Below, piece by piece: positions 1 to 64,000 of a stretch of DNA of 64,000 bases; the stretch's first letter is position 1, and every line of letters begins with the position of its first letter. The DNA comes from Neodothiora populina (taxonomy: Eukaryota), in contig NW_027191417.1 in the NCBI RefSeq assembly GCF_041146345.1, forward strand, positions 1,488,001-1,552,000, read 5' to 3'. The notes beneath the pieces are model-generated. The model did no database searches, was not told the origin of the DNA, and saw nothing but the letters and a program-made list of their open reading frames with translations. The position numbers were made by a program, and so were the translations under genes.

Positions 1-309
1 CTATCTGACGTCAATCCTACCCAGTTATATAAAGTAAATACCATACCTACTATGCTCGAGCATATTTACCTGCCTTTCGCACTAGACTACTTCAATTCGA
101 TCATCTCGACGCTACCGACGACGTGAACGTGTTTCATTGATATCCAGAGAGCATTTGTCCTCGGACCCATACACCAAGCGCTGGAATTGGCAAGGCCACA
201 GATTCGCCTGCTTATTCCCGGTCCATGCACTCATGATTTAAGCATTTGGATTATTTCTATAATCAAAAGATCAAACCAACGAACGCAGACAAAATCAGAA
301 CAGATCATC

Positions 310-991
310 ATGGCAGCCGCGTACCTCCAATCATGGGTGCCAGTTCTCCAATCAATCCTGCCGCGTTCAGGTCCTTCGGCAGCACCACTTCCAGAGATTG
401 GCGCACAAGCGCCAGCCCTTCCAGGCACAGATGGCGGTGATCTGATCACCAGAGGAAAGTCCCAGGGTACACCCACACTTGTTGCCTTTGTGAGACACTG
501 CGGATGTCCATTTGCAGAGAAAGAGGCAAAATTACTGGCGGAAGAAACCAAGAAACATAAGAACCTGCACGTCATTATCGTGCAGCACAGTGAGGAGAAA
601 GAGACCGAGGAATGGTTCGAGAGAATTGGGTAAGTGTCTACTCTGTTCAAGCTACACGATCTCTACTAAAACTGTTTGCAGAGCGAAAGCAGCTTTCACA
701 GACAGCTCAAGATACACTCTGATCGCCGACCCATCGCGTGAGCTTTACGCAGCATGGGGCATTGGTGTCCTACCATGGACTGGCATGGTGAATGGTAACG
801 TCATGGGGGCGCTCAAGTCACTAAAGGAATCGGATGGCATCGACCTAACGCCTACGGGCAAGGGATCGTGGAGATGGCAGAATTCGGGTGGGTTCGCAGT
901 TGACTCGCAGGGTGTGGTCAAGTGGAGGAAGGTCGCTGTTGACTCGAGCGATATGTGCGATTACTCCGAGGCTGCAGGGACAGTGGTTTGA
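310..991 (+). CDS. AhpC/TSA-like (peroxiredoxin-like 2 / thioredoxin-fold) protein; exons 310-629, 682-991
   Basis: Motifs VAFVRHCGCPFAE, LIADPSRELYAAWG and WQNSGGFAVD. Intron 630-681 (GTAAGT...CTAAA...GCAG) joins the two ORFs in frame. Confidence 0.85.
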
Positions 992-1990
992 ATCTCTGTG
1001 TCCTTTCTGAAAGGTGGAGCTATCCAGTAACATACTGATCACGTTCATGACGACACGGACTTTTGCCCGGCTCTATGTAATTTTATTATACGATCACATC
1101 CGAATATCTGAATACTATATTCGCTATCAAATGTTCTGAAGACGTCCGATTGTTATTAAGTGATGAAAGCGGGCTCAAACTCAGTCAAAAAGAGTGGGCT
1201 GTTGCCTTTCGATCTGGGGAGACCCTGGCCTTGTCTTATGGGACCTACTACCTCGTGAGGGTCGCACATTATCTCTCACTTCTTTGTCGACAACATATTG
1301 AAACAAAAGCAGTGCACAGGGCGACATATAATAGACTTCATACAGCACCCTTCTATGTTTCCGGTGACTCACTTTGCACATAATGAGTATAGGGGTCAGG
1401 GGCTACAATCTTTCTACCCGCCAGGTGCATGACCAGTGTAGGATCGGGAAAGCATACTCTGCTCCACCGAGCAATCACAAAAGCCGATCAAATTGACAAA
1501 GAGACAATATTTCTGTAAAGCTATACTGATAGAAAGATGCAATGCTATTCTTGCGTGTCCAGATAAGAATAGTAACCATAAAAATATCTCAAAGGACAAA
1601 ATACGAGGTACTAGCACGGCGTACCGCAGGTCAAACAGCGGGGCGGAGGAGAGAGGATCTGGAGCAGTTTCCTAACAAAGCGTGAGCAATAATACGGGGT
1701 TCGGGTCCATGTCAGGTCACGCTGCGGTCATGCAATGTTGTCGATTTCCATTGGTGACGTGTGTAGGAGGGGCAGGCGCAGGCAGCTTTTTGAACGCCAA
1801 CAATGGAAGGAACGTTTGTGGATTCCTAAATCGTAACGTCAACCCAAACTTTTCTTAGGAAACACCTTTTAAGGAGAGAAGACTTACTCCTGAATAACAT
1901 AGAAGTCTGCTTTTCTCTACATTCAGATCTATAGACAAATTTCACATTCCACGGCTGTGACTTCATCTCTAATCATCTCACAAAAGCAGA

Positions 1991-3586
1991 ATGCAGGTTC
2001 CGTTGATTCGTCTGCAGTGTGGTATGTGTGTCCTCATGTTGTGCGAGCAGAGAGCAGCAGTACTAATAAATACATAGGCTGCAATAGTTATGAATGGGGT
2101 AGGTCACGAACACAAAGACTCGAAAACACCCTCGGGACTGATAGCATGCGACAGGTAAGGTTGGCAAGGACTCAGCAGCAGCGCGCTTCGCCGCAGCAAC
2201 GCCCTCTGACTTTAGCATCCAAGAAGACAAGCCATACGCAGAGGTTCGTGAGCTTGCAAAAGAGAGAAGATTCCTGGATCGTGATACTTACAAGAAGCGC
2301 ATACAGCTATGGATGGGCACACACCCAAGCAACCCTTCCAAGGATCTTCAGACACAACGAACACTTCTCGACCTCGTACAAGACAATGCCCAATTGATGG
2401 GCCACGACATCACCGACAAATACGAGAAGAAGCTCCCTTTCCTCTTCAAGATCCTCTCGATCAACAAAGCCCTCTCCATACAAGCGCACCCGAACAAAAA
2501 GCTGGCCGAGCAGCTCCACTCAAAAGACCCCAGAAATTATCCCGACGATAATCACAAGCCCGAGATGACCATCGCCGTCACTCCCTTCGACGGCCTCTGC
2601 GGATTTAGACCTCTGGCAGAAATCAGCCACTTCCTTGATGGTATCCCCAGCTTGAGAGAACTCGTCGGCGAAGAGGAGGCAAAGAAGTTCCAGTCCACGA
2701 TCAAGGGCCAAGAGAGCGACGACAGCAAGACAGATGAAAACAAGAAGGCTCTCGCGGACGCCTTTACTGCCCTTATGAACGCAAAGCCAGAAGAGGTGGA
2801 GAGATTGGCAAGGGACTTGATCCAGCAAGCCAAGAGCGAAGGTGACAAGTTCGCCAACGGTGGCACAGAGAGCAGTAGCGGCAAGGAGCTTGCGGATCTG
2901 ATGGTCAGACTCGATGGCCAATTTCCCGGCGATATTGGTCTATTTGTCTCATTCTTCCTCAATTACGTGAAGCTCGAGGTTGGCGAGGCCATGTTTCTAA
3001 AGGCTGACGATATCCACGCATATCTGTCTGGGGGTATGTTGACAAGCGATGATATTAACACAGTTGCCGAGACTCTTATTGCTGACACTTTTGGAAAACA
3101 GACATCATCGAATGCATGGCCTCAAGCGACAATGTTGTTCGCGCAGGCTTCACTCCCAAATACAAGGACGTGCCCACATTGACGTCGATGCTGACGTATT
3201 CGTACGCGCCCATCAGCGAACAGAAAATGGCTCCGACAGACTATCCTTACTGCACGCTCAATACCACCGCATACACCTCACAGTCCACGACAACGCTCTA
3301 CGACCCGCCTATCGAAGAATTCAGCGTTGTCAAGACTGATCTCAACAAGGCCGGAGCAAAGGCAAGCTTTGAGTCCATTGATGGTCCGTCAATTGTCATC
3401 TGCACACAGGGCAAGGGCAAGATCAGTGTGGGACCCAAGGTGGAAGAGATTCAGGAAGGATGGGTTTACTTCGTGGGCGCGACGGCCAAGCTCGTCATCG
3501 AGTCCGAAGGTGACGAGCCGCTGGTCACGTTCAAAGCCTTCTGTGAGCTCGGAGGCGAGAGCAGTAAGGAGAGTGCTAAGATCTAA
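1991..3586 (+). CDS. PMI40: Mannose-6-phosphate isomerase (type I PMI); introns 2022-2077, 2099-2154, 2244-2306, 3034-3101
   Basis: Spliced translation [21 protein letters not shown]...[12 protein letters not shown]...[20 protein letters not shown]...DDNHKPEM...[26 protein letters not shown] carries the PMI type I signatures. Confidence 0.96.
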
Positions 3587-4561
3587 ATGTGGACATGCAC
3601 TACTTATTTTCCCTTCTATCACGAACTTACTTGAAATTTCTTTATCTAATTAGCATGAGCTATGAATTGCAGGAACCGTAGCCAATCTAATGACCAAGTA
3701 ATCGAAAACCAATGCTTTGGCTTGTATGTCACTTCGGGCCTCTGTTAAGTCTAGTATTCGTGATGGTGTACGACCCGAGAGGCTTCAAGATGAATGACGC
3801 GTCGTGGGGGCCGTCCATATGCATTACCTCGTCGACCGGGGTTTTAGGGGACGATGCGCCGACATTCCTCGATAGACTGCAGAATTGTTGTGCAACGTAA
3901 CATATGGACTCGCAAGCACTCAGATGGACGAGATGGACGCGACAGCAAGTCTTGTATGGTGAGCATCCTCGTGTGAAGCTGTAAGCGTGAGCTCTGGGAC
4001 CGTGCCATTCGATGCGAATGATATTATGCACGGGGCAGGCCTCTATACAGTGGTGCGGCACAGGCTTGACAGAAGATTAGACAGCGAGTCAGCCTTACCA
4101 CATTCTCTTGGAGGATCAGGGCTGCCATGTTCATGAGCAAGGTTCTTTGACAACTTTGTGCGCAAAGCGAGACTTGTCAACAAAGTGCTAATAACAATAC
4201 CTTATACTGTTGTATACCATTGCATGAAGAAAAATTGATAGTAGGTACAAGTACAGTAGATCAACGACGTTGCCAAGTTCAAGGAACGCCCATCGAGGCT
4301 TGCATTGGCGGCGGGTGGACAAGCAGAGAACAGGTGGATCCCGTCTGTTGTGGAGGAGGAGGAGGATGAAGAGCCGCCGAGTCTCCGCATCAACGCGCAA
4401 GCAGCGCTGAGCCCTCCCGAGCATCCTAGTTCCACTGTTCTCGGCAAGGTAGTCTTGGTGATAGGTAGTCATCCTCGACGAAAAGGACGGAAATGTAGTC
4501 GTCCGCAGAGTCGATTTAACGACGTCGACTGATTTTCATCTATCTACATTCCTTTGCCAGT

Positions 4562-4585
4562 CGTCGTAGTCGTAGTCGTAGTCGT
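4562..4585. repeat. (GTCGTA)n short tandem repeat upstream of the carboxypeptidase
   Basis: Sequence reads cgtcgtagtcgtagtcgtagtcgt. Confidence 0.7.
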
Positions 4586-4804
4586 TTGACATCTCGACAG
4601 TCACTCTCTTGTCACGTTGTTGTATGTTGCAGGACAGATCCACGGCCGCACTTTCCTCGTCTGAGCGAACCACACATGCGCGCTTTTTTTTCTTCGTCTC
4701 TGCTTCTCTAAGAGATGGTGCGTATCATATTAATCTAATCCAAAGACTGGCGACTGTGTCGCTGTTGTCAAAAGTCATCGCATTACCGGCCAGATACTCA
4801 TGTC

Positions 4805-7132
4805 ATGTCGCAGTATTTCACAATTCCGCGCATCCTCGCGTTGAGCGCAGCATCAGCAGCAGCGGTCCTGCCGACTTTTGTATCTGCTCAATATCCCCCG
4901 GCCGCGGACTATTCTCATATTCTCACCTCGCCTATTGATCCCAATATTACCATTGCATACAAGCAGCCAGAAGCGGGGACATGTAATACTGTATTCAATA
5001 CACAAAAGCAATATTCAGGATACATCGGCATTCCACCCTACACACTTGCTCCGATACAACAAAATTATAGCATCAACACATTCTTCTGGTTCTTCGAGGC
5101 TCGTCAGAATCCGGAAACGGCTCCTCTGACGATATGGCTCAATGGTGGACCTGGAAGCAGCAGCATGATTGGATTGTTCCAGGAACTGGGTCCTTGTGAA
5201 GTCGTGCAGCTTGCCGATGGCTCCTATGGCACTCAACCTCGCATGTGGGGATGGGACAGAAGCTCCAATGTCCTCTTTATTGACCAACCTGCCCAAGTCG
5301 GCTTTTCTTATGATTCACTTACTAATAAGTCTTACAATCTTCTTACTCAAGAGTATGCGAGCCCGGGGCCAGTACCGGCGGGCCAGCCTGCGTACACTTT
5401 CCTGAACGGCACCTTTGGCTCACAAGCCGCATGGGGTACATCTAATACCACCGAGACTGCGGCCCATGCAACCTGGCATTTCCTCCAGAGTTTTCTGGCA
5501 GCATTCCCTCAGTATAACCCTGGAACGCGGCCCAATAGCTCAAACATCTCTACCACTGGAGTCAATCTTTTCGCTGAAAGCTATGGCGGCAAGTACGGTC
5601 CAGTGTTCGCCAATCTGTTTGAAGAACAAAATGCAAAGCGCCGAAATGGAACCCTAGCGCCAAACAGCACGCTCGAGATATCGCTGTCGTCTGTGGGTAT
5701 CGTCAATGGCATGGTCGACCAGCTGATCCAGAGCTACTGGAATTCAATATACGCGTACAACAACACGTACGAGATACAGGCGTTTGACCAAACGGACGAA
5801 CTGAACGGATTGGGGTTGTATTCAGGGCTTAACGGTTGTCATGACTCGGTCATGGCATGTCGCTCTGCAGTCAACAGTACAGATCCGGATAATGAGGGGG
5901 ACGTCGATGCGACGAATCAGCTCTGCAAAATTGCCGCCAGCGCCTGTAACATGATTGACGCACTCTATGTTGAGAGTGGACGTGACGTGTACGATGTTCG
6001 CGTCAAGGACCCGACGCCTTATCCTCCTTTGGCGTACCAGGAATACCTCAATTCTGCACCGGTGCAGGCTGCTGTTGGGGCGCGGGTGAACTACACGGAG
6101 TCGAATAGCTTTGTACAGCGCGCTTTTCTTTCCAGTGAGAAGTATCGCCATTGCTGATCCAGGCGTCCAATGCTGACTCGCTCGACAGCCGGTGACTCCG
6201 TCCGAGGCGGGCAACTAGAAGATATCGCCAATCTCCTCCGCATGGGTGTTCGGGTTGCGCTCATCTATGGTGATGCGGACTACATCTGTGAGCAAAGACG
6301 GCGTTCCTTGGCGACCAAGTATCATTACTGACATTCTCTCGTAGGCAATTGGCTTGGTGGACAGGCAGTAGCATTCGCAGTAGCCGCGCAACTACCCGAC
6401 TACCCCTCAGTGAATGCGACGTCAATATCGACGAGCTCAGACACCTCTGCTGTGTCATCAGCTACGTCTTCCCCAGTCACGTATCTCTCTGGATTCAACT
6501 CGGCGGGATGGGCGGATATCGTGGTGAACAGCAGCTACGTGGGCGGCGCAGTCCGTCAATGGGGCAATCTTTCCTTCAGTAGGATTTACGACGCTGGACA
6601 CACAGTGCCATATTATCAGCCGGAAACAGCATTCACAGTGTTTGCGCGTATCATCGATGGCACCGACATTAGCACAGGCGAACCCATCAATGCGCTCAAC
6701 TTCACTTCGACGGGACCACAAAACGCAACACACACGAATTCGGCGCCATCGCAGCCGTCGCCAACCTGCTGGCTCAGGGGCATCAATGATACGTGTACGG
6801 AGGACAACGTGGCCGACATGATTGCTGGCAAGGGTGTGGTCAAAGCCGGCGTGTGGTACAAGGACGAAGATGACTATGTGGCTCCCAAGAGCTCAATCAC
6901 GGGTGGAAGACCAGGGACACCCATCACCAGTGCGACGTCTACTTCGAGTTCTGCGAGTTCTGGAAGCAAGTCTTCATCAGCGACGACGACGACCGTGGCT
7001 CCGGTGGGTGTGTACACGGCGACTGCGACTCCAAGCTCGTCATCGGGCATGGCGGGCATGAGAGAGCTCGATCAGTCTTCTCTGTTCGGGTGGGTCGCGG
7101 TGACGCTCGGTGGAATAGCCATGTGGCTATGA
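4805..7132 (+). CDS. Secreted serine carboxypeptidase (S10), probably GPI-anchored; introns 6135-6189 and ~6288-6344
   Basis: Signal peptide, FFWFFEAR, WLNGGPGSSS, IDQPAQVGFSY, AESYGG (catalytic Ser), YGDADYICNWLGG and DAGHTVP (His). Ser/Thr-rich stalk and hydrophobic C-terminus. Confidence 0.93.
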
Positions 7133-7667
7133 TGAAGATGAAGATGCGCAGGATGCAGGGCATGGAGCATCGCTTTACTTCCACGACCGAATGGCCAGGA
7201 TTGGCATACGAAAAGCTTTTGATATGGATACGGTTTTTTAATACAGGCAGCCGCTAGTGGACATGCCCTGAAGTATGATGGACAAGCATGAGTCACGGCA
7301 CTGTCGACTCGACATTGCTAGAAGTAGAATCAAGATACCCTCTTCTGCTTTATCTCTATTGTCTGACCAGTGAGATCGTCAGACAGTCATGTATATGCTC
7401 AAGTGTTGCAATGATAGAGTGGTGAAGCTGCGGAAATGCATTCTCTCTCCTCCGCAAACGCCAAGAAGATGGGGTTTAAAGGGAAGGAAGGGACGAAATG
7501 ACTTCACCTCTTGCCCCCAAAAGTTGGAGTAAAGAGCAGGAGCGACAAAGCTTTACCATTCATTTAATCATCAACGCGCGCATCACATCTCGCCCTCCCT
7601 GTTCCAGAGGGCAAGAGACCAAGTTTCGCCTCTTGTCACATATCTGATGAACAGAAGATAAGACAAG

Positions 7668-10013
7668 ATGGACTCTGAAGACGACGAGCTCCCTCGCGCC
7701 TCGTTCGGCGGGTTCAAGCGCAAAGCCGACGACGTGACATCCTCGACGACAACAGGCGACATGAACAACTACAGTCGCAAAAGCGCCAAAACAGACTCGC
7801 GCACCACACCCGGACCCAGTGGTGGCAGGAGCAACAGCGGCGGCGGCGGCGGCGGCGGCGGCAAAATGACGTTCGCGCAGCGTATGATGGCCAAAATGGG
7901 CTACAGGCAAGGCCAGGGACTGGGCAAAGAAGGCGAGGGAATCATTAATCCGATAGAAGTCAAACTACGGCCACAGGGCGCGGGAGTCGGCGCTGTCAAG
8001 GAGCGCACGGAGCAGTATAAGCAAGAGGAGCGGCGGCGGAAGGAGGCCAAGGGTGAGGTTTATGAGGACAGTAGTGATGAGGAGAGGACGGCGAGACGGA
8101 AGAGGAAGGAGGCTGCTAGGGAGAGGAAGATGGGTGCTTCTGGTGGTGCTGGTGCTGGAGGCAGGAGAAAGACCAAGTTCAAGACGGTCGAGGACGTCAG
8201 GGCTGCGGCGCCGGGACTCGAAGTGCCAAAGGCTATGTTGAGCGCCATCGTGGATGCGACGGGCGCTGAAAACAAGTTGTTGACTAGCGCTGCGGGCTTG
8301 ATGAGCGCGGGCGCTCTTGTTCCTAGCCAGACTGAAGAAGAGAAAATCAAGAAGAGGGAGGCGCTCGAGCTGAACGCTTTCATTGACGCTTGGCACGGTC
8401 TGCAGGAGAGAAAAATCGTCGTCGAGGAACACGAGGGTCAGTTGGCCATGGAGATGCAGAATATGCTTGATGAGATTGAGAGGATGCGCGCCTTGGTTCA
8501 GCAAGTGGAAAGGCTTGCGCTCAAGGGCTTGGTCAATCTGGGCGACGACGAGGTCAGGAAGGGACTTTGGACCACGAAAATCGAGGAGCTGGAGAAAGTG
8601 CAAGAGGATTGCAAGCATGAGATTGAGAGTCAGAATCTGGGCGAGGCGGCCGTCGCTGCTCTGAATCCGATTTTCAGTATGGAGATGGAGGATTGGGAGC
8701 CGCTGCTGGATCCTGCAGTACATCTAGTCGCGGGACTCACGAGGTTACGCCCAATCCTGGGCTTGGACAGCACAACCGATCTTACGACTAACAATGGCAA
8801 CATCGATGCTGGACTTCGCAAATATCGTCGGCAAAAGACGACTACACCATACGAGACACTCATCTACACCGTGTGGTTACCGAAGATGAGATCGACCGTC
8901 ACCAAATGGGACGTCTACGACCCGCAATCACTGATTACTCTTGTACAAGCATGGCGACCCCTCCTGCCCGCCTTTGTGTACAGTAACCTCACAGACCAGT
9001 TGGTCATGCCGAGACTGACGTCCGCTCTTTCGGCTTGGAGTCCGAAGCTATCAAGCAAGTCGAAGAGCAAGAGTGGCAGAAACACGCCTCCGCATCTGTG
9101 GCTGTTCCCCTGGCTACCATACCTCGCTCCTTACCATCTCGACCCCAAAGCACCAACCGGTCTGCTCAGCGACGTCAAGCGCAAATTCCGCGCCGTCCTC
9201 GACACCTGCGATCTATCCCGTGGCGTCGTGCCCGCTCTGTCCGAATGGCGCGTCCTGCTCAAATCCGACCTCGAAAACTCACTAACCCGACATCTCCTGC
9301 CCCGTCTCGCATCTCACCTATCCGCCAACTTCGAGATCGAGCCCTCAGACCAGGATCTCTCTCCTCTCGAAAACGTCCTCGCATGGCAAGACTTCTTCAC
9401 TCCCGCCGTAATGGCGCGCCTCATGGTCGCCGAGTTCTTCCCCAAGCTTCTGCACGCCCTGCACCGCTGGCTTCGCCTTGAAGGCGCCGACTTCGACGAG
9501 ATCGACCAGTGGTTCGCATGGTGGAAGGCGCAACTCCCGCCGCCCGTCAACGCCATGCCCGACGTGCAGACGCAATGGGCCAGAGGCGCAGAAATGATCG
9601 GCTCTGCGGTCAAACTCCAAGGACAAGGCCGCAGCATGTCCGAGCTCCCGCCGCCCGCCGCGGGGCCCTCTCGCCCCATCGCCACAGACCCAAGCGTGCA
9701 GCGCCGTCTCCGCGAAGAAGAAGACTCCGCCGCCCGCAAGAAAGAACTGCTCAGAAATCAAGAAGAGCCCACGTTCAAGGACTCTGTCGAGACGTGGTGC
9801 GCGGAGGAAGATCTCACGCTTGTGCCGCTGCGCGAGGCCCACACGGGCACGGGATTGCCGCTCTTTAGAATGACCGCTAGCGCGACGGGCAAAGGTGGCG
9901 TTGTTGTGTATCTCAAGGGAGACGTCATATGGGCTCAGAAGAAGGGCGAAAAGGGGAAGTTTGAACCTGTCCACTTGGGCGAGGAGTTGCTTGCTCGCGC
10001 GGAGGGACGATGA
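7668..10013 (+). CDS. TFIP11: G-patch spliceosome disassembly factor (TFIP11/Spp382/Ntr1 family), intronless
   Basis: G-patch AQRMMAKMGYRQGQGLGKEGEGIINPI, followed by a GCFC-like region (WLPKMRS, WDVYDP, HLWLFPWLPYL, WFAWWK). Confidence 0.9.
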   Translation: MDSEDDELPRASFGGFKRKADDVTSSTTTGDMNNYSRKSAKTDSRTTPGPSGGRSNSGGGGGGGGKMTFAQRMMAKMGYRQGQGLGKEGEGIINPIEVKLRPQGAGVGAVKERTEQYKQEERRRKEAKGEVYEDSSDEERTARRKRKEAARERKMGASGGAGAGGRRKTKFKTVEDVRAAAPGLEVPKAMLSAIVDATGAENKLLTSAAGLMSAGALVPSQTEEEKIKKREALELNAFIDAWHGLQERKIVVEEHEGQLAMEMQNMLDEIERMRALVQQVERLALKGLVNLGDDEVRKGLWTTKIEELEKVQEDCKHEIESQNLGEAAVAALNPIFSMEMEDWEPLLDPAVHLVAGLTRLRPILGLDSTTDLTTNNGNIDAGLRKYRRQKTTTPYETLIYTVWLPKMRSTVTKWDVYDPQSLITLVQAWRPLLPAFVYSNLTDQLVMPRLTSALSAWSPKLSSKSKSKSGRNTPPHLWLFPWLPYLAPYHLDPKAPTGLLSDVKRKFRAVLDTCDLSRGVVPALSEWRVLLKSDLENSLTRHLLPRLASHLSANFEIEPSDQDLSPLENVLAWQDFFTPAVMARLMVAEFFPKLLHALHRWLRLEGADFDEIDQWFAWWKAQLPPPVNAMPDVQTQWARGAEMIGSAVKLQGQGRSMSELPPPAAGPSRPIATDPSVQRRLREEEDSAARKKELLRNQEEPTFKDSVETWCAEEDLTLVPLREAHTGTGLPLFRMTASATGKGGVVVYLKGDVIWAQKKGEKGKFEPVHLGEELLARAEGR

Positions 10014-10607
10014 AGATAGATTGGAGCCAGTATCCAGGTCAGATTGTCGTGCTACGTCTAAGCGTATGCGGAAGCTGCGCTGTGCTGTCCTGTGCATTTT
10101 CACTGCACTGTTTATCATCTGACCCCTCTGCTTATGGAGACGAAGAATTAAGATACCAATAAAGGACTCTGTCTCCGATCTCAATTTCCAATCGATATCT
10201 CATAGCCCATATATACCCGTTCATTAACACGTTGAATTCTTTCCTGGGTTACACTGCAGACAAAAGTCTTCCCGTCGCATTCGAAGAAAACGAGGATAAG
10301 TGAGAAGTGAGTTCTCACTCTGCTCACTGTGAAGGCGAGGGAAAGGCGCTGTACAGTTTCTTCTATAGATTTCGTGCTTGTATTTCTCTATTTACTGTAT
10401 AGCTAAGGTGATTACATGACTATATAAGAGGAGAGTGAATGTACATCTGAAATATATCTCGTGTCTTTGCATGATGCACCCATGAGACAGAGGGCCCTTG
10501 TCCTTCCACATCTGGTCATCCGTCTCTCCCGTCTAGGTCCAGGCATGTAGTTGAGGGAGCTCAGAGGGTGAGGGAGACGAGATTGGAATTGCAATGCATC
10601 TTCGGTC

Positions 10608-10683
10608 TGGTATCGATTTGGACTGAGATGGTCCGCTGTTTGGTATCGATTTGGACGGAGATGGTCCGCTGTTTGGTATCGAT
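10608..10683. repeat. 33-bp tandem repeat, about 2.3 copies
   Basis: TGGTATCGATTTGGAC(T/G)GAGATGGTCCGCTGTT at 10608-10640 and 10641-10673 (one mismatch), plus a partial TGGTATCGAT. Confidence 0.9.
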
Positions 10684-13355
10684 GGTTTCTTTGCTTGGCT
10701 GTACGAGGGAAGGGGGCTGGTTCTCGGCGAGTCTCGGCGAGAGAATGTCGGACATGTTGGTCAGGTATCTGTAATCGTTGGGTGGTACAGAGTTTGATAT
10801 CCGACGGACAGGCCGTGTTAAGGTCAGTGGAAGGCTCTGTCGCATTTTCGTGCTGGCTCCGTGGTTATGCACTTGTGGTATTCATATGAACGTATAGGAG
10901 TGTCTCTGACATATCCGCAATGATGAGTGATCCGTGTTCCGCGAGCCATGACGCCGGCGTGGGAGCCATGATGTGAAAGAAAGGACTCTGGATACACGAT
11001 TCTGCAAAGAATCTTGCGGCGCTGGAATGTTGGTGGATTGTGAGCAGGTTGTATTGTCGTTCGATCCTCTGGAGGCAATGGGAGTTGACGTCCTGTAGTA
11101 TTAGCCTGACGATACATCGGTGCTACTTACTACCTAGGCTACAGGCCGGTCTCGATGATGCAGTGGTTCGCAACTGACGCAATTCAATATCTGTGACTGC
11201 TCTCTCGAGTATGCTATACGTTCATCTCGAAAAGTTGCGGTCGTCGTGGGACGGATCGCTCTTGCTATACCACGAAATCATCTCAACAAATTTTGGTTGT
11301 CAAGGGACGGGTTGCTGCTACGTCTTTGGCCTCCCAATGCATAGCCAGAGAGCCATCCATCATCATGATCACGATACTGTCAGTTCCTTCCATAGTTTAT
11401 TAGTGTTAGCGAAATCCAATGGTCTCTTCGCTTTGCATAAGTACCTGATGCCTGGCCACTCTTCTCTTCCTTTTCATCAACAACCTCGTCCATCATCTTT
11501 CATCTGTCTTCTGTGAGTTGATGTGTTCTTATTGTTACTCTTCCTCCATCACGGTAATTCTTGTCATCATCTTTGGACGTCCATCTCCTTCTTGTCGTCT
11601 CCCTATCAAAGTAACTCGAGTGCACTTGTCCATCATGCCATGCACAGCATTGGCTCATCACGACCATCGGCCCGAGTCCCCTTCACAAAACAACGACTTC
11701 GAAGATCCAATGCATAGCCGCCTCACAGACACACTCTGTCCTCAAGAGAATCGTCCTATGCTGCCTCCGATGTTCATCCTCAGCTTCCATACTCAGTCGA
11801 GGACCACCTACACTCGGCCGGAACCAAGTACAGTGCAGTCAATCACGACGAGCTATTAGGAGGAAATCATCATAGGTCATCAGCAAGCAGCCCGGACTTG
11901 TGTCAGAACAAGGTGTTTCCACACCAGTCTTTTGCTTCCTCCAATCTGATGCGCTTGTTCTTTGCAGGAAGATCAATGCCCATAACGACTCCTGTGACCT
12001 CAGGTCACTCTCCAAGGCAGGAATCTCGAGTGTTCCCCCGCGTCCGGTTGAGCCTGGGATATTACTTGGATGGAGTGAACTTGTCATCATAGGTCTCTAA
12101 CGCTTTCGTCCTGTGTTGCTCGAGCAGGGCTGTTTTCTGCTGATGATGTGCCGTGTTTCAGTCCTTGCCCGAACAACATCACAAGCCTTGACGTTGTCCT
12201 CCTGTGTTACTCAGGTGGGTGTGCTCTGCTGATGATGAACAAACGGGTACAAATCTGATCCCGCTTGCGGGAGTTGATGAGAACATTTTTTAATGTTATT
12301 ATGTCTGAATGGCACTGGGCAATCCACTGAGTCTTATGGCTGACTCCCTCCTTTTATACAGTTCGATGTCGCCACACCTGGTTTTTTCCGCTTAAAGGTC
12401 AATTTCCGCTGTGGGGTCATTGCTCGGGTGTCTTGATTCCACCACGGTTCTGGTTGGTTGGGAATGATAGTTGGCCTGGATGAATGACAGTCTTTCTGCC
12501 TGATGCGGAGAGAGTCTCCATTACACTTTTCTTGTCACAATCCAAATAGCTTGTTGCATGCCAATCATGTCGACGCATACAATGTGTCATATCTTTTACA
12601 GCTCCATTGTTGGTGCATTTGCATTATGTGACTTGAGCTTTTTGCCACCTCTCATCGAGAGCTGGACTTGAGCGATGTGTGACCAACCGAAGTTGTTGTA
12701 TTGTAGATCTCAACATGATCCTGACCATTTGCTGCGTGTCAGTAGAGTTGTAATACATTTTCAAGTACGGGAAATTGAGCAACAAGAGTACCTACGTGGG
12801 CATTTTCTTGCTTACCATGTGCATAATATTCTCTGTTCTGGACAGAAGACGAAAAGGCAACTGTGATTTGACAGATGAGAGCGACCGAAATCCAACTAAC
12901 TCCGAGATTCTCGGGTGTACCTAGAATGACAACTGGAAATGTGATTGCGGCGTCCATGGTTGCGACAAAGACATTGGGGGTCAGCGAGGAGGCAGGAGTT
13001 GAAGAAAGTGTAGTGGAAAGGACTGTATACAGTAGTGTGACAGACTGCGCACAGCTGTGTTGGGAAAAAGGAGTCTTCTGACTCCGTTCTATGAGTTGTT
13101 GAGGAGTCGTAGAACAGCTAGTGGTGATTTATCTAGCAAGTCTTCGTATTTTACTGTAGATTCATTACTTACTTTGATCCTGTTCGCCTCTAGAACAAGG
13201 GAGAGTGTAGGATAAGTATAGTGCGGGTCGTCGAAACCTCGTACAAATAATTTACCCATTCTCTGATGGACGTCGGAATCCCGATCGTCTGATTCGTCAT
13301 CACCGTGCTGTAGACCGTTCGCAATTCATCTCTCTAGTCACATATCGGCTCAGAT

Positions 13356-14424
13356 TCACGCCTTCCCAGCAGCGGCAAACCACTTGGTGAACCACCTGAT
13401 AGCCTGCGCTTCCGCCTGCTTTCCTCTCTGCGCCTCTTCAACATCATTCTCATCCGCGCGGACAGCGAAACCATGAGTGGCGCCCTCGTACCAGATGAAC
13501 TCATGCTGAGCGCCATCGACGCTCTGCGTCTTCTTCTCCAGGATCTCCCTCGTCAGCTCCCCTTGCTCGCGACTCATCTGAGGATCAAGCCTGCCCGCAG
13601 CCGCAACCGAAAGCGGCAACTCCACAGCTTCGATACTGGCAGGGTAGGACAACATGGAGGGATGGGCTGTGAAACCGCAAACAACTAAGGGTTCACCGGT
13701 CCCGCCGCTCTGACCTGGACTCTGCGGCTGCGCCTGGCTGACGGGTGGAGTGGCGCGGTCGATGGCAGAGCATAACTTCAGCGTGTACAGGCCGCCCCAG
13801 CAGAACCCTGCTGCTCCAACGGGAAGATTTGGGTGGGATATCTTGAGGCCACGGAAGAACTCTATGACTCCTGGATGGACTTTTTTCTGGGTGTTGCTCC
13901 AGAAGAAGGGTATGATGTGGTATGCGAACAGTCCGTAAGCGTAGAGCTTCTTGATGAACCCTGTAGGACCTGTGGCCTCGAGTGTGGATAGCCATTCTGC
14001 TAGATAGCTTGGAACGACACAGCCTATTTCGAAAGATCAGTCTCCGCTTGTCAATGCTCAAGTGAAGAACTTCCCAATATTGAGGTCCTCTGCTCTGAAC
14101 AGCAGGCAAGCCAAGCCACACTGCATGTCAAGAAGAAACACACAACACCAAAGAGCAGAATAAAGACTCACCATCCATAAAATCAGGAAGCAAGACCGAA
14201 AATCCCCCCTTCCTGGCATAATCATCCGCTAAGATACGATTGTTAGGGAACGTCCAACCAAAGATATCCGGAAGAACCACCACAATGCCCTTTGCGGCTT
14301 CCACGCCGCCCGGCGGCACAGCTATATACGTGTCGAACCCATGAAGCTTGCTGACTTCGCCCGTGGGGGCTCCGGTGTGCAGGGAGCCGGTTGCACAGCA
14401 AGGTTTGAGACCGCCGACAGACAT
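13356..14424 (-). CDS. Dienelactone hydrolase family protein; intron 14024-14171
   Basis: MSVGGLKPCCATGSLHTG, LPDIFGW, NNRILADDYA, nucleophile elbow GFCWGG, FTAHPS and HGFAVR. The splice restores one continuous frame. Confidence 0.92.
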
Positions 14425-15352
14425 TTTCTGAGCAGGAAGATATCGATTCTGACTGGGTGTGATTCTCAAAGTACCTAAGCTTGGAAGTCGGGAATTGTTC
14501 AGGTATATCTCAACCGTTTATATATAGGTTTTGGAGCATAGGATGATCATGTGGGGGATGCCATGCAGTACTTATAGCACCTAGTGCAATCTACAAGAAC
14601 GAATATCAGACCATTTCTCCCGGTACGTGTAGATACGCCGGCCATTCGACTGTGGGCATCTCATCTATTGGTGGGTGTGTAGTAGTCTACAATTTATTAG
14701 AGGTAACCCAATACAGCAGCGGTATTGATTCCTCCCGTGGTCGGTGGCGGATTATGGGCGCGCGTTTGGGCCCTACACGAGCCAATCATACATTGCAACT
14801 TCGGACAATTCAATTGCTCCGCCTCACGGTAATACAGTAAGTGGATCTATCAGCTAGTCGTCTAGATTAATGGGCTCTGTTGTGGTACAGTATTAAAGGA
14901 CGAAGACAGCCTAGGCAGATCATAAGAGCAAAGAAAGGTGAACATTACTGCAGCATAGGCTAGATTGCACCAAAGTTCATTCTTCAGACAAAGTAGGTCA
15001 CCACTTGATGGCAGAGGAGGCTGCGTCACGATCCTCCTGGAGCATGCATCTGTGTCATCGTCACAACACCGATGAAATCAAAGGCCAAGCGTGGAAATCG
15101 GAATGGATATGACACTGCAGAAATACCAGTGAACACGCTACATTATGATGATTCAACAGCGCAGATGCTTCAGTCCTATAAGGCGCAGCCTCAAGACTAA
15201 AGCACTGCCGTTGATTTTCGATTTAGCATGTCCAGCCCTTTCCGTTGCAGATGATGCGCAATGTCCAGTCCCCCAAAAGAGAATCAATAAAAGTCGTTGA
15301 ACAGAAGTGAAAAAGCCCAGCATCTTCGGCAGCCGTACCGCCGTCTTATTCC

Positions 15353-16984
15353 TCAAAAGATCGTTCGTCTCTTCTCAGCAGCGCTCATCAGGCCTCCAAG
15401 CATGTTGCGTCTCCTCTCTTGTCCTTGCTGAATTGGACTAGGCAGTTGTCTGACGAAGTTGGACATGTCAAATGCATCGCTCTGGCTCTTCTCGCTATTT
15501 GGCGTCTGGACAGCGCTACCATATGCGCCAAGGCCTTCAAGGCTGCCGTTCGAACCCTTCTGCGCATGGCGCTCGAAACCAATCGGACTCTGCTTGCGAT
15601 AGGTAGAGTCATCCAGATCGGCACGGAAGGTAAGCTCCCTCTCGCTCACGGGGCTGCTACGCGAAGAGCCGCTGACCGCGCGGCGGACGGAGCCGGCGCG
15701 CATGAGGTTAGTCAAGGCGGCGCGACGCTGACGGGTTGCGAAGTTCTTGCTGCCTTCGTGCTTGGCAGTGGGGGCAGCAACGAGCTCTTCCAGGTTGGGG
15801 GGGTTGCGAGGCTGGCGAATGGGATGCTCTCCGGCACGGGCGGCACCAGGTCCAAAGCCTCCAGTCATTGGCGTAGGAGGAAAGACTGAGCGAGCCGATC
15901 CATTAACGGCAGCGGTCTTGGGGCCATCGCTCAAAGCACCATTCATAGGATTGATGGCGAGCGAGGAAGCCTTCTTATGTCCCCGACGGAAAGCGTTGGC
16001 GGATGGGGGTGGAAGCGGTTCGACATGAGCAAGGTTCGATGTCGGAGAAGGTGTCTTCTTTGGGGGTGTAATGGAGCGGGAGGTGTTGGGCGTCGGACGC
16101 TCGCTTGGGGGCGGAGAAATTTCCGCACGGAAAGCGGGAGCCCGCTGAGAGTAGTCAGACGATTTGTCTGCTGTGTTGCCATTGTTGTAGCCCAAAGACG
16201 TCTGCTGCTGGGAACCGCTGTCTACCATGTACTGGTACTGACCAGTCATCGGGTTATAGACTGCGAAAAGTCCAGGCTGGCCAGGGACCTCCATAGGAGA
16301 TTGTGCCTTTTGCTGTTGCTGACCATAACCGTTCTGGGGAGAGATTGGGGTCATGGGTCCTTGCTGGAACTGACCCAAGTTAAGTCCTTGAAACTGGGCC
16401 TGGACTTGAGCGGCAGCCGTGATGCTAGCCAGCTGCTGTTGTAGCTGACGCTGACGCTCAGCTAGGAAATAGCTTGTGAGCTGCAGCTGCTCCATAACAG
16501 ATGGATCCATGTCAGAGTCCTGACCAGAGTAGAACGTGGGAGGAGCCAGAACTTGCTCGGGCATGGTGAACATTTGGCTGTGACGCGAGTTGTTACCAGA
16601 ATACTGAGCACCCGAATATCCGCTACCAGTAGCTGTCTGGGGTACGCCTTGCATGTAGGCATTGTACATGCCATTCTCGCCATACTGGTTGTCCTGTGTC
16701 TGATACTGATATTGATTCTGATCATAAGGCGCAGAAGCCGGGGCAGCCGGCGTCTTGGGCTGAGTGCGAAGACCAGAAAGCATATGAGCACGGCTCGTGC
16801 GTGGAGTGGGGTTAGGATCAGCCTGATGCTCACTGATCGAGTTCACCTTGGGGGGGAGGGCGAGACTCAAGCGCTTCGAGTTGTTGGTGTTTCTGTTGCG
16901 AGAAGCAAAACCAGACCCCGGGACGCCGAGGCCATTGGAAGAAAAGCCGTTAAAAGTCATCTGAGCGAGACCACCAGTGTCCAT
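15353..16984 (-). CDS. Low-complexity (Q/S/P-rich) fungal protein of unknown function, 543 aa
   Basis: Long intronless ORF with motif-like blocks KRLSLALPP, TPRTSRAHMLSGLRT, AFRRGHKKASSL and PIRQPRNPPNLEEL...SKNFATRQRR. Confidence 0.85.
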   Translation of the reverse strand: MDTGGLAQMTFNGFSSNGLGVPGSGFASRNRNTNNSKRLSLALPPKVNSISEHQADPNPTPRTSRAHMLSGLRTQPKTPAAPASAPYDQNQYQYQTQDNQYGENGMYNAYMQGVPQTATGSGYSGAQYSGNNSRHSQMFTMPEQVLAPPTFYSGQDSDMDPSVMEQLQLTSYFLAERQRQLQQQLASITAAAQVQAQFQGLNLGQFQQGPMTPISPQNGYGQQQQKAQSPMEVPGQPGLFAVYNPMTGQYQYMVDSGSQQQTSLGYNNGNTADKSSDYSQRAPAFRAEISPPPSERPTPNTSRSITPPKKTPSPTSNLAHVEPLPPPSANAFRRGHKKASSLAINPMNGALSDGPKTAAVNGSARSVFPPTPMTGGFGPGAARAGEHPIRQPRNPPNLEELVAAPTAKHEGSKNFATRQRRAALTNLMRAGSVRRAVSGSSRSSPVSERELTFRADLDDSTYRKQSPIGFERHAQKGSNGSLEGLGAYGSAVQTPNSEKSQSDAFDMSNFVRQLPSPIQQGQERRRNMLGGLMSAAEKRRTIF

Positions 16985-19036
16985 CTCGTGTTTATTACAG
17001 GTTTATTTGGGATTTTGTGCGTAGGCGCGTGTTGATGTTAAGTTTGAATCTCGTTAAAATGTACCGTCGTCAAGAAAGAAGTGCTGCTCTGATGAAAAAA
17101 ATTCTGGCAGCAGAAAAGGTGATGAATCGGGCAAAGTCAACCTAATTGTGATGGAAGACCGGTCCTGGTGAGTAATGAAAGAAGTAGAAGAATTCGCCTG
17201 GTGTAAGTGATTCGCGTGGTGCTTGACAGGAAGGCAGCAGCGATGCTTGAAATCACAAGGCGTTGGATTACAAGGGTTTAGTAACCAAATGTGAAGTGTA
17301 AGAGCCTTTGAGGTACTGCTAATAGTATAAAGCAACGCAAGAGTTTGCAGGCAATCTCTGCTTTGATCGTCGAAAAATGTTGTGTTGTGTAGACTCCGAT
17401 GTTCTCTTTTTAGTGTAGTGTGATAAGATAGTTTGCACGCAAAGCGAAATCAATCAATCAAAGAACGCAACAGGCGCGGTCGATGCTGACTGCGCAGACA
17501 AAGACAATAAAAAAAACTTCTCTCGAAGGTCTTCCTTTGTTTCAAGGCAAGCAATGATGCTGGATTGATACTTGCAAAGAGAGGGGGAAGAGGGGTTGTG
17601 AGGTTGCTTTACAGTGCCACAGAGAAAGTCGGCAACAGCAGTTAGCAACAGGGACGCGTCCAGGCGGGAGAGTAATTAAGAGTACAGGCAAATGTTGCTG
17701 GCTGATATTGAAAGATGAGACGATGCAGCCAGTAGAGCAAGGCAGCAAAAAGGAAGGAGAGACGGTCAAGCGTGGAGTGAAGGTGGGAGAACAGAAACAA
17801 GAGCTGAGGTGCGGTGGGCGAAGAAAGAAGCATACAAATTGGAAAGCGCGATCCGCTCTTGTCCCCTGGGCTGTTTTTGTCCGTAGCCAAATCCCTTGGC
17901 GCGTTGGCCAATCTTCGCCTTCCACGTTGCTGATTGGACTCAAGTGCAAGGGTCCACCCAGTGCTAAGCTCAAGCGTGTGATAGGTTTCGACCAGTGAAA
18001 GTTGGAGCAGTTTCAGGAGTCATTTCCAGCAATACGGAGAACATCTGGGCTGCTACGCAACGGACCATGGTTTGGTCCAGCATGAAATGACTTCTTAGAT
18101 TGACTTCTATAACGGTATGCTATTCATTGAGAACTCATCTCTTGGCCTCAGACCTATTGTAGATGTGGCTGTCTCGCTGTTTTAGACAACAGAAACCGCA
18201 ACGTTCTGCTCTGGAGCATCTCTCGTGCTCTCGCCGGATTTAGATCGGTCGGCTCACATCCAATCCGGGTGTCTATGCATCTCTGATGGTACTTGCTTAA
18301 CGAGCCAACCGGAACCTCTGAAGATCCGCGCTGCACAGCTACTATCCGCCGGTAGTCATAATTGCGACGTGTGCATGTGAATATGGCATAAAGATAGATG
18401 CATGGCAGTGGGATGGTGGTGTAATTGTTTCACCGTAAGGGTCGTAAACGCGGTCGACTTTTGTGCGCATGTCGTTTGTCTCAGCTTACTAGTTTGCCGA
18501 TCCTCCGCACTCGTGAACTTGAAACGAAGCAAGGCAGCAATTCCTTGCTGATCCTGATACACCACCTGTCAACTTGATACTACACGGGAAGCAAAGTGCG
18601 ATCTTCGAAGCCGTTTCTAAGGGTGCAACGATTGCGTGTACATAAAACGTATGGCGTCCTCGTACGTTTTTCGTCATTGAAATCGTTGCTTGATATGCCG
18701 AGCCAGTATGGCTCTGTGAAGTGGATGTGTCCAGCTTAAAGTAGTCACAGTAGTATGCTTGAAACACTTCGAGACGTGGAATCTATTCAGTATCAATCCA
18801 CGTGGATGTCGTAATCAGATCTTGCTTCCTTTGCTTAAATGTACATTGATGAGCTCGATCAACTCCATGTCAAAATCCTGCAACATGAAGCAACCAATCT
18901 CAGGTGTCTATATCAGTTCGTATACAGGTAGCAAATGCCAGAATTAAAAGTTTGTCAAATCGGGATGCGACGTCAGTCATTCCTGTAAAGAACACTACGC
19001 TGATCAGAAGCAGCCTGTCCTCAGCTGATTCGCGTC

Positions 19037-19882
19037 TCACTTGTCGTAAACTTCGTCCACAGCCATGGAGTCGCGATATACTTCAGCGTACTTGCCGTCT
19101 CTATCACCCGTTTCCTTCTGGCTGTCCAATATCTTTTTCAATTCCTCAATCTCTGTATGATCTCTGGTATGTCTCATCCTCCTACACCATTTCAGATCGC
19201 CATCCACAAATATCCACTCACCTCCATTCTGACTCTTTTTCCCTGGGTTTACCGTGATATTGCTCAAGCCTTGCCAGACACCTGCAGCCACGGACCCAAG
19301 AAAGCTCTGCTTGATATAATCCGGCTTTCTATCTCCTAATGCCAGACTTGACGTCATGCCTAGAGATATGTGAAGTGCGCGCGTAGGATCCGTAAAGACG
19401 TCGTACTTGCAGTTCGTATTGCGAATGAAGTCGTTGATGAGGGAAGGATCACCGCAGCCAATGATGGTCAGTGTCGTCGGTGGATTGCGCAAGTAGAGTC
19501 CAGCGGGCGAGATATGTGAAGACAGCGCTCTCACATACTCTTGACACATCTGTCGTTACAGAGTTAGTGATGGTTTCTACATGCGACTGTCATCGACTTC
19601 CGTCAGTGGTCGTGCGCGGATTCAAATTACCCCGCAGAAGAAGTGTCGGATGAACACGATAATATTGCGCCTCTCTGTGGGCTCCCTGCGATCCCACAGA
19701 CTTCTGAATTTGTGCGGTTTGCCATCGCTATCGAAAACGGGCAGTTCACCTGCTTCGATCACTCGTGATTCGGGAGGGAGTCGGTTTTGATCATCGACTG
19801 TCATCTCTGAATCGTATGTGGACGTAGAAGAGGAAGACGTGTTAGACATGTAAGATGGCCGAGACACAGCAGATGGTGTCAT
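19037..19882 (-). CDS. Second AhpC/TSA-like (PRXL2C/AAED1-like) protein; intron 19550-19630
   Basis: IIVFIRHFFCG|MCQEY gives a CxxC across the intron. Also IIGCGDP, FTDPTRALH and QNGGEWIF...RMRHTRDH. Confidence 0.88.
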
Positions 19883-21837
19883 GCTGGATATTCTCACACG
19901 CAGAGTACTCTCAACAGATAATGCAAACACTGGATCTTATCAGGAACAGACAGTGAACTAGTCAGTATGGTTTTTTCAATTTCATCTAGGGCGGCTATCG
20001 ATGTTGATCAAAACTGGGGAGCTAGCTGTCCTTATGAACAGCTTCATGCCAACTCGTTGGTTTGATAATATGGCAAGCGAAGCCTCATCCAGACCTCAGT
20101 CCATCACAACCGTAGCGTGCATGCAATTGTAGACGGGGTTCAACCGGATGCGCAAGATTGATTGGCGATGCTGAGCTGTTGATGCTGATGGTGGTGGTCC
20201 GTGAAATAAAGCCTGAGACCAGGGCTCTTCCTCCATCTTAGGGCTCGGGCAAAACCTTCCGTACCATTGGATCGACTGCAAGTATCAGAGCGACGACTAG
20301 ACACCGGAGAGGAGGCTCATGCGCTATCCTCAGACATTGCGAAGGACATGAAGCTACAGGCGATGGGATGTTCGCTGCCTCCGACGCAGTCTACAATTGT
20401 ATAGCAAGTGCGAGGGGGTTCGCCCTCCCCTTGAGGTCGCTTCACACGTTTCATGTGGAATCCCTGCTCACCACGTTCTCTTCGCACATCCATGCCGTGC
20501 AACCAGCATGCATCAAGCCCCTTGCACGCTCCACATGTCACGCTTGCTTCTAGCGTCATGTATGGGTGCAGGCGAGGTAATCCGTACATGGTTAACACAG
20601 ATATCTTTCTGACTTATACTCAACTTGCTATCGACGATCTCCGATGCAATGGTGTACGGTAGCTCGTCTCATTCTCTTCCAAAAGGGACAACTCAGGCGG
20701 CCAGTCAGAAGAGCACCACATGCAGAACCCAGCATTGCGCTCTTTCAGAAGAAGCCATGTCACCAATTTGTCATCTATACTTCCTTGACTCGCTCTATCG
20801 CGAGTTCCTGGTATGCCGATATGGTCGGTTCTGATCCATTACTCTTGAGGCAATATTCTTTCTGATCCGAAGTGGATGTCGGCGCTGTTGATGTCAGGAG
20901 CTTTGTGTCGTTCCTTCAACTTCTTGACTGATGGCTGTCTCCGAGTCATTGCTTGTTTTCGTCTCAGATCGCCTTCCAGTGCTGGTAGTGTTCTCTCGCA
21001 ATCTGCAACAAGCAAATTTGCTTTCCTCTCAAAAGTCAAACATGTTGCAAGGCTTGACTTGCGCTTAGATATCTCGGGAACTCTTATTCGAGTCATGCCT
21101 TGAGCATCTGTGATCATTACGAAGAGGCGGACACAACTTAGGCGAAGTATAATAGCTGTTCCCGAACACTGGGTCGAATTATCTGTCAATACCAATCGAT
21201 CGCGAAGCCGCGAAATCGTGAGCAATCAGTATGCTCGACTGTGGATGCTTGGCACCATAGAGAGCCTCATTTACATTTTCCGGTGTAGCTGTGTTCGACA
21301 TGGTAATTAAGTGCTTTAGATCAAGGGGCACATGGCGCACATACATCTTAAGACCGGTTCTGGGACATCCTGTGAATTCCGAGAGAAGCAATGATTCTGC
21401 TATATGCTCCTTGATACTTCATACTGGGCAGTTTTCGAGAAGCGGACAGCCCTACCATTGTATACATACACTGAGGAGCTTGGCATATATGTCTGGAATT
21501 TTAATGGATCAAAGAGCTTGTTTCCTGACAATAAGCATCTTCAAATCCAGGATCATATTGCAGAACGCTCGCTATCACGAAGATCTAATTTTTCGTCACA
21601 TCAACCGAATGATGTACGGAATGACGTGAGCATCAGCATGCTGCTGGATTGTGCTGCACAGCTGCACTGCATATCATTCTGTCAAGCCGAAGCTTACCTT
21701 GCCAAACAGCACGTACTCACAGTGATCTGCATACGGTAGAGCTTCTATGCGGGAAGGTCCATCCCAGGTACACGAAAATGTAACTGTGTACAGATGATTT
21801 ATTCGGGACACATTAAACCGAGAACATGTTTGTTTAT

Positions 21838-21872
21838 GTGGGGATGGCACATATGCGGGGCTATAAGCGGAG
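21838..21872 (+). promoter_or_regulatory. Three CreA/Mig1-type SYGGRG sites upstream of the aldolase
   Basis: GTGGGG 21838, GCGGGG 21855 and GCGGAG 21867, about 185-220 bp upstream of ATG 22057. Confidence 0.5.
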
Positions 21873-22056
21873 AGAATGACGATGCGGCAATCGTGAGACT
21901 CGAGGTAGATGCCGACGCTGCACCTGTGTGTTCCACACTTCAAATGACATGTTAGCAGATACAACGTCCATGTTTTCAACATCTCTATTTCTTGTACCAT
22001 ATAGATCATCGATCAGTCAATCAGTCGATCAATCAAATTCTCAAGGCACTCTGACC

Positions 22057-22994
22057 ATGACGCTTAACAAACTCACTTCCAACCGGGCGGTTCAGATGCT
22101 CAATGCTGCTGCGGAGGGAAAATATGGCGTCTTAGGTGTGGTGTCGTACAATATGGAAACGATCATTGGAGCAATACGTGCAGCAGAAGCCAAACGAGCC
22201 CCTCTACAGATCCTACTATTCCCATGGGCTCTGAAGTTCTCTCCGCTCTTTGTCGACTTTGCAGTGCATGCCGCGAGATCAGCGTCTGTTCCTGTGACGG
22301 TACATATGGACCATGCGCAAGAGCCCGAGATAATCGATCGTGCGTCCCAAATCAAGGCACCTGATGGATCTCCCGCATTTGACTCCATCATGGTCGACAT
22401 GAGCCATTACGAGAAGGAGGAAAACCTGGCTAAGACGACCGAACTCGTCAAGCTATGTCACAGTCGCGGCATCGCAACGGAAGCCGAGCCAGGTAGAATT
22501 GAGGGTGGCGAGGATGGTGTCAAGGACACTGCTGAGCTCCAAGGAATGATGACCACGGCGGAGGAAGTGGATGATTTCATTGCCACGGGTATTGACTTTC
22601 TTGCCCCTGCGTTCGGAAACGTCCACGGCGATTACCATGGTGTTGAGAACATTCACCTCGACTACGACAGGTATGACGAGTCAAGATCTAGCTGTACTAA
22701 ACGAGAATGCTAATGCGCTGTAGGCTTGCCTCGATTCACGAAAAGTCCAAGGGTCGGGTGCAGGTGGTCTTGCACGGAACCAACGAGTTCATCCCTGAGA
22801 TCTTGAACGAATGCATCGAACGCGGCGTTACCAGAGTCAATGTCAACAAGATGGTCTTGTCCGACTACTTTGAGTATGTGAATGCAAACACCGGCAAGGT
22901 ACCCCTGACGGAACTATTGGAGACCGGAACGGCCAAGATTCAGGCACAGTGTGAGGGTTGGATGGATGCTATGGGATGCTCAGGGAAATACTAA
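22057..22994 (+). CDS. Class II (metal-dependent) ketose-bisphosphate aldolase-like protein, not the glycolytic FBA1 type; intron 22671-22723
   Basis: VHMDHA, FDSIMVDMSH, EAEPGRIEGGEDGV, APAFGNVHG, VLHG and RVNVN. About 295 aa, resembling the GatY/KbaY-type subfamily. Confidence 0.92.
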
Positions 22995-23263
22995 ATGTAT
23001 CCATTTGTTGATACATATTTAGCTCGAAGAAAGCTCCATCCACCCAATCTGATTTGGCATGTATAGGGTTATATCCAGACTACTCTTCACATCAGACGTG
23101 AGATAAATTTGGGAAAAAAGGGATAGGGCAAAGCCATAGCTTGAAAGCATATGCTTATGTATCCACTGTTCTTTCCACACTGGAGAAACGACCACTTGGA
23201 ACACATGGATTTTATATATTTGGATTTGACAGAGTGAGTCGATATATGGAGGTCTCTAGTGAC

Positions 23264-24217
23264 TCAGTGCTCTTTCAAAGACTCTGCAAAGTCCTCTACA
23301 GCCTGTTTGAAACTCGAGTCCGCCTTGAATCCCAGGCTGAGGGCCTTCGTGATGTCGAAGCGGATCGGCCAACTCTCTAACATATCCTTGATCTCCTGAG
23401 ATGCCTTTTCTCTCTTCACCAAGGCCACAGCTTTGTCTCCGCCTACCTCCCTGAGAGCGTTGAGCATCTCTGCGACGTTCGCTGTAATACCAGGCAAATT
23501 CACTTGTCTGATGTGCACCGGCAGACAATCTCTCTGTAGAGTCAAGGAGTGCATGAGATTATTGACCAGTGTACGAGGTGAACAGAGCCATGCCTGGAAG
23601 CCATCGTCGCACGGCAATACACTCTCCTTGCCCTGTAATGGCTCACGGATGATTCCTGACATCCAGGACGAAGCTGCCTTAGTGGGTTTGCCGGGCCTGA
23701 CTGAAATAGTAGGAAAACGAAGAGAGAACCCATTGATGAGGTTGCGGCGGGTGTAGTCGTTGATGACATACTCGATCATGCTTTTCTGTGTACCGTACGA
23801 AGAGCCGGGCGTCGGTACCGTCGCTTCCGAGGGTGCCTCCGGTAAAGGTTGGCCATAGATGGCTGTGCTCGAAGCATAGATGACTCTCGTGCCCGGACAT
23901 GTCTTGCGAATGGCTTCGAGCAGACGTAGTGTGCTATGCAGATTCACTCGATATCCGAGGTCAAAGTCAGCTTCTGAGCCGGCGGACATGATTCCATGGA
24001 AGATGAAAATGGTGTCGAGGTCAGGTGCAAGAACAGCTTCGGGGTCTTCGTAGAGATCGGCCTTGACGCATTTAGCATTTTGTTTATTGCTCTCTGCTTT
24101 GGGTGGAACGGGTGGTTCAAAGATGTCCACTAAGACGACGTTGTGTGATGCATTCAAGAGATGCTCCGCGAGCATCTGGCCAACAAAGCCGCCGGCACCA
24201 GTGATTAGGATCTTCAT
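23264..24217 (-). CDS. Extended SDR / NAD-dependent epimerase-dehydrogenase, D-erythronate dehydrogenase (DenD)-like; 317 aa, intronless
   Basis: TGAGGFVG Rossmann motif and SYGTQK (YxxxK). IMSAGSEADFDLGYRVN and LRFPTISVRPGKPTKAASSWMSGIIREPL resemble DenD-family blocks. Confidence 0.85.
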   Translation of the reverse strand: MKILITGAGGFVGQMLAEHLLNASHNVVLVDIFEPPVPPKAESNKQNAKCVKADLYEDPEAVLAPDLDTIFIFHGIMSAGSEADFDLGYRVNLHSTLRLLEAIRKTCPGTRVIYASSTAIYGQPLPEAPSEATVPTPGSSYGTQKSMIEYVINDYTRRNLINGFSLRFPTISVRPGKPTKAASSWMSGIIREPLQGKESVLPCDDGFQAWLCSPRTLVNNLMHSLTLQRDCLPVHIRQVNLPGITANVAEMLNALREVGGDKAVALVKREKASQEIKDMLESWPIRFDITKALSLGFKADSSFKQAVEDFAESLKEH

Positions 24218-24356
24218 ACTGTGATTTCGAAGTCGAGTTTCAATGTTCACAACCCTTTTTTGCGTGATGAAAGGGAGGTGATAAGTCTCTTGGTTGGAGT
24301 GCTGTTGCGCGTCACCAGCACAAAACTTGGTTATCTGATTACAAGGATATAGTGAT

Positions 24357-24670
24357 GTGGGGTTGATCCAACCAGCAGTAGTGTACGAGTGCTTTATGGT
24401 CAACCATAAGTAATGATACGGTCTTCTTTCCGTGCCATCGGTGCAAGTCATAGACCGAGCGGTAGCTGATCTTTTCGTCACTTCCGCCGTGCACAATCCT
24501 ACGTTATAACATCACAACATCCGAGTTGCCGATGTTGCGTAGCTCCGTACAGCAGGAGCCTCTGCCTGTGGAGCCCCTCTATACTTGTAACAAGGCAGAT
24601 CTGCATCGGGTGCCACACATACCTCTTGCGGGGCGCTCTGGGGAAGCGGGCAGGCCCCACAACCCCGGAG
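24357..24670. promoter_or_regulatory. Bidirectional promoter with a cluster of CreA-type SYGGRG sites
   Basis: GTGGGG 24357, GTGGAG 24568, GCGGGG 24628, CTGGGG 24638, CCCCAC 24655, CCCCGG 24663 and CCGGAG 24665, between divergent ATGs 24217 and 24923. Confidence 0.55.
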
Positions 24671-24922
24671 TATTGTCCTCGGATGCCTCAACATGGTTAA
24701 TCCAATAGCCTATCTTTGTGCTTTAAATAATACATCAACCTGGATGATTCAGTGCTCGGTCTATTCTTGAGGCGAGAAACGGTGAACTATTTGGGTGAGA
24801 TTTGAATCAATGGAGCCCAGGCGGCTTCGTATGAATTTCTTGCCTGGCCCCCGAAATATATCAAGAACTCACTTTCGCTACGATTCACATGTCACTACCT
24901 TCCCTCGTTATTGAACCCCAAG

Positions 24923-26594
24923 ATGGCTACAGACTTCAAGAAGGATGAGCATGCTGAGCACGTCGAGCTGGAGCTTGATCTCAAGATTCCCAAGGTAGCG
25001 GGAGACGAGCAAGCCATACACCATGCTTTTGTAGCTCAGGACGAGGAATGGAAGGCCACACATACGAAAAAGCTCTTGCGAAAGGTTGACATGCATCTGC
25101 TGCCATTCCTGATCGCCATGTACCTTATGAACTTCTTGGACCGAAGCAATTTGGCTCAAGCACGACAGGGCTCGCTAGAAGAAGATCTGTACATGAAAGG
25201 CACAGACTTCAATCTTGCGACTAGCATCTTATTCGTTGGCTATCTTCTCATGCAGCTGGTATGTCAAGGAAGGCCTTTTGTACATCTTTGCTGCTTCACT
25301 GACGAAGTCTAGCCATCCAATGTTCTTATCACGAGAGTCAAGCCTTCGATTTATCTTGCGACAGCCATGTGCTTGTGGGGCGTTGTATCAACCTGCAATG
25401 CCGCCACCCACAATTTCACTGGTCTCGTAGTTGTCCGCTTCTTCCTGGGATTTGTCGAGGCACCTTTCTTCCCTGGAGCCGTTTTCCTCATGTCAAGTTG
25501 GTACACCAGAGCTGAACTGACGCGACGTATCGCCTGGTTCTATTCCGGTAAGAGTGACGTGGTCGTCAAGCCTGACATGGCGCTCACATTTGTCTAGGAA
25601 GCTCCTTGGCCAATATGTTTGGCGGTTTGCTTGCAGCTGGTATCCTAGGGAACCTCGATGGCGCCATGGGTATCGCTGGTTGGCGCTGGCTGTTTATTAT
25701 CGAAGGAAGCATAACTATCTTTTTAGCAATTCTCTCCGGGTTCTTCTTGCCTGATTATCCCTCCACCACACGCTGGTTGAGTGAGGAAGAGCGCGCCTTC
25801 GCTGCCTGGCGATTGGCGGATGAAATCAAAGAGTCTGATGACCAGCACTCAGCATGCGTTTGGCAGGGTGTTAAGCTCGCTGTCAAAGACTATCGTCTTT
25901 ATTACTTTCTGTTGCTACAGCACCTGAGCTTGCTCTCGCAAACCTTTCAATACTTTTTCCCGAGTATTGTGGCCACTCTCGGCTTTGGAAAGATCGAGAC
26001 TCTTCTCTTGACAGTACCTGGTCAGTATGCCCTCGCTCATAACCAGTGTCGCAAAATGGTGCCTATGCTGACAGAGTCTTGACAGTCTGATTCGCCACTT
26101 TCTTGCTATCAGTAGTTGTGACCTACACAAGTAGTATTACTGGAGATCGGAGCTTGCACATAGTAGTCCTGATGCTCATTGCCGCGGCAGGTAATGCAAT
26201 AGCGACAGGGACAACGTCCACTGCGGCACGCTTCGTGGCAATGTTCCTTATGCCAATGGGTGCGGTATCAGCATACCAGATCATTGTCTCCTGGGTGGCC
26301 AATTCGTTCCCACGTCCTTTGGTCAAGCGATCGGCGTCAATTGCCATATGCAACATGATTGGCAACACGGCGAGCATTTACGGTAGTTATATGTACCCAG
26401 CATCCGCAGCGCCGCAATACATACCTGGAGGCAGCGCCAATGCAGCGATAAGCGTGTCAGTGGGAATCCTGGCATTGGTCTTGAGATGGATGCATGCCCG
26501 AGAGAATAAGAAACTAGAGGCAATGGAGAGCACGGATGGTCACAGAGAAGAGGCTGGCGACACCAGGGGTGAGGGCTTCAGGTATGTCTACTGA
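24923..26594 (+). CDS. MFS transporter, anion:cation symporter (Dal5/Tna1-like) family; introns 25259-25312, 25548-25597, 26021-26085; in-frame TGA at 26088-26090 (possible pseudogene or alternative 3' splice)
   Basis: LLRKVDMHLLP, NFLDRSNLAQA, RFFLGFVEAPFFPG, SSWYTRAEL, GWRWLFIIEG, LPDYPSTTRWLSEEER and a C-terminal FRYVY. Confidence 0.88.
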
Positions 26595-27556
26595 TCCAGT
26601 AAAAAGGATTAGAGGACGATCGAAGCTGTAGCAGGAATACAAAGCCAGCTGAGAAGCTGCCGTTTCTCGGTCTCGACATGACACCCAAGTCGCCATTGTT
26701 GGTAATAAATATTACCTTGTATATTAGTGGGTCGATGACAGGTGCTTCGCACCTCGCTGGCGTGTGGTCATACCGTAGATTTGAGAGGTGTGTCCTCGGC
26801 AGATGAGCATATAGAGGATGATCCGTGGATGATAGATTTGCAAATGCGACGACGTTACAACCGTGCGTACCGCAATGGCTCCGGCGATGGTCGTACACTT
26901 GGAATTGAGATATTACCTTGGTTGTGTCTTGCGCATACCGCCATTGCGGGGTCTTATGGTAGTGTACTTGTCTGGGAGGCTTGTGTCGTTCTTGTGGTTC
27001 GCTCGCCACGAAGTATATCCATATCTCAAAAGCAGATCTCATGCTAGGCAAGGTGTGGATTAAGCATAAGGTTTTCCCAATCAAGTATATCTTGTTTATC
27101 GGCCAATGCCAAGATTGAGGCAGTGCATTTCACTTGAGAAGATCAACGTCATTGGTTTGTTTCAGAGCTCTTGTGAGCACGCACGCGATGCTGTCCTGCA
27201 CACGGCTTCTCGTGGAGCTACAACCTACGCATTCCGTAACTTGAGCTCTTTCTTGCTTGCGCCTCCTCGTAGAAGTGTGGTACCCGATCTTTCTCTTTTT
27301 CCTTTCATTTCATTGAGCAATCGTTTTCTGAGAAAATTTTACTTCTTGAAGCTGCTTGGCGACAGACTATCTGCATTTCCCCAATCAATTGCTCAGAATT
27401 CACACGCCGGGTCCCATTGTTGCTAGCAGGGTTGGATCCAATACACGGAACGTTTGATTTCTTCTCAAACCTCTTGGCTCGCCGTCTTACCTCGTTCGTA
27501 TCTATATTCAGCCAGAAGGCTTTTGTCCCATCTTACGTTCTTTTTCTTCCCTCAAC

Positions 27557-29125
27557 ATGAGTAAGTGCGCTCCAGTACATATCCCCAAATTCCGTCACCG
27601 CTCAGCAGTCCTTGCGAGTGTTTCGAGTTCGAGCCGAGCTCTTACAATATTGCGATCGCTTGTGCCCGATTGCTCGCCCTGTGCCGAACGCCGTACTAAA
27701 GGAATGCGCAGATAGAGTCAAAAGCTCATTCCACAAACACGGCCGTGGCTCCAACGATTGGGGCAGTCGCAGCAACACTATGAACGGCGACGGTGTCGGC
27801 AATGGCTCTACTGAGCACACTCCGCTGATGCAAGGGGCCCGCGAAAGTCTTGGGAACCTCAACAGCAGAAGACCGCATCTCAATGTGAATGCGTATGATG
27901 ATGACGAAAGGGCTTGGATTCGCTACCCTATGCGCTTCATCAGCACCACATGGGCTGTTCTGGCGAGCAACTACGTTAATTTCCTACTTGTCTTTGTCCC
28001 TGCCGGAATCGTACTCGGCGTCCTTAACGTCAACCCTACTGCCACGTTCATTGTCAACTTCCTGGCCATTGTTCCGCTTGCCGCATTGCTTAGTTTCGCG
28101 ACCGAAGAACTGAGTGTCAAACTGGGTCAAACTCTCGGTGGTCTCATGAACGCAACTTTTGGAAATGCTGTCGAACTTATTGTCAGTATCGATCACATTG
28201 GAGCTGAAATGGACAGCAACGCTAATGAACCTGATAGGTCTCGATCGTTGCCCTTCGTCAGGGCGAGATTCGCATCGTTCAGGCCAGCATGCTTGGAAGT
28301 ATTCTATCTAACATTCTCCTCGTGCTCGGGTGCTGCTTCGTCGTTGGTGGATGGAGATACCATGAACAGTCATTCAACTCGACAGTCGCATCTACTATGT
28401 CTTCGCTTATGGCAGTAGCCTCTGCTTCGCTGATCATTCCTGCTACGCTCTACGCAGTGCTCGCGAACTCCAAGTCATCGTCCACTGACAACATTCTCAT
28501 ATTGTCCCACGGAACAGCGATCATCCTGCTTATCCTTTACTGTCTCTACCTTTTCTTCCAGCTGAAGACTCATGCAAGTCTGTTTGATGAGGAGGAGCAG
28601 GAGGAAGGGGCTGACGCGAAAGAGCCGGAAGTCCTAACTCCCATACCTGCTGGCATTGCGCTTCTTCTGGTCACCCTCCTCGTTGCTGTCTGTGCAGAGT
28701 ACCTGGTTGACTCGATTGATGCCATTGTCGAAGAGGCACACATTTCCAAGACTTTCATTGGTCTGATTCTTCTCCCTATCGTTGGCAATGCAGCCGAGCA
28801 CGTCACTGCCTGTGTCGTGGCCTACAAGAACAAGATGGACTTGGCCATCGGAGTCGCCATCGGTTCCTCGATGCAGATTGCACTATTCGTCACTCCTTTC
28901 CTGGTTATTCTCGGCTGGATCATTGGACAGCCCATGACGCTCAACTTCCAAGTCTTTGAGACCGTCACATTCTTTGTCAGTATCCTTGTGGTTAATTACC
29001 TCATCCAGGACGGTAAGAGCAACTACCTCGAAGGCGCAATGTGCTTGGGCACTTATATCATCATTGCACTGGCATTCTACGTGTACCCCGATGATGCTGG
29101 TGTCCCCGGTGTCAAGAGCAACTAA
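27557..29125 (+). CDS. VCX1: Vacuolar Ca2+/H+ exchanger; 4-nt first coding exon (27557-27560), introns 27561-27711 and 28182-28238
   Basis: [14 protein letters not shown] alpha-1 repeat ([12 protein letters not shown]), [35 protein letters not shown] and DGKSNYLEG. Confidence 0.94.
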
Positions 29126-30285
29126 AAGGACGCTCGTCGGAGAGCGAGCGAGGCAGAGTAGACGAGCGCAAACAGCAGATCAAAGCTGCAGCTAGCTGAT
29201 CTCTCTGTGGGGTATCGGGCGCAGGTGGACCTTTGCCTCGGCAGAGGTAGAAAAGCTCATGAGAGCTCTCAACTTATTTTCTTATAGCAGTATCTCAATT
29301 TTACTATGTACAAGGCATGTCCGAGGTGTACGTTCGTCGCACAAGAACGGTGAGCTCTCTTCAAGCTTGAGCGTGAAATGTATGAGACAATGCTCTCGAG
29401 GGGAGCATAATGTGGACCTTGTCTGACCTAAGGTAACCATACATGAGGTACTTGTACATTGAGCTTTCTCCACAGTATCAAATGCCCCGCTACGCCAAGA
29501 AACGATACAGGATCCCTCATGCAGATACAAGTACATCTGAAAGTAGGGATAGCTTAGATACCTACCAAAGCAGGAAGAAAAACGGCGACTCTACGAAAGG
29601 TGAATGTTGGGATGGGGAAGCGCCTCAGCATATGCATGAGCAGCACGGAGACCTGAGGTACCTTTGCCTTCTCCACGTTTTTCAACACTTGACTATGTAC
29701 GTGATGCATGCAGCACAGCAGATGTGGAGAAGACGGTATGCTATATTGGCTGTAGTTTTGTGATACGGTTGTTTTGTTGAAGAGCACATCGCAATATGAG
29801 TAGGTATTCATCCAGGTGTTAGAGCTCTTTCACTAAACATTGACGTCTTGACTCGAGGTGGGATGGACGGCAGCGAGCGGGATGCGGCAGCCTTAAATCC
29901 GTTCTTCGCTTTGTGGATCCGTCCATCTTGTTATATTAGCTACGTAAGAACAAAATCAATCAATGGGGAACAGGCTCGATCGGAGACGTTTCAAGCTGGG
30001 GAAACCTCAGGCATAATATTTTATAATATTTTGGTAGTGCATGAGGAAGACCCAAAAACCCGCCCCCTCCTCCAAGTACAGCCTTGTCCCACTTTACTCT
30101 CAACCGACTCGCATTCGACCTCTCAAAGAGTATTATCATCTTCCCCTCCACATCAGAGTTATAGACGCCCGAGTGATACATACTGCCATAGTATGAGTCA
30201 CGCAACTTGATACGACAAAGCATAGGCAGAGATAATAAGTTGACCACGCCTGTGTTGGCAGGCACGCATTCCGCACACCGCCAAT

Positions 30286-32798
30286 ATGGCGACCAACCCA
30301 AATAAATCCAGGTTCTGGAGCGACTTCATCTACGACGCCTGGCTCTGGACATTCAGTGTTCTCATCGACCTGTTCTTCCGCGAGGTCCATCCTCGTTCAT
30401 CATGGAAGGTTCCCCGTCAAGGCCCCGTTCTCATCGTCGCCGCGCCCCACGCCAATCAGTTTGTTGACCCTCTGATTCTTATGCGCGTCTTGCGACACGA
30501 TTGCAAGCGTCGTGTGTGTTTCCTGATTGCGGAAAAGAGTACGAAAAGGCCTTTCGTCGGATGGGGATCGAGAATGGTTGGCGCTGTGCCAGTTGGCAGA
30601 GCTCTGGACAAGAAGAAAGCTGTGGAAGGCGCGATTTACCTTCCTGATCCAGAAGGCGCGCCGGACATCATCAGAGGCACCGGTGTGGACTTTACCGATT
30701 CCAAGACCTACCAGATCGGAGGCCTTCTGGTTTTGCCCACCGTGAGCAACGAAGCCGCCAACGCCGAAATCAAAGAGATCATCAGCGAGAACGAAATCAG
30801 ACTGAAGAAGCCTTTCAAGGGAAACGCTGCACTGAGACAACTTACCGGACAAGAGGTCTATGTCCAGGGAACCAAGGAGGGCATCGCCGAGAAACCGGAC
30901 AACAAGTATGTCGAGGGCTACCAAGGCTCCAAATTCAGTGTCGCCCCGCATGTCGACCAGTCCAAAGTCTACGAAGCTGTGTTCAAAAAGCTGCACGATG
31001 GTGGTTGTATTGGCATTTTCCCCGAAGGCGGAAGTCACGATCGCACCGAACTTCTTCCTCTGAAAGGTACGTGATTCAATGTATGTTGGTAGTGTGCACC
31101 TTGGAATTTCACTGACGTCTTGACAGCCGGTGTGGCTATTATGGCTCTGGGGGCTCTGGCCGAGAATCCTGACTGCGGTGTCAAGATCGTGCCCTGTGGC
31201 ATGAACTACTTCCACGCTCACAAGTTCCGCTCGAGAGCTGTTGTAGAGTTCGGAACACCCATTGAGATTCCTCCCGAGACCGTGCAAATGTACAAGAACG
31301 GTGGACGTCGCGAAGCTGTAGCCCAGGTTCTGGACACCGTCTATCAAGGTCTGATCACTGTCACTGTCACCAGTCCGGATTACGACACCCTCATGGTAAA
31401 CTAAGACCCAGCTCTGAAATTCATCCTTACAGCCCTTTGATGCTAACCTTGAAACAGCTCATTCAAGCTGTTCGCCGCTTGTACAACCCCAAGGGCAAGA
31501 AGCTTCCTCTGCCAATGATCGTTGAGCTGAATAGACGGCTTGTCAAGGGCTACACGACTTATAAGGACGATCCGCGAATCATCAGCCTGAAGAAGTCCGT
31601 CCTTAGCTATAACAAGGAGCTGATGATGCTCAACATTCGTGATCATCAAATCAGCTATGCCCGTTTCAGTATTCCCAAGGTCGTCTTTACCCTTCTTTAC
31701 CGTCTTGCCAAGCTAGCGGTCCTAACTACTGCCGTGCTTCCCGGATTGGTTCTCTTCGCCCCTGTCTTCATCGCCGGCAAGACCATTAGTATCAAAAAGT
31801 CACGCGAAGCCCTAGCCGCCAGTACTGTCAAGATTCAGGGTAAGGATGTCATGGCAACATGGAAACTCCTGGTCTCAATGGCCTTGGCTCCGGTCTTGTA
31901 TACTTGGTATACCGCTATCCTAACGTACTGGGCCCACCGGAACCGGATTCAGGGATATATGTCCGAACGCGTTCCGCTTTGGAGCATTGTGGTGTTTGGC
32001 TACATCTTCTTCCCAATGATCACTTACATGGCGCTGCGTTTCGGCGAGGTGGGAATGGACATTGCCAAATCGCTCCGACCTTTGGTTCTTTCTCTAGGAC
32101 CTACTAGTCACAACACCATGTTCCGCCTCCGTCAGAAGCGTCAGCGTCTGGTTGAGGAGGTTACTGAAGTCATCAACGAACTCGGCCCAGAACTATACCC
32201 CGATTTTGATCACCAGCGGATCGTGAACGATCCTTACCATCCTCTGTCGCCGTCCGTGTCTCGTCCTCAGACTCCGAGACCGGGAACTGGTGGTAGACGC
32301 AGCGAGAGCTACGGATTCAATCCTCTAGGTTTGTCTGCATCTAGTCCTACCAATTCGAAGCCGAGTCAGACACCCGGCGCAGGCATTGGCGGTGGCAGCG
32401 GCATTGGCAGTAGTCACCTACCACGCAACGAAAGTTTCGGAAACCTCGGTGGAATTGGTATATTCGCTACCAGACCAGGCACGCCCAATCGCTCGCGCAG
32501 TAGAGCGCGGAGTGACAGTGGAAGCAGCAAGGATGCGAATGGCGCGCCCCTTCGCAGAAGAAGCAGTGGTCTCGGAGTGGGTGGAGGTGATCTAGGTATG
32601 ACTACGATAAACTCGAAAGACTCGATGGATGAGGTCAGCAAGAAGATCAGAGGGGCCATGAGAGAACGTGGCCGACGGCGCAGGAGCGAAGACATGGTCG
32701 AAGGCGAGGGTGGATGGGAGCTAGCTGATGCAGATGTGGACGGAGAGGTCGACGATGAAGATGAGGAAGTAATCGAAGAACGGAGAAAGGATGTGTAG
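30286..32798 (+). CDS. SCT1: Glycerol-3-phosphate/DHAP O-acyltransferase (Sct1/Gpt2 family); introns 31067-31126, 31396-31457
   Basis: AAPHANQFVDP (HxxxxD), IFPEGGSHDRTELLPLKAG, PCGMNYFHAHKFRSRAVVEFG and ALAASTVKIQGKDVMATWK. Confidence 0.94.
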
Positions 32799-34074
32799 AA
32801 GCAAGAAGACAACGGCAAGAGAGATGTAGAACGAGCGACGGCGCCAGTCATCTGTCCACAATTGGGTATGAAGAATTCAGTAGTAGGCATTGATACCATC
32901 CAGCATGTGCATATTTCGTACCCATAATTCCTATAGATCTTTCAAATGACCGAAGCATATATATGACCAGAGTGTGTACCATGTCATGTAGCGATCCTCT
33001 GACAGCAACCGTCTACTATATTCAACCTTGCGTACTCTCACCGGATCCACGTCGACACAAGCCACGTTATCTTGCATCTATATATTTTACCTCTTGAGCC
33101 CATGCATGACTCAGAAGCAGCGTCATGTATCGCACTGTCAAGGCTACAGGTACTTTCGAACAGGCTGGGTCCACATGCCGTGTCTCAATCACGACCGTTG
33201 TCGGCTGAAAAGGAAAGCACGCTCTTTAGCAGCTCGTCGTTTTCTACCTGCACAGCTGCGCTGTGAAAGTACAGATATAATGGGATAATAAGCTAAGGTA
33301 CTGTCCGAAGCATATAAGGTTGCCTCTTGGACCTTCTCCAATATTTAGGGCATGTTCCTGAGACACATTCCAGTTGCTGCCCTTTCGCCCTCTTTTGGAC
33401 CATGCGATCCTGCCCTAAAACCGTCGTGGACCTTGACCAACGTGGATCTAGACGCTATCGTCATGTTCAACGTTCTGATCTGGTTCATTACAATGCTGAA
33501 TGATACGCGTGTGAATGCTTTTAGGCCTTTCAAGGTTTGATGTCTCTCATTTGTGGCCCACTTCCCGATATGCACACTGCTCATGCAGTAGTGTGCGGAC
33601 CAACATGTTCAGTCGCACAACGGCTGCTTCACTCTGCTGATCATGCCACGAGGGGTTGTCTCTCATATGTTCTACATGAGCCTGCATGGCATAGCAACGT
33701 TGACCCGTCCTGGAAATCACCGCTGAGCTTCATGGCCGATGTCAGTCGTTCGGCTTCCCGTACGAGTTCATGAGGCGTAAACACGTTGTCGACTGCTTTC
33801 AACGGTCGCTATTGCTGACAGTGATTCGACAGATCAGTACAAAGTGAGCCTGGCCTGAGTAACCGTCATGCAGTTGGATAGTCTTCGATGAACCATGCTG
33901 GGTGATGCTTTGCCAGCTGATGGCATTGATCGATGTCTTTCTCATATCCCGGCCTTGGAAAGACATTCAATAAGAGCCTGCTGCCCATATCTACCAGGAA
34001 TATGAGCGGCATTGCCGCTTACTCTTACTACCACTCTCGATTGTCCCTTACCACCACTCTTGATTGTTGCTAGT

Positions 34075-35303
34075 ATGATCCCAATTAATACTACGAAGGA
34101 ATTCATCAATGACCCACACAAGCTAATCGCAGTCGCCTGTGTGTTATGCGTCCTGGCATTCATCACTGTGATCCTACGGATTTATAGTCGCGTACATCTG
34201 ACGAATGGATTTGGGCTTGACGACTGGCTTCTACTCGTTGCATTCGTGAGTCTTGAGATGCGGTTTGACCGCAGCGTGAGACTGAGCCAGGCGCTGACAT
34301 GTACAACACGTAGTCATTCTTTGCCCTAGACTGTAGCGTCTACATATACCAGAATTGGGTGGCAGCAACGCAAGAGGGCACACCTGCAAATATCCTTCTC
34401 CTCTGTAAAGTATGTGAACACTTGCTGGTCAAAGGGACAACACAAGACACTAACTTCTGGTCCTGCTTCCTTCAGCTCGAAGTTTACTTCTTCAGCATCT
34501 ATTTCTTATCCCAGGCAGCGCTCAAAGCAGCACTTGCGACTTCGTTCTATCGCATCACGCCAAATACTCTGGAGAGAGCCCTTCTCGTTGCCACATGCGT
34601 GCTCTATGCCCTGTTCAGCATCTCGGTCTCAGGCGCCTTTTTCTTTCGCTGTGGATTTAGAGACAACGCAACAACCACAGCCTTCTACACCAGAAGCTGC
34701 CCTGCATTCGAGCGTGCAGAGCTAGCCCTCAGCCTGACACATACCGTCCTGAACGCTGTCGTGGACTGGATATTTGCTACCATGCTCATCTTTCTTTTTC
34801 TGCGCCAGCCCTTGATGCCTGCGAAGACTAAAGCAGCAGTGTGCGGGATCACTGTGCTCGCGACATTCGGCAGTGTCATTTCAGTTGTGCGCATACCACT
34901 AGTACTGCACCCCTTGAAGGCTCTGCCGGGAGCATTTGGATCGGAAACAGCCATCGCTGTGACGAGCATTACAGAGGTCGGCATTGGACTGATGTGTTTG
35001 AGCATGATGGCGCTGAGGCCGCTCGGAGGGATCATGCTAAAGAGGGTGAGGCAAGTGTTTAACAGAGCGAGAAGCTCGCGCACATTGCTCGCTTCGTCGA
35101 CTGAAAGTAGTGGTGGAACGTCACTACCAAAAGAGAAGACGACTTCCGAAAAGAAATGGATGGGGAGACTTGGACTATTGCCTGACCCATCCACTTGCCA
35201 GACAGTTACTCAGGTCACGACAGCGGACTCGCATGATCCGGTCGACGCAGAGAAGGGCACTACCTTCCAATCCAGTATTCCTGTGCATCAACAACACATC
35301 TAA
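34075..35303 (+). CDS. PTH11-like integral membrane protein (no CFEM domain seen); introns ~34246-34313, ~34410-34475
   Basis: VILRIYSR...GFGLDDWLLLVA, KAALATSFYRI, NAVVDWIFA, ISVVRIP and EVGIGLMCLSMMALRPL match the PTH11-like multi-TM pattern. Confidence 0.82.
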
Positions 35304-36259
35304 AGCGCTTTACACTTCTTTCTTGGAGCCGGCCTCATAGTTCAAAAGTAGAGCGGACTGCTATACACTTTGATTGTTCTGTAGCGATTTATCAGCGCAT
35401 ATTTCTACATTTCATCTTACCACGCCCAAATCAGACAGGTCACGGTCTTACAAATATACTATTTCTTGACGACTGTGGCATCAGATTATCACCGCTCTAC
35501 AACGGAAACGTGCATACCCCATCCATTGACCTTTGTTTAAAGATACTCGAGTATATACTTACAGAACAGGGTTACCCTCATGTCACAATTCGGACTTCTC
35601 AGCGCCGACCTAATACCGTATCCCACCAAACCGGGGCTTGAACGTCCAAAGATAAGGGCAGAATTAAGAAATGACGACAAGGACTCGATTATTCGGCCCG
35701 AAAAATGCGGGTCAAGATATGTTTACCCTGTACACAAATACACGCTCAAACAGACCGACTAGTTATCTCTTCTTTTATGTGAATGATCATCAGTGGATAC
35801 AAAGCAGTGTAGCGCAGGACAGCACAGCATGGCGAAGAAACAAGAAAACTTGGCTGAGAGCTTCTCCCCACGCCATTGTCGACATTCCGTATGATGTGAT
35901 GTGATGCGTCCGTTGTCATCGTGCCATCGTCGTCGTGGTCGATCATTGTAAATCATCGGGAAGGGTTGTGCAAATTGTGGAGATGTTTTCCGTGGATTTT
36001 GGTAGATTTGCAGCTCGTGCTTTCGCAGGAGATTATACGGTACATGTGTTTTGTGTGTAGATACGTGCACAATTTCTTTAGTACATCATCTACGCAATCA
36101 AAGACTAGATCTGACGTTTCTGTTATCTATTCACACCGCAACCGAGTTCTCTTGTTGCTTCTTCGTCTTCGATTCAACTCTCTTTTGTCATTTCCTTTCG
36201 AGTCACCGTTACGCAAAACACATACTTGCTCACGATTCATCCCCCGAATCACCCTCACA

Positions 36260-37144
36260 ATGGCAATCCGTGTGCCCCGTCTCCCGTCCCGACGGGCCAT
36301 GAAACCCTACATAGCAGAGTTCCTCGGCACGGCGCTTCTGATCGTGATAGGCGACGGCGTAGTCGCGCAATGTCTGCTTTCAGACTACACGTACGGAACA
36401 TGGCTAAGCATCAACATCGCCTGGGCAGCCGCGGTCTCGCTAAGCTCCTTCCTATCCGACCCATCCCCGACCATCAACCCAGCAGTGAGCATAACCAACG
36501 CCTTCCTGCGCCCGAGTCCCGCCCAATGGCGTCAGCTACCCGGTAAACTCCTCGCGCAGTTCCTCGGCGCCTTCATCGGCGCCGCCCTCGTCTACCTCGA
36601 GTACTACTCGGCCATCCGCGCCTGGGACCCCGAATACACCATCCCAGGCGGCAGCATCCTGTCTCCGCGCGGACATCACTCGGCCGGCATTTTCGCGACA
36701 TACCCGTCTGCAGCGTACTCCTCGAACTGGGAAGCCGCGCTGCAAGAAGGTCTGGGATCCGCCGTGCTCATGTTTGGATGTCTGAGTATCGGCGACGCGG
36801 GCGCCAACGGCCCCAGACGCTTCGCTGCGCCCCAGCTGAGTATGTTCTTGTTGCTTGTTGCTATCGGTGCTGCGCTCGGCTGGCAGACGGGCTATGCGGT
36901 CAATCCGGCACGTGATTTTGGTCCGAGATTGTTCTCCGCTATTGTTTATGGTAAAGAGGTTTTCACTGCTGCTGGTTATTACTTTTTGGTGCCGCTTTTT
37001 GTGCCCGTTGTGGGATGTCTGGTCGGTGCTGTCACGTATGATGCGTTTCTCTTTGAGGGAGAGGGAAGTGTGGTTACCGAGGCTGTTGAACGCATGGGCG
37101 GGCAGGGAGATGGGTCATTGAGGTTGGAGGATGACGAGTATTAG
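36260..37144 (+). CDS. Aquaglyceroporin (MIP family), intronless
   Basis: AEFLGTALL, INPAVS, AQFLGAFIGA, AGIFATYP and TGYAVNPARDFGPRL; NPARD is the glyceroporin signature. Confidence 0.95.
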   Translation: MAIRVPRLPSRRAMKPYIAEFLGTALLIVIGDGVVAQCLLSDYTYGTWLSINIAWAAAVSLSSFLSDPSPTINPAVSITNAFLRPSPAQWRQLPGKLLAQFLGAFIGAALVYLEYYSAIRAWDPEYTIPGGSILSPRGHHSAGIFATYPSAAYSSNWEAALQEGLGSAVLMFGCLSIGDAGANGPRRFAAPQLSMFLLLVAIGAALGWQTGYAVNPARDFGPRLFSAIVYGKEVFTAAGYYFLVPLFVPVVGCLVGAVTYDAFLFEGEGSVVTEAVERMGGQGDGSLRLEDDEY

Positions 37145-37477
37145 TGTGGAGTGAAGACTGCTGTTACGAGGAGAACTTTTTAGATGTCATGTGTAATGGT
37201 ATGATGTTAAGGGAGACGGAAGACTTTTAGAGTGTATATAGATAGATTCGCTGTAGATGAGAGGACTAGTGGGAGCGTATAGAAGCTCCTGAATGTGGGA
37301 GATTATGACCAAGCTCACGTTATATCAAAAAAGATACCACTATTCTTTTGATAATGATATGAAATCGCTCTATGTAAGGACGAGACCTATACAAAAGGTG
37401 GTAATGGAAGAAAGAAGGAAAAAACAATTTTATATGTTTTTGAAAGAGGAAAAGAAAAAACCGCAAAGCTAGCCCAC

Positions 37478-38842
37478 TCAAGCGAAAGAAGCCTTCTTCT
37501 CGTCCTCGAAGTTGGACCTGCCATGCAGCACACCCTCAGACATGGCTCTCTTTCTCCTGCGTCCCATGATCTCCTTTGCGCGCTCAGACAGCTGGAAGCA
37601 CCAGCCGCCCGCGACTAGGACACCACTGACAACATTGACAAGGCGCACGATCAGCCCCAAGAACCCATCCCATTCCTCAGCAATAGTCAACAGAATAGGC
37701 TCAATGTCGTACTTGACGAAGACGCCAGGCACCTGGTTCTCAGGCACCGGACGGCTCTGCTCGGTCACGGCGTACTGATTCGTGAACACGGTGTTGTGGC
37801 CCCACCTGACTAGAGAGTTCTTCTCGCTTGCTTCGTCGGATGAACTGGGCGATATGGTCGGGTTTATGCGCGCCAGGGCTTTAGCGTCTGTCGTGTAGAT
37901 TGTCGGCACGACGGACAGGAAGTACTGGTATTTCTCAAAGTGGGCATCGGTGGTTGTGCGCGTATTGTCGAGGGGGTTGGAAAGGCCGGGATAGAATGGG
38001 CCGAAGGAGAGCTCCGTGATGATGTGGGAGAAGTTGAAGGCTGTAGGGGGTCCTTATTAGATATCACGTTTCCGGACTAATCCTTCCATAACAGAGATAC
38101 TCACTCTTGTGGTCCAAATGTTGGCCAAACTCTCTGTACCCGTGTCCTCTTGCCGTGATGTGAAAGTCACCCTGCACTTTGTTGCCGTCAAGAATGCCAA
38201 ACACTCTACAACTGTCCGGCAGGAGTTTGCGTGGCAGCTTCGGCGTCTTTGCGAACTTCTTTCGCCTCTTTGCAGCACCCAGATAGTCATGCACGTCTTC
38301 TTCGGCATAAGTGCTGGCCTTTCGTCCTTCGGCTTCCTTCCTCTCGGCCTCACTCATGCCCAGCGCATGCACGCCCTTGTTGTCCTGCCACTGCGACCAG
38401 CGCGTAGGGTGCTTCGTCAGCGCTTGTGCGGCAAGGATGAGATCCCCAGACGCGTCTTGCACATTTATGTGGATGTCTTCACATCTCATCGCCACAACCA
38501 TGTCTATGTTTATCTGCAGGTCATGACTGATCCCCTTCTCTACACTGAACGAGTGCGTTGTGTCTCCCACCCACCATCGCTGCAGTTCTGTAGTTGCAAG
38601 AAAGAGAGAAATCACAACAACCCATGCTGTCCACACTCCACCGGAGGTCGTCTTGGTCTGATAAGAAGGTTTCGTCTTGGCTGGATTTTATGATTAGTGG
38701 AAGTATCAAGGGTATATGTGTCTATATATGGCCGCTGTAAGGGGTGAAACCTACGAAAAGCGTCGAAAGCCTGTACAATGCTCGAGGCCTTGTTCTCACC
38801 AAAGGCACTCTCGTCGAGGCCTGAGTCGGTGAACCCATTCAT
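37478..38842 (-). CDS. ERV41: ER-Golgi vesicle protein Erv41 (ERGIC2 family); two introns (~38681-38754, ~38041-38105)
   Basis: AFDAFPKTKPSY, LQINIDMVVAMRC, CRVFGILDGNKVQGDFHITARGHGY, FNFSHIITELSFGPFYP and PGVFVKYDIEPI. Confidence 0.94.
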
Positions 38843-39871
38843 CGCTGGCAACGGGGTCTACAAGATCTATCATGAACATGTTCAAGTATGAGGCCAGCTG
38901 GACGAGGGACGCCCGCCAGGCACCTGAAACAGTTGGCCCGAGCTCACCTCCGCAGCCAGCTCCGCAATTTAGCTGTGTCGAGTCCTGTTTCTTATATAAT
39001 CTTGATACTGAACATACTGTGTAGTTTGTCTAGTGTTATTGCTCTGAGCTATTAAGGTCAAAGATTTCGTTACTTCTCGATTGATCGAGTGTTAGTCTGG
39101 CGAGAGAAGAAGACATCTGCCTGTGGTGTCTATCTGCTCAATTCGCTAAGCTCTGCGCTGCTACTATTTCAAGGGCAGGCGTCGGACACGGAGGTTCATT
39201 CTTCCGACGACTTGACCGTGCCCCGGCACCTGCTATAAAAATCCCTGCACCCTATCCTCGGAAGACCTCAGCTATCTTTCTCACAGACATTAGAGACACA
39301 AGACGCCTTCCAATGTCGCCAACCTTGTTGTAGCTCTCACCTGGTATGTAACACTATTCTCTCATCTCCATTGGCCTTTCCTCAACAGGATGAACCAACC
39401 ATTTCGTTACACCCAGCTCACTTCGACGCAAAATTGCGATTGAGAAGAACGCGAATCTACTTCTGACTTTTACACTTTTACTTCATGTCTATATCTCAGC
39501 AACACTTGCAAGCTTATCGCTGACAATGATAAAGTCTAGGTGATCATGCGATCTGAATGTCATCGACTTATACTGGTCGTATAGACTTGCAGAGGTTGTC
39601 CCTGGTAGGTGTTTATCGCATATTAGTAGGCAATTTGTACACAAGATACAACCAGACAGTCACTGTGGGCACGCGAGACACTTCAGTTCTATTAGCAAAA
39701 TCAAATTTATTTCAAAAGTGAAATTCATACGCTGTTCCTAATACCCATCCCTACATTGACTCTTTCCAAGTTCGTGCTGAGCAGTGCGACATCTCCCCCC
39801 TTCATCCTGTTTCTTCTACTACCATCTCCTTCACTGATGCCGTTCCCCTCCATGTTAACTTTCTTGAATTT

Positions 39872-40369
39872 CTACTGTTGCCTCGATGGTCCACCTCTCA
39901 CTGCTTGATCATAAGCAGGAGGCTGCGACTCATGCACGCGAACTTCGTTGCTCCTAGTCTTGGAACACGACGGATCTGAGGATCTCAGCTCTGCCGTATC
40001 ATTATTTTCACGAGCCCCTGCAGACGACGACGACGACGACGCTGCAGCACGCTGATGAGCAGCATCCATATCTCTCAGATACGCCTCATACGAGTCACTG
40101 CCATTCCTAGCAATCGAGGCGTGCTCATATGCCTGGCGTTGCTGCTGCACTAAAGAAGCGTCATGTGCCTTTCTGTCTCGACGATGCTTGTAGAGATCGA
40201 CGCCAGCGGTCACGGCGAGGCCTATCAGACCTTGTGGACGGTCTCGTCGACCGCGTACTTTGTTGATCATGACGGGCTGTGCTGCGTACGTAGGATATGC
40301 GGGGCCGTAGTACACGGTCGAGTAGGCTCTGTCGCTTCGATCTAGACCTCTGCAGATTATTCGTGCCAT
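39872..40369 (-). CDS. Small hypothetical protein (~165 aa) with a C-terminal PPAY motif
   Basis: Open ATG-initiated ORF with GLIGLAVTAG and a PPAYDQ motif. No family recognised. Confidence 0.6.
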   Translation of the reverse strand: MARIICRGLDRSDRAYSTVYYGPAYPTYAAQPVMINKVRGRRDRPQGLIGLAVTAGVDLYKHRRDRKAHDASLVQQQRQAYEHASIARNGSDSYEAYLRDMDAAHQRAAASSSSSSAGARENNDTAELRSSDPSCSKTRSNEVRVHESQPPAYDQAVRGGPSRQQ

Positions 40370-40700
40370 TGTGTTGGATAAGTGTAGTTGGGTTGAGACG
40401 TGGTTATGTAAGATTGTATGGTTGCAGGTGAAATATGGTTGCAAATATGCTGATGAGGTTACGCTGTGGATATGGATAGGTAGAAAGATATATGAATTGA
40501 CAGATTGATGGGTTGATATGGGAAGAAAAATCAGTGCTCATGAGGTGGGGAATCGCACCATACTTATGTCAATCGAGTCTACATAGTTCTATGCAGATGT
40601 CATCCTTTGTAACCTAAGCCCAACACAAACAGTGCCTATAATTAACGTTGTACCACCTAGGTAGACACACAGCCTACTGCTTATTGCATTCGCGCTCGCT

Positions 40701-40747
40701 TTCGGATTCGGATTCGGTTTCGTACCCGCATCCGCATTCGGTTTCGT
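40701..40747. promoter_or_regulatory. Tandem TTCGG(A/T)T repeats with two copies of TTCGGTTTCGT
   Basis: TTCGGATTCGGATTCGGTTTCGT...TTCGGTTTCGT lies upstream of the minus-strand gene that starts at 40369. Confidence 0.4.
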
Positions 40748-40945
40748 TTGCGCTGCAACTAATGTCACTGATCTATATGCTTTTCTGTTTTATGAAAGTA
40801 TGCGGAGGAAGGATCTACTGTCGATTCGATAGAATCGCAAAGGTAGTGTTGTATATGATTGGCATCAAGTCGCTGCGAAGCCTTGCGTTGTCTCTAGATT
40901 AGAATCAGAACCCGCGTGAGGTTCCATCACTCAGCCTCGACAACG

Positions 40946-42253
40946 TCAAGCCGCGTTCGCTGTATCGAAACGTGAAATCATTTCCAAAGGCCATGCCATG
41001 GCCCATCTCCAGGAGTCTGGCATGATGGAATTGACCCCAAAAACTTCGCGCTCGGCCGCACCCGCAAACCACCAATATTGCTCTACTCGCTTGACAAGAG
41101 CCATGTAATGGGCATATATAGCCAGCGCTCGAGGTCGCTCCTCTGCCAGTAAGCCAATGAATCTCCTCGGAACCACCGGTGCAAACGCCATGGCACTCCG
41201 ACAGAGCTCGCGGGAACTGTCACCGCGTAGGACACCGGAGTGTAGCTCGTTGACATATGTCACGGTCTTCGCATAAGCTGCGACAGTATCGCTATCTGAA
41301 TCTTCGGCTTCGGCAGCATCCTCAAATTCAAGCAACTGCGAAAACGGGGGCTTCACGCTCAAGCCCAAGGCTGTCGAAGTTCCGTCCGGCCTTGTGTCCG
41401 AGAAAACCACCGAAAACTTGTCTCGTCCCCACCGAATCATTCTGCTGAGATGAGTCTGATCTGAGATGTATGGCATGGCAGCCTGAATGATGGGACCAGT
41501 CGCTTGAGAAATATAGAGAGCTTGGATCGGAGGAGAGTAGGAATTCTCCCTCGAGTGCTCAGAGTCAATGGGGGACAACAGCCTGTTCGCAATCATGGCG
41601 AGCATGACTGAAGCCAAAGTCAAAGCTTCTCCGTTATCGTTACTGATAGATGCCAATTCTGTCCTTTGTTGGTGCAAAGCAAGATTCAAATAAAAGCGGT
41701 GTATCTGTGCAAAATCCATGCCTTGAAAGGCTGCAGGCAGTTTGGTAGAGGGGGCCTCATCCTCATCCTGATTTAATTGAGGACTCAGTCTAAGTACAGC
41801 CGTGTGAAGCGCAGTGATGGCAAGAATGGTATTCTGGAGGAACGGAAATGAAAAGGAAAGCTCAACTGCATCTCTTGGATACAGATACCGCAATTCCGGA
41901 TCCTCTGCTGCTGGAAACGTCAATGAGACCGCAGAGATAAAGCGATGTAACAAGAACAGCTCTAATTGCTTGCGTTGCAACCCGCTAATGTCCAAAAGAT
42001 TGGCTTCATGACTTCCATTAGGGTCAGCCGTGACGCTGTCAACTAAGTTTGGTGAGGCGTCGGTGCTCCCTCTGCTTGAGCTGTTCGCAGCGATCTTGTC
42101 TCTACGCGGCGGTAACGAGATGTCGTATGTGCACTTCACCCTGTGGCGCAGACATGCAGTGCAATCAGGCTTCCGCTCATCGCATTTGATCTTGCGCTGT
42201 TTACATGTGGTACACCCTGTCCGGGACTTTCGATGATTCAATCTCGGTGGCAT
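40946..42253 (-). CDS. Zn(II)2Cys6 transcription factor (Upc2-like architecture), intronless
   Basis: HRKSRTGCTTCKQRKIKCDERKPDCTACLRHRVKC, plus ELFLLHRF, FLQNTILAITALH and ALAIYAHY...WRWAMAWP. Confidence 0.93.
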   Translation of the reverse strand: MPPRLNHRKSRTGCTTCKQRKIKCDERKPDCTACLRHRVKCTYDISLPPRRDKIAANSSSRGSTDASPNLVDSVTADPNGSHEANLLDISGLQRKQLELFLLHRFISAVSLTFPAAEDPELRYLYPRDAVELSFSFPFLQNTILAITALHTAVLRLSPQLNQDEDEAPSTKLPAAFQGMDFAQIHRFYLNLALHQQRTELASISNDNGEALTLASVMLAMIANRLLSPIDSEHSRENSYSPPIQALYISQATGPIIQAAMPYISDQTHLSRMIRWGRDKFSVVFSDTRPDGTSTALGLSVKPPFSQLLEFEDAAEAEDSDSDTVAAYAKTVTYVNELHSGVLRGDSSRELCRSAMAFAPVVPRRFIGLLAEERPRALAIYAHYMALVKRVEQYWWFAGAAEREVFGVNSIMPDSWRWAMAWPLEMISRFDTANAA

Positions 42254-42732
42254 AGGAATGACATGAGTTTGGCTAGTCGTTCAAGTCCCTCCATGAAAGA
42301 TCGCACTCCATGAATATCGTTAAGCTAAGGTAAGTCAGAAATTCGTAGGCAGCCTTGCCTGATACTACTGTAGCTGTAAGTGACAGGAGCGCATCCTTCT
42401 TCTCGGAAATAGTGGGGCTATCACCTTGATTGGTCCCTTGGCACTCGGTCTCGGTTTCGGTTTCGTCCTTTCATCTACGAGACCAAGTAAAAATTGAGGC
42501 TGGACTTGTACGTAGCAACCTATCTGATCCATCAACATGAAATTGCACTTCACCATGTCAAGTAGGGAAGCGGTCTCGATGCAAGGTAGGTGCAGGTTAA
42601 GGAGTATAAGTATCAGCGTGGGTCGATAGAATTCATCACTACCACCACATCTTCGGTCACATATTTGCAAAATTCCATCGTTCGAATTATAGCGTAACGA
42701 AACCACAATTCGATCAGGCATCAGCCGTAGTC

Positions 42733-43569
42733 ATGGCTCTCGACGATACAACAAGCCTCGCGGTAGCAGAGCTCATCATATACTTTCTCATGCTTCCTCT
42801 CGTAATATACGTTTTGGTGCAACACGGAAAGTACGGCATTGTTGCGTACCTATACCTGACCATCTTCGTCACCCTTCGTATCATCGCCGCAGCAATCCAG
42901 GTCGCCGCATATAACGAAGGAAAGCCACGGTCCACTGCCGGCGCCGTGATCGACTCAGTTGGCTTGAGCCCATTGGTACTGTGTGTTGGTGGTGTGCTCC
43001 ATGAGATCCAGCATCATCTTCACTGTCTCGGTATGAAGGCTCGGGCTCTTTCAATAGCATTATATGTCTCAGTACATACAATGGCTATCACCGGCATAGC
43101 TCTTGCTGCTACGGGAGCATCAAACCTGGCAGGGTCGGGAATCACGGCAGAAGATGTGTCTCATTACCAGACGTATCAAGAGACAGGGGCAGTACTGCTG
43201 CTTGTTGCATGCATTGTCTTAGTCTTGGTCACGGCGTGGTTGATATCGTCCATCCGTTCGGTGATCTACCCCAACATCTTTCAACAGTATCTGGCCTTGT
43301 GCGCTGCACTTGTCCCCTTGATGGTTCGTGCCATATATGGAGTGGTAGCTGCCTTTGACCACGACGTTGCCATCAATCCCATTACTGGGACTCTCGGCAT
43401 TCGAGTAGCACTTGTCTTCTTGATGCTGCTTCTGACTGCCATCTTCATAATCGCTGGGGGTTTCATCTCCAGGCATGTTGCGAAGGAAGCTGCAAGGCAA
43501 GGTCTGGAGAACACGGAGACCTTAGATGGAGTTCGTTGTGACGACGTCGGACGAAATCTAGAGAAGTAA
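42733..43569 (+). CDS. Seven-TM fungal integral membrane protein, divergent from the Zn2Cys6 gene
   Basis: 278-aa ORF with about 7 hydrophobic segments and motifs HGKYGIVAYLYL, SVGLSPLVL and PLMVRAIY. Confidence 0.8.
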   Translation: MALDDTTSLAVAELIIYFLMLPLVIYVLVQHGKYGIVAYLYLTIFVTLRIIAAAIQVAAYNEGKPRSTAGAVIDSVGLSPLVLCVGGVLHEIQHHLHCLGMKARALSIALYVSVHTMAITGIALAATGASNLAGSGITAEDVSHYQTYQETGAVLLLVACIVLVLVTAWLISSIRSVIYPNIFQQYLALCAALVPLMVRAIYGVVAAFDHDVAINPITGTLGIRVALVFLMLLLTAIFIIAGGFISRHVAKEAARQGLENTETLDGVRCDDVGRNLEK

Positions 43570-44936
43570 GCATGGCTTGAGAGAACAACGGTACCAAGCA
43601 CCATGCTCGTCAATGAGGACAAGTGCGGTCGGCTTTTGAGGATTGTTTCCTTAGCAGAACGTCCTTTCCAAGCAAAGATGAAGGCGATAGTGATGACATA
43701 GGATAAGCAATCGAGAAGTTCCAGGGACAACGAGCAACCGAGGTGCATCTGATGGCCTTCTCTCCGTATGATGGGTGATAGATAGAATTACGTATCAGCA
43801 CATGTAGGAACCAGTTCTTCGGTATCGCTTAGTTTGCCTGCTTGTAAGGTATCTACCCGTATGTACTAAATCGTCCCAGCTTGCGTGATCTCAGATCTCG
43901 GTACAGGTGCGCGTCGCCGCATCATTATATTGCAATGTATCGGCGAGGTCCGTTATAAGGCTTGCACGAAGCGAGAGATAAGACCGGACGCTCCTCACTT
44001 TGTACAGTAATTACCTTAACTCTTCCAGCCGACCATACGGGTTTATGAAAAGTCTAGGACACTCATGACACGGTGCACTTCAATGCTATGCTCGGAAGAG
44101 TCAAACCATGACTCGATTTGACATCGGTGAGATGGGGTGTGGGGCATTTTTGACTTTGTAGACCATTTACCGTCTTCAAGATACAATACCATAGCAGGTC
44201 TTCAGTGAAAGGTGCGTGGAACGTTTAGTCTACAGCATTGGTCAAATCAGCTTACGTTGAGACGAAAAGCCAAATTCAAGTGCCACAACTCAAAGGGTGT
44301 GAGATCTCCACCCACTCGGATTTGACGGTATGCACCCTCATGCAGAAGCCCCGCATGAACACTCCGTTCCGTGCCAATTAGGACTGAGACGAGAGCTAGA
44401 TGTGGGTTCGTCACCTCGAATAGTCTTAGGATGATCCACACCTCGGAAGTGACTATAGCGAGATTGACATGCCGCTACTTGACGGCAGTGCATCGAACAG
44501 TCGTCTTCATGGTCGATCTCCTGGATCATATTTTCTACCAGAGCCTGCAGGGTCTGTGGATCTGACCTCCCCTCTAACGTAGTGATTTACTGTACCTCTC
44601 GGGATGTTCTGATGTGTTGCGGCAGTCAATCTCTTGTGGCACAGGGCCTCACTCTGCTATGGCTCACGGTTTGCTTCGTCCGGTTAGCCTCTTACGTCGA
44701 CCTGTCCCCAGTGTCTTGATTGCCATCGCAGCGCCCCCAATCCGACTAGCCAGATCTGCAGCAAGTAAAACGTAACTGCAAATAGTGAACCCTCTGCATT
44801 CGCCGAGATGGATGCTGACTCGGCTCGGACATTATTTATGTTCTTCGCCCATCGTTTTCTTGTGTCTGGATGTCCCACAGGGTCACTACTCTACCCTTCT
44901 CGACCAATTGATTATCTATGAGACTAGCCTTATATC

Positions 44937-46031
44937 ATGAGAAGAAAGTCTGCCTCTGCGGAGCCTTGGACTGGTTTCCAGTTCCTCAATTTCAGGTATG
45001 CTTGGTTACGACCAGATAGGTCGGCTTCGAGTAACCATTGCGCTTGGATAGTCATCCCGAAGAAGCAAAAGACCAACGAACAAGGAAAGCTGTCCGGAGC
45101 CATGTCACTCGAAAGCAACATCACAAGGAAAGACATGACCATGGCACGGCGATTACAGCAACGGCGTTGGCTCGACGAACTCACAGTATGCCGCAATTGC
45201 ATGCTGTTCAAAATCCCTGGCTTCCATATATGGAGAGAACAGCAAGCTCGCCCTACAACATGCCGAAGCCCATGGTCACGACCAAGGGAGGGGTATTACC
45301 TATCTCTGCTCAATCCGAGGATATGTCATCGTCATATACCAAGCCAGCTTCACCTGTCTCGCCCACCTCTTCATTCGTCACTCGCTCGCCCTCTCCATTA
45401 GTCGGCAAGCTAGATCCAAGACAATTATACCCTGCATCATGGCAGCCTCACATAACGATAGCACTCGATACATGTGAGTGAAGCGTGCCTTGAAGATTGT
45501 TACCTGACTGACAGGGTGTCAGATCTGTACAGCATCACAAGTGACATACTTAACACCCAAGATGCCGCTACCTTGGACTTACTCCGCACTCGTTGGATGC
45601 CCTTCATAATGACTGATGCAGCGCTACTACATGCAACTCTGCTTGTTGCAGCATCATTGTACGAATCCCGCCCCAATCATCGAACGCACACCATCGACCT
45701 ACTTCAACTCAAAGGCATGACTATCCGCGCCATCAACGATTCGCTCGAGGATCCCATTAAGTCTGGAAGTGATCAGCTTATCGCGGCCATCCTAGCTATG
45801 GTACATTTCGAAGCGTTCTGGGGTGAAGATCAGGCCGAAGCCTACAAATTTCATATGCTGGGTCTTGTCCACCTGGTGCGCATTAGAGGTGGTCTGGCGC
45901 AGCTGGGCCTGGACGGCCTCCTCACGCGTATAATTCTATCCGTCGATTACCATGCTGCTCGGAAGAACGGCAGCGAACCTTTCTTTGCGCGCGAAAGTTC
46001 ACCTACACACCATAAGCCTAGCACTTTCTAA
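44937..46031 (+). CDS. Fungal-specific transcription-factor-domain protein lacking a Zn cluster; introns ~44996-45051, ~45474-45522
   Basis: FQFLNFS|HPEEAKDQRTRKAVRSHV, MTDAALLHATLLVAAS, SDQLIAAILAMVHFE and HMLGLVHLVRIRGGLAQLGLDG. Confidence 0.85.
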
Positions 46032-47836
46032 AATGATGAAGACCAGGATGCAGCATTATCGTGGAGCCCTACGTATCACGAGCTATTGTGAGCAGAGTGG
46101 AACCTATGGCATTTGAAAATTGGCGAGGCCATAAAGCAAACGACAGATACCCTCTACCAAAGTAAAAATCAGAAATTGGGACCATCCTCATCGTTTCCCA
46201 TTCATGCTTACATTCGCTTTGGTAATCGCTTCTGTACGCCCGTGTGTGCAATGCCTTTTAGCGCCATAAAGATCAATACATTCCGCAGTGATGAGACCGA
46301 GGAAGCTATGATGTGCCATAGTGCGGTCCACAGGTTGTGCTGTAATGGTCTAGTGTTTCCTGAGCTGCGACTTCCGCAGGATTTCGGTTAAGGCGCCTGA
46401 TGAAGGATTTGCTTCACATATCGAGTGAAGGCATGGTTCAAAAGGAGTCAGCTCGTCAGAAGCTCTGGTGTACTGTACATTTGTATGTCGGTGACATCGA
46501 AGTCAACTCTATCTCGTCGACGAGGCCGCCCTGCAGGAGCAGGAAGGATAGGCTTCGGGCACGTTCCCTAGTCGTCGTACCTCGATCGGGAATTACACGG
46601 TATCAACTCCGAAGGTCCCATGCAAAACATGGTGGTGTTTCCGAGTGGTTCCTCTAGATGCCTTAGAAACATCACTTGATTATCCTATCTTGAGCGCAAT
46701 ATAGATGAGCCACCAGAACTTCCAGAGCAACTTTTGGAGCATCTGAAGCCATATCAGATGACCAAGGTCATGACCAAGATCATGACCTTTTCCAAGCTCA
46801 AAATCTATCGTTCCACGTATAGCCCTAGTCCTGAAACTTGGGCTTACAAGTACCTCAAGGTTATAGCTGTAGCGTGTCTTAAAGCAGTCAAGGTGACCTG
46901 CACACTCCGAGGAGCATGAACTTACATTCGTGCCTCGCAACGACTTATCCACCTTACCATAACAGCCTTGGCTAACGTACTGGTCAAGCTGAGATAGATC
47001 ACTGGGTATACAGCTGTACTCTGAACTGGACGCTAGAGACCTACTGTACGTAGACAAGCCAGCCATACGAAGGGTCTGTGATATGATATATTTCTTCTGC
47101 ATCTCCTGCATCTCCTGCATATCATGATCGTGATCGACTAACCATATTGCGTCACTTCCTTGGTTCTGCATTTACGGCAAGTAGATGCCTTCTTTCCGCG
47201 ACTAGGTTCCAACCGAGAAACGTTGGGGGTGAGAGTCCTCCTTCAGAATTATAGTTCCTGTGTCCTTAATGCCTTGAGCATTGCTACTCCATGTTCGGCA
47301 TCCACAAGCAAGGCAGCGTCGCACGTAGAAGTACATACAGTACGATACTTTATTAGGCTGAGATAACACACCTGTGCTCGATGTCTCAAGGGGTCCGAAC
47401 ATTGTTACTACTGTGCACTACAGGTCACGCTTGTAGCCTCGGCAATGACATGTTCTGTACTGGTCAGCTGTGGATCATCGCCGGGGATGTGAATCCTGCA
47501 TCCGCTCCACAATCCTGCTTGCAACCGCATACCGAGGACCACGTACTCTATACAAGAGTGTTCTTTTTCTTCGAGAGCCCCATCATGCACTGACCATTCG
47601 TAACGCACCAATCCGCAGCTGCGAATAAATCAAAATATGGACTTTGTCCAAACCTAAACCACCGACATCTTGATCTGCCTGAAGTTTATCTTGCATGGAC
47701 ACTCACAATCGGTCACTCGACAACCTGCTCTGTTCTCCACAGCACACAGACATATTTGCTAGCGACATATGCCGGCGGTATATGAAGTGTAGGTGGCCTC
47801 CATGTTCGGGCCATGAGTGCACCAGGATCCACTCGG

Positions 47837-47858
47837 ACTACTACTACTACTACTACTA
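47837..47858. repeat. (CTA)n microsatellite
   Basis: Sequence reads actactactactactactacta. Confidence 0.85.
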
Positions 47859-50168
47859 GACATGTGCGAAAGTGGTCCACGATACGGTTAAGACAATACT
47901 GACACTTGCTTAGTGGGGGGTGGGGCCAAAAAGCATATCGACATGTGAAGTCCCATTAAACAGACATCGTGCATCGTCTACTTCAACAAGACATCCACGA
48001 CTGTTCTAGGGTTGTTCTAGTTCTCTATTCTCCCGTGTCGTCGCTACCTTTTGCCCACCCCACCAGCCACCTGATTCGTGGCATGTTCGCAGCAAACGCC
48101 CCATGTTGTGGTGGATCAATAATCTCAGTGGATCGGACTGGTGGACCCGCCCTAATCACTGGTTCCGCCGGGTAGGGATGCGATACTTGCAGGTCCCTGG
48201 TTTGCCGTACCCGAACTGCTAGGCTGTACCGTAACCAAGTATCTTGCTAGATATGCGCCCGGCACTTTCAATTGGTGGGAATGCTCAAATATCTACTTCT
48301 GTCCCCTGTTTTGTACGCGTGGAATCTGGTAAGCTACACCAGGTCTATATGATGCAATACTGACTTGATCGAATCATCTTAGATACAGTCACCGTACGCT
48401 GAATATTGCGAATACCTCATTATCAATCCCGAGGATTGAGGTAGCCATTGATCCGTCGGCGCGATACCATGCTTGTCTACTTGGAGGATGTAGACAAGTG
48501 GCTTTCCAAATCCATCTTCGACGAGATAGTCGAGGCTGTCTGTTATCTCCAACTAGTTATCTGACCGACGCGCATGCTAGTATCGTTTCCTGCAATCAGA
48601 AAGAGCGTGCCTTCCCAGTACCCAGCCGTCCGGACATCATGCCGTTGCTGTGCTTGTTGACCACTCGAAGACGGCGAAATACTGGTTCCACCACAGCAAC
48701 ATCTTTGAGCTACGTGAAAATCGGTTTCATCTCACATCACTCTCATGCAAGTATGATACTGTACTATGATTTGCCAGGAGCTCAGACTCGAAGGCAGATT
48801 CATTTACGAGCAGAAGTAGGTATTTGTTATATACTCGTTTTGATGCTTATTATTGTGCTCCAACACTTCCAAGCAACGATTCAAACCAGAGAATCGATAA
48901 CATTCAATCGATTTGTCCGACAGCTGTCTTGCGATACCTCACTTTGCTTGCGCGTTGTGGAGCACAGCCGAGTGCAGGACAGGGTTGGTGTCTGTCTAGC
49001 ATTGTCCCAAAAGTCGTCTCCGTAACCTTCACCAGAAGCAGTACAATGAGACTTGAGTTTGAAGCAGTATTTCTAGATAGACATATCCGTAAGTTGGCAT
49101 TGACTCACCTTTAAAAAGTCACTCTAGTAAGTACGAGCACAAGGATACTATCACACTAGCTGCCTGAAGCCTCCTCTTCAACACCAGATTAGATTAGGGT
49201 TGAAGGAGGACACACACATCCAGCAGCTGCTGCACCTTAAAAAATAAGGTAAGCATACGTCATGCAGACGGGCGGTAACTTGCATTCCAGGCGAATATGT
49301 AATGATCTCTCAAGCAAGGTCCCGTTTTGCTTTCTGCGATGAGGCACATTAGTATGTGCGACGTTGAGATGTTAGATTTAATCTTCAAGCATGTTTGGAT
49401 TCTCGCGTGCCTTGCTTCACGTTGAGGACCGCGATGTTACTAAATTTGGAACAAGACGCTGAGAGATCTGGCCGATCTACTCGTAAATTACTGTACAGCG
49501 CTTGCTGTACGTACAGGTACCTACTGTAAGATTGTGGGCGGAATCGTGGGGGAGAAAAGGCAATCCTTGGCGTTTGTTGACTTGGCCACAAGTTCGTCGG
49601 TCATGTGTCTGTTTACAGCCAATCTTGTTTTACACGAGGCAAGAACCTGAAGTCATGGGACGCCTTCATGACCGAATGCCTCCATCACTACTCTAGTAGG
49701 TTAGTAACGAAGAAGTGAGCGTACTCCTCTCGTATATGTGTGAGGTCCCCCTTTCGTGTCGCGTAGTTACCAGCGCCACCGCCCTCGCAGTGGAAATGAG
49801 ACTTTTGTGGATCAAGGTAAGTTAGTATAGGGTGGTAGTATAACGGCTTCCGTATACGATTCCACCAACCGTTGTTTGGGTTCAACTAAAGTAATACACA
49901 ATCGTCTGGATTATCGATAACATTCAACAAGTTTCCTGCTGCTGAAACATTGCACTTTTCCATTCCTTTGCTCGCGACTTTTCGTCTTGTTTGTACAGCG
50001 TCATTAAGCGCCTTGCATTGCGTAGTGCTGCCATTCTTCTTGGTGTCTTGCGGTTGTCATCTGGCTCTTTTTTCAAGGCACAGCCGGTTCCAGGGGACTC
50101 AAATACAATCTATTCGAAAGCACGAGGTGTAGCGGCAAGACAGACCTACTCATTGGGCGCACGAGAAC

Positions 50169-51652
50169 ATGAAGAACTTCTCAAGACTCTTGATAGCAGC
50201 CGCAGCTGGACTGCAGGTTGCGCATTCTCTTACGCTTGATGTAGCTTCGCCAGGTATTTAGTCTCCTACGGATGTGGACAGACTCGTAGGCTGACTTGAG
50301 AAGACTCCATCAGAAGAGCTGCTAGCACGATCGCGCATGGCTTGATGAACTATTATAATAACAACAAAACCGACACGGTGGCTTATGAAATCGGTACTTT
50401 CTCACCACCACTGGCAATCTGGTATTGGTGGGAGGCTGGCGCAGCTTGGGGTGGACTCATAGATTACTGGGCCTATACTGGAGACACTACATATGTGGAA
50501 ACTGTCAGCCAAGCCCTGGTTGCCCAGCGCGGCGAGAACAATGACTTCATGCCATCTTTCTACGCTGGCAGTATGGGCAACGATGATCAAGCCTTCTGGG
50601 CCTGCGCGGCCCTCTCGGCGCTTGAGTACGGCTTTCCTGAGCCGCCAAATGGCACTGCCGGCAACCCAACATGGCAGTCTCTCTCCGAGGCCGTGTTCAA
50701 CAACCTCGTGCGACGCTGGAACACCACTCAATGCGCAGGAGGTCTCAAATGGCAGGTGTTTCCCCAAAACCCTGGCTTCGACTACAAGCAGACGATATCG
50801 AACGCTGGTTTCTTCCAGATCAGTGCGCGTCTGGCCCGCTTCACAGGCAACGCGACTTACTATGAGTGGGCGGAGAAAACATGGGACTGGCTAACGACCA
50901 TCGGTCTCACGACCCCGGCCGGTGAAGTCTTCGACGGCTCCGATGATCTGCTGAATTGCACCGAGCTGAACCAAATCGAGTGGACCTACAACAGCGGCAT
51001 GATGCTGTACGGCGCGGCCGCACTCTACAACTACACAAACGGCAGCGCGCTCTGGGCAGACCGCACCACAGCCCTCCTAAACCGCGCCGAGAGCGTCTTC
51101 TTCAACGCCCTCGAGAACTCCACAGGCATCATGATCGAGCAAGCGTGCGAACCCTACTACACATGTAACAACGACCAATGGAGTTTCAAAGCCTACCTCG
51201 CGCGCTGGATGGGCAAAACCGCCATTCTGGCCCCCTTCACCCGCGCCGCCATCATGCCTCTGCTGACCTCGTCCGCCCAAGCTGCTGCGAAAGCGTGCTC
51301 CGGCCCCTCAGACGGCGTCACCTGCGGCGCACGCTGGTACCTCGACGCCTTCGACGGCACGTACGGCATCGGCCAGCAGTTGTCCGCGCTGGAAGTCACG
51401 CAAGCGCTGCTCATCGACGAAGCGCCACCGCTGAAAAAGGGCAGCGAGGTCGTCATCGCCACGTCCGCGACCGCTTCGCCCACAAGTGTCATCACGAGTC
51501 TGGCGTCGGCGTCGGCCACTGTTGTTCAACAGACGCCTTTGCCGCCCGCGAAGACTAATGCTGCTGCTGTTGCTGCGAATCCGACCGAGGGCGCCGCCAG
51601 GGGATTGTGGATTGCTGGCGGGCTGGCTTTGGGCGCCGCTCGTCTGCTTTAA
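50169..51652 (+). CDS. GH76 alpha-1,6-mannanase/transglycosidase (Dfg5/Dcw1 family), GPI-anchor-like tail; intron 50254-50303
   Basis: Signal peptide MKNFSRLLIAAAAG, YWWEAGAAWG, catalytic GNDDQAFW, CAGGLKWQ, WTYNSG and FKAYLARW. Confidence 0.94.
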
Positions 51653-52690
51653 TTCGGTTTATTGACTGAGGGCATCACTGCTTGGGTGCTTTCACACGTG
51701 CATACATAGACATACATCATTTTACACATGCTTGTTGTCCCTGCCATTGTCTTTCCTCCTTCTATATATCCTTCTACATATCCTTCTTCTTCTTAGGTCG
51801 TGCAGACTGCAAACCTTGACCTATAGAAATGAATCCCATCAACAGCTTGGAGATGGGTGTTTGTTTCATTCCAGTAAATTGGCGTTAAAGGGCGGCATGG
51901 TCTTAGGATTTATGACGAATGGTCATCGGGCCACGAAGGAGCTAGGTAGTAAGTAAGTACACGGTGACTGCGAACCGCAGAATTCATCCACTCATGATAT
52001 GATATGATAGATATTAAATCTTTCACATCAGAATCTCCTGTCGTTATTATTCGTGTGAGCTTGCATCCATTTGCTTACGCACATGCCGTCAGACTAGCGG
52101 CGAGAAGAATGAAGCATGACGGATGTTCTGGGAGAGTATGTGGTCTTCATCGATAGCGCAAGATACATGCTGGGAATAGGTTCGAAATTAGGGCGAGCCA
52201 TTTCATTGGCTGCGGGACACATTTTCGATATCGTCTGATCAAGAGTACTGCGGTAAATTTCCCGATGCAAAACTTCCCCAGTTGTCTCCATACCCATGCG
52301 CCAAACCAGACCCAAACTCATGCCAGTGCCGGTCCCATTGACCTCTGCTATGCAAAGAGAAATTCGAAACAAATACAAGAACAGGCAGCTTCCCTGCCCC
52401 TGCCCCTTGTCTACCAGTGTAGCTATATGATATATATGCAGCTATGCCATGAATACAAGATCGCCCATCAGCAAGATGACCCTGCGAAAGAACAAACTCC
52501 ATTTGCCATGCATCTCGAAAACAGTAAAAGTGTCTTGAAGTGCCAAGACAAAGAAACGAAAGAAGATAGATAATTGTACAGATGTGAGTAGATGGACACA
52601 CTCAATGTGAAGCAAGTCCTCGGTGACGAGTCAAGGACTGTGAGGTCGATACTCTGTCGTGACGGGTGCCGTGTCTCCGAGACAAAGAGC

Positions 52691-55471
52691 CTACGATGCT
52701 CTTGCCAGATTAGGACTCAAAGCAGCACCGGGTGTCTTTTCGCGTCTCAGCGTCCTCATATCGGCTTCGAGCCTTCTCCTGGCTTCTTGTTCGACCTACA
52801 GTCTCGTCAGTGAACGGTCTAGGTATAGAACCATCAGATAACTCACCCTCAAAGCCCTCACACCCTCTGCCCGAGCTTCCCTCATCATCTTCTTAAACTC
52901 AGTCCTCATTACCATTGTGCTCGTCATTTCTCTCGCGCCAGGCTCGGGCGTGCCGACTCTGTTGACACCTAGCCACCTCATCTTCTCGTCGCTAAGCTGA
53001 GACTCCAGAGTCTCGACCCTCTCACGCAGGGCATCGACAACGCGCTCGACCTTCTCGCGCTCCTTCTCAACCTCGATTGTCTCGCGGGTGAGCTCTTGGT
53101 AGTCCGAGGTCATGTCCCTGAGCTCCTTTTCGAGTGCGCGTGTGCGTGAGTCGTCTTTGGCAGAAGCGGCGGCTTGCGTCAACGCCGCGGACAGTTCTTC
53201 CTCCATTGTGGCACTACGCATCTGAAGGTCTTGGTGGCGAGCCATAAGGTCCTGCAGCTCATTACCTTGGGCGAGCTTCTCCATACGCAACTGTTCCAGC
53301 TCGGCGACGATGCTCTGGTTGACCTTATTGAGCTGCTCAAGACGGCTGAGCTGAGCCTGGATCTCCGGATTGTTGGCAACGTCCTTGGCCCGGTCGCCAC
53401 GACTGCCGTAGGCTCCATCGAGTTCGGCGCGAGCCATCGTGAGCTCTGTGGAGAGTCGCACAACCTCCGACTCGAGCTCGATCATTTCGGCTTCCTTGTC
53501 GCTAAGAAGGCCTTCGGCCTTTTCTCTGGCAGCATTTGCATCTTCGAGAGAAGACGTCAACTCGGCAAGTCGCTCGCGGTACTCGTGGTCCTTGGCCTGC
53601 ATTTCCGTCTCTGCGATGCGAGCGTCATCTTGGTGGTCGGAAATGGCAGCTTCTAGCTCGGCAATGTGATCCTGTAGCTGCTCGAGGCGAGACCGATGCT
53701 CTTCCAACTCGTGCAGCGCCTCCTGCTCCCTGACCTTGGCGTCCTCGAGCTCGCGGGCACTGGTCTCGTCGGCTTCGGCTTTTCCGGCCAGGTCGCGCTG
53801 TTGCTGGATCTGTCGTCGCAAAGTGTCGTTCTGCCGATCAAGGTGGGTCACGCGCTCAAACAGATGTTGGACCTTGTTACTGAAGGCTGGCAAGGTGAAG
53901 GATTCCTTGACTGGCGGGCCCGAACGGCTCTCACCGTCCTCATCGTCACTATCATCGTGAGCGTGCTGATTGGGATCGTCAGAAGACAGTATATCCCATA
54001 AACCGGTGACGGTGGTTTCATAGTGAGCGGCCTTTCCGCGGTGGCCGTCGTGCTTGACTCGTAGATCCTCCATTTCTTTGGAGAGATAGTCATGAGAATC
54101 GCGAATGTGGTCGGATTGCTGCATAATCTGCTCGACGGTCAAGAGCGTCTCCTCGAGATATGCCATCTGCTCGTGCGCTCCTTGTCCGGTGGCTTCTGGT
54201 GGAGGGTGTAGATCGTACATGTTCTGAGCATCGGCGGCAGCGGAAGTGGAGGTGGAAACTATGTTATAGAGCTGAGAATTGGCCGTCTCGATGCGGCCTT
54301 CGAGAGCGTGCAAATCGTGCTTGATTTTGTTATCCGAAGCCTCGCGGCTCTCCTTCATGTGCTTGTGCTCTTGGAGCAGAGTAATGATGCTGTCCTGCAT
54401 GTGCTCGAGCTGTCTGTCGAGGCGAAGAGAGGCATCCTCGTCTTCGGGATAGGCAGAAGGGATGTCATCGGGCGAGTTCGAGTCTACGCTCCCCGATCTT
54501 CCTCGTTTCGCCTGGGAGATCAACGACCTCAACTGTCCGTTCAGCATCTGCAGTCGCAGGTTCACATCGCTCAGCTGTTTCGTGTTCTGCGTCGCCCTCG
54601 ACCCTGACAGACGTTTCTCCGATTTGTGAAGTCGCAGTCCCTGCATGTCATCGACCCGGTCAAAGATGCTGTCGTCGTAGTCCTTGTCGCTGAATCCCGA
54701 ATCCTGCAGAGACTGGCTCATCTCAGCCTCACGCTCGCCATGAGCGGCCTGTAGCACAGCAGCGGTATGACGCAGCAGTCTGCTCTCGACGTATTGCCTC
54801 CTGTTCTCCAGCCCGATCAGAATCTGCACAAGCTCATCGATCTTCTTGACGCTGGATGACAGCTCGTCTTCTGCCTGGTTGGCTGTCTGGCCGTGATTGT
54901 TGCTGCCATTGCTGTTGTTGCTGTTTGTGCTGCCGCCGCTACCTGTTCTGTCCCTGGCTCCTCCGCCGAACAGACTGGGCCTCCTCTGAACCTTTGGCTG
55001 TCCTTTGCCAGAATACAAGCGATGTAGTGACTGTGCGGCATCGCGCACCTTGTGTTCCATGGCCAGTTTCCTGCGAGCCGATTCTATGCGCGCATCCACC
55101 TTCTGCTTCTCTTTCTTGAGTGAGTCGACCTCATCGATGGGAAGGATGTCGAACTTGGAGCTGTCCAACAGCGCAGTCTCTACGAGGAGATGTTTCGACA
55201 CAACATCACTAGAGCTGAATGAGTCGGTCTTTGGCGTCAACGGTCTCGGACCGGGACTGGAAAAGGTCGGGCTGAAGGCGGAGGGATTCGACATGTTCGA
55301 GGGATTCGAGATGCCGCTGTTGACCGGCGCCATGTTCTTCCAATCGCTGTCGCTGTAGCCGGGAGTGCTGGGGTTGTCAAGGAAGGAGGTCGAGGGGAAC
55401 TCGTGAGGTCCTAATATTCCATTCAGAGGGGCAGGACGATGCACCTGACTCGGCGGTGTGGCCAGCTGCAT
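52691..55471 (-). CDS. Uds1 (up-regulated during septation)-domain coiled-coil protein; intron 52796-52846
   Basis: HLLVETALLDSSKFDILPIDEVDSLKKE, KVRDAAQSL, RLLRHTAAVL, ARAELDGAYGSR and MRTEFKKMMRE. The last exon reads VEQEARRRLE...ARAS*. Confidence 0.88.
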
Positions 55472-58431
55472 CTCCTTCGACCGGGATTCGAGGATCGGGG
55501 GGCCAAAGGACAAAGACGACGGTCAGACGAGAAGAGATGTGCGTGAGATTCCCGTAGGCTGCTGCCGGAAGGAGAGAAAGAAAGTCGGAGGGAAGAGAAG
55601 CTGAGAGAAGGAGAAATGAACGAATTTTCGCCCTTCACGAGCAAGGAAAGCGCGATCGAGCAGGCTCCTTCCTTGTTATCGTTCACCCGATTCGCGGTGT
55701 TGTTTTGGAAGCTTTATGGAGGGGCCTGATATCTGAGGGAAGGTTCCTTACGCTCTGCGCTGCGAGACTCGGAATACACCGCTTTCACTCTGAGATGCAA
55801 TATCGCGACACAGGCAACCAGAAACTCGACAGCTGTATGCAGCCTGTTGTTCGACTACCCAAATGAGTGAATGTATTCTACAAACGAAAGATTTGTCCAA
55901 TTGACCGGAGAGATCTCTTTGATCAGGTCAAATTAGGGGCGCGTCTCGCAGTGCAACAATATCTCATCCCGCTAACCCTAGACCATTGCGATTAACAGCA
56001 CTACGCGGCAGATGCACGCGCTGTTTACCCCCCAAGGACTGCTAGAGGACCCTTGCACCGAGTTAATATCAACACCTTTCCCTGTCCAGCCCTGGACTAC
56101 TCGCCCCCTGTTTGTCTGGAGGCTCGAGCATGTCATAACCCTTCGATTGTATTGCCTTATTCGGTTGACTATATCATCTCATAACAGACCGAAGCATCCC
56201 TCTACAGCCTCTTCTTGTCTTCTGTCCTTCGAGTGACACTGTGGCCGCACAGCCTCATCGTGGCTGGTAGGTAGCTTACAAGTACTGCGTGCCGGAGATT
56301 TCCCTCATTCCAAGGACATGCAGTAGATGCTTGGCAAAATCATCCCCCCCAATTGTACAGTAAGGGATGGCAAGACAGCATGTGCACAATATTTTTAGTC
56401 ACGAGTCGACCAAGGCATTGCTGCTCGTATACGCGAGTGGGACACAACAAAAAACGTTGCTTACTTTCTGGAGTGCCTCTGCCTTTTACTTATACGATCC
56501 GAGGAGTTGCTTCGTGTTCAGGAAATTGGCTGTAGTGCTCAGCCCTACCGATACCCATTAGCTGTTGAACCTTGATACTGAACCTACAGTAGATATCATC
56601 CGTAATTGTTCTCCTGTGGCATCATTTATTTGCGCTGACATTCGACATGCTCGTATTTGTAGATGGCGTTAATCTCGTAGATACCTTACCATAACTGCGA
56701 TGGGGGATCGGTACTCTAACGCGCCCTATCAATTCTTATTGCCAAGTCGACACCCGTTGAGATGTCACCCTGTTCACGGAGCCTGTTCACTACCTAAGGT
56801 AAGGTAGGTATAGATCACTGAGATATCCGTCAGATTAGATTTACCCACACACACATCACATCATAAGACATTTCGACCTGTGCGTCCACTGCAAAAATGC
56901 TCCACAGCAATTCTCTCTGCGCCCCCGACAGCGCAAACGACATGCAACTTGCCGCCCCTCACATGCCATGCGTGCGCGTGACTGAGCAGACGCTTGCTGG
57001 ACAGCTACATCGACTCTTCACCGCTCTTGTTGTGTGAAGAAGCCATGCGTGAACAAAGTGGAGCATATCATGCAGTACAAGTCAGGTCTGCAGCATTCTG
57101 CTCGGTAGCGAGAAGCTCGAAAGAAACCCTATTTTGCAGCGTTTGTCGACAATGCTTCGTTGCTCGTGTCAAGTTCGATCACTGCTCCAGCTACTACTTG
57201 GAGCAGAGCCTTTGATGTCCACGAATTTCCAGAATCACCTACAATTTGAAATACAGCAATAATCCTGATCCACATACCGCACATCAGTATCAAAACTTGT
57301 CATCATTTATTTATATCGGAAACTATGATGATCATCAGCCTGATTTGCATGTCGGTTACTCGCAATCCAAATCCGTCTTCGGCAAAAGATCCTCTATTCT
57401 CAATCTTGGCAGCGACGCCAGCCTACAAGCGCACTGTAACCTGCAGTGGTGTAAGGCAGCCTTCTGTTGACGCTCCTCGTCCAGTCAATTTCAGTATCAG
57501 AACTTGTTGAAGGTGTGTGATGCGCAGCTTCTGATACAATCATACGACTGCCGTCTGCGCTGGGAGAGATGATCGCACTCTCCTTAACTTGCCTTTAGGT
57601 AAGACATATAGCCGTCGTAAACAATGACGTCGCGTCTAATTTGGGGCCGAGCATCATTGTCCGCGAGATGTTTCCTAGTGAGCCCTTCTCATTGGCTCTG
57701 TCATGGTGACTCTTTACGAAGCCTTGTTTCGAGTACGCTTCGTGCAATCTACCATGCCATCCGACTGCCTCCGTCAGCCACTCAGCACTCCATACATACA
57801 ACACATACAGCGTTTGCTGTGACGGCGAATGTGACTGGCGGCCATGTCGACAATACTCTCCAATATTTTGATTGCGACTGCTCAACGAGTTTCAATCCTT
57901 TGCGTGTGCTCACCGCATGGCATATCCTATTCGTCGTTGCAGTCGGTGAGCTGACAAGATGACAATCTTACTTGCCAAAAACAGGTTCTGATATGCACGG
58001 ATATCACACGCTACTGCACCTCTGTCCAACCGCAGAGAAAAAATTGTTCAAATCACCGCAGCACGGCGCTGCCAGCGAACACATTTCGTTATCTGTGCAC
58101 CTGTCTTCGGCCAATCTTGTCCCAGGAATATGGTGTGCACGCATGCCTCCTGCTTCCCCGCTCAGTGAGCGTGGCATGACCTGTCAATCCTGCTGCTTTA
58201 TGAACCGGATCATCCCCCTCGACCTTTGATGCCCAACTCTCCTGCATCTTCCTACCTTACTTACACCCATTCATACCGTGCACCATTCTCGCAAGTCGCT
58301 CATCTCGAACCACTGCAAACCCCACCCCGTTTGCTTTGCAACTGTCTTGCTTGAGCTTTCCCCCTTTGGGATCAACTGTGGCAGGCTTCTATCTGAGCCT
58401 TTTCTATACCACAATACTACATCTTTTCAGG

Positions 58432-61400
58432 ATGACACAGCGCACCCGCGTGGATTCTTCGGACGACAGGTACTTTTGAACCTCATTTGTGATTCTTGTC
58501 CTTTTTCTGCACCTGTACCATCGGATGTGTAACACACCGGGTCCATGTTCTCGCAATGTTTTCTGTTTTGCTTTTATTTTCTTTGCACTGTTGCACCGTT
58601 TTGTTTTCATGCTTGGAGCCAGCCCATCTAGGATGCCATTTGGACCATACCAAGGATATCAATCAGCCGAGGAGTTTTTGCCCATGGATTGTCTCTACCC
58701 AGGAAGGACCTTGCCGAATGGATGGATCTATGAACACTGTTCCCCGCCGGATCAACTTGTAAAGGACGACCTCATCTCCTGATGTGCTTGTAAGTATCTG
58801 AAGGCCTTCTCGACGTAAGCCTCATTCTGGACCTTGGCCTTTGTTTCTTTTGCAGCATGATGTAGACAACGCGCTTTTAGTGCACTGTCATGACGCAATA
58901 TGCAGTTACGTTCACTCTATATGTATGAGTAAATCGCTCTGTGAAATGGTCTGACAAGTTGCTTTTTGCGTCTTCCGCCAGTTTACCTCCGGTTGGAATT
59001 GGACTCTTCCCGATCAACGTCATTGGAGACGCGCACCTGCCGCAATGGACTAGACAAACCCTCCTTTCTGGACACTATCGCCGCATGGAATTGAGCCGCT
59101 GGCACGCATCCAATGCTTGTGCTTTGCTTTCTTATTCACCAGCACCGGTTGTTGTTCATGTTCTGCCTCATGTTTTCCGTGGATTGTACCATTTGTACCG
59201 CCGGCTATACCACATCTGGATGTACCCACGACTCGTCGGACTCTGTCCCAGGATCAGTCAAAGCTGTACGTGCTTCCAAATTGAAGCCAAACATCTGCGA
59301 GTGAATCAAAACTGATGTGAGAAGTGTCTGTCATGGCAGTCGTTCAATGTAGCATGACTTGACCCCTGAGATACTTCCGGATCGAAATTCACTCCGCTAT
59401 CCAAGGATTCTCCGCTCTGCTTTTAGATACTCACAAACCTCGGCACCGCTTGGACTGGCTCATGACTACCGAATGGAATCCTGTGTGGCACCACAAGGAT
59501 TCCTATCCTCTGGCATTCTAATTGGTTTGCATACCACCATGGCTTTTCAACTGTGCAAAGCTAACGTCAGATAGGCTGTGCTCCTGCTCTTTCTTGTTTC
59601 ACATGATATGCTCTCGTCGCTCACGTGTAGGCGACCGTCCAAAACTGACCGACCCCCTCAATAGTCTATTATTCCCCAGTGATACACAAAAGTATCTCTT
59701 TTCTTCACCGTCTGAGATCTGCCACTGGAACTCGTCCGTTGAGGAGTCATATTCATCCCCGGAGTCACTGGAGGATCCGTCGGAGGTGTCAAGTCAATTC
59801 GCAGGATCCGTCTTTGACATAAGCGAGACGTCGAGCAATCATAGCATGGAACACACATATCAGAGCACCAAGAGATCCGACAGGTGGTCGTTGGACGCAG
59901 TAACAAATGCCATGACTGAGCCTTACCAAACCGGTATCTGGTTGGAATCCCAGATTTCAGGAAACGCCCCATTCTCCCCGGAATTGGATGCAGGCCTTCC
60001 CACATCTGAGGCTAGCTTTGACTTCCTAAGGTCGGCCACTTCGCAAGACATGCCTGTAGCAGACGCTTATGCCTCGGCGGGCTGGCCCGCTGAGCTGCCT
60101 GGTCGCTCATATATTGATGAGTCGACGTTCATGGAGCAAGGCAGTTTCTTCCCCATGCCCGAGAGTATTCAGCCCGAGATTCCTCATACCGGATATCAGT
60201 CATGGTACACCCCTTCAGAAGTGAACTTTGAGCAGTACTTCCAGATGGAACCAGCCCAAGGACAGATGCCGGAGATTTCGACTGTAGGCCCTCAGATTGC
60301 GGGCTTTGTAGGTAGTGCACCGCTTGTGCCCAGTACCCAAGGTAGCTCCTACTACCGGACTGCCGGACTGCCCAGCCACAATGTCGAGCAGCTATCGTCT
60401 GCTCAAATGCAAGGACCTCAATACCAAGGACAATCCGGAGCATTTCCCCAACAAGTGCAAGCCCAGGAGATCCAGGAGTCGCGACCCCGTAGATTATCCG
60501 TTGCCGTGAACCCTTCAGGAGCATGGTCTGCAGAAGAAAGCGATCGCGCTGCAAATGCGTACGCAGTAGCATCCGGCCCTGTGTCTGTACATGGCCCCCA
60601 TAGGTCATCCATGGTTTCCAATGCAGGAACCGTCAGCTCCATGCTGTCTTCTTCCACCAATGGCGTTCCGGTCAAACTCGAAGGTCCCTTTGTCCCTAGC
60701 AGCCCGGTCTCTTCGCGTGCCCGAAGTGAGGACAGCGAAGGAAAGCCTCGCTCTCACAAGTACTACACAACAGCAAAGCCACTTGCAGATGGACACTACC
60801 ACTGCCCATATGCTACGAAAGAGAAGTGCTCGCACAAGCCGACAAAGCTCAAGTGCAACTACGAGTAAGTTTTTTGATTGTTGTCAATTACGATGCCTCG
60901 CGATGCTGATATGTGAAACAGCAAGTACATCGACTCCCACCTGAAGCCCTTCGTCTGCAAGCAGCCCGGCTGCAAGGGAGCTGACAACGAGAACCGATTC
61001 TCCTCGACCGCGTGTCTTCTGCGCCACGAGCGCGAAGCTCATGGTCTCCACGGCCACGGCCAGAAGCCATACCTCTGCAAGTACGACAAGTGCGAGCGTT
61101 CCATCCCCGGCAATGGCTTCCCACGGAACTACAACCTCATGGACCACATGAAGCGAGTTCACCGGCACCCGGCGGAGGAGACGCGTCCAGGCACCCCAGG
61201 CTCCAGCTCCAGCAAGCGATCCACCAAGGCGGACAACAACAGCAAAGTCCGCAAGAGGAAGTCCGACAGCAGCAACGGACACAAGAGATCCATCTCGAAC
61301 CGCAGACAGGCGGCGGTGGCCTCGCCGACCTCAACGTTGGCGAGCCAGGAATGGGCCGACCTCAGTGCGTGCAAGGATAAATACCAGCAGCAGCTGCGCC

Positions 61401-61474
61401 GCATGGAGGAGCGTGAGCACAGCAGCCAGGTGGTGCATCACTTTGGTCAGGAAGTCAGCCACGGCTTCCACTGA
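58432..61474 (+). CDS. C2H2 zinc-finger transcription factor; probable exon 1 58432-58469, long intron to 59574 or 59664, intron 60865-60921 (5' end uncertain)
   Basis: YHCPYATKEKC...KYIDSHLKPFVCKQPGC...FSSTACLLRHEREAH...KPYLCKYDKCERSIPGNGFPRNYNLMDHMKRVH. Confidence 0.85.
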
Positions 61475-61729
61475 ATGACTCTTTTGGTTTCTGCTTCGTT
61501 ACATGTGAACAGAGAGTGAGAAAAGAGAAACATGAGCCGTGACCTAGAGAGACAGGACCAAAACTACCCTTACCGCCCGGAACCTATGAGGAGAAACTCT
61601 TAGCCATGGACCCCCCAAAAGGAGGATGGAAACCCCCCACTCCATGCTTCTATCTGAGGAGACTCGCCAGGACGATATAGTGAACAGGACAGATCAGGAA
61701 TAGGACATGACATGACATGGCCAGGAGCC

Positions 61730-61730
61730 G

Positions 61731-61762
<32 letters not shown>
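61730..61762. repeat. Compound (GT)n(GA)n microsatellite in the 3' flank of the C2H2 gene
   Basis: Sequence reads gtgtgtgtgagagagagagagagagagagagag. Confidence 0.9.
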
Positions 61763-63241
61763 GAAAACTTGCAGTCTTATTGATTTTACCCATGAAACAC
61801 TGGGGACAATCATGAGCGTTCCGTCATCTTCTTCGCGCCCCTATGATGCGGAAGTTGAGGGGACAGAGAGGGATATGAAGGCTCGCATTTGTTTCGAGCG
61901 ACCTTGCTGAATAGCAGCGAGGAGCGCATTCGATGCCGTGTCACAGGGCAGTGCGAGGGAGGAAAACAATCCCGGAATGGAGGTTTCGGTTCTGCTAGCA
62001 GACGATGAAACCAAGATGGTATCGAAGGAGCCAACGTGATCTGTCGTCGTCGTTCAGTCTTAATTGGCCGTGGACATTTCGCCTTCTCCGCCTTCAAAGT
62101 CGATGAGATATTAAAGAAAAGGAAATCGAGGAACAGAACAGATAGACAGTGGTTCTACTGAACCATAAGGATACACACAGAAGGAGGAAGCGTAGTTGGA
62201 TTTTTTCACAGATTGGATTTTTGTGTAAGGCGGTCGATTTGCTCTGCTCTGCTTTTCCCGACCCCTTTTATTTGCTATATAACTACAGTACAGTACATAG
62301 ATTGCCAGATTGGGTTTTTTGTCTTTTTGGCATACTGTTCTCTCCTTTATATCTCGTCGGGACTATGTATGGAAGGCAAGCAAGCGAGCGAGCGAGCCAT
62401 CTGTCTTGTGCCTGGCTCGAAGAATATATGGAGTTGTACAAGGATCTCGCGACAGAGCCATGTAAATCACGGTACTGTAGGTATACAGATACAGTGCCTC
62501 GGCGGTTACATGTCTAGTACAACATACAGTAGTACATGCCCAGAAACAGTAAACCTTGCGAAAAGATGTGAGCAAAGTGGTGGGGGGGGGGGCCCCGCAC
62601 CCTAATCGCCAGTCGCAAGCAAGACCCGAACAGAAAGACTGGAGGTGACTTGATGAAGAGAAACAGTTACCTTGCTGAGACCTCACTCCCGTCCCACACG
62701 TACCCGCTAATAAGAAAGAGCTGCTAAGATATTGTACAAGTATCCGTCAGCAAGCTTTGGACACACGGGCTTATCCGCGCGCTGTGCTTCCTCGCTGCGT
62801 ATCGCGCATATCTTTGCAGTTGGAGGGATGGCGTTGCTGAACTGCGCGTGTGTTTTGTGTGGTGTGGTGGTGCAGGTTGGTTGCATGGTCGCTCACTCTT
62901 CTCTTTCCCCCGCCGCCCCGCCCCCCCCCCCCCATTTCACATGCGAAAATGGTCATAGTTGCGAGGTGGGAGGGGCGATGCCGATTCTCGGCCTTGTTCT
63001 TGTATGGCATGGTACCGCATAGTGATGTGACAGGGACTCCTGCCTCGGCTTTTTTTTTTCGTCTCAGTAAATGCCCAAAGTCTAAAATATTGTGTTATTG
63101 TAATTGCCCTGCTTACCTCTGATCACTGGACACGAGAGTGTCTGGCCTGGCCGGGTGTCGATCTATCCGTGTGGTGTAATGTTTTCTGTAGTACTTGTGA
63201 TAATCTTGTGTGCTATACCTACCTCACCTTAGTCTCTGTCC

Positions 63242-64000
63242 ATGAATAGTCGCTGCTGCACTACAGCTACCCGTAATCTCACCAAGTCACTGTCATCGTC
63301 TTCGACCGTTTTCCATTCGCCTCGTCGTCATTTTGTGACCGAGAGTTTAAGATCTTTTAATACTCTTCCATACAAACATCATCCAAGCTACACAAGGACA
63401 TTCTTCACGATCAACACGAAAGCGTCAAACATGTCTTCTGCCACTTCATTCTACGACTTCAAGCCCCTCGACAGTGAGTGTTGTCTTTCTGCGCTGTATA
63501 GCGAGCACCATGCGACAGAATATGACTGACGAGCTTTTTTCGTTCCGCAGAGAAGGGACAGGCCTATGACCTGAACCAGCTCAAGGGCAAGGTTGTCCTC
63601 GTTGTCAACACCGCCTCCAAGTGCGGCTTCACTCCTCAGTTTGACGGCCTCGAGAAGCTCTACAAAGGTATGCGCTCGATGACATATCCTCCCAGCACTG
63701 CCCATCCAGACGGACGCACGTGGAGACACTGTTGACAAAGACTGACGTGCCTGCTTCATCTACAGAACTCAAGGCCGCCCACCCCAACGACGTCGAGTTC
63801 CTCGGCTTCCCCTGCAACCAGTTCGGCGGTCAAGACCCGGGCTCCAACGACACGATCCAAGAATTCTGCCAGCTGAACTACGGTGTCAGTTTCCCCGTGC
63901 TGGGCAAGACGGACGTCAACGGCGACAAGGCCGAGCCCGTGTTCGAGTGGATGAAGAAGGAACAGCCCGGCGTCATGGGCCTCAAGCGCGTCAAGTGGAA
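63242..64000 (+). CDS. HYR1: Cys-type glutathione peroxidase (Hyr1/Gpx3-like), truncated by the window end; ATGs at 63242 and 63431; introns 63474-63550, 63668-63765
   Basis: [12 protein letters not shown]...[45 protein letters not shown] and GLKRVKW. Confidence 0.94.

Follow-up and report, generated by a model that had tools for sequence, protein, structure and literature searches.

Known tetronate pathways

The bacterial three-step pathway acting on L-threonate as well as D-erythronate, as outlined in PMC12540250 and PMC12994016, leads from the dehydrogenase LtnD or DenD via the DUF1537 kinase 2-OtnK to 2-OtnC, a member of the F_bP_aldolase family (Guo et al., 2024, BBRC). A four-step tetronate pathway consists of DenD/LtnD, OtnI, OtnK and OtnC (Zhang et al., 2016, PNAS; as presented in PMC10580937, PMC12540250 and PMC13753588). 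In Arabidopsis, LTD (At1g18270) is described as a single chain that comprises an LtnD domain, a DUF1537 kinase domain and an F_bP_aldolase domain (PMC12540250), and within the literature searched it is the sole eukaryotic tetronate catabolic system found. The fungal locus described here resembles the three-step pathway, as far as the sources present it, in combining a dehydrogenase of the DenD family with an enzyme of PF01116.

Gene structure of the locus

The window, i.e., the whole stretch of 64,000 nucleotides of Dothideomycete DNA analyzed, had been read in a first-pass annotation as containing a sugar-acid cluster of an aldolase, a DenD-like SDR and an ACS-type MFS transporter, a reading which is partly supported by our results. 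Since SDR homologs with 66–90% identity and 100% coverage are present across Dothideomycetes and a spliced aldolase contig was found in run X2, all three genes are real and located as first proposed. The spacing given for SDR and MFS (705 bp) and for the stop codons of aldolase and SDR (about 270 bp, precisely 269 bp) was confirmed, and the assignment to the three families holds at family level in NCBIfam and Pfam matches. The features are as follows:

22002..23112, plus strand, aldolase transcript as seen in a spliced run X2 contig (5′ end no later than 22002, 3′ end no earlier than 23112)
22057..22670, plus strand, aldolase exon 1 (residues 1–204 and two bases of codon 205; PF01116, E 4.6e-56; PDB 3pm6, E 4.2e-71), with the motifs Asp85/His86 and His190/Gly191
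22671..22723, plus strand, aldolase intron (53 nt, GT..AG; gene model, borne out by the run X2 joint)
22724..22994, plus strand, aldolase exon 2 with TAA stop (PF01116, E 8.8e-13; aligned to 3pm6 and 1gvf residues 203–232), with His222-Gly-Thr-Asn225-Glu and Asn244-Val-Asn-Lys247 as remodelled phosphate pocket
24217..23264, minus strand, DenD-like extended SDR (single exon, 317 aa plus stop; NF043036, 316.9 bits; PDB 2hrz, E 1.3e-62), with GxxGxxG at residues 7–13, Asp31, Ser116/117, Tyr141 and Lys145
24218..24922, no strand, divergent SDR/MFS intergenic region (705 bp, start codon to start codon)
24923..25258, plus strand, MFS exon 1 (aligned to the orthologs at L002 and L003)
25313..25547, plus strand, MFS exon 2 (PF07690; TIGR00893, 52.8 bits)
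25598..26020, plus strand, MFS exon 3 (matches to PF07690 in Pfam and TIGR00893 in NCBIfam)
26086..26594, plus strand, MFS exon 4 with the acceptor common to orthologs (terminal TGA stop at 26592–26594)
26088..26090, plus strand, in-frame TGA in the MFS (TGG, i.e., Trp, in the orthologs at L002, L003 and L054)

The aldolase gene model has two exons and encodes 294 aa. The gene is transcribed and spliced: in X2, a further run on this sample, a 1080-nt contig joins 22002–22668 to 22722–23112 and omits 53 nt with GT..AG ends, which equal the predicted intron. A promoter motif common to the SDR/MFS intergenic region and the region upstream of the aldolase was looked for, but none was found.

A DenD-like dehydrogenase

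Judged by its profile match and conserved residues, the SDR is DenD-like over its full length. In an NCBIfam profile search, NF043036 (D-erythronate dehydrogenase, ErythonDh) matched SDR residues 1–312 with profile positions 1–318 of 321, at a score of 316.9 bits, which is 8 bits under the NCBI equivalog cut-off of 325. The second-best family, GalE, reached 61.8 bits, which places the SDR outside the NDP-sugar epimerases. Each of the 91 sequences in the scan (90 relatives in addition to the SDR of the window) matched this profile, and the window SDR has every residue that is invariant or nearly so in the family alignment, including Tyr141, Lys145, Arg167, Arg174 and Arg191. Its closest solved relative is PDB 2hrz (residues 1–309, E 1.3e-62), a structural genomics entry with the generic name ‘nucleoside-diphosphate-sugar epimerase’, whose title gives no activity.

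Bacterial relatives with 37–46% identity to the SDR are the DenD genes of canonical four-step clusters, for instance at locus L081, where the gene order is DUF1537 kinase, Aldolase_II, isomerase, DeoR, DenD and GntP. Among 80 bacterial loci, profile searches detected OtnK in 36, OtnC in 32 and OtnI in 37. However, OtnC of the four-step pathway belongs, in the sources cited above, to PF00596, a fold unrelated to the fungal PF01116 aldolase, and OtnI, OtnK and PF00596 genes were absent from the fungal loci in the HMM search. Further, a match to the fungal aldolase was found beside none of the closest bacterial DenDs (0 of 80 loci); therefore, the pairing of DenD with PF01116 was not inherited from these relatives.

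Linkage of dehydrogenase and aldolase

Conservation of the gene pair was assessed using 80 fungal loci, which form 54 contig clusters, 32 of them informative. No more than 3 kb separate an aldolase from the SDR in 21 of the informative clusters, while the remaining 11 have an SDR without a nearby aldolase. Neighboring pairs occur at SDR identities ranging between 49% and 86%, the linked pairs are arranged convergently (10), in tandem (5) or divergently (6), and the flanking genes vary between loci. In one public database gene model (P0280), aldolase and SDR are even fused. Based on this linkage, the three orientations and the differing neighbors, we conclude that SDR and aldolase form a conserved fungal two-gene module. 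The trio proposed in the first-pass annotation is not conserved as a unit, however, since only 8 of the 54 clusters have an MFS with at least 40% identity no farther than 3 kb away.

The pathway partners known from bacteria and plants were not detected near the pair. In the window, Pfam found neither PF07005 nor PF17042 in 40 ORFs (38 of the 77 listed ORFs of at least 130 aa, and two shorter ones), and purpose-built HMMs for OtnK, 2-OtnK, OtnC, OtnI and LtnD gave no match in any six-frame ORF of at least 30 aa; the initial statement that the window contains no kinase holds to this extent. Likewise, no DUF1537 kinase, OtnI, PF00596 OtnC or LtnD was present up to 10 kb around the SDR in the 80 fungal loci (Pfam on 193 ORFs in the flanks of 30 loci, purpose-built HMMs on all ORFs of at least 30 aa). 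As none of the fungal loci examined has a DUF1537 kinase beside the pair, the phosphorylation that takes place between the two enzymes in bacteria and plants either relies on a source elsewhere in the genome or is omitted.

An aldolase with a remodelled phosphate pocket

Both aldolase exons match PF01116, and the catalytic Asp and three Zn-binding His are retained in the alignment of the fungal aldolases, as in the three-step pathway. Identity to the best bacterial matches is only 33–41%. The aldolase does not specifically resemble the GatY/KbaY type suggested initially. In trees, the fungal aldolases group with bacterial PF01116 proteins of the 2-OtnC type and the aldolase domain of plant LTD. 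IQ-TREE joined four fungal with six bacterial rows of the DUF1537-linked (2-OtnC) type (support 100/95), although, at 1.83, the fungal stem is a long branch, and the tree tool warns of long-branch joins; in FastTree, a split with support 99 has the fungal rows, the rows of plant LTD and those of the 2-OtnC type all on one side. Three bacterial operons were found to contain a DUF1537 kinase, an F_bP_aldolase and an LtnD-like gene, and for two further aldolases of this clade, a kinase lies no more than 5 kb away. The dehydrogenase is LtnD-like in these operons and in LTD, but DenD-like in the fungal pair; moreover, the fungal genes are separate units, in contrast to the fused domains of LTD.

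The fungal enzyme differs from all these proteins in its phosphate pocket. In class II aldolases, the side chains of Ser211 and Thr233 are reported to hold the phosphate (PMC10665668). These positions correspond to Asn225 and Lys247, respectively, in the numbering of the window aldolase, whereas the first is Ser or Thr and the second Thr in all bacterial rows shown and in all plant LTD rows. Thus, the fungal pocket is unlike that of every bacterial and plant relative compared, and LTD retains both its kinase and a Ser-Gly/Thr-Glu pocket, while the fungal pair has an altered pocket and no linked kinase. Among the 27 fungal loci giving an exon-2 match, HGTN[EGT]F is present in 22 and NVNK in 13, and some family members have Gln or Gly at the remodelled position. 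The closest solved relative, PDB 3pm6 (exon 1, E 4.2e-71; exon 2, E 2.2e-14), listed in PMC3123459 as a structural genomics target from Coccidioides immitis named ‘putative fructose-bisphosphate aldolase’, has the same altered motifs (LHGADPF, VNVNRAV). It carries no assigned function.

A lineage-specific transporter

The assignment of the third gene to the MFS is sound, but its reading frame carries a stop codon in this assembly. PF07690 was matched by three exons and TIGR00893 by all four, for three of which it is the top NCBIfam match. Using the intron position shared with orthologs, exon 4 from 26086 reads the in-frame TGA at 26088–26090, a site covered by run X1 (the likely source run) only. 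An alternative acceptor at 26110–26112 would bypass the TGA, at the cost of nine conserved residues within a membrane helix. A close ortholog (77–78% identity) adjoins the SDR only at L002 and L003. In bacteria, 21 of the 80 DenD loci hold an MFS matching that of the window at 25–31% identity, four-step clusters frequently include a transporter of the MFS or GntP type, and the Brucella erythronate operon, as given in PMC10580937, includes an mfs gene. We conclude that the MFS is a lineage-specific addition, linked in some lineages only.

Proposed pathway and alternatives

Taken together, we consider it somewhat probable that the DenD-like dehydrogenase and the 2-OtnC/LTD-related aldolase-fold enzyme act as a fungal two-gene module for the breakdown of a small sugar acid. 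The NAD-type dehydrogenase would first oxidize the C2 hydroxyl of the acid sugar to a 2-oxo acid, with D-erythronate as model substrate and threonate or a near relative as further possibilities. Subsequently, the Zn-dependent class II aldolase-fold enzyme would cleave the carbon chain, likely through an enediolate on the metal and a following decarboxylation, yielding a triose for glycolysis. Substrate, product and the order of the two steps are predictions. Uptake of the acid would be the role of the ACS-type MFS, which the stop codon interrupts in this assembly. The sequence of DenD or LtnD followed by a PF01116 enzyme agrees with the published 2-OtnC precedent, which the first-pass annotation had not cited, and with the grouping of the fungal aldolases, but the kinase of that pathway is linked in no fungal locus.

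A route dispensing with this kinase altogether is conceivable but rather unlikely. Here, the SDR would form an unphosphorylated 2-oxo-tetronate, which the remodelled aldolase would isomerize and decarboxylate directly to dihydroxyacetone and CO2, and an ordinary dihydroxyacetone kinase would finally phosphorylate the dihydroxyacetone. The lack of a DUF1537 kinase beside the pair in the window and the 80 fungal loci is consistent with such a route, as are the absence of an aldolase-DUF1537 fusion among 31 longer fungal homologs and the replacement of both phosphate ligands in the fungal family with the catalytic Asp and Zn-binding His retained. Nevertheless, phosphate could still be bound by Asn in place of Ser211 and by Lys or Arg in place of Thr233, as a lysine is reported to bind it in E. 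coli FBP aldolase (PMC10665668), and the pocket position is not uniform in the family, given the Gln and Gly variants. Moreover, the search covered the window and the 80 loci, pathway genes in fungi are often unlinked, and a kinase could be encoded elsewhere.

We judge it equally doubtful that the same two-step logic serves another substrate class, i.e., C5/C6 aldonic acids or, like tartrate, dicarboxylic acid sugars. Lys247 would then bind a second carboxylate instead of phosphate, and products other than a triose would arise. Besides the altered pocket and the SDR score just under the DenD cut-off, a distant fungal SDR clade (49–51% identity) points in this direction. Its members at L064, L067, L068, L069, L071 and L075 are flanked by an FMN-dependent 2-hydroxy-acid dehydrogenase on one side and an MFS on the other, neighbors indicating 2-hydroxy acids in general. 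In addition, related bacterial C4-pathway enzymes are reported, in PMC12994016, to be promiscuous on C5/C6 acids. On the other hand, none of the residues invariant among DenD relatives is lost in the SDR, its closest bacterial relatives belong to tetronate clusters wherever their context can be interpreted, and the data indicate no single alternative substrate.

Finally, a chance adjacency of unrelated housekeeping or orphan enzymes without functional meaning is highly improbable despite the 11 clusters without an aldolase beside the SDR and the missing shared promoter motif, because the pair is kept in the other 21 over the wide range of SDR identities, its three orientations and unrelated neighbors make inherited chance synteny look unlikely, and both families cooperate in bacteria and are fused with a kinase in plants.

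The pairing of a DenD-like dehydrogenase with a 2-OtnC/LTD-related enzyme is kept in many fungi, with no kinase of the bacterial and plant type beside it, and may represent an undescribed, shorter route.

Gene models, spacing and transcription

The three genes were modelled as follows.

Gene models of the trio
22057..22670 and 22724..22994, plus strand: aldolase, 294 aa, with a 53-nt GT..AG intron
24217..23264, minus strand: DenD-like dehydrogenase (SDR), single exon, 317 aa
from 24923, plus strand: MFS transporter, four exons

The spacings reported in the first-pass annotation are correct, with 705 bp between the divergent start codons of SDR and MFS and 269 bp separating the stop codons of the convergent aldolase and SDR genes. 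The flanking genes, encoding an AhpC/TSA_2 protein (19037-19555) and a Na/Ca exchanger (27561-29125), are unrelated to the trio. Pfam also identified these ordinary neighbours in the window:

2145-3586: phosphomannose isomerase
4739-7132: serine carboxypeptidase S10
7662-10013: G-patch/GCFC protein
35900-37144: aquaporin (MIP)
50300-51652: GH76 mannanase-like gene

Two fungal transcription-factor genes, at 40946-42280 (Zn2Cys6 domain) and 45462-46031 (Fungal_trans_2 domain), follow the MFS gene at a distance of 14-19 kb, too great for assignment to the module. The region upstream of the aldolase and the stretch between SDR and MFS were compared with their counterparts in the fungal locus L003; no 8- to 10-mer was common to all of them, and CGG..CCG sites occurred only singly.

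Transcription of the aldolase was observed in X2, a second run of the sample that likely underlies the assembly. One 1080-nt contig runs from 22002-22668 directly into 22722-23112, leaving out precisely the 53 nt predicted as intron. The aldolase is thus transcribed, with splicing as in the model, and in-frame ATGs further upstream lie outside the transcript. The mRNA ends taken from this contig are about 55 nt before the ATG, where the contig has an adapter-like loose end at 22002, and about 118 nt past the stop codon, so that the 3′ end (23112) and the stop codon of the convergently transcribed SDR gene are roughly 150 bp apart. The library type of X2 (‘DNA?’) is a guess; we infer that it is cDNA, which is compatible with the spliced contig and the patchy cover. 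In X2, the SDR and the interval 26004-26600 are without a contig, and the MFS gene is covered at 24840-25893 by low-depth unspliced pieces alone; the run is uninformative on the expression of both genes. Two further runs, X3 and X4, gave short pieces only, partly unlike the window.

The dehydrogenase is DenD-like

The SDR was compared with NCBIfam and matched NF043036 (DenD, D-erythronate dehydrogenase, equivalog) with 316.9 bits over almost its entire length (residues 1-312 of 317, profile positions 1-318 of 321), 8 bits under the curated equivalog cut-off of 325. The second-best family was GalE with 61.8 bits. Based on this difference, the enzyme does not group with the NDP-sugar epimerases, the outcome which the first-pass annotation had named as speaking against its DenD-like assignment, and we reject an epimerase identity. 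Public names of the fungal homologs are ‘hypothetical protein’, ‘nucleoside-diphosphate-sugar epimerase’ and, once, ‘GDP-mannose 3,5-epimerase’. The best homologs, 66-90% identical, come from Dothideomycetes (e.g., Delphinella, Aureobasidium) and Purpureocillium, which places the window in a Dothideomycete.

An exhaustive profile-free search returned 324 representative relatives at E <= 1e-30, and the DenD model matched all 91 full-length sequences scanned (the window SDR and 90 of the representatives). With the window SDR as reference row of the motif alignments, the extended-SDR motifs (GxxGxxG, Ser, YxxxK) were located at Gly7, Gly10, Gly13, Ser116/117, Tyr141 and Lys145. The family-invariant Asp31, Asn92, Glu149, Arg167 and Arg174 are present as well; indeed, the window SDR carries all invariant and nearly invariant residues of the 91-row alignment, including Tyr141, Lys145 and three arginines. 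An Asp at the end of the second strand typically goes with NAD rather than NADP, and Asp31 occupies this place, suggesting NAD as cofactor. The predicted function is the oxidation of D-erythronate to 2-oxo-tetronate with NAD+.

Dehydrogenase and aldolase form a conserved pair in fungi

Metagenome contigs were scanned with an alignment of 27 fungal SDRs, and 80 loci of eukaryote-like composition were found, with SDRs 46-86% identical to that of the window. After merging loci with SDRs at least 97% identical, 54 clusters remained. An aldolase gene lies within 3 kb of the SDR in 21 clusters (within 750 bp in 20 of them), in 11 clusters the SDR has no aldolase neighbour although 3 kb or more of sequence is available on each side, and 22 are too short to tell. 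Thus, the aldolase adjoins the SDR in 21 of 32 informative clusters, which bears out the SDR-aldolase part of the linkage expected by the first-pass annotation. The adjacent cases comprise ten convergent pairs, as in the window, five tandem and six divergent ones, with SDR identities from 49% to 86%, and the further neighbours vary (diphthamide synthase with Rogdi, DUF1989, hydrolase with HET, DHBP synthase, RNA ligase). Three orientations, a wide span of identities and changing neighbours are the pattern expected from selection for linkage rather than from chance synteny passed on by descent.

Richer clusters occur in more distant fungi. In one of them (L067), SDR and aldolase are accompanied by genes for a fungal transcription factor, an MFS protein and an FMN-dependent 2-hydroxy-acid dehydrogenase; another (L048) consists of aldolase, SDR, transcription factor and MFS. 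SDRs of the clade with 49-51% identity usually have the FMN dehydrogenase and an MFS gene nearby, and no aldolase. In six loci (L064, L067, L068, L069, L071, L075) an SDR of this clade stands between a divergent gene for the FMN-dependent 2-hydroxy-acid dehydrogenase (PF01070) and an MFS gene whose product is 41-45% identical to that of the window; in L064 a Cyt-b5 domain was seen as well. Such loci may be an enlarged version of this catabolic cluster.

Three loci of one lineage (L016, L022, L025; SDRs 72-74% identical) have an SDR without an aldolase neighbour. In L016 and L025 the genes immediately upstream of it encode a fructose-1,6-bisphosphatase and a GH76 protein; the contig of L022 begins too near the SDR to show that side, but L022 shares the MLLE and GST genes downstream.

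Longer fungal proteins matched by the aldolase carry SDR, MFS, Zn-cluster factor or terpene synthase domains, which look like merged neighbours. Public gene models join the aldolase with an SDR (P0280), with an MFS/sugar transporter (P0290, Paecilomyces) and with a Zn-cluster factor (P0292, Pseudogymnoascus). These three fusions are probably merged neighbouring genes and may point to the same gene neighbourhoods in Eurotiomycetes and Leotiomycetes.

The transporter gene

The exons of the MFS gene match PF07690 and, weakly, the ACS-family model TIGR00893, which ranked first among NCBIfam matches for three exons (26.4, 52.8 and 55.7 bits) and second for the remaining one (15.5 bits); summed over the exons, the score falls far below the cut-off of 395. 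In the window, a conserved Trp is replaced by an in-frame TGA at 26088-26090, with TCTGA in place of the TCTGG found in L002 and L003. The orthologs of these two fungal loci, 77-78% identical, share the position of the last intron with the window gene, L054 is without that intron, and all three continue with ...TVPVW-FATF... An alternative acceptor at 26110-26112 would restore the frame but remove nine conserved membrane-helix residues. The base of the TGA is covered by X1 alone, the run likely behind the assembly; the TGA may reflect a pseudogene, an error of assembly or alternative splicing.

A close ortholog of this MFS adjoins the SDR only in L002 and L003, and an MFS of at least 40% identity is found within 3 kb in 8 of 54 fungal clusters. 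These counts do not sustain the trio as a conserved unit; that unit is the SDR-aldolase pair, beside which an MFS gene has been recruited in some lineages.

The aldolase keeps its catalytic residues and has a changed phosphate pocket

Both aldolase exons match PF01116 (F_bP_aldolase). Public names of the relatives are ‘fructose-bisphosphate aldolase’ or ‘hypothetical protein’, and the nearest solved structure is 3pm6 of Coccidioides, a ‘putative FBP aldolase’ of unassigned function (PMC3123459). Exon 1 scored higher with PRK06806 (generic class II FBA, 124.8 bits) than with GatY (92.2 bits) or KbaY (63.8 bits), all far below the cut-offs of 383-542, and the GatY/KbaY-type label of the first-pass annotation was abandoned. 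A glycolytic FBA was rejected as well: type A FBA structures matched weakly (E of 1e-8 or worse), and the E. coli-type row was the most distant one in the tree.

According to the excerpted text of PMC10665668, Asp82 and Asn230 of class II aldolases bind the C3 hydroxyl, His83, His180 and His208 bind zinc, and phosphate binding falls to two side chains (Ser211, Thr233) together with backbone amides and a sodium ion. Canonical numbering was taken from this source and from the alignment to 1gvf.

Active-site residues of the window aldolase (canonical; window; state)
Catalysis, C3 hydroxyl: Asp82; Asp85; kept
Zinc ligands: His83, His180, His208; His86, His190, His222; kept
C3 hydroxyl: Asn230; Asn244; kept
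Phosphate pocket: Ser211-Gly212; Asn225-Glu226; changed
Phosphate pocket: Thr233-Glu234; Lys247-Met248; changed

The enzyme thus has the catalytic hallmarks of 2-OtnC, i.e., PF01116 with the catalytic Asp and three zinc-binding His, and lacks its phosphate-pocket residues (Ser211-Gly212, Thr233). Ser-Gly and Thr-Glu are present in 6/6 bacterial 2-OtnC-type and 5/5 plant LTD rows, and the remaining bacterial rows shown have Ser or Thr at the first pocket position and Thr at the second. Among the 27 fungal loci with an exon-2 match, HGTN[EGT]F was found in 22 and NVNK in 13; the corresponding motifs of 3pm6 are HGADPF and NVNR.

In an IQ-TREE phylogeny of 37 rows, four fungal aldolases join six bacterial 2-OtnC-type rows (support 100/95). 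FastTree, applied to 41 rows after adding five plant LTD domains and two more fungal proteins, placed the fungal, plant LTD and 2-OtnC-type rows on one side of a split (support 99). The rows were sampled from one bacterial phylum and five other genomes. Due to the long fungal stem and the tool's warning of long-branch joins, we regard the relation of the fungal aldolases to the PF01116 genes beside DUF1537 kinases and to the plant LTD domain as likely rather than proven.

Bacterial and plant counterparts

A scan of bacterial genomes with a 14-row SDR alignment yielded 80 loci with SDRs 37-46% identical to the fungal one. Among ten of these examined with Pfam, the canonical four-step tetronate cluster was seen, e.g., in Providencia (L081), with a DUF1537 kinase, Aldolase_II (OtnC), isomerase (OtnI), DeoR, DenD and GntP. 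Using the Providencia proteins as seeds, OtnK was detected in 36, OtnC in 32 and OtnI in 37 of the 80 loci; an MFS protein 25-31% identical to that of the window was present in 21, and a match to the fungal aldolase in none of these DenD-type loci. The Brucella erythronate operon contains an mfs gene, according to the excerpted text of PMC10580937. At the fungal loci, a 2-OtnC-like PF01116 gene adjoins the SDR in 21 of 32 informative clusters, and no kinase, OtnI or PF00596-type OtnC was found.

A precedent for a PF01116 enzyme in such chemistry is the three-step pathway of Guo et al. (2024), as outlined in the excerpted texts of PMC12540250 and PMC12994016: LtnD or DenD forms 2-oxo-tetronate, 2-OtnK (DUF1537) phosphorylates it, and 2-OtnC, of the F_bP_aldolase family, leads to DHAP. 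The same excerpts describe Arabidopsis LTD as a fusion of LtnD, kinase and an F_bP_aldolase-type domain. Aldolase exon 1 was searched against 401 genomes of one bacterial phylum, of which 90 matched at E <= 1e-15 with 30-45% identity (one of the 90, G323, is unpublished, and no other result rests on it). Three fetched loci are operons of a DUF1537 kinase, an F_bP_aldolase and an LtnD-like dehydrogenase; for two more bacterial aldolases of this clade a kinase gene lies no more than 5 kb away, and for one there is none in 15 kb. About 4 kb from the kinase/aldolase/LtnD operon of genome G198, a DRL-type oxidoreductase with an SAF domain is encoded (L196, 13923-14981).

No linked kinase, and a proposed route

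No DUF1537 (2-OtnK) gene adjoins the aldolase in the window or in the 80 fungal loci. Our own HMMs for OtnK, 2-OtnK, OtnC, OtnI and LtnD gave no match in either, so the first-pass observation that no kinase or isomerase gene is visible in the window holds as far as these models reach, and Pfam found neither PF07005 nor PF17042 in 193 flank ORFs from 30 fungal loci. Three wider searches are silent on stand-alone kinases: the 31 longer fungal proteins matched by the aldolase contain no kinase domain, which bears on fusions; the best 120 of 580 longer proteins matched by bacterial 2-OtnK consist almost entirely of plant LTD, with no fungal name among them; and the ESM Atlas returned only bacterial clusters for the same query.

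Taken together, the comparisons point to a conserved fungal pair of a putative DenD-family dehydrogenase and a probable 2-OtnC-related metallo-enzyme with intact catalytic residues. In the most economical reading of this pair, the SDR would oxidise C2 of an erythronate-type acid sugar, and the aldolase-fold enzyme would release a triose by enediolate and decarboxylation chemistry. Of the uptake-oxidation-cleavage module proposed in the first-pass annotation, the enzyme pair and the sugar-acid theme stand, with 2-OtnC and LTD as precedent; the trio as a unit and the GatY/KbaY label do not, and the transporter does not appear intact.

Within this scheme, a phosphorylation step could be present with its kinase encoded elsewhere in the genome, as fungal pathway genes are often unlinked; the Lys or Asn of the rebuilt pocket could still bind phosphate. 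We consider it rather unlikely that many Pezizomycotina use a kinase-independent route, in which the DenD-like enzyme would produce free 2-oxo-tetronate and the rebuilt 2-OtnC-derived enzyme would convert it to dihydroxyacetone and CO2; the rebuilding of the pocket (Asn for Ser211, Lys or Arg for Thr233) and the consistent absence of a linked kinase at fungal loci argue for it. The pair may also act on a different acid: the clade with the neighbouring FMN dehydrogenase hints at a broader range of 2-hydroxy acids.

Cells form erythronate through dephosphorylation of 4-phosphoerythronate, as known from the metabolite-repair literature, and salvage of this self-made erythronate is one possible use of a kinase-independent route. 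Catabolism of C4 acid sugars (tetronates) was reportedly worked out in bacteria in 2016 and 2024 and touched upon in plants in 2025; a full-text literature search retrieved bacterial and plant work and none on fungal tetronate catabolism. For the two-step oxidation and cleavage of an erythronate-type acid, adjacency together with homology to DenD and 2-OtnC gives both fungal families a concrete and cheaply testable function. If the kinase is truly dispensable, the pair would be a case of a phosphate-dependent aldolase-fold decarboxylase converted to a non-phosphorylated substrate, and would offer a two-enzyme route from erythronate to triose for engineering.
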